In this document: positions 1 to 64,000 of the stretch, in pieces
Layout: each line of letters starts with the position of its first letter
Numbering within the stretch: position 1 is the first letter of the stretch
Assembly: GCF_018977255.1 (NCBI RefSeq)
Contig: NW_024704742.1
Coordinates: forward strand, 129,582,001-129,646,000
Reading direction: 5' to 3'
DNA length: 64,000 bases
Source: Callorhinchus milii
Lineage: Eukaryota
Notes under the pieces: generated by a model
The model's input: only the letters and a program-made list of their open reading frames with translations
What the model was told of the DNA's origin: nothing
Database searches by the model: none
Translations under genes and position numbers: made by a program

Positions 1-2845
1 ACAACTTGCACTTTTATAGCGCCCTCTACTCAGGGTAGCGTCTCAAAACCCTTATGAATGGCGGAGCCTGACTCCAAGCCGAGGGGAGAGATGGCCATAA
101 GCACGGTCGAACAGGAAAGTTTTCAGGCGGGCCTTGAAAAAGGGGAGAAAGGGGCCAAGGCGGGCGGAGAGATTGAGGGAGAGTGTTCCAGAGTTTCAGG
201 GCGCCGTGGCTGAAAGCACCACCTCTGACATTATTGTACTAATAATCCTTGCATTTGACATAGTGCCTTATCACATCGTTGAGTCATCTCAAAGCGCTTC
301 ACAGAATATACTGTAAAGTGGATTGATTATATATTTTGTGGGCGAAACACGGCAGTCAATTGTGGTCAGCAGTACCCCAAAAACAGTCATGGATTGAGTG
401 ACTGAATTATTATTATTTGGGATGGATTATTCCCCCTGGAAAGCGATCTGCCAATCGACTAAAATAACCTATCCAACGCCTTGGGACGTCCTCCCGACGT
501 AAAAGGCGCTATACAAGTGTAATCTTCTTGTTGTTGTTGAAGGTCAACACTGATTTATTCAGTTTAATAAATCAAGACCTGTTTTGCATTTTGAGACTAA
601 TGTTGTGGCTCCTCTTAAAATAAGTACAAGCTTATTATGCACCTCAATGGCTCCTATAATTTAGGTGATAATTATAATTCCTGCATTGATAATATCCTTA
701 TCATGGTATCAAAACATCTCCAAGCCTTTACATAGTTTACTATAAAGTGAGTTTTGTAAGCGAACGCATCAGCAATCTTCCGAATCTGAGACAAGCATAC
801 CAGCCAGGCTGACACCTTGCTCATCATAAACCCCACTCCCAAGATCACCTCTGCCTGCTCTGAATACGATCCTATGAAGAGGAGAAACTCGTACCCAGAT
901 TTAGAACTTCTATTGCTGATTGGAATGAGCACTCTAAAGAAGTTTCAGCTGTTCACATGTGTGAATAGTGTGCAGTGGTGTAAACCAGCAGCCCATTTCA
1001 CAATGACTGTGCTTACGTAGCTACATTCAGGACATAAGACCACTCTGGTCAGTCTGATCTGTGTATTTGGTAAATCACAGTATTTCCCATCAGTAACTAC
1101 CTTAAGATGTCCATGCACTAAGCAACACATTCAGTGAAATGGCTAACTCTGCCTTGCAATGGGGGAAAAGCTGAATTGAATTTGTGCTCCACTCAGGTTC
1201 CTTGACGGTCTGTGTTGTGCTTCCAATGAAGGAGGTCCTTTTTTTTGTGGTCAGCCAGGAATCTTGACATGTGCAAAAATTCATCATCGTGCTTAAGCAT
1301 TGTAAACCAGTCAAAAGTTGGATATACATATGCCACTTGCACATGGAAATTTCTGTTTCTGCAAAGGAGTGCACACACACTCTGGAGCAGTTGTCTCCAA
1401 CCAGTTCATCGACAATGCAGGGCACCTTCACGAATGATCAAAACTGCAAGAGGAAGGAGTGACAGAACTGCGTTGTCATTGAGTCCAATTGAAGCTAGAT
1501 GCACAAAGTATGTCATGCATCTCAAAATAAAAATATAAACTAATGTTTAAACTGCAATAAATATTGCTCCTTCCCTCTTGTTTTTATTGAGGATGTGTGA
1601 GATGCCACCTAACGCGATTGACCAGTTGAAGACAAGAACAACAAATTACATTTGTTATAGCGCCTTTCATTGCTGCTCTAGAGGGACACAGCCATAGGCC
1701 AGGATGCCAGGAGCCAATACCTGGGTACCCCAAACTATATAAACTAGTGGTACTGCTGGAGTTTAACCAGCTAAACTTGCACAGCTGAACAATATGATAT
1801 TCATACACAATTGACATGGCAAAGTACTGGATCGTGGGAATTCTGATGTGTCTTATTCAAAACTTCAACCCAGCTTTCTCTTGTTGGACACTGTCTTGAT
1901 CGGCTGATGTCTTTTCCCAGAAAAATATAGAAAACAGTTTGTAGCAATCAGTTGTCTGATACATAATGAAGGGGAGGGGGCGAAGAAAGGCACCTCCAAA
2001 TATTTTTCATACATCGCATTTTTATAACAAATGCAACATTCCAAGGCAAATGCAAGGAATTATTATTATTCCTGTTTTTAAGAGCCTTCAAGACCTTCCT
2101 TCAAGACCCATCTCAAGACCCTCCTCTTCGACTGTGCTTTCGGTCACCCTCCTTCCACCATTGCCCTCCACCCTCCCCAATCACAACCTCCAGTTCGGGT
2201 CCAAAACACTGATTGTCCAGCACCTTGGGACGTTCCTCTTGATATGAAAGGCACTATACAAGTGTAATTTTGTTGTTGTTTTAATTTCAAACTTAGTTTA
2301 ACAATTCAGAACACATCCCTGGACACCCCAGAAACAAGCAAAGCATAAACAAGGCTAAAAGGATTTTAATTTTTAAAAAAAACAATATTTGTCGCACAGG
2401 GCAACCAACTCTGATATAAAATGGAATTGGGTGTGGAAGGTATCTCCAGGTATTTCCTACACTTCACATTTCTATAACAAATGCAATTTTCCAAAGCAAT
2501 AAATTGAACAAAAATGCTAAAAACATTATTCTGGCTCAAACTCAATAGTCAGACGAAAGGCCACTGACATACCTGGAAGTAAAGCCCGAATGTCCAGCAA
2601 AAAGCAACTCAGTGCTGACTGAAGCAATGTTAGGTAGAATGGGACAAATTGTCCTGCAAAGTGTCCAGCTCATATACAAATACAAAATTACATTTGTATT
2701 GTGCGCTTCACATTGGGAGGATGTCCCAAGCACTGGACAGTCAGGGATTTGAATCTGAGGAGGGGTTTGGGATCGGAGAAGGTGGGTGGCAGGGATGGGA
2801 GGGGTGGAAGGTGACCAAAGGCACGATCGGAGGGAATCAATCTCT

Positions 2846-5022
2846 TTAAAAACCCATTCTGGCTCTTTTCTTTTTTGGTTGAGAGAGCACAGACTGGCTC
2901 AGAGACAGCACGGATTGGCTTAGAGATGGCAAAGACTGGCTCTGAGAGAACAGGGACTGGTTCTGAGAGGCCAAGGCCTGATTCTGAGAGGGCAAAGGCT
3001 GGCTGGGGGAGAGCAGTGACTGGCTCAGCGAGGACGAGGGCTGGCTCGGAGAGAGCAGTGACTGGCTCAGCGAGGGCAAAGTCTGGCTGTGAGAGGCTAG
3101 TGGGTGTTTCTGAGAGGGCAGGGGCTGGCTGCGAGAGGGCAGGGGCTGGCTGCGAGAGGGCAGGGGCTGGCTGCGAGAGGGCAGGGGCTGGCTGCGAGAG
3201 GGCAGGGGCTGGCTGCGAGAGGGCAGGGGCTGGCTGCGAGAGGGCAGGGGCTGGCTGCGAGAGGGCAGGGGCTGGCTGCGAGAGGGCAGGGGCTGGCTGC
3301 CAGAGGGCAGGGGCTGGCTGCCAGAGGGCTGGCTGCCAGAGGGCTGGCTGCCAGAGGGCTGGCTGCCAGAGGGCTGGCTGCCAGAGGGCTGGCTGCCAGA
3401 GGGCAGGCTGCCAGAGGGCTGGCTGCCAGAGGGCAGGCTGCCAGAGGGCAGGGGCTGGCTGCCAGAGGGCAGGGGCTGGCGGCCAGAGGGCAGGGGCTGG
3501 CGGCGAGAGGGCAGGGGCTGGCGGCGAGAGGGCAGGGGCTGGCGGCGAGAGGGCAGGGGCTGGCGGCGAGAGGGCAGGGGCTGGCGGCGAGAGGGCAGGG
3601 GCTGGCGGCCAGAGGGCAGGGGCTGGCTGCCAGAGGGCAGGGGCTGGCTGCCAGAGGGCAGGGGCTGGCTGCCAGAGGACAGGGGCTGGCTGCCAGAGGA
3701 CAGGGGCTGGCTGCCAGAGGGCAGGGGCTGGCTGCCAGAGGGCAGGGGCTGGCTGCCAGAGGGCAGGGGCTGGCTGCCAGAGGGCAGGGGCTGGCTGCCA
3801 GAGGGCAGGGGCCCGAATGCTTCACAATTGGTATTTACGTGTGGAGTAGACATCAATGGGATTTGGGAAGAGGTTGCTATTGGTAAAAAGTAGCTCATTT
3901 CATCGTCCTGCTCGGGTTGAGGTGGATTGTCTTCCAAGGCATCCATGTATTTCTGTAGAATTCCTTTCCGTTCCCTGGGCATGGATCTCAACTGAATTTC
4001 TAGGGAGGGCCCTGGGTCCAATACGGATTTCTGGCTTCCTTCTGCTTCGGGCGCACTGGTCTGCACCTCCTCTTCTTGCTCAAGGACAATACTTCCGTTT
4101 GCTCGGCTCACTGTAGTGGACCTATTGAGAAGGGTGTGACTTTCTGTGTCGGACAGATAATCGCTCTCCTTGAGATTCTCTGTCGAGGTTCTGCTCCAGA
4201 TTGAGGCGTCAGTGAAGTCGGAAAACTCAGACACCGATGAGGTGAAGCTGCCTGACAGCCCCCTTCTGTGTCTCGCTCGAGCTGATTTTTCATTCTTTCT
4301 TTTCGCCTGTAGCACTTTAATTCTCTTATCGTGGTTCATGCCAAGCTTCTCTGACCACCATTCGCTCCACTTCTCCTCCCAAGCTGCTGTGAGCCTGTCG
4401 CTCAGATCATCTTTCCAAACTGAGGGATCAACAGGGTCTGGAACGCTAACCGGGTCCAATATTGGGAACGTGCTGTGGGAAAGGATCTCTCTCTTCTCCA
4501 TAACACTTTTAATTCTATCCCTCACCTCCTTGTATGCGTCGCCCGATTCATCGCTGTTTTTGCAGGAAAACTTATGCTTGACGTTTATGAAACAGTGTTT
4601 GGGCAGCACTTTAGAGTTTGTATTAAGTTCTTTCTGCTTGTTTACAAATGACTTCAGCCACCTGCGACATGTGACAAGAGCAGCACGACTGAGTGGTGGT
4701 TTTCTGGTACTCTGGCTGCTCAGTGTTGGAGTTCCTTCTTTGTCTGCTCTGAGTGGCGGGGAGGCTCCCTCTGATCTTTTGCCCTCCCCTCCTCCAACCT
4801 CTTCTGGATCTCCGTGCCCAGAAGGATCCTCTGAGAGTACCCCATTGTTCAGAGTAGGACTAATAGGTTCACTGTCATTTCCGACCCTCTCCTTCGTTGG
4901 ATTTCCGTCATCGCAACCATTCTTCCGAGGAACGAGAGTTTGGTAAAAGAGATCTCCCGCTGCAGACAGCTGAATCACAGAAAGTGAATTTCTCCCGCGA
5001 CGATGATAAAATGCTGCAATAC
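2846..5022 (-). CDS. TAF1C: TAF1C terminal coding exon 14, including the SQ-rich heptad repeat
   Basis: Acceptor cctgcag|; open frame from [11 protein letters not shown] to [12 protein letters not shown]; 2177 nt. Confidence 0.92.
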
Positions 5023-8000
5023 CTGCAGGGCAATAACAAAAAATTCACTGTAAAACACGTGTATCACAATTGTACATTTAAATTGCATTTCTTCAAAAAC
5101 AAAAGTTGGTCTGAGAAATAATTTTTTAAAAAAAGGGTACATCCCATGAAACACTTTGAGATGTGCTCCTGAAGTGAAAGGCACTATATCAAATGCACGG
5201 AAAAAAGAGCAAACTACAGTCGTACACCAAACAATGGGGGAAATGGGGAAGGAAAATTGCCAAGGTAGCAAATTAATCTGCCGTGGGTTTGACCAGGTAA
5301 GACGTATTCAACTGCTTATAACACTCTCGGCATGAGGGGAGGGAGTGTATTGGAGACACCAAACAACCACTTCCACAGGCTCCCAGAGCTTTGGGGAATT
5401 CCCTGGACAGCAGGGGAACCTTGCTGATCTACCACCACAGCACCATCTAGGGCTGGTGAAGCACCTCTTCACAAGGAACAAATGCCCAAATGGACGCAGC
5501 ATTCGACGGCAGCAAAACAACAACAACAAAATTACATTTGTATAGCACCTTTCACATCGAGAGGATTTCCCAAGGCGCTGGACAATCAGTGTTTCGGACC
5601 CAAGCTGGGGGTTGGGATTGGGTAGGGTGGAGGACGGGGGCGGGGGAAGGAGAGTGATTGAAGGCACAGTCGATGAAGAGGGTCTTGAGATGGGTCTTGA
5701 AGGAGGCAAGGGAGGGGGTGAGGTGGAGGGACTGCGGAATGGAATTCCAGAGGGTGGGGGCAGAGTAGCTGAAAGCCCACCCGCCAATGGTGGGTCAGGC
5801 CAGGTGGGGGCCGTGAAGCAGGCCAAAGCCCATTGAGCAGAGGGAGCGGGCAGGATGGTAGGGGGTTAGGAGGTCACAGAGGTAGGGGGGAGCAAAGCCA
5901 TGGAGGGCTTTGATGATGAGGACCAGGATCTTGAACTGTATCCTCTGTGTAATGGGAAGCCAGTGATGATAGGGTCACGAACGTTGCGGAGGTGGGGGAA
6001 GGCAGAGCGGGTCATGGCATGGATATGGGGTAGAAATGATAGTTGAGGGTCAAACAAGACGCCAACGCCAGAACACTGTAAACGAACTAGGCTCGTTCAC
6101 ACCTTGCTGCGAGCAAAGCTTCAGGAAATACTTCCCGGATGATAACGTATTAGGAAAACTTGATGGCTTTTGTTCATTCAGTTTTAGAGAATAATAGATA
6201 AGACAATTAAAAAAACCTGTCATACCTGGCATCACACTGCTCATGGAAGCATTGTTCATGCTTTTTGAATTATATGAATCACTTCCAACATCCAAGTACT
6301 GGTGATTTAGCTGAAGACTGACAGCGCATTTGCTAGTGGTCAAACACAACTCACCTGCCCCCGGAGAGTGAAGTCTCTCAGTAATGACTGCTTCTTGCCT
6401 CAGAAATAACTTGACCGGAAGCTGCTTCAACATATCGTAATTGCTGGAGAGTTTCTGTGGTGGACCAAAGGACTGGCAGGGAAGCCGTGTACCTCCTGTC
6501 AGAAAAATAATTTGGTATCTGGCTTTACCATGCAACTGAGAAAGCCCTGATTACTAGGATGCTCCTAGCTGAATGAGCAGCTGCCTGTAAGGAAGCTTAC
6601 TCGTGCTCTGCACTGAGTTAGCTGATTAATCCCCGGTAGTTTACAACCCTTTCCCAATGCGCACACTCGGGTTCCCAAGCCTTGGCTCTTCACAACCTAT
6701 ACCTAAATTCTCTGGGATTAGGTAAACAGGATGCATTCCACTGGAGAGAGTGCACACTCTGTTCTGGAGGACATCCAAAGGCACATAACAATACCAGCTT
6801 GGCACCCAAGCTGGGGATGGGTAAAAGGAAGATGACTAAAAGCAGTCAAAGAGTTAGGTGTTAAGATTAATTATTTAAAGATTATTCATTTATTATTGAT
6901 ATGTCGATCACATAATTGATCAGGACTGGTCCCTCTGTTACAATACATTCTATTCTCTTCTCCGTTCCCATATTTACCTTGTGGGTCACTATCACCTTAT
7001 TCACATTACAGAACAGTTTACCAGTAATCATTATTAAGCTGGCACTCCAATGCCATGCTGGGGGTGCACTGCATTGTCAGAAGTGCCAAACTTTGAATGA
7101 GATGTTAAACCAAGCTCCCATCTGCCTGTTCAGGTAGATGTTAAAAATCCCACAGCACTATTTGAAAAGAGAAAGGAGTTTTTCCCCGGTGTGTTGGCCA
7201 ACAGTCCCCCAAATAAAATTGGTTATTCGTATCATGGCTGTTTGTGGGACACTGTTGTGTGCAATTATGCTGCCATGTTTGCCGATAAATACACAGTAAC
7301 TGTTTCACAGTAATTCCTATGAAGTGCTTTGAGACGTCCTTATAATAATCCTTGCATTTGATATAGCGCCTTATCAGGTCTTTTGAGACGTATCAAAACA
7401 CTTCACAGAATATACATTAAAGTGAAGTGGATGTATATTTTGTGAGCGAATATCTTCCAATGTGATAAGGTACTATACCAGATGTGAGAATTATTATTAT
7501 CATCACATAGTAACAAGTCACCTGAATACTGCAGAAGCAGTGCTTCCTGAGTGCGCTGCGTCCCCAGGACAATCTTGTGAGTTTCGTTCCTCGATGCCCC
7601 GCTCACAACTTGGGCGAACATTGGAGGCGACCCCATCATGTGCCTCCACTTCAGAACGGGGACAATAGGGAATCGTTCATCTATGATGTAGGCAGAATAC
7701 TACATTGGAAAAATAAAATTAATCATTTTGTGTTCTGTCAGGGAAAGACCAATCAAGTCAGTGTTGTATGATGCTATTGAAAATCTTTTCAGGATTTTAC
7801 AATCACAGTACGAGTGTATTAAAGTCTGCAGTTTTGGTTGACTTTTTTTTAGAAAACTATATACCATAATATATACCTATAATATATGTATCCATAGAAA
7901 GTAAATGCTCAGTCCAATTCAGAACTGAACTGCGATTCAATTAAAATTTACAATCAATTGATAAAATCAATGGAACACTAAATTTCATTTACAAAACACA

Positions 8001-11000
8001 GTCATTTTACTCTACAGTAAATCCTGTGAAGATTTAGAGACATCCTGATGTAAAAGGCACCATACCAAATAAAGGTCATCACTAATTTTCATGTTAAAAT
8101 ATAAGAAAATATTCTCCACAATGCGATCGATACAAGGAAGAAGAGCAATATTTATTTTAACATGTTTAAAATACATTGGCATTAAAATAAAATACTAACT
8201 GCTGCAGAAATGCAGAAATATATCTTGGCCTTGACTTTAGTTGACCAGGACTGCATCATCTGCAGTCTAAACAGTACTGGTAAACGTGCCTCACAGTATT
8301 GGGACTAGGAGCTTTAACCAAAGGATGTGTGCGTTATTCTATTGGTCTGCGCTTCACAATAACCAATAATCAATCAGGTATAAAAAGAGAGTTCAGTCAA
8401 GATCAATGAGACGCAGACTGGATGACTCCTCCACTGCCTGTTCCAATCCCAGGGATCAATACTGATCAATACCTCCCAGTATCCCATGTTCAGGTAATGG
8501 GTCTTTGTTCTTTGTATAGTCATTGACCTTGGAACTATAATCAAGGAAACAATTGTTTAACATCCAAATTGTGCGCATTATTTCATCATAGTAAAGTTTC
8601 CTTACAGCTTGACACCCCAAATGGGATAATTTTAACAACTGTTAAGAAGTTCGTACCTAAAAAGGTCTCTCTGTCAACTGCTGTCGAGAGAAGACAGTAA
8701 GAAACAACCGCAACCTAAACGCTGTCAGGCAGTGAAAGGTGGCCAAGGTAACCTGTCATAGTTTGGTTTTGGGTGTTGGGGAGTCTGAGGCCAGTTACAG
8801 GACCCGACCAGGATAGGCAGAATGGAAGAACTAATAACAAGAGTTGATTATATGTGCCAGAGTGAAAGTTTGTGATGAGTCATGGGAGCACTGTAAAGGA
8901 GTACAAAGAATTGCTTCAAGAGAAGCTAGATCAGGAAAGGAGAAAGGACTGCAATTATACAGGCACTATGGGTTATGAAGTAGACCCTGGGCAAGAAAGT
9001 CCAGTGCTTGTCAGAAAACTGAAAACAAGTGAAGTCAAGAGAGACTGTTGTGAAGTGATAAGGTTGAGGAGTGCAGGAGAGAAAAGCGAACAGCTAGAAT
9101 CTGAAGCTAAAGTGTTGAAAGTCTGTGTAGCTATGTTCGTTCAGCGAGTGCTGCTCAGAAGCAAAAGAACGATGCAAAGTACTAACTAGGATGTGTAAAC
9201 AACTAGAAAAATATAACAAAATTTTACAGAAACACGCCGAGGATTTAAAAAACAGTGTACGCATCAGTCTCAGCAAATGACAAACATAAAGCGAGGACCC
9301 ACAGTAGCGCATGATAATAATGATAATAATAACCCTTGCATTTGATATAGCACTCTTCACATCTTCTAAACTTCTCAAAGGGCTTCACAGAAGATGTTGT
9401 AAAGTGAATTGACCGTATATTTGTGGGTGAAACGCGGCAGCCAATTGTGCACAGCAGTGTCCCACAAACAGTCATGGATTGAAAATGACTAATTTATTAT
9501 TGTTTTGGAGGGATTATTATTAGGTGTGTGGAGTAAGGAAACTTGCCCAAGGTTTCGCCCTGCCTGGAACTGAACCCAGGTGTCTCGCTTGCAAGGCGAG
9601 TGCTCTAACCAGAGCTACAGGACTCCACAAATGATAAATGATACATTATAAGTGTAAGCACGTGATAAACAGGCTGCGAACAGTTAGGTATATAATAATC
9701 CTTGCATTTGATATAGCGCCTGATCACGTCTTCAAGACGTCTCAAAGCGCTTCACAGAATATACTGTAAAATGAATTGACTGTATATTTTGTGGCCGAAA
9801 TGCGGTAACCAATTGCACGCAGCAGTGTCCCACAAGCAGTTGTGGATTGAGTGACCAAATTATCATTATTATTTGATTTTAAGCCATTATTACTCCCGGA
9901 AAAGAGGACCACCAATCGACTAATAACTAGGTTCCTACTAGGTAAACAGGTGTGTGGAGTAAGGAAACTTGCCTAAGGTTTTGCCCTGCCGGGAATAGAA
10001 CCAAGGTCTATCACTTGCGAGAAGAGTGCTTTAACTACTAAGCTACAGGACTCCAGGATATGTCTAAGAAAGCCATACGAGGAAATACGAGACAGAGAAA
10101 CATGGGGAAAGAAGATTGGGAATCTGCCAGTAGCCAGGGTTGATACACGCAGCATTACAAGAAGTCAAAGATTACGAGAGGTTAAGGAGTCTAACGATGT
10201 TAGTACATCTAGTGATGATCTGTCAGGTGAAGAGGAAATCTCCACTCGATGCTACACCACAAAGAGTTAAAAGAGATAATAGAAAGACTAAAATTGAAAC
10301 GAGGAGATGATGCTTTAATGCATTTGGAAGTGCTTGAGCAGATGGCCAGATTACACCAATGTGAGGGGCGTATAACATCCAAATTCCGCGCATTATATCA
10401 TCATTAAGGAAAGTCATTTCCTTACTGTGTTCTACGTAAGAACATAAGAAAAACTAGACGAAAAAAGACCAAGGTTCATCTAGTTCCTGGCAGTCTCAAG
10501 TACAAAAGTCCCAAACTACTTATGTACTACATCCCATAATGTTATTTCCTAAAAGGAAACTATCTAATCTTTGTTTGAAAGAATCAACACTTCCTGCTTC
10601 AATCATCTCCCTAGGGAGCCTATTACACAGGTTCAATATTCGCTCAATGAAATAGATTTGTTCTGAATTTACCCCCTTCAATCGCAGGCTGTGTCCTCTG
10701 GTTCTACTATTCTGGATAAGTTGAAACAGCCTGTTTTGATCTATATTGTCTAGCCCTTTAGATTCTTAAAGACAGCAATCATGCTGCCTCTCAATCTTCT
10801 TTTGTCCAGCGTGAACATGCTCAATTTACTTAGTCACTCCTCAAAGTCCAGTCCTTCCATTCCCTCAATCATTTTGGTTGCCTTCCTCTGCATCGTCTTG
10901 ATTTCTCCAATAACCTTTTTGTACTATGGCGACCAGAACTGTACACAGTACTCTTAAGTATGGTCTCAACAAATGATTTCTACACCAAAGTTCTCATTGG

Positions 11001-14000
11001 ATGTATTGGATTAGTTGGTACACAATGAAATAAACCTGGGGGTGAAAGAGGAGTTTTAACCAAACAATGTGGAAAGCAGAGTTTTGTTACTTCTTAAAGG
11101 TCAAGCTATTAAACAGTTAATAATTGATGCATTTGATGCCTCACTTTGTAGGTGGAGTTATAGCCACAGACCTGGGTGGTGATGAGGTAATGAAATGGAT
11201 GCACATCCTGTAGGTGTTTAGGAAGTATCACTCGTTCCCCTCGCTGGCAGGACGCAGTAGCTCCCATCTTAAACAGCGTCTGGTTACAGGACTCGCCAGC
11301 CTGCAAAGATATTCAACAAGTTTGAAATCAACGAAATAACAACTCACGTTCTTCTGACATGAAAGGTGCTACGTAAATATAAATATATATTCCATAGGAA
11401 CCTGAAGCCCTTGCCTTCCTCTTTAACCTTGCCTACGGTCACCTTTGCTCTCTCTCCCTGGCTTGTTGTCAAATTCTGCTGTTGTTCAGTTCTCCAACAT
11501 TATGGGTGCTCTTTAAATGCAAGTAATGGTTATTGTATCTCTCTATCAATCCCTCTGCCTTGCCCGCTCCTTCCTCTTCAACCTTGCCTTCGGTCACTTC
11601 CTCCCCCTCCCTGGAGTTCGACCCTGAGCTGTCCTTTCTCCCTCACATCCGCACCACAACTGGCACCGCCTTCCATCACCTCCGGAATATCGCCAGACTA
11701 CGGCACTACCTCACCCCTCACGCTGCTGAAACCCTGGTTCACGCCTTTGTCACCTCAAGGCTGGACTATGGGAACTCCCTCCTCGCCGGCCTTCCCGGCA
11801 CCTCCCTCCACAAGCTGCAGGTCATTCAGAACTCTGCAGCTCGTGTACTGTCCCGCACCAGGCTTCGCGACCACATCACTCCCACCCTCGCTCGCCTCCA
11901 CTGGCTCCCCATCCCCCAGAGGATTGATTTCAAGATCCTCATCCTCACCTACAAGGCCATTCACGGCCTCGCTCCCCCCTACCTCTCCGACCTACTATCC
12001 CCCTACTTACCTGCCCGTACCCTCCGTTCCTCCGGCTCCGGTCTGCTCCACGTCCCCTGCCCCAACCGCCCTACCATCGGTGGTCGGGCCTTCAGCCTCT
12101 CAGCCCCGAGGCTCTGGAACTCTATCCCCCAGTGCCTTCGCCGCCTCCTCCCTTTCCTCCTTCAAGGCCGGTCTCAAGACCTTTCTCTTTGACCGAGCCT
12201 TCAGCTCCCCTCTCGACTCTCTTCCCCCTCCTCGCTCCCTCCCTTCCCTCCCCTCACCCTGACCATTTCCCCCTCCCTCCCTTCCCTCCCCTCACCCTGA
12301 CCATTTCCCCCCTCCTCGCTCCCTCCTTTCCCTCCCCTCACCCTGACCATTTCCCCCCTGCTCGGGTCATGACCCAACTGTGCAGCGCCTTGGGACGTCC
12401 TCCTGATGTGAAAGGCGCTTTATAAATGGAATCTTGTTGTTGTTGTTGTTGTTGTCAGGCTCTGCATTTGTGTAACTCAGTTGTGCATCAGCTAGCACTT
12501 TACAGAGCACTCCATATGTAGAATAAAATAAATTGCACTTGTATAGCACTTTTTTGTGACGAGAGGTGACAACAACAACAATAACGTGCATTTACATAGC
12601 TCATTTCAGGGGCAGCATCTCAGAGCGTTTAGATCTAATGAGATATAACATATAATGAGTTTCTCTTAAATTTTCCCTTATCTCCTACAGGCACAAACCT
12701 TTTGTGCTACAGTTCCATAGGCACCCTCAGATTGATTTTGTCCTAACCCAGCACCTTCCAGTAGAGGTCCCTCCGACTGATCAGAACTGGTTACATTTTT
12801 CTTTCCCAACAAAATATATGTTAATGTCCTCTACTGGAGATCCTGCGAAATGCTTTAAGACATCTCAAACAGTTGGTATGTTTGTGCTGCATGCAACTAA
12901 TTGTCTGCGGAAGGTTAATCCCGTTAGAATGCTGCATAATGCGAGGTTGATGAGCGAATGCGGTATGTAATCCAGGAACATCTAAAAGTGCCCGCTTTAA
13001 TCCTCACCCTCACGTCAGTCAGATCAAGGCCGGTTCTGTCAGCGTATAAATACACCCGTGGGTGAGCTGTGAAATCACACCATCTCCAAGGCAGTTGGGC
13101 ATTGAAGTTGAGATTCTCGGTTTCCTTTCGAATCCTCTGAAGCCTGAAATAACATAAAGTAACTTGGCAAGATAAAGAGAGGACGGAAACAAAGCAGCGC
13201 ATCAATTGGCAGTCCTTCCAAACATAAAGACCCACACAGCAATGCACTGGTCAGAAACAAAGCCCACAATCTCTGGAACTCTCTGCCTCATTCCCTCCGT
13301 CCAACTCCCACTTTTCCTTTCTTTAAAATCCACCTTAAGACTTGCTTCTTTGACTGCACCTATGTTCACCTCCCCCTTCTGATGGTCTGCTGCTGTGTTG
13401 TAGGATTATATATCTACTCTATGTTATCCCCTGAAAGGGGAAGATTCATAATAATACTTGCATTTGGTATCAAGCCTTATCACACCATCGAGATGTCTCT
13501 CAGTACTTCAAACGGATTTTATTGTGAAGTGTAGTGACTGTATTTATAGATAAACATGGTAGTCAACTCACCACACGGATACAACAACTCACCACACGAC
13601 ACCTCTAAAAAGGTCATAGCGGAATAGGGATTAAGAGTCTATTGCAGAGGCAAATTTACCTATTCGACAGATGGTGGAATTTTGCTTTGTAATTGTGTTT
13701 CTTGTGTGTTCCAATGAGGAACATTATAAAATATTTATCTACTGACCCAGTTTAGGCTCAGCAGCTTTGTTTTGGTTCAGGTCTTAAGCAAAAGTAGACG
13801 GGGGTGCCAATGTCGAGTCATAGAGCCAATGGACAAAGTGCATTTGGTGTGGGATAGCGTTCTGTCCCGTTAACTCCCCTCGAAGAACGATGGCACTCAG
13901 CAAACACTGAGCTGCTTCGTGTCTTCCATCCAATCTGCCCTACCATCGGTGGGTGAGCTTTCAAGGCATTCGGTACCCGTTCTCTGGAACTCCACCTTGG

Positions 14001-17000
14001 AGTCCTCTTCCTTGCCCCCACCTTCCTTGTTTTAAGATCCATAATTTCGAATGCACTTTTGGCTACCTTTCCTCTCCCCCAACAAGCTCTCACCAAGATC
14101 AGCATTCCAGTCAGCTGTGTAAGATATGCTCCTGTCATGAAAGGTGTCACATAAATGTTAACTGTTGTATTATTCACAGAATAAATGGGGAAAGAAAAAA
14201 AATCAATCTAATGTAACTGACAGTCTCTCAACTGCCAATTTGTTGTTTATTATTACTGTATCATTAACCTTATTGTTTTGAAGTAATCTGATAGGTTGAT
14301 TAACTGGGTAGCATGAATATGTTATTGGTAAAATAAACCATGTTTAGTGAAAAGATTTGTTCAGTCACTAGACAAGCAAAGAATGGGAGAGAGCTTCAGT
14401 GTGTATTCAACGGAAAGGTTTGGTTTACTTATAGAAGCCGGGTGAAGCAAACATAACATTTAGTTTTAATCCACGCACTCAAAAGTATTTCAGTGTATTC
14501 CAATATTTGACTCACCCTTTGTCTACATTCCAGAGGTAAGCAGTTCCACACTCGCTGGCAATCACCAACTCTCCTGGAAGGTGAGGACTGAAGCAGAGGG
14601 CAGTGTTAGAATTCCTACGAGTGCTAGATTCCCTTACTCTGCCTTACGTACAAATCGCTATTTATTTTCATCACCGGGACAGATAAAAGCAGAGAATAAG
14701 AAGTTAGCTCCAATGGGACAGCAAGCTCCAGACTTGAGTGAAGATTCGATAACAACAATTTATATTTGTGTAATGTCTTTCACGCTGAGAGGACCTCCCA
14801 AGGCACTCAACAATACTGGCTTGGCACCCGAGCTGCAAATGGGAGCCCCAGGTGGATGGGGAGGGGAAAGATGACCAAAAGTGCAATTGGTCATAAAGAT
14901 AGGTCTTGAGATGGCCTTTTTTCTCAGGATAAGGTATTCCCAGGATCAGTCCTGGCTGGGATTCCTCCCCTCCTTCTCTCCCTCCGCTATAGCACTTCTC
15001 CCCCTTCCCCACACATCTCACAAACAAATAAAACACAGAAGGCAGGCACCTGATGCCCTCGGAACCATTTCTCAGTAGAAGTAAAACGGAATAAAAATTA
15101 CTTAAAGGGAGAAAAATTTGTTTTAACATTTACAAATTTTGGGCGGGGGTGGATTCTTCCCACTCAGTTCCTGTTAACCCGGCAGGCCAGAGCCTCGACC
15201 AATAAGATGATCCTAGCTGGACAAACAGCAGTGCTCTAAAAATGACAAGCCATGTTAAACTCCATCAGTACAACACACACTCTGGGGCGTCCAAACCTTA
15301 GCTCTTGCCAATCTGTGCCTAATGTCTCTGGAATTAGGTAAGCAGCATTAGAGAGTGAGGGAGTCTATTCCAGACTCTAGAAAACGTCTATTGTAGATGA
15401 CATACAAATATGAAACTGCTTCTGGTTGAGATACTCTTATGCATGGTAATGGGTTTCCGCAGTTGTCCGACACCTGGCTTGTGAAAAAATAATTCAATAA
15501 AAAAGCACCTAGTTCTTACCTAACATTCACACAGGTAGCTACATTCTCCACTTGAACTACCTGGAGAGGAGAAGGTTTCATGCTCTTGGACAGTTTCCAT
15601 GCTCCACAACAATAGTCCGACCGAACACCTACAAACACTGCAGTCGGGAAAGTAAAATGGGAGAAATAGCCATATGAGTTTTTAGCCACTCAAAGCAGCT
15701 TGTGGAGAATGAAGTCAACACAAAGGTTAAAATTCAGAGCACATTTTAATGATGTGCAAAAATGTCTTTTTTTATTATGGAAAGGTTTATTGCACTATTT
15801 CATAGAAGAGCTAATTGCTTGCCCCAGTGTCCAGGCAATATTCCCAACCTTACTCAAATTTACCAAAACAGATAAATTCATTTATTATTTTTAATTTTAT
15901 ATTAATTTATTAACTTCGGCACTGTTGGTGAGATGCGGTCATACCTCAAGCCTTTCATGGAGACTCAATCAGATTTGGAAATAACTTAAAAATGACAGGC
16001 GTTATTAATGTATCTTTACTTTTTTTAACCATAACTTTGTTTACTGTTTAACTAATACAATTAAAACAAACGTACACATGAATATAATATATTCTGAATA
16101 TCGCTGAGAAACTACTGCTGGTTACACATTAACCCTTGCAGAACACCCACTGACTCCATGATAACAACTTGTATTTATATTGCGCCCTTAACGTGGGATA
16201 ACGCATCCAGAGAACTACACAGTGATCAGACTGGACACCGAAAAGAGAAAAGGGGAGACACAGGTGCGGTTGAAGAGATAAGTTTGTAAGCCTGCCTGGA
16301 AGACAGATGTTGGAGGGGGAGGGAGGGGGTGCTAGAGTCAAAAAAAACAATAAATTACATTTGTATAGCGCCCTTCACTTTGGAAAGACGTCCCAGGGTG
16401 CTGGACAGTTGGACAGTCAGGGGTTTTTGGACCCGAGCTGGGAGTTGGGGTCAGGTGGGGTGAAGGCCAGGGGGGTAGATGGGTGGCCGAAGGCACGGTC
16501 GAAGCCAAAGGTCTTTAGACAGAACTTGAAGGAGGCAAGAGAGAGGGTGAGGCAGAGAGATTGCGGGACAGAGTTCCAGAGTGGAGGAAATATCACAAGC
16601 TAGGAGAATATAACAAGGCTTCTTTGCCTTAGCCAGGCACGTCACCACTTTCAGGGGAAGAAAACGTAACATTCTAAACAACAAGCAATAAAACAATTTT
16701 CACCGACATGTACCTTCCTGGTCCACCTCACTGCAGGCGATTTGATTGATCCTACCATTCAAGCTGACGGAGGCTGGCTTATTAAACTTTGCATTTAACT
16801 TTGGCACTTCATCATCATCAAAATCTAATTTGATCTTGCGGAAGTCTGGTGTCAATTGGTTAAGGAGCTTCAACAAATTTTCTGCTAAACAATATGGGTA
16901 GTGCTACTTTTACTTTATTTTCCCTATTTCTACCTTTTCTTACCGTTTTTTATACCTAGGNAAAAATCTTCCTTACATTTTTGTGTATTTTACAATATAC

Positions 17001-20000
17001 ATTGTCATTTTTGGATGGATGAAGCTTGTTTTGCAATTTATATTACTTTTCCGACAAAACACACTGTGACTCCACTTTATAGGGTATCCTGAAAAACGCT
17101 TTGTGAAACTTCCTCCTGACGTGAAAGGCACTACGTCAAATGTAAGAGTTATTATTATTCTGGGGTCAAGACCACCCTCAAAAGACTGCTTCCACGACCA
17201 ATGAAAAGCTAAAAATCTGAAAAAACTTGGGCTTATTTAAATTTTTTCAGAGTATAATTTTTTTTCGCTGGTGGTGGGGGTTGGGAAGAGAGGACAGCGT
17301 ACATATAGAGAGCAAGTATTTGCAGGCTATCTTTTTTTTAAAAAAAGATTTCTGACAACAGAACAGAATATGATTTGTATATCCACTTAGAGAACAACCA
17401 AAGAAACACAAAAGAAATGCTAGATGAAAAAAGATCAAGGTCTATCTAGTTCACCTTCCTGGCGGTTGCATGCACAAATGTCCCAAACTACCTATGTACT
17501 ATATCCCATAATGTTATTTCCTAAAAGAAAGCTATCTAATCTGTCTTTGAAAGAAACGGTTTAGACAACCGCTTGGGGAAATTCAGAAAGTACGACATGC
17601 AACTGGAAATTTTCAGATAGCCACTTTTATGGATGGGGAGCATCCATCCAAAAGGATACTGAGGGAGCTCATCAAGTCGGTGCTGGGATACATCAGGCAC
17701 CCTTCTTCACAGCTGGATCCTTCAGAAAACGGCCAGTACACGAGAGCACCACCAGTGGCAGAGTGATTGAACAGAAGTTGGTTTCTTTGGAAGTTCATTT
17801 CTTCGTGAACGTTTTCTGCCAGTAAAGTTGGTGGAATATCAAACATGGACTCACCGAACAAATGACTTGAAAGTCTTGCTCGGGGAGTGTTATTAGATAT
17901 TGGGCATCTGTAAAAATCAGTGAACATACATTAACATATAACTCAGTGCAATGGAGTTTTCCATACTTCCGTTGGGCCCTGACAGAATTAATAATTTAAG
18001 CTGACACTTCAGTGCAGTTCTGTGGGTGCTCTGCATTGTTAGAGGTGCCGTACTTCTGATGAGATGGTTATTGTGCCTCAGGCGAATGGTAAAGAGATCG
18101 AATGGTTATATTTAAAAAGAGTTTCTCCCGGTGTCCTGACCAACCAACAATTGCCCAGATAGAATTGATCATTCACTTCATAACTGTCTATGGGACACTG
18201 CTGTGCTCAAATTGGCTGCCGTTCCCGCCTACGAAATATACAGTTGCTACACTTTACAGTAAAATCCTGTGAAACGCTTTGAGATGTCCTCTTGACATTA
18301 AAGGTGCTATACCTATTACTATTTATTATAGTTTCTGCCAAGAGGACAGTTCGCTTAACACTACAATACTACACGTGAAATGTAGTTCTTTACGTTTTGC
18401 TACTATCACAGCGATATATCATCAGGCATTTGTGCATTCTACTTTGGAGATGATGTTTCCAGGTTCATGTCTCTCTCTCTCCGTTTCTGAATTAGCTCTG
18501 AGAGAGGAACACACAGTAATCCAATACACTGTCTGTTGCTTACAACTTGTCTGGCACATCAATGAAACATTGCTTCAATCTTGTGAGCGCTTATAGGCAT
18601 GGTGGTGGATTTAAGTTGACTTGAAACATGCTGCATGTTTGCATGTATATTAATAATAATAATCCTTGCATTTGATATAGCACCTTATGTCGTTGAGACG
18701 TCTCAAAGCTAAGCTCTTCACAGAATATATTCTAAAATGGATTGACTGTGTATTTTTTGGGCAAAATAACACCAAATGTGTTTATTTGCACCTCTGGTGT
18801 TCAAGAGGATGTAAGGCAACATAAGGTAGTTGCAAACCCACTTAATCCAAAATATTTTTTTTTAAAAATAGTAATTTACACGGACATAAATTACAGCAGT
18901 CGATTTATAGTCAATTTGGCATCACGGTATTTATTCAAAAATTGCAGTTAGACTTTCATACAATTCATGAGTATTTATGTTTTTTGTAGCAGTAACATCG
19001 GAGGAAAGAATTTTTCAAAGTGAGGAAACTTTTCTGAAGGTAGCAAAATAATACATCACCCCCCAAAAAACAAAACAAATGCATGGCTACTTACTGCCTC
19101 TGTTTCACTCTTTCTGTGAACGTTGTCAGGAAATTTACACTTATTGTCTTATCCCTGGCTCTTCCCTTCAAGAAAGAACAAGTCAACGTATTAAACTTAT
19201 TTTAAATCACATTTCCACATTTAAAGTTAGTTCTCGACATGGATGTGCAGCGTAATTAGAGAGCTGAGTTTTCAGTAACTTCACCTCGCCCTTTGGAACT
19301 CCCTTCTCTCTGATGCATGGGGGAAACGATGCATTGAGAACTTCAATACACTCAATAAAAGTCTGAATAATCATCATCTCTACCTGTAATGGTTACTCTT
19401 TTACGTTCAAGTTCTTATATCAACTTGACACAGCAATTTGCTGCTGCATTTCGCCCACAAAATACACAGTCAATCCACTTTACAATATCTTCTGTGAAGC
19501 GCTGAGACGTCTCAACGACATAAGGCGCTATACAAAATGTAAAGACTATTATTATTATTGACACATCACAACCTTTTTTTAAAAAAAACTTATCTATTTA
19601 CGTAGCGCTATATACTGTCAGTTTTGAAAAACAATCCTTGCAATGTGATACGGTATCTATAACATTGAGAATGTTTCAAAGTACTTGTAAAGTGTAGCTA
19701 CTGTGTTTTCCACCCAAAAGGGACAGCCAATTTGCGTAAGTGTCCCCAAACAGCCATGAGATGAGCATACAATTTTATCTGGAGAATTGTTGGCCGGGAC
19801 ACCGGATAAAACTCCTTTCTCTTATCGAATAGTGCCACACGGGATCTTTAACATCCACCCAAACAAGGAACCCAGTTAAGTGTCTCACCTGAAGCTTTGG
19901 CAATGCTAACAATACAGCACCCCTACTGTATTGGAGTGAGAGCCAACAAAATAATAAAATATCATAGATTTATGCCATAAATCAAAAAATATTCACTCAA

Positions 20001-23000
20001 GAAACATTTATTTTGTTGGCCACCACTGGCCTAGAGTGTGAACTCAAAACAAGTGCTTGAAGCAAAGGTGAGGGAACTACCAACTGAGCCAGGCTTACAC
20101 TTTAATGTAACACGAGGGGAAAATAAACACAATCTCACCCTGAGAATGCAGTCTCCGAAATAAAAGCTCTCTTCCAAAAGTTTACCCATTGACCTGAAGG
20201 CATCGTCACGGTGTTCAATAAAGAAGTAAGCCATCTTCAAAAAGGGGGAAGAGAAAACCAAACTTAGCATGAACAAAATAAAAATTAATCCCAGATATCT
20301 ATCTAGTTATTGTAGCACATGTACAGAACCAAACAAGGTGAATCTAAATGGTTTTCAAAGCTTTCCTATTTCATGTTTTTTCTGATTCTCTCCTCCCCAG
20401 TCACACAAATTAGAATAATCCTTGCATTTTGATATAGCGCTTTTCACGTCGGGAGGACGTCCCAAAGCGCTTCACAGAAAAGACACTGTAAAGTGAATTG
20501 ACTGTATATTTGTGGGCGAACGCGGCAGCCAATTGCTCACAGCAATGTCCCACAAACAGTTGTAGATTGAAAATGACCAATTTATTATTGTTTTTGGTTT
20601 TGGAGGGATTATTATTAGGCTCTGTGTGGAGTAAGGAAACTTGCCCAAGGTTTCGCCCTCTGCCTGGAATTGAACTCAGGTCTCTCACTTGCAAAGCGAG
20701 TGCTCTAACCACTGAGCTACAGGACTCCACGAAGGATTGCATCTGCATAAATCTAAACTAGAAAACCAATGATCACAAAACAAACTTAATAATAATAAGA
20801 ATCCTTGCATTTGATGTACATCCCACGGAATTATCATAGAATATTGCAGCACAGAAGGAGGCCATTCAGCCTGTCGTGCCTGTGCCTTCTTTGGAAGAGT
20901 TACCCAATCAGTCCAACTCCCCCGCTCTTTCCCCATATCCTTGCAAATGTTTTCTTTTCAAGTACCTATCTAACTCTCTTTTGAAAGTTGTTTCCACCAT
21001 CCTTTCAGTCAGTGGAATCCAGAGAGTAACAACAACGTGTTAAAAAAACGTCTCATCTCCCCTCTGGTTCTTTTACTAATTATCTTAAATCTACGTGACC
21101 TGGTTACTGACCCACCTGCCAGTTTCTTCCGATCTACTCTATCAAAACCCCTCATAAATTTGAACATCTCTATTAAATCTCCCCTTAACCTTCTCTGCTC
21201 TAAGAACATTCCCGGCTTCTCTAGTCTTGCCACATAACGAAAGTCCCTCATCCCTGATACAATTTTGGAAAATCTCCTCTGTACCCTCTCTAAGGCCTTG
21301 ATATCATTCTGTGCAGAGAAAAAAATTATGTCAGCAAAAAATGAAAATTGTGCAAAACTACATGTTAAGAATTTAAATGGAAACACTTTTTTAACATCCA
21401 AGATTGAAATAAAGGAACACCAACCAGTCTGCATTCTGAACTCACAGGTATTGCAGGCATTCAGTGACTGCTTTGGCCATATTATGCAATATTATATAGT
21501 TTCCCGTAACAAAACGTATTATGCATAAAATTACCTGGATGCGTAATTGCCTGGGATGTAGGTATTGCAAATTGGTTGCTCCATTCCATACAAAGTACAG
21601 TTACTACCCTTTACAGTAAATCCTATGAAGTGCTTTAAGACATACTTTCAATGTGATAGGCTCTACATCAAATGCAACAAATAATAAATTATTATTATGA
21701 TACAGTGTACAGACATAAGTAAATCAAAAAAGGATGGGGTTTGATACAACAACAACAACAAGATTCCATTTATAGAGCGCCTTTCACGTCGGGAGGACGT
21801 CCCAAGGCGCTGTACAGTTGGGTCAGGATCCGAGCAGGGGGGAAATGGTGAGGGGAGGGAAGGGAGTGAGGAGGGGGTAGAGAGTCGAGAGGGGAGCTGA
21901 AGGCACGGTCAAAGACAAAGGTCTTGAGACCGTCCTTGAAGGAGGAAAGGGAGGAGGCGGCGAAGGCACTGGGGGATAGAGTTCCAGAGCCTCGGGGCTG
22001 AGAGGCTGAAGGCCCACACACCGATGGTAGGGCGGTTGGGGCGGGGGATGTGGAGCAGACCGGAGCCAGAGGAACGGAGGGTACGGGCATGTAGGTCGGG
22101 GGATAGTAGGTCGGAGAGGTAGGAGGGAGCAAGGCCGTGAATGGCCTTGTAGGTGAGGATGAGGATCTTGAATTCGATCCTCTGGGGGATGGGGAGCCAG
22201 TGGAGGCGAGCGAGGGTGGGAGTGATGTGGTCGCGAAGCCTGGTGCGGGACAGTACACGAGCTGCAGAGTTCTGAATGACCTGCAGCTTGTGGAGGGAGG
22301 TGCCGGGAAGGCCGACGAGGAGAGAGTTCCCATAGTCCAGCCTTGAGGTGACAAAGGCGTGGACCAGAGTTTCAGCAGCGTGAGGGGTGAGGTAGTGCCA
22401 TAGTCTGGCGATATTCCGGAGGTGATGGAAGGCGGTGTCAGTTGTGGTACGGATATGGGGGAGAAAGGACAACTCAGGATCGAACAGAACCCCGAGGTTC
22501 CTGATGGCTTTGAGAGGTGGAGAGTGCAGCCTTGGATGCTGATGGTGTCAGCGCCTGAGGTGCGGAGGCGCTGACGTGAGCCAATCAGGAGGGCCTCAGT
22601 TTTGCGCACGTTGAGCTGAAGAAAGTTGTCTCTCGTCCAGGACTCGATGTCGGACAGGCAGCTGTCAGGACATCGGTGGTCGTGGAGTTGAGAGTAGAGA
22701 AGGAAAGGTAGAGTTGGGTGTCATCCGCATACATGTGAAAGTTAACCCCATGTCTGCGGATGAAGTCACCGAGGGGGAGCATATAGAGGGTGAAGAGGAG
22801 GGGACCGAGGACAGAGCCCTAAGGGACACCGCACGAGACAGTGCGGGGGCCGGAGGAAAAACCATTCGTGGAAACAAAGTGAAGACGGTGGGAGAGGTAC
22901 GACCTAAATCACTCAAGGACAGGGCCTTGAAGGTTGAGGTGGGAGGACAAGAGGTGGAGGAGGATAGCGTGGTCGACCGTATTGATGTGGCTCATTGCAG

Positions 23001-26000
23001 TTTCTCATTATGAAACATAGCATGTCCCTACACTCAAATACCATCACAAGTTTTCTTTCAGGCTGTAATAAGTTTTAGAAAAACTAAGACATTTCAGAAA
23101 ACACACCTGCTCTGGGAAGTTCAGTGCACGCATTGCAAGCTCGTTGTTTTCCCGGCTTTTCATTACATTCCCGACATAAGAGAGGTCTTCCAGGGATGCA
23201 GGTTGAAACTTGCAGACTTAAAATTGGGAGGGATAAAAAAAAACAATCACTCACGCTTGAGAACAATATTACAGGTAACAAAAAACTGTATATGCTCACA
23301 AATACTAGGTTTTAAAACAAGAAGGGTCTTAACCAAATGAATTAGTTTTCAGAGGAAAGCATAACAAAGACAACTTTTATTTTGTCAGCCGAGTGAACGA
23401 CATCACGAGTATCCAAACTAGGCAAGAGCTTCACATATACACACAATAATAATCCTTGCATTTGATGTCACGCCTTATCATGTCTTTTGAGACGTCTCAA
23501 AGAGCTTCACAGATTATATTGTAAAGTGATTTGACTGCATATTATGTGGGCGAAACGCAGCAGCCAATTACCAACAGCAGTGTCCCACAAACAGTCGTTG
23601 ATTGAGTGATCAATTTATTATTTTTTTTAAAGAAATTATTACTCCAGGAAAAGTGATCCACCAATCAACTCAAAGCCGGGTTCCTACTTACTGCTCGGTA
23701 AACACAGGCATGTGGAGTAAGGAAACGTGCCCAACATTTCGCCCTGCTCCAGGATGGAATCCAGGTCTCTCGCTCGTGAGGCGAGTGCTCTAACCACTGA
23801 GCTACGGGACTCCACGCATACTAAGCCTGGAAACTTCCCGTCTGGAAATGGTGTGCGCACTCTCCCCGTCAGGAAGGATGCAATCTGCTTGCCTGTTTCT
23901 GGAACGTATTACGACGACTTGCATTTGCAGAGCACCTTCACACGGGCAGCAACTCAGAGCACTACCTGGATAGTAAGTCCAGGTTGGCAAAGCCAGCCAT
24001 AGCTTGGGTAACCCAGAATGTGCATTGGGGAACTGTAGGAGTTTGTGTTGTGCCGGTGCCTTGGGACGTCCTCCCGACGTGAAAGGCGCGATACAAATGT
24101 AATCTTGTTGTTGTTGTTGTTGTTGTTGTTGTGTGGACAAACGTTGCATTACCTGCGTTTGGAGGAAGTAGCGGAACAGCCACTGGCTCCAGCGGATCCC
24201 AACTCTCCCGAGCCAGGCTTCTCAGGGCTACCCATTTCCGCTCTCCTGCCTGCAAAGGACAATTATAATAATAATAATAATCCTTGCATTTGATGCAATT
24301 GGCTCCAGTGTGAACAAAACAGTCAAACCTATTGATTCAACAGGCCCCGGGCAGCGGTATATCAATGTGATTCTGCTGTTGTTGCCGAATGTAAAGCAGA
24401 GATTGTTAGTGGTTCGCAAAACAACTTGTATTTAAATAACGTAACTCACTCCGCTTCACCCTGCACCCCCGCACCCTCGCTCACCCCGACCCCGTGCCCT
24501 CGCTCACCCCCCGACCCTGCACCCTCGCTCACCCCGACCCTGCACCCTCGCTCACCCCGCACCCTGTGCCCTCGCTCACCCCGACCCCGTGCCCTCGCTC
24601 ACCCCGACCCTGTGCCCTCGCTCACCCCGACCCTGCGCCCTCGCTCACCCCGACCCCGTGCCCTCGCTCACCCCGACCCTGTGCCCTCGCTCACCCCGAC
24701 CCTGTGCCCTCGCTCACCCCGACCCTGTGCCCTCGCTCACCCCTCACCCTGTGCCCTCGCTCACCCCGACCCCGTGCCCTCGCTCACCCCGACCCCGCGC
24801 CCTCGCTCACCCCACACCCTGTGCCCTCGCTCACCCCGACCCCGTGCCCTCGCTCACCCCACACCCTGTGCCCTCGCTCACCCCACACCCTGTGCCCTCG
24901 CTCACCCCGACCCCGTGCCCTCGCTCACCCCACACCCTGTGCCCTCGCTCACCCCTCACCCTGTGCCCTCGCTCACCCCTCACCCTGTGCCCTCGCTCAC
25001 CCCGACCCTGTGCCCTCGCTCACCCCAGACCCCGTGCCCTCGCTCACCCCACACCACGTGCCCTCGCTCACCCCGCACCCTCGCTCACCCCACACCACGT
25101 GCCCTCGCTCACCCCGACCCCGCACCCTCGCTCACCCCGACCCCGCACCCTCGCTCACCCCGACCCTGCACCCTCGCTCACCCCGACCCTGTGCCCTCGC
25201 TCACCCCGACCCCGTGCCCTCGCTCACCCCGTGCCCTCGCTCACCCCACACCCTGTGCCCTCGCTCACCCCACACCCTGTGCCCTCGCTCACCCCGACCC
25301 TGTGCCCTCGCTCACCCCGACCCTGTGCCCTCGCTCACCCCGACCCTGTGCCCTCGCTCACCCCGACCCCCGCCCTCGCTCACCCTGTGCCCTCGCTCAC
25401 CCCACACCCCCGCTCACCCCGCGCCCTGTGCGCTCGCTCACCCCGACCCTGTGCCCTCGCTCACCCCGACCCTGTGCCCTCGCTCACCCCACACCCTGTG
25501 CCCTCGCTCACCCCGACCCCGTGCCCTCGCTCACCCCACACCCTGTGCCCTCGCTCACCCCTCACCCTGTGCCCTCGCTCACCCCGACCCTGTGCCCTCG
25601 CTCACCCCACACCCTGTGCCCTCGCTCACCCCGACCCCGTGCCCTCGCTCACCCCGACCCCGCGCCCTCGCTCACCCTGTGCCCTCGCTCACCCCACACC
25701 CCGCGCCCTCGCTCACCCCGACCCCGTGCCCTCGCTCACCCCGACCCCGCGCCCTCGCTCACCCTGTGCCCTCGCTCACCCCACACCCCGCGCCCTCGCT
25801 CACCCCGCGCCCTGTGCCCTCGCTCACCCCGACCCCGTGCCCTCGCTCACCCCGACCCCGTGCCCTCGCTCACCCCACACCCTGTGCCCTCGCTCACCCC
25901 GACCCTGTGCCCTCGCTCACCCCGCGCCCTGTGCCCTCGCTCACCCCGACCCCGTGCCCTCGCTCACCCCGACCCCGTGCCCTCGCTCACCCCACACCCT

Positions 26001-26735
26001 GTGCCCTCGCTCACCCCGACCCCGTGCCCTCGCTCACCCCGTGCCCTCGCTCACCCCACACCCCGTGCCCTCGCTCACCCCACACCCCGTGCCCTCGCTC
26101 ACCCCTCACCCTGTGCCCTCGCTCACCCCTCACCCTGTGCCCTCGCTCACCCCTCACCCTGTGCCCTCGCTCACCCCGACCCCGTGCCCTCGCTCACCCC
26201 GACCCTGTGCCCTCGCTCACCCCACACCCTGTGCCCTCGCTCACCCCGACCCCACACCCCGACCCTGTGCCCTCGCTCACCCCGACCCTGTGCCCTCGCT
26301 CACCCCACACCCCGCACCCTCGCTCACCCCGACCCTGTGCCCTCGCTCACCCCACACCCTGTGCCCTCGCTCACCCCGACCCTGTGCCCTCGCTCACCCC
26401 ACACCCCGACCCTGTGCCCTCGCTCACCCCACACCCTGTGCCCTCGCTCACCCCACACCCTGTGCCCTCGCTCACCCCGACCCCACACCCCGCACCCCGT
26501 GCCGTGTGGATGTGAGCCGCCGGTCGGGCCGCCGCTGTGAGTGCGGCGGAGTCTCTCCCCTCACCTGCTGCTGCTGCTGCCGCTCCCCGGCGGGCGGGTG
26601 GAGCGGTTGGATCTGCTCGTGGGAGCCCCAGTCCCCGAACGCCTGGAGGACTGTCGCGGCCTCGGCGTCGGCGCCGCTCGAGGGACCGGAGTTGTAAAAC
26701 CCGGGGAACAGCGAGTGAGGAAACGCGTTGTCCAT
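2846..26735 (-). CDS. TAF1C: TATA-box binding protein-associated factor RNA polymerase I subunit C (TAFI110, SL1 complex); 14 coding exons, 3876 nt, 1291 aa
   Basis: Exons 26565-26735, 24153-24249, 23107-23216, 20139-20234, 19095-19165, 17660-17907, 16714-16845, 15520-15637, 14516-14587, 13008-13143, 11172-11300, 7522-7699, 6355-6495 and 2846-5022 join in frame with GT-AG boundaries. Motifs match human TAF1C as recalled: [54 protein letters not shown] and the C-terminal KKRARMGF. Confidence 0.93.
2878..3811 (-). repeat. Coding tandem repeat, 21-bp and 15-bp units (PLPSGSQ / PSGSQ)
   Basis: Unit CCCCTGCCCTCTGGCAGCCAG and variants; every unit length is a multiple of 3. Confidence 0.97.
5517..6062 (-). 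mobile_element. L2 LINE 3' fragment
   Basis: [14 protein letters not shown]2 C-terminal motif; (GTT)n tail. Confidence 0.85.
6355..6495 (-). CDS. TAF1C: TAF1C coding exon 13 ([10 protein letters not shown]...ERLHSPGAG)
   Basis: Acceptor tgacag|, donor |gtgagt; 141 nt. Confidence 0.9.
7039..7340 (+). mobile_element. Old SacSINE/AmnSINE-like DeuSINE fragment; similar copies at ~18000-18320, 19640-19940, 34955-35200 and 57180-57600
   Basis: GCTGGCACTCCA...TGCACTGCATTGTCAG...GAGATGTTAAACC...CCCCGGTGT followed by the Deu core; family assignment from memory. Confidence 0.65.
7522..7699 (-). CDS. TAF1C: TAF1C coding exon 12 ([18 protein letters not shown])
   Basis: Acceptor atgtag|, donor |gtgact; 178 nt. 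Confidence 0.92.
8340..10426 (+). mobile_element. Degraded ERV / LTR-retroelement remnant
   Basis: CCAAT and TATAAAA (~8378); AGTAAA; LTR-like end CCTTACA at 8606; PBS-like TGACACCCCAAATGGGAT 8610-8627; the 8554-8606 segment recurs at 10369-10426; 5' boundary not determined. Confidence 0.5.
9323..10054 (-). mobile_element. Two tandem DeuSINE copies (~9323-9626 short type, ~9694-10054 long type)
   Basis: Each has a tRNA head, Deu core and (ATT)n tail. Confidence 0.85.
10438..10985 (-). mobile_element. CR1 LINE 3' fragment (related shorter copy at ~17403-17555)
   Basis: Reverse strand resembles the CR1 ORF2 C-terminus (..[11 protein letters not shown]..) plus a short-repeat tail. Confidence 0.7.
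11172..11300 (-). CDS. TAF1C: TAF1C coding exon 11 ([16 protein letters not shown]...LITTQ)
   Basis: Acceptor tttgcag|, donor |gtctgt; 129 nt. Confidence 0.9.
11608..12454 (+). mobile_element. Young L2 LINE 3' fragment
   Basis: [20 protein letters not shown]...[15 protein letters not shown]...[13 protein letters not shown]; conserved tail plus (GTT)n. Confidence 0.92.
13008..13143 (-). CDS. TAF1C: TAF1C coding exon 10 ([20 protein letters not shown])
   Basis: Acceptor tttcag|, donor |gtgagg; 136 nt. Confidence 0.92.
14516..14587 (-). CDS. TAF1C: TAF1C coding exon 9 ([20 protein letters not shown])
   Basis: Acceptor cttcag|, donor |gtgagt; 72 nt. Confidence 0.9.
15520..15637 (-). CDS. TAF1C: TAF1C coding exon 8 ([15 protein letters not shown]...)
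   Basis: Acceptor ctgcag|, donor |gtaaga; 118 nt. Confidence 0.9.
16714..16845 (-). CDS. TAF1C: TAF1C coding exon 7 (NFRKIKLD...LNGRINQI)
   Basis: Acceptor caccag| preceded by TCCTTAAC; donor |gtacat; 132 nt. Confidence 0.88.
16846..17659 (-). other. U12-type (minor spliceosome) GT-AG intron, TAF1C intron 6
   Basis: 5' site GTATCCTTT; branch sequence TCCTTAAC (16859-16866) about 15 nt before the AG; no polypyrimidine tract. Confidence 0.9.
17660..17907 (-). CDS. TAF1C: TAF1C coding exon 6 (CPISNN...[10 protein letters not shown]...GCLMYP)
   Basis: Acceptor tttacag|; U12-type donor |gtatccttt; 248 nt. Confidence 0.9.
19095..19165 (-). CDS. TAF1C: TAF1C coding exon 5 ([13 protein letters not shown]...)
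   Basis: Acceptor cttgaag|, donor |gtaagt; 71 nt; supplies the phase 2 that exon 6 needs. Confidence 0.75.
20139..20234 (-). CDS. TAF1C: TAF1C coding exon 4 ([26 protein letters not shown])
   Basis: Acceptor tttgaag|, donor |gtgaga; 96 nt. Confidence 0.85.
20414..20727 (-). mobile_element. Full-length young tRNA-derived DeuSINE copy
   Basis: Near-identical to 43757-44072. Confidence 0.92.
20830..21310 (-). mobile_element. CR1 LINE 3' fragment
   Basis: [14 protein letters not shown]...[24 protein letters not shown]. Confidence 0.88.
21748..22980 (-). mobile_element. Young L2 LINE 3' fragment including part of the RT domain
   Basis: [13 protein letters not shown] motif, ORF2 C-terminus and (GTT)n tail; frameshifted. 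Confidence 0.92.
23107..23216 (-). CDS. TAF1C: TAF1C coding exon 3 ([11 protein letters not shown]...RALNFPEQ)
   Basis: Acceptor ttttaag|, donor CAG|gtgtgt; 110 nt; phases consistent. Confidence 0.75.
23445..23813 (-). mobile_element. tRNA-derived DeuSINE copy (long subfamily)
   Basis: Head, middle segment, core and tail recognisable. Confidence 0.85.
24153..24249 (-). CDS. TAF1C: TAF1C coding exon 2 (AGERKW...[16 protein letters not shown])
   Basis: Acceptor ctttgcag|, donor |gtaatg; 97 nt; phases consistent. Confidence 0.8.
24462..26500. repeat. GC-rich minisatellite, 23-bp unit CCCTCGCTCACCCCGACCCTGTG, roughly 85-90 copies, in TAF1C intron 1
   Basis: Direct inspection; variant units (GACC/ACAC/TCAC/GCGC) interspersed. 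Confidence 0.97.
26565..26735 (-). CDS. TAF1C: TAF1C coding exon 1 ([18 protein letters not shown]...RQQQQQ)
   Basis: ATG at 26735 within a CpG-rich region; donor CAG|gtgagg; 171 nt, phase 0. Confidence 0.85.
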
Positions 26736-26774
26736 GTGGGGAGCGCACAACACTCCAGGTCGGGGCGCCGCAGC

Positions 26775-27066
26775 AACGTCATCACGCCGCCGCATACTCC
26801 CCTCGTGGTCTAACGTCATCACGTAGCCACGCCGCCGCTTACACCTGCCCTCATGGATTCGCGTCATCACGTAGCCACGCCGCCACTTACACCTGCCCTC
26901 ATGGATCCGCGTCATCACGTAGCCACGCCGCCGCTTACACCTGCCCTCATGGATCTGCGTCATCACGTAGCCACGCCGCCCTTACACCTGCCCTCATGGA
27001 TCTGCGTCATCACGTAGCCACGCCGCCCTTACACCTGCCCCTTGTGGACCAACGTCACCACGTAAC
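26775..27066. promoter_or_regulatory. TAF1C promoter / 5' region tandem repeat: five ~48-bp units plus two degenerate units, each with CGTCA (CRE half-site)
   Basis: GCGTCATCACGTAGCCACGCCGCC...CTTACACCTGCCCTCATGGAT repeated, 40-330 bp upstream of the ATG in a CpG-rich region. Confidence 0.75.
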
Positions 27067-27277
27067 CCCGTCCTCTCGGTAAGACAGCGTGGCGACGTAC
27101 ACCCCCCCCACCCCCGACGACGATGACCACGTGCTCAGTGTGCTACACGCTGCTGTTGCTGTGGGACCCCATTCGCACAGAGCACAGTCACTACACTTCA
27201 CAGTGACAGTGATCTCCCGACGCCCAATTTGCCGGTTTTCCTCACTCCTCAACTCCGAATCCAATGAATTCAGACCC

Positions 27278-27512
27278 ACTTTCCTTACTCCACACAGAGC
27301 CCTAATAATAATCCACTCCGAAACCCAAAACAATAATAAATTGGTCTTTTTCAATCGACGACTGTTTGTGGGACATTGCTGTGCGCAATTGGCTGCCGCG
27401 TTCGCCCACAAATATACAGTCAATTCACTTTACAGTGTGTTCTGTGAAGCGCTTTGAGACGTCGAGAAGATGTGAAAAGCGCTATTTCAAATGCAAGGAT
27501 TATTATTATTAT
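27278..27512 (+). mobile_element. 5'-truncated young DeuSINE copy
   Basis: Starts at TTTCCTTACTCCACAC; ends in (ATT)n. Confidence 0.85.
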
Positions 27513-27880
27513 AAATACACCCCAGCACTGGAGTGTCAGCCCTACAGATTATAAATTGAACAGCTCAACGATGACCTTGTACTCATTTACTGCAAAGACA
27601 ACAGTGCTTACCAACTCACTGAAAAGGTTGCAGATTGTGATCCTATGGTGGGTTTGAGGGGGCAGTGGCTCTGGTCACTGGGGGTCAGGATTAATTTATT
27701 TAATACAATAAATAAAATTACATTTATAAAGCACCTTTCAGGTTAGGAAGATGTCCCAAAGTAATAAGCAAAATAAAAATATCGTTTTTCCCGCCCATCT
27801 TTTGCCAGCGCATACACATGCACCATCCAGGCATTACAAGCACACTTAATTCAGCAGGGAGAATTAATGTAAGAATAATA

Positions 27881-28655
27881 CAACAAAATTACATTTATAG
27901 AGCGCCTTTCATGTCGGGTGGACATCCCAAAGTGCTGAACAGTCAGGTATTTGGGCCCGAGTATGGGGGAGGGGAGACAGAGTGGTGGGAGGGTGACCAA
28001 AGGGACGATCGAAGAGAAGACCGGCCTTGAAGGAGGCAAGGGAGGAAACGAGGCCAAGGGACTGTGGGATGGAGTTCCAGAGAGTGGGGGCAGAGAGACT
28101 GAAAGCCCGGCCATCGATGGTAGGGAGGGTTGAGCGGGAGACGTGGAGCAGGTTGGAGCCCGATGAACGGAGAGAGCGGGCAGGTTGGTAGGGAGTCAGC
28201 AGGTCAGAGAGGTAGGAGGAGGCAAGGCCATGGATGGCCTTGAAAGCGAAGACGAGGATCTTGAACTCGATCCTCCAGGGGATGGGGAGCCAGTGGAGTC
28301 GGGTGAGGGTGGGGGTGATAGAGTCACGGAGCCTGGTGCATGAGAGTACACGAGCTGCAGTTTTGGATGATCTGCAGCTTGTGAAGGGAAGAGTTGGGAA
28401 GGCCGATGAGGAAGGAATTTCCATAATTGAGCCTTGATGTGACGAATCCGTGGGTGAGGGTTTCGGCAGCCTGAGGGGTGAGGCAGTGGCGGAGTCTGGC
28501 AATGTTGTGGAGGTGGTGGTAGGCAGTGCCAGTCATGGGGTAGACGTGGGGGAGAAAGGACAATTCAGTGTCAAACAAGACACACAGATTTCTGACTGGC
28601 TTAGTGAGGTTGAGTGTGCAGCCGTGGATGCTAATGCTGCCAGCGCCTGAGGTGT
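27881..28655 (-). mobile_element. L2 LINE 3' fragment
   Basis: VTSRLNYGNS and LHWLPIPWRIEFKIL. Confidence 0.88.
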
Positions 28656-28862
28656 GAAATAAAATAATAATCCTTGAATTTTTATATGTGCCTTATCATG
28701 TCATTGAGATGTCTCAAAGCGCTTCACAGAATATACTGGAAAGTATAGTGGCTATATTTGAGGGGCAAAACGCACCAGCCAATTGGGCACAGGAGTACCA
28801 ATTGAATTACCCAAAACAGGAATTGTCCTTAAATATGAATCATTAGTCAGTTTCAGCTGTAT

Positions 28863-28878
28863 TTTATTTCCTTTTATT
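28863..28878 (-). terminator. Probable GBA2 polyadenylation signals (tandem AATAAA) ending a ~1.65 kb AU-rich 3' UTR
   Basis: Two minus-strand AATAAA (28863-28868, 28873-28878) at the end of an AT-rich, apparently TE-free stretch (28.85-30.5 kb) below the stop codon. Confidence 0.55.
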
Positions 28879-30511
28879 TCTTTCCACAAAACAATTTCAA
28901 AATTTTCACTATTCACAATTGCAGCAAAATTTTAACCACAAAAATCTTACAACTGTCAATTAGCATGCATTAAACAACAAATTCTACATTAAAATCAGAA
29001 AAGTGTCCAGAATGCAAAATATTTACCATTTTACAGCATAAATATGATTTTACAGATCCTGCAAACAAACTACTGTGATTTTGCAGTGTGCATCTCATAG
29101 TTAAACATTAAGTTTTACACTATTATACGGCATTTTCAGTGTCAAGTAAAACTAAAATGGTGATTAAGGTATTTCTTTAAATATGAGCAGTTAGCAAATC
29201 TCAAGAGTAAATGCCCACTGTAAAGAGAGAATGCAAAGGCTATAGGCCTCAGAATCACAAAACAGTAGCTACTGGGATCTGTGGATAAACCTTTTATAAA
29301 TGGATTCAGAGACAGGAGGTCACTACTAGGTAATTCAGCATCTTCCTCACATCTCTCTTTCTCTCCCCACCTCCCCATCCCTAAAACCAGTGATCAATCA
29401 GCTTAGAAATAAAATAACTGTCAGGTGCATCTTTAAAGGTTTGAAAACATGAAAGTGAAGCTACATAATAATTTTACACTTAAACATTGTAAAACTTGGT
29501 CCACAAATTTACAAAAACATGTACTATATTCACTTATACATATGTGTACAAAAACACAAATGGGATTAATTAACAAAACAATCACCTGAGAGTAAATAAT
29601 TTGAATTGGAGCTAGAAAGCATAGATAAACACCAAGGGATTAAGCATATCTGATCATACAAAGCATGACTTACCCCATTTAAACTTAAAAAAAACCTTAA
29701 AACCAAAGAAATTCAATTAGAGTTAAAGAAGCTATATTTAAATCACCCACACACAATTTGTAAAATTACATTATATGTGCATCAAGCAGCATATTGATCA
29801 AATAGAAAATTATAGTTGGAAATGTAGTTGTGTTTAGCTCAGTTTGTGTTCATACTTAGTGAAGGCATGATAAAGTAAATCCCTTTTATGAACTGTGACA
29901 AATTAAAAATTCTGAATTAATTAAGTATACAACCTATCTGTAACAGTAATGTTGAGATTATGAGGACCAGAGATAACCAATTTTACTTTAAAGAATCCAA
30001 AATATTCCCACCTACCCCAGGACTATATTAATGAAAAGCTGCAATTTTCTAGCACTGTCCAAAACTAATTAATTACCTGGACGTGTGTCTATAGAGTAAA
30101 TTAACAGTGCTGTAAATGTCTGAGATTGCCCGATTAATTTAAGCTCAAATGTTCACTTTGTATTTCAAAATCCAAAATTTCAGTGCTACAACGTGTACTG
30201 TAATTCAACGGTTCCATTAACCACATACTTCACTGTAATTTTCAAGTATAAATAAAACATTTGTATTTAAAGAGCATAAATTTTCCCATATGCTCTCCCC
30301 TCCCCATAAAGTGCTATCTTGCATTTTAGACCAATTTGAATACAAATGTAAAATGAATTAACATTTTAATAAATCTGACAGAAACAATGAAGTATAAATT
30401 TGGAAACAGCCCACCTTGCAGTGTGGGGATTAGATGGGGTAGAGGAAAAAAAAACACAAGATCCTCAGACAAACCCATCAAAATGGCAATTACAATCTCA
30501 TCCTCAATTAT

Positions 30512-58590
<28,079 letters not shown>

Positions 58591-58599
58591 TTCCCCTTT

Positions 58600-59230
58600 G
58601 ACTGACTGACTAACGTGAGTGAGTGAGCGCAACCCTCCCGTGCGCTGCCGCCCCGACGCCGTCCAGGAGGCTCTGAAAGCCCCGCTCGAGCGCTCGCCCG
58701 TTTCTTTTCAAACGCTTCTGCGCCTGCAGCCGCGCGAGCGCATTGCCCCCGGGGTGCGCACGCGCGAGGGGAGGGGAGGGTAGGGGGGGGGAGTGGTGAT
58801 GTGGGTGGAAAGCGCCTGCGCAGACGGCCCCGCGCGCAGTATCGTAGGTGTAACGGAGAGACGTGGAGGCGAATGTGTAGCGCACGCGCAGTGCCTGAAC
58901 GCTGCAGGGCGGGCGGGTGAGTGAGTGAGTGGGGGGGGGGGCGGTGAGGGTAGGGATAGGCCGCATGCGCAATGGACATCAGCGGCTGAACGCCACAAAT
59001 TGCGCATGCGCTCGGCCACCACGTGGTTTCCAACAGGGCAGGGACATGATTGACCGTCAGTCGTGTAAGCAATGGCAAAATGATAAAAAAAGTCTTTGCG
59101 TTGACTTCTTGCACCGGTAAAGACACACGTATCCGGCTGCGCTGGAGCAGGAGCCGGGTAGCGAACTGATAACTGGAGTGTCAGCCTAGAGCGTCAGTCC
59201 CGAGTCGCGACGCGAGGCTTAAACCCACGG
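58600..59230. promoter_or_regulatory. GBA2 CpG-island promoter with multiple NRF1-like motifs and an E-box; probably bidirectional
   Basis: TGCGCATGCGC 59001-59011, CGCATGCGCA 58962-58971, GCGCACGCGCA 58880-58890, GCGCCTGCGCA 58812-58822, TGCGCACGCGC 58755-58765, CACGTG 59020-59025; high CpG density. Confidence 0.75.
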
Positions 59231-60069
59231 TCGTCTGATTCAACTTCAACAACAACGTACATTTATATGGCGCCCTTCACCCTGGCCCGGGTCCCACACC
59301 GCTTGAAAGAGCTACCAACTGAGCCAGGCTGAAACCTTGTATTTGTGAACACAAACGTGGCGTGGATCGTAGAATTACACAGCACAGAAGTGACTGAGAG
59401 TCCACGTGTGGAGACACCTGTGTCCGGAATGGAAATGCTCACTCTCCCTGGAGGGACGCACCCTGCTTACTTAATTCTGGAGACGATTAGACACAGGCTG
59501 GCAAGAGCAAGCGGTGGGGCACTGCTGGATTTTAACAGGATTGACACCACATCGATTGCCATTGAAAGCACTGTCTCGAAAACCAGCTTGGTTTGTCCAA
59601 CTTGGGAAGGGTGGTCCTTCTCTGGACAAACCATTTAGGACTTTGGCTTGTAGGGTTAATAAGAGATAAGTGGGAAAAATCCCCTGCCCCCCAGTGGGTG
59701 GTGTATGTATGGTGTTGTAATGGATACAGGGCTTGAGATTGTTTGTAGCGTTCAAACAAAATTAGCAATAGTATGCATATCTATTGTACAAGAATATTTA
59801 TTGTACAAACATTGCAAACAATTGAAGCTTTTCAAACAAATGAAAAGATCTTCTGATGGCTCAGTTAGCAAAGCCACTACCCAGTGTATAACTGAGTCAT
59901 ACAGATCAAGAAGGTCCCAGGACTGATTCCTGTCTCAACTGAGACAACAGTGTTAGCTGGGAGACAGACATACAGCGTTAGTTATCTTGGCTCAGTTGGT
60001 AGAACTCTCGCTTGAGTCAGAAGCTGTGGGTTCAAGCCCCACATCAGGACTTTGAGCTCACCCCCCGCC

Positions 60070-60500
60070 TCAACTAGTTAAATGCCCTCCTCAACGGTCT
60101 CCCCAGCTCCACAATGCACAAAATCCACCTGATCCAAAACTCCGTCACCCGCATACTCACCCATTTTAAACTACGTACCTCCATCACACCAGTGCTAGTC
60201 AGGCTCCATTGGCTCCCTATCGCCGAATGGATGAATTTCAAGATCTTCACAATTGTTTTCAAATCCCTTCACGCCCTGACACCTCCCTACCTCTCCGACC
60301 TGCTTACTCCCCAACCTACTACCCACTGCTTCCACTCGACTGGCTCCAGACTTCTGCATGTCCCTCATGTCCTCCATTCCACCATCAGTGGCCGTTGGGC
60401 TTGCAGCCACTACGTCCCGAAACTCCGGAGCACTTCCTCTGTCCCTTCGCCTTGTCCCTACCTTCCCCATCTTTAGATCGCGCCTTCATGGTTCCTCTTC
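60070..60500 (+). mobile_element. Old L2 3' fragment, continued at 61521-61622 after the LTR insertion
   Basis: LIQNSVTRIL...RLHWLPIAEWMNFKIF; the tail resumes after the TSD. Confidence 0.8.
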
Positions 60501-61520
60501 TGTAAATAGTTGAAATTATAAAATAAGAATCATTAGTATTGATCATGTGGTGAATAGATGAATTAAGTAGAATGAATCAAAAAATAAAAACTGCCATGAG
60601 GCACCAACACACACTGGAATATGACCTATGAGCAGGAGAGATAGGAACCTGGGATAATAGGACCAGGAGAATGGATGGGAGGCCATCTGTGTGAGCAGGT
60701 ATACAAAATCAGCAATTAAAAAATGAGAGAAAGCTTAAAGTCAGTAGGTGACATGGACAGAGTCAGAAAGAAGGACAATGAATTACTGAAACTTCAGGGA
60801 TCTGGAGTCAGGCGGTCTGGTCGGGCTGGATAAGATGGAATATGAGGAGTATTGTTCTTTTGCAGAAGATACCATTAGCTGGTACAAAGAGAAACAACTT
60901 GAAGATAGGGAAAGAATGCCTGGGAAAAGTCCAAGGATAGGGAAAGAAGTCATGAGAAGAGAGGAGTTAGAACATAGATGGCTGGCGAAAAAAGAGTAGT
61001 TACGAGCCTTTGAGGAGAGGAAGGGGATGAACCTTTATGGAGTAGACTGCAAAGAGATAAGTCCAGCTCTCGCCGGAGCGGACCCCAAAGAGACAACATA
61101 CCAAGACGATCCAGAGATGTTTGTAGCCAGAAGCAAGCCAGAGACGGTGGTTACCTCCTGTGCCAGCCTGAGAACCTCGTCACCTCGAACCTTTCTGCCT
61201 GCTCGGTAGTATCTCTCCTACTTACTAAAACACGGACCCAACATACATACAAAACAGTTAGATATGATTTAGGCACATCTCATATATCACATAGTGTTTT
61301 TCCTTTATGTTTAGAATTTTAGTATTGAGTGTATCTCGTTAAGATAGTGCTTTAGTAATCATTTAAGCACATTTAAGTGATATCATTTAAGTATATCATT
61401 TAAGTAACGATAATGCGTCGGGTGTAATGCTTATGCTATGTTTGTTTTATAATTGCTAATAAAAAGTTTTAATGATATCCTTGTTGTGGTTTCTGACAAA
61501 TGCTTGAACTCAATTTCACA
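60501..61520 (+). mobile_element. Solo LTR (1020 bp), TG...CA, 4-bp TSD CTTC
   Basis: CTTC|TGTAAATA...AATTTCACA|CTTC; AATAAA at 61458-61463; the host L2 is continuous across the insertion. Confidence 0.8.
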
Positions 61521-62094
61521 CTTCGACCTTGCCAGCGGTCACCTTCCCCCGCTCGGCTCCGTGCTCTGCCATCGTCAAGCGCTCTGGGACGCTATATAAA
61601 TGCAAGTTGTTATTGTTGTTATTGGCACTAATCCTTCAATTTTACCTCTGATTTGTTATCCAAGTGACACTCCTTATTTGAAGGTGGTAGCTCCTGTTTT
61701 GGAATTCATGTTTGCTACCAGCTGGAGGCGAAATAAACATGATTAGCAAATAAATGCAGGAAGAGAGCTTGAAGGGGCAATACACAAGAATGAGCATTCA
61801 GCAGTATCAAGCATGTTGAGACATCCTCCTGACATCAAAGACACTATAGGAATGTAAATTGCATTGTATATAACACGCATCTCCACTGGAAACCATAGGG
61901 TGGTTTTCCAACCACATCATCTGCATCACCTGTATTACATTAAAACAACATTCCTTCACTCAGGATTTGGCTGCAGAACAACTAAAATGTGTTTGTTCAA
62001 CTGACTGTTTTGTCCACACGAGGTGTGTTTTATGCAATTTTTTTTCATTTGAATGTTGACAACACTTCTCACCCACCTGAGGAGCTGACAGCAT

Positions 62095-62668
62095 CAACCT
62101 TCCGGGTTGCAAACTCCACCCTGTGGAGCCATTGCGGGATCTCGGTGTTTTGTTCTGTTTCGATTTGTGGTTCAGAACCCACATCCATACTCTCACTCGG
62201 CTCAGCTTTTCCTCACCTTATTGTACGCTCTGTCATTACCTTTCACTCCTCTCCTCCCCCACCGGCTGCCGCGACAGTTGGCCACATCTTTTTCATGTCC
62301 TTGCACCTCCTTCATGCCCTTGCACTTCCCTACCTTTCCAACTTGTTCAACCCCCACTCCACCATCCCCTGCTTCCGCTCAACCGGCTCCAGCTTCCTGT
62401 TCATCACTCGCCCCCTCAGCTCCACCATCGGCGGCCGTGCTTTCAGTCACTACACCCTAAAGCTCTGGAACTCTCTCCCCCAATTCCTCTGCTTTCGCCC
62501 TTCTCGCTCCACTTTCAAATCCCATATAAATACCTTTCTTTTTGATCGTGCTCACAGTCACCTCCCCCGTCCCTCTCCCCCTAGGTCAAGGTCAGACTTC
62601 GCCACTGTTAAGCACTCCAGGACCCTATCCCACATGAAGGGCGCTATATAAATGCAAGTTGTTGTTAT
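62095..62668 (+). mobile_element. Old L2 3' fragment
   Basis: [19 protein letters not shown]; tail GGCGCTATATAAATGCAAGTTGTTGTT. Confidence 0.78.
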
Positions 62669-63026
62669 GTTCAGGCTAAATTAGCCAACTTCCCTACACA
62701 GGTGGCAAACTATCCTCTCCCATATCAGGCTCCTTGAGCCTATCACCCCCATCGTTGCTTGGCTCCACTGGTTCCCTATCCCTCAGTGCATCAAGTTCAA
62801 GATCCTTGCCCTCACATTTAAATTCCTCCAAGGAGGGTGAAGATCATGGGTTGCGATTGCAACAGTTCAGTGCTTTGAGACATCCTCCTGACTATATAAT
62901 TGTAACTTGTATTGTTTAATATAATAATTTAAGTATCTGAGGTTCGGTTAAGTAGAAAAATAATACTGGCATTTGATAATGCGCCTTATTGCACCTTCAA
63001 AACACTTCACAGGATTTACTGTGGAG

Positions 63027-63284
63027 GAAGGGTCTCCAACCGGGCAATCGCCACTGGGTGGTGCTGTTACACATGATCAAAAAGATAAGAGGAAGGAGCC
63101 ATAGAACTGTATGCTTATTTTGTCCAGTTGTAAATGAAACCTGAGGCCCAAAGTATTTCATGCATCTGGAAATAAAAATGCAAACTTTAATGTTAAAACT
63201 GCGGCAAATATTGCTCCTTTATCTTGTTTTGTTGAGCATGTGCGAGATGCCCCCGAGCAGTGATAGACTGGTTGGAGACCCCTG
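63027..63284. mobile_element. hAT (Charlie-like) MITE, 258 bp; related fragment at ~1435-1632
   Basis: TIRs GAAGGGTCTCCAACC / GGTTGGAGACCCCTG; 8-bp flanks CTGTGGAG / CTCTAGAA; inserted in a SINE fragment. Confidence 0.75.
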
Positions 63285-63659
63285 CTCTAGAATGTAGTGA
63301 CTGTGCATTGAGTTGGCAAATGCAGCAGCCAATTTGCAGATAGCAATGACCCACAAACCGCCGTTAAGTGATTGAGTTATAGAGAATATCGTGATTTCAA
63401 TTCCAGGGAGTGGCGGGGGGGGTGGGGAAGGAGGGCGAAGATCAAGTTCCAGAATGGGGTGGAGGAGATTGTGATTTGAGATGAAGGAGGTGGGTGGGAA
63501 GGATCAGAGCTTGAGTTACGTGGGGGACAAATGATCACAATCTCATTGCTGGGGAGGGAAGAGAATCTCCGGGGGAATCCTAGTTTGAATTTGGTGGAGG
63601 GAACTTTTGATAGACCTTGTGTAAGATGGGTTTTCCAATTATAAACGCACTTCATCAAA

Positions 63660-64000
63660 AGTCCCGTAGCGTAGTTGTCAGAGCATTCACCTTGCAAGCA
63701 AGGGGACCCAGATTCAATTCTCGGGCGGAGCAAGTTTCCTTACTGCACAGGTCTCTGTTTACCTAGCAGTAAGTAGGAACACGGTTGTTAGTCAACTGGC
63801 AGATTGCTTTCCAGGGATAATAATACCTCAAAAAAAAATTTGGTCAATCAATCCACGATTGGATGTGGGACACTGCAGTGCGAAATTGGCTGTGTGTTTC
63901 GCCCATGAAATATATAGGTACACAGTCAATCCACTTTACAATATATTTGTGAAGCACTTGGAGACATCTCAACAATGTGATAAGATGCTATATCAAATGC
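63660..64000 (+). mobile_element. tRNA-derived DeuSINE copy (long subfamily), running to the window end
   Basis: Head, middle segment and core recognisable. Confidence 0.82.

Follow-up and report, generated by a model that had tools for sequence, protein, structure and literature searches.

The window, the 64,000-nucleotide stretch of Callorhinchus milii DNA that was analysed (NW_024704742.1, positions 129,582,001 to 129,646,000), carries on its minus strand the gene TAF1C, the product of which is required for the initiation of rRNA synthesis. The whole protein matches the Pfam families PF20641 (E 7e-65) and PF20642 (E 8e-31), the beta-propeller and the helical bundle, and a match to PF20642 with an E value of 9.7e-28 falls within the last exon. 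The closest relatives carry the name TAF1C, and the basic MGF end is also present in the C. milii protein. Fourteen coding segments span 26963 to 2849 on the minus strand, and the minus-strand frame from 5044 to 2846 is open for 732 codons. The translation of the last exon is identical (100% over 726 residues, repeat tail included) to XP_042187844.1, the RefSeq protein of Callorhinchus milii. The array sequence is therefore already annotated in RefSeq, where no comment on the repeat was found. The features of the gene and of its last exon are as follows.

2846..26735, minus strand: TAF1C gene, from the orthologue-aligned Met (residue 77 of XP_042187844.1) to the stop codon, 14 coding segments (alignment, Pfam)
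5023..6354, minus strand: last intron, skipped in the contigs of sequencing runs X5 and X7 and present in those of runs X1 and X2
2846..5022, minus strand: last coding exon with the helical-bundle domain, a Ser-rich linker and the repeat tail (open frame; GT-AG joint in X5 and X7)
4235..5026, minus strand: match to the TAF1C helical bundle domain, PF20642 (Pfam E 9.7e-28)
3434..3811, minus strand: young block A, 18 heptads of 21 nt (8 PLPSGSQ, 2 PLSSGSQ, 2 PLPSGRQ, 5 PLPSRRQ, 1 PLPSGSL)
3314..3433, minus strand: 8 pentads of 15 nt (7 PSGSQ, 1 PSGSL), equal to the heptad form with a 6-nt deletion
3125..3313, minus strand: young block B, 9 heptads (1 PLPSGSQ, 8 PLPSRSQ)
2894..3124, minus strand: 11 older degenerate heptads, consensus SLPSQSQ, diverged at both synonymous and non-synonymous sites
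2879..2893, minus strand: single-copy SVLSQ with the terminal SQ, the Ser of which lies 12 residues from the end
2846..2878, minus strand: conserved basic end [10 protein letters not shown] and stop codon

Gene models of this locus differ at both ends. The older RefSeq model XP_007895379.1 (P0001) switches frame at the array, a UniRef model of the same gene (P0021) terminates just before it, and both lose the conserved MGF end. At the 5' end of the gene there is a 48-nt repeat (26814-27040; 4.8 copies, 97% matches), inside which XP_042187844.1 begins, thereby gaining 16-residue repeats. As the orthologues begin at the Met at 26735, the first 76 residues of this model may be a mis-start. Intron 1 contains a 2-kb minisatellite of mixed 23- and 24-nt units (24474-26483; 75% GC, 181 CpG), and three long plus-strand open reading frames at the same place are by-products of this repeat. 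Upstream of TAF1C and on the same strand, the exons of a GBA2-type glycosyl-hydrolase 116 gene (PF04685, PF12215) occupy 36829-48743, and a GA-rich compound repeat at 58059-58387 is situated near the probable 5' end of that gene.

Parsing of the frame from 3811 downwards on the minus strand gives 18 heptads, 8 pentads, 9 heptads and 11 full degenerate heptads, followed by [19 protein letters not shown] at 2893-2846, the last residues of the tail being [15 protein letters not shown]. The initial annotation had read the first three blocks in the same way. Its count of about 12 degenerate heptads includes the last partial unit, so that 11 full units stand. Its statement that the frame is never broken also holds, each of the 35 young units being 21 or 15 nt long and the frame running open through all of them. 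Only 8 DNA sequences, one per peptide unit, make up the young part. Tandem Repeats Finder reports a period of 21 with 39.7 copies and a score of 952, far above chance, and a separate period-21 row at 2881-3095. Nine of the young units lack the SQ ending (7 end in RQ, 2 in SL), which the initial annotation had not noted. The last 321 residues of the protein contain 39 SQ (29 of them SQP), no TQ, no Tyr, two SP and no TP, and 26 Lys or Arg residues together with no Asp or Glu; SQPL occurs 21 times in the tail, and the one TP of the region is upstream of the array, with none within it. The young array is 76% GC, and G4Hunter gives its template strand a mean score of 1.14. Two further GC-rich arrays lie within the TAF1C gene. 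With tandem in-frame units in the 10-60 nt range and near-identical DNA, the array has the sequence properties of a coding VNTR.

The repeat tail is predicted to be disordered, as the initial annotation had proposed. AlphaFold2, run on the last exon with a 30-row alignment, places helices up to residue 362 of 724 and no secondary structure beyond, with pLDDT mostly below 50; since the alignment is without rows for the array itself, this lends the disorder of the tail weak support. A sequence search of the PDB returned no match for the TAF1C protein, and thus no solved relative by sequence, and the ESM Atlas gave no usable match for the repeat tail.

The array is real and is transcribed at least at its 5' edge. 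Four of the 24 listed sequencing runs (X1, X2, X5 and X7) were examined over 3770-6600, a region that contains only the first two repeat units. No run is recorded as RNA, and X5 and X7 were judged to be spliced RNA because the last intron is skipped at its GT-AG ends and is uncovered. X1 and X2 are unspliced; single-copy SNPs set them apart both from the window and from one another. These two DNA runs enter the array with SNPs of their own, so that other DNA samples also contain the beginning of the array. The contigs of X5, X1 and X2 all stop at 3783, 29 nt into the array, which is the predicted branch point of the 31-mer graph of this array allele. On its way to 3783, the X5 contig, the main RNA path of this run, is continuous through a candidate GT donor at 3838, with no joint or loose end there among the best-supported rows. 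The X7 contig ends at 3883, 72 nt before the array, and this gap proves nothing. No contig spans the array, so that the contigs document its 5' edge and neither its total length nor its full inclusion in mRNA. The first-bin depth, expressed as copy-bases over flank, is 783 in X1, 1078 in X2, 11 in X5 and 0 in X7, compared with 942-3599 in simulations of this allele, and represents neither a copy number nor an expression level, for which reason it was not used as evidence. The DNA depths fit a multi-copy array, and the low RNA depths may be due to drop-out at 76% GC or may be real. Word shares of 0.73 in X5 and 0.67 in X7, versus 0.55 and 0.51 for the examined part, give a weak hint of the 3' side in both runs. 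Single-copy differences among X5, X1, X2 and the window were seen at 3935, 4541, 5301, 5325, 5449 and 6094; a G inserted behind 5449 in both DNA runs may reflect either an allele or an error of the assembly.

The origin of the array can be traced by comparison with sharks and rays. In the elasmobranchs (13 representatives, one of them shifted by a residue), the corresponding region reads CE, three residues, one 7-mer, five residues and PKKK. In 11 of the 13, SQ closes the 7-mer, as in LTPSRSQ of Pristiophorus. In C. milii, 306 residues consisting of 38 heptads and 8 pentads replace this 7-mer. The orthologue alignment that had been proposed as a check of the initial annotation therefore sets one heptad-length block against 46 units, and the idea of an expansion from an older motif is borne out. 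Since a single 7-residue block is all that sharks and rays have at this position, the unit carrying the second-last SQ has been amplified 46-fold in the array. In C. milii the terminal SQP remains single-copy, and a terminal SQ is found at the matching place in 10 of the 13 elasmobranch representatives. Measured from the conserved Y-L-x-A-L motif, the tail is 65-69 residues long in 15 elasmobranch records (the 13 cluster representatives and two members, one short Hypanus isoform being left out), 71 in the coelacanth, 61 and 52 in two teleosts, and 367 in C. milii. The long array is absent from all 15 elasmobranch records. No other holocephalan was found among the 18 matches of 402-1281 residues, at 1282-3660 residues or below 402 residues, and none was recognised among the 88 representatives from the exhaustive search, the names of 20 of which were checked. 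The available sequences support the view that the array is lineage-restricted among them, in agreement with the initial annotation.

The motif that was multiplied belongs to a cluster that is much older than the array. The exhaustive search, clustered at 50% identity, yielded 88 representatives, of which 56 ending in MGF or IGF were kept and 32 partial or mis-ended ones were left out. The last 50 residues of these 56 vertebrate orthologues contain 224 S/TQ (215 SQ) as compared with 78.6 +/- 6.9 (maximum 106) in 2000 shuffles, a comparison that carries no strict P value because the orthologues are related, but in which each protein represents a 50%-identity cluster. The reverse pairs QS and QT occur 84 times in the same residues. 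At least three S/TQ are present there in 48 of the 56 orthologues, and the last S/TQ is located at most 16 residues from the end in 50 of the 56. The excess persists without the terminal site (148 versus 63 in 55 proteins) and declines upstream. An anchor-based scan of tail length worked in 28 of the 56 proteins and was not used. The S/TQ cluster is conserved in the orthologues beyond what composition accounts for, and its density agrees with the definition of an S/T-Q cluster domain (SCD) as at least three S/TQ within 50-100 residues (PMC3564818, PMC4705472). Whole shark and ray proteins contain 7-13 SQ, and the last 320 residues of the Polymixia lowei and Knipowitschia caucasica proteins contain 27 and 26 S/TQ, respectively.

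Human data provide a link between this tail and the DNA damage kinases. Table 1 (section 10) of the review PMC4737151 lists S848 and S858 of human TAF1C as putative ATM/ATR sites, taken from Matsuoka et al., and the same review states that TAF1C co-purifies with NBS1. This is a stronger connection than the one available to the initial annotation. The Cdk1 site T852 of the human protein is situated in the peptide SQQHpTPVLSSQPLR printed in PMC4449194. Counting from T852 in this peptide, S848 belongs to the first SQ, and the second SQ is one residue off S858 as printed. The S1C Fig of that paper aligns vertebrate tails and may be relevant to the homology of these sites. A 2026 paper still terms TAF1C a potential target and describes a phospho-SQ-dependent condensation of Treacle in the nucleolus (PMC13183679). 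The main text of the SCD paper PMC4705472 does not mention TAF1C, and the available text of PMC13342686 and PMC8393943 contains nothing on its tail. The literature covered, with subscription journals largely outside the search, contained no paper joining 'Callorhinchus milii' and 'TAF1C' and none on a TAF1C repeat tail. The TAF1C tail is an old SQ cluster that is likely phosphorylated by ATM, ATR or DNA-PK.

Repeats are found in the tails of other fishes as well. Unrelated tandem repeats occur in the last 250 residues of 5 of the 55 other orthologues: a 16-mer of about 7 copies immediately preceding the terminal SQ of Polymixia lowei, an SQ-rich repeat with a period of about 11 just before the terminal SQ in Knipowitschia caucasica, a 13-mer in Salvelinus, a 16-mer without SQ in Coilia grayii and a 16-mer with one SQ in record P0125. 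Independent repeats of the C-terminal third, tandem or degenerate, were noted in P0068, P0121, P0077, P0069, P0125 and P0109, which include the Polymixia, Knipowitschia, Salvelinus and Coilia proteins. The sequences thus present the TAF1C tail as a repeat-prone region, in which the repeats of other fishes fail to separate tolerance from selection.

The substitution patterns differ between the two layers of the array. In the young heptads, pS is 0 and pN is 0.077. The young units contain four kinds of substitution (G-R, S-R, P-S and Q-L), two of which destroy SQ, and it is in this part that the selection for a phospho-rheostat suggested by the initial annotation finds no support, synonymous divergence being absent. 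The lack of any synonymous change among five does not reach significance (P 0.16), and these numbers therefore stop short of proving the young array neutral. The older units have an omega of about 0.46 and an invariant S4. In older units 2-11, one of 22 amino-acid changes falls at S6 or Q7 (P 0.001), and with the boundary unit PLPSQKH included the count becomes 6 of 24 (P 0.23), in a small test on units that share ancestry and with a register chosen when SQ was known. These patterns point weakly to constraint on the older units. Since the conserved end lies downstream, frame keeping would be expected for any repeat at this place; in the 23/24-nt array of intron 1, the unit length is divisible by three in 35 of 84 units.

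By combining these observations, it is possible to propose how the tail arose and what it may do. With a probability of roughly 0.6, a GC-rich 21-nt coding minisatellite copied an ancestral SQ heptad about 46 times in frame, enlarging a vertebrate-wide SQ cluster that is likely phosphorylated by ATM, ATR or DNA-PK, with the newest copies probably being tolerated outcomes of repeat instability and not a device favoured by selection. One 7-residue block in sharks and rays corresponds to 306 residues here, and these residues fall into two layers, an old one of 11 diverged heptads and a young one of 35 near-identical units. Slippage or unequal exchange would set the copy number, and alleles that break the frame would be removed by selection, as the conserved basic MGF end is downstream. 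Judging from the human data, PIKK kinases would phosphorylate some of the tail SQ sites after DNA damage. As the tail has 26 Lys or Arg residues and no acidic ones, its positive charge would be neutralised by the added phosphates. Such a loss of charge could weaken the contacts of SL1 at the rDNA promoter, along the lines of the model put forward for T852 nearby in the human protein (PMC4449194). Phosphorylation upon damage would then be the ancestral task of the tail, to which the extra copies may add sites and length but no new function.

Two observations argue against mere tolerance. Older units 2-11 point to selection for SQ in the extra copies, depending on the boundary unit, and elasmobranch tails are tightly held at 65-69 residues, so that tail length in this sister group is not free to vary. 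The amplification could itself have been selected, with more SQ sites making a graded or more sensitive ATM/ATR switch on SL1 or a multivalent nucleolar phospho-scaffold. The constrained S4, S6 and Q7 of older units 2-11, the SQ-rich repeats before the terminal SQ of Polymixia lowei and Knipowitschia caucasica, the 21 copies of SQPL, a context that also appears in the printed human C-terminal peptide (PMC4449194), and the precedent of Treacle (PMC13183679) are all consistent with this possibility. It is nevertheless unlikely: any duplication within an SQ-rich tail yields SQ repeats, SQ has been removed from 9 of the 35 young units, the GSQP and RSQP contexts lack the +2 Glu that is enriched at known sites (PMC3564818), and the signal in the old units, which share ancestry, hinges on the omission of one of them. 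A broader proposal, that a vertebrate-wide ATM/ATR phospho-cluster has its site number tuned by repeated independent expansion (39 SQ here, 27 and 26 elsewhere), making SL1 a charge-flipping multivalent damage sensor with a species-specific gain, is equally doubtful.

Still less probable is that the array is genomic and its assembled length is wrong, or that most mRNA omits the array or ends within it, so that the long tail is rarely made. XP_007895379.1 leaves the frame at the array and P0021 stops there, the array is spanned by no contig, and every unit ends in a pyrimidine-rich stretch followed by CAG, with a GT at 3838. However, the X5 contig passes 3838 without a break and reaches 3783, the join in XP_007895379.1 lacks a GT donor and gives this older model a defective look, the array is followed in frame by the conserved MGF end, and X1 and X2, with SNPs of their own, also enter the array. 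The initial annotation had also likened the tail to the Pol II CTD, and in its full form this would be a Pol I counterpart, a CDK-written heptad code that recruits processing factors. The period of seven and the Ser/Pro-rich, predicted disordered C-terminal tail on a transcription protein invite the comparison, but it fails on sequence, and such a code is very improbable: the last 321 residues contain no Tyr and no Ser-Pro repeat (two SP, no TP), there is no Pfam match to PF05001 at E values up to 1, pentads interrupt the period, the array is missing from 15 of 15 elasmobranch records, and the tail periods of other fishes are 11, 13 and 16.

In the silencing of Pol I by ATM, TAF1C has so far been considered no more than a putative target (PMC4737151, PMC13183679). 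The tail with the human sites arguably matters here, because the SQ cluster is kept across jawed vertebrates. Species would form a natural allelic series, in which most have about 4 SQ within their last 50 residues and the C. milii tail has as many as 39. Should the array be no more than tolerated, it amounts to an ordinary coding minisatellite, unusual in its size, which RefSeq already contains and which older gene models mishandled.

Compared with known S/T-Q cluster domains, the TAF1C tail is alike in having far more than three S/TQ in 50 residues, in its conservation across orthologues and in its predicted disorder, and is unlike them in consisting of near-perfect tandem units with 39 SQ in 321 residues and in being basic rather than acidic. 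The C-terminus of human TAF1C (TAFI110) is the orthologous tail, with SQ just before the basic MGF end, whereas the C. milii tail is about 300 residues longer and its amplified unit carries the second-last SQ. Site-for-site homology of the human S848, S858 and T852 with C. milii residues rests on the printed peptide and on the length of the human protein, which we take to be 869 residues. The consensus heptad of the RPB1 CTD (PF05001) is YSPTSPS (Y1-S2-P3-T4-S5-P6-S7). The TAF1C tail shares with it the period of seven, the Ser/Pro-rich composition and the predicted disorder, but has no Tyr and no repeated Ser-Pro, is not part of a polymerase subunit, is not conserved between related species and has no synonymous divergence in its main array. 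Coding VNTRs and minisatellites occur in disordered protein regions. With these the array has in common a GC-rich unit divisible by three, blocks of variant units, a homogeneous young part and a degenerate edge, and it differs from them by its place in an essential Pol I factor and by multiplying a kinase motif. The array is most likely an oversized coding minisatellite within a known kind of phospho-cluster.
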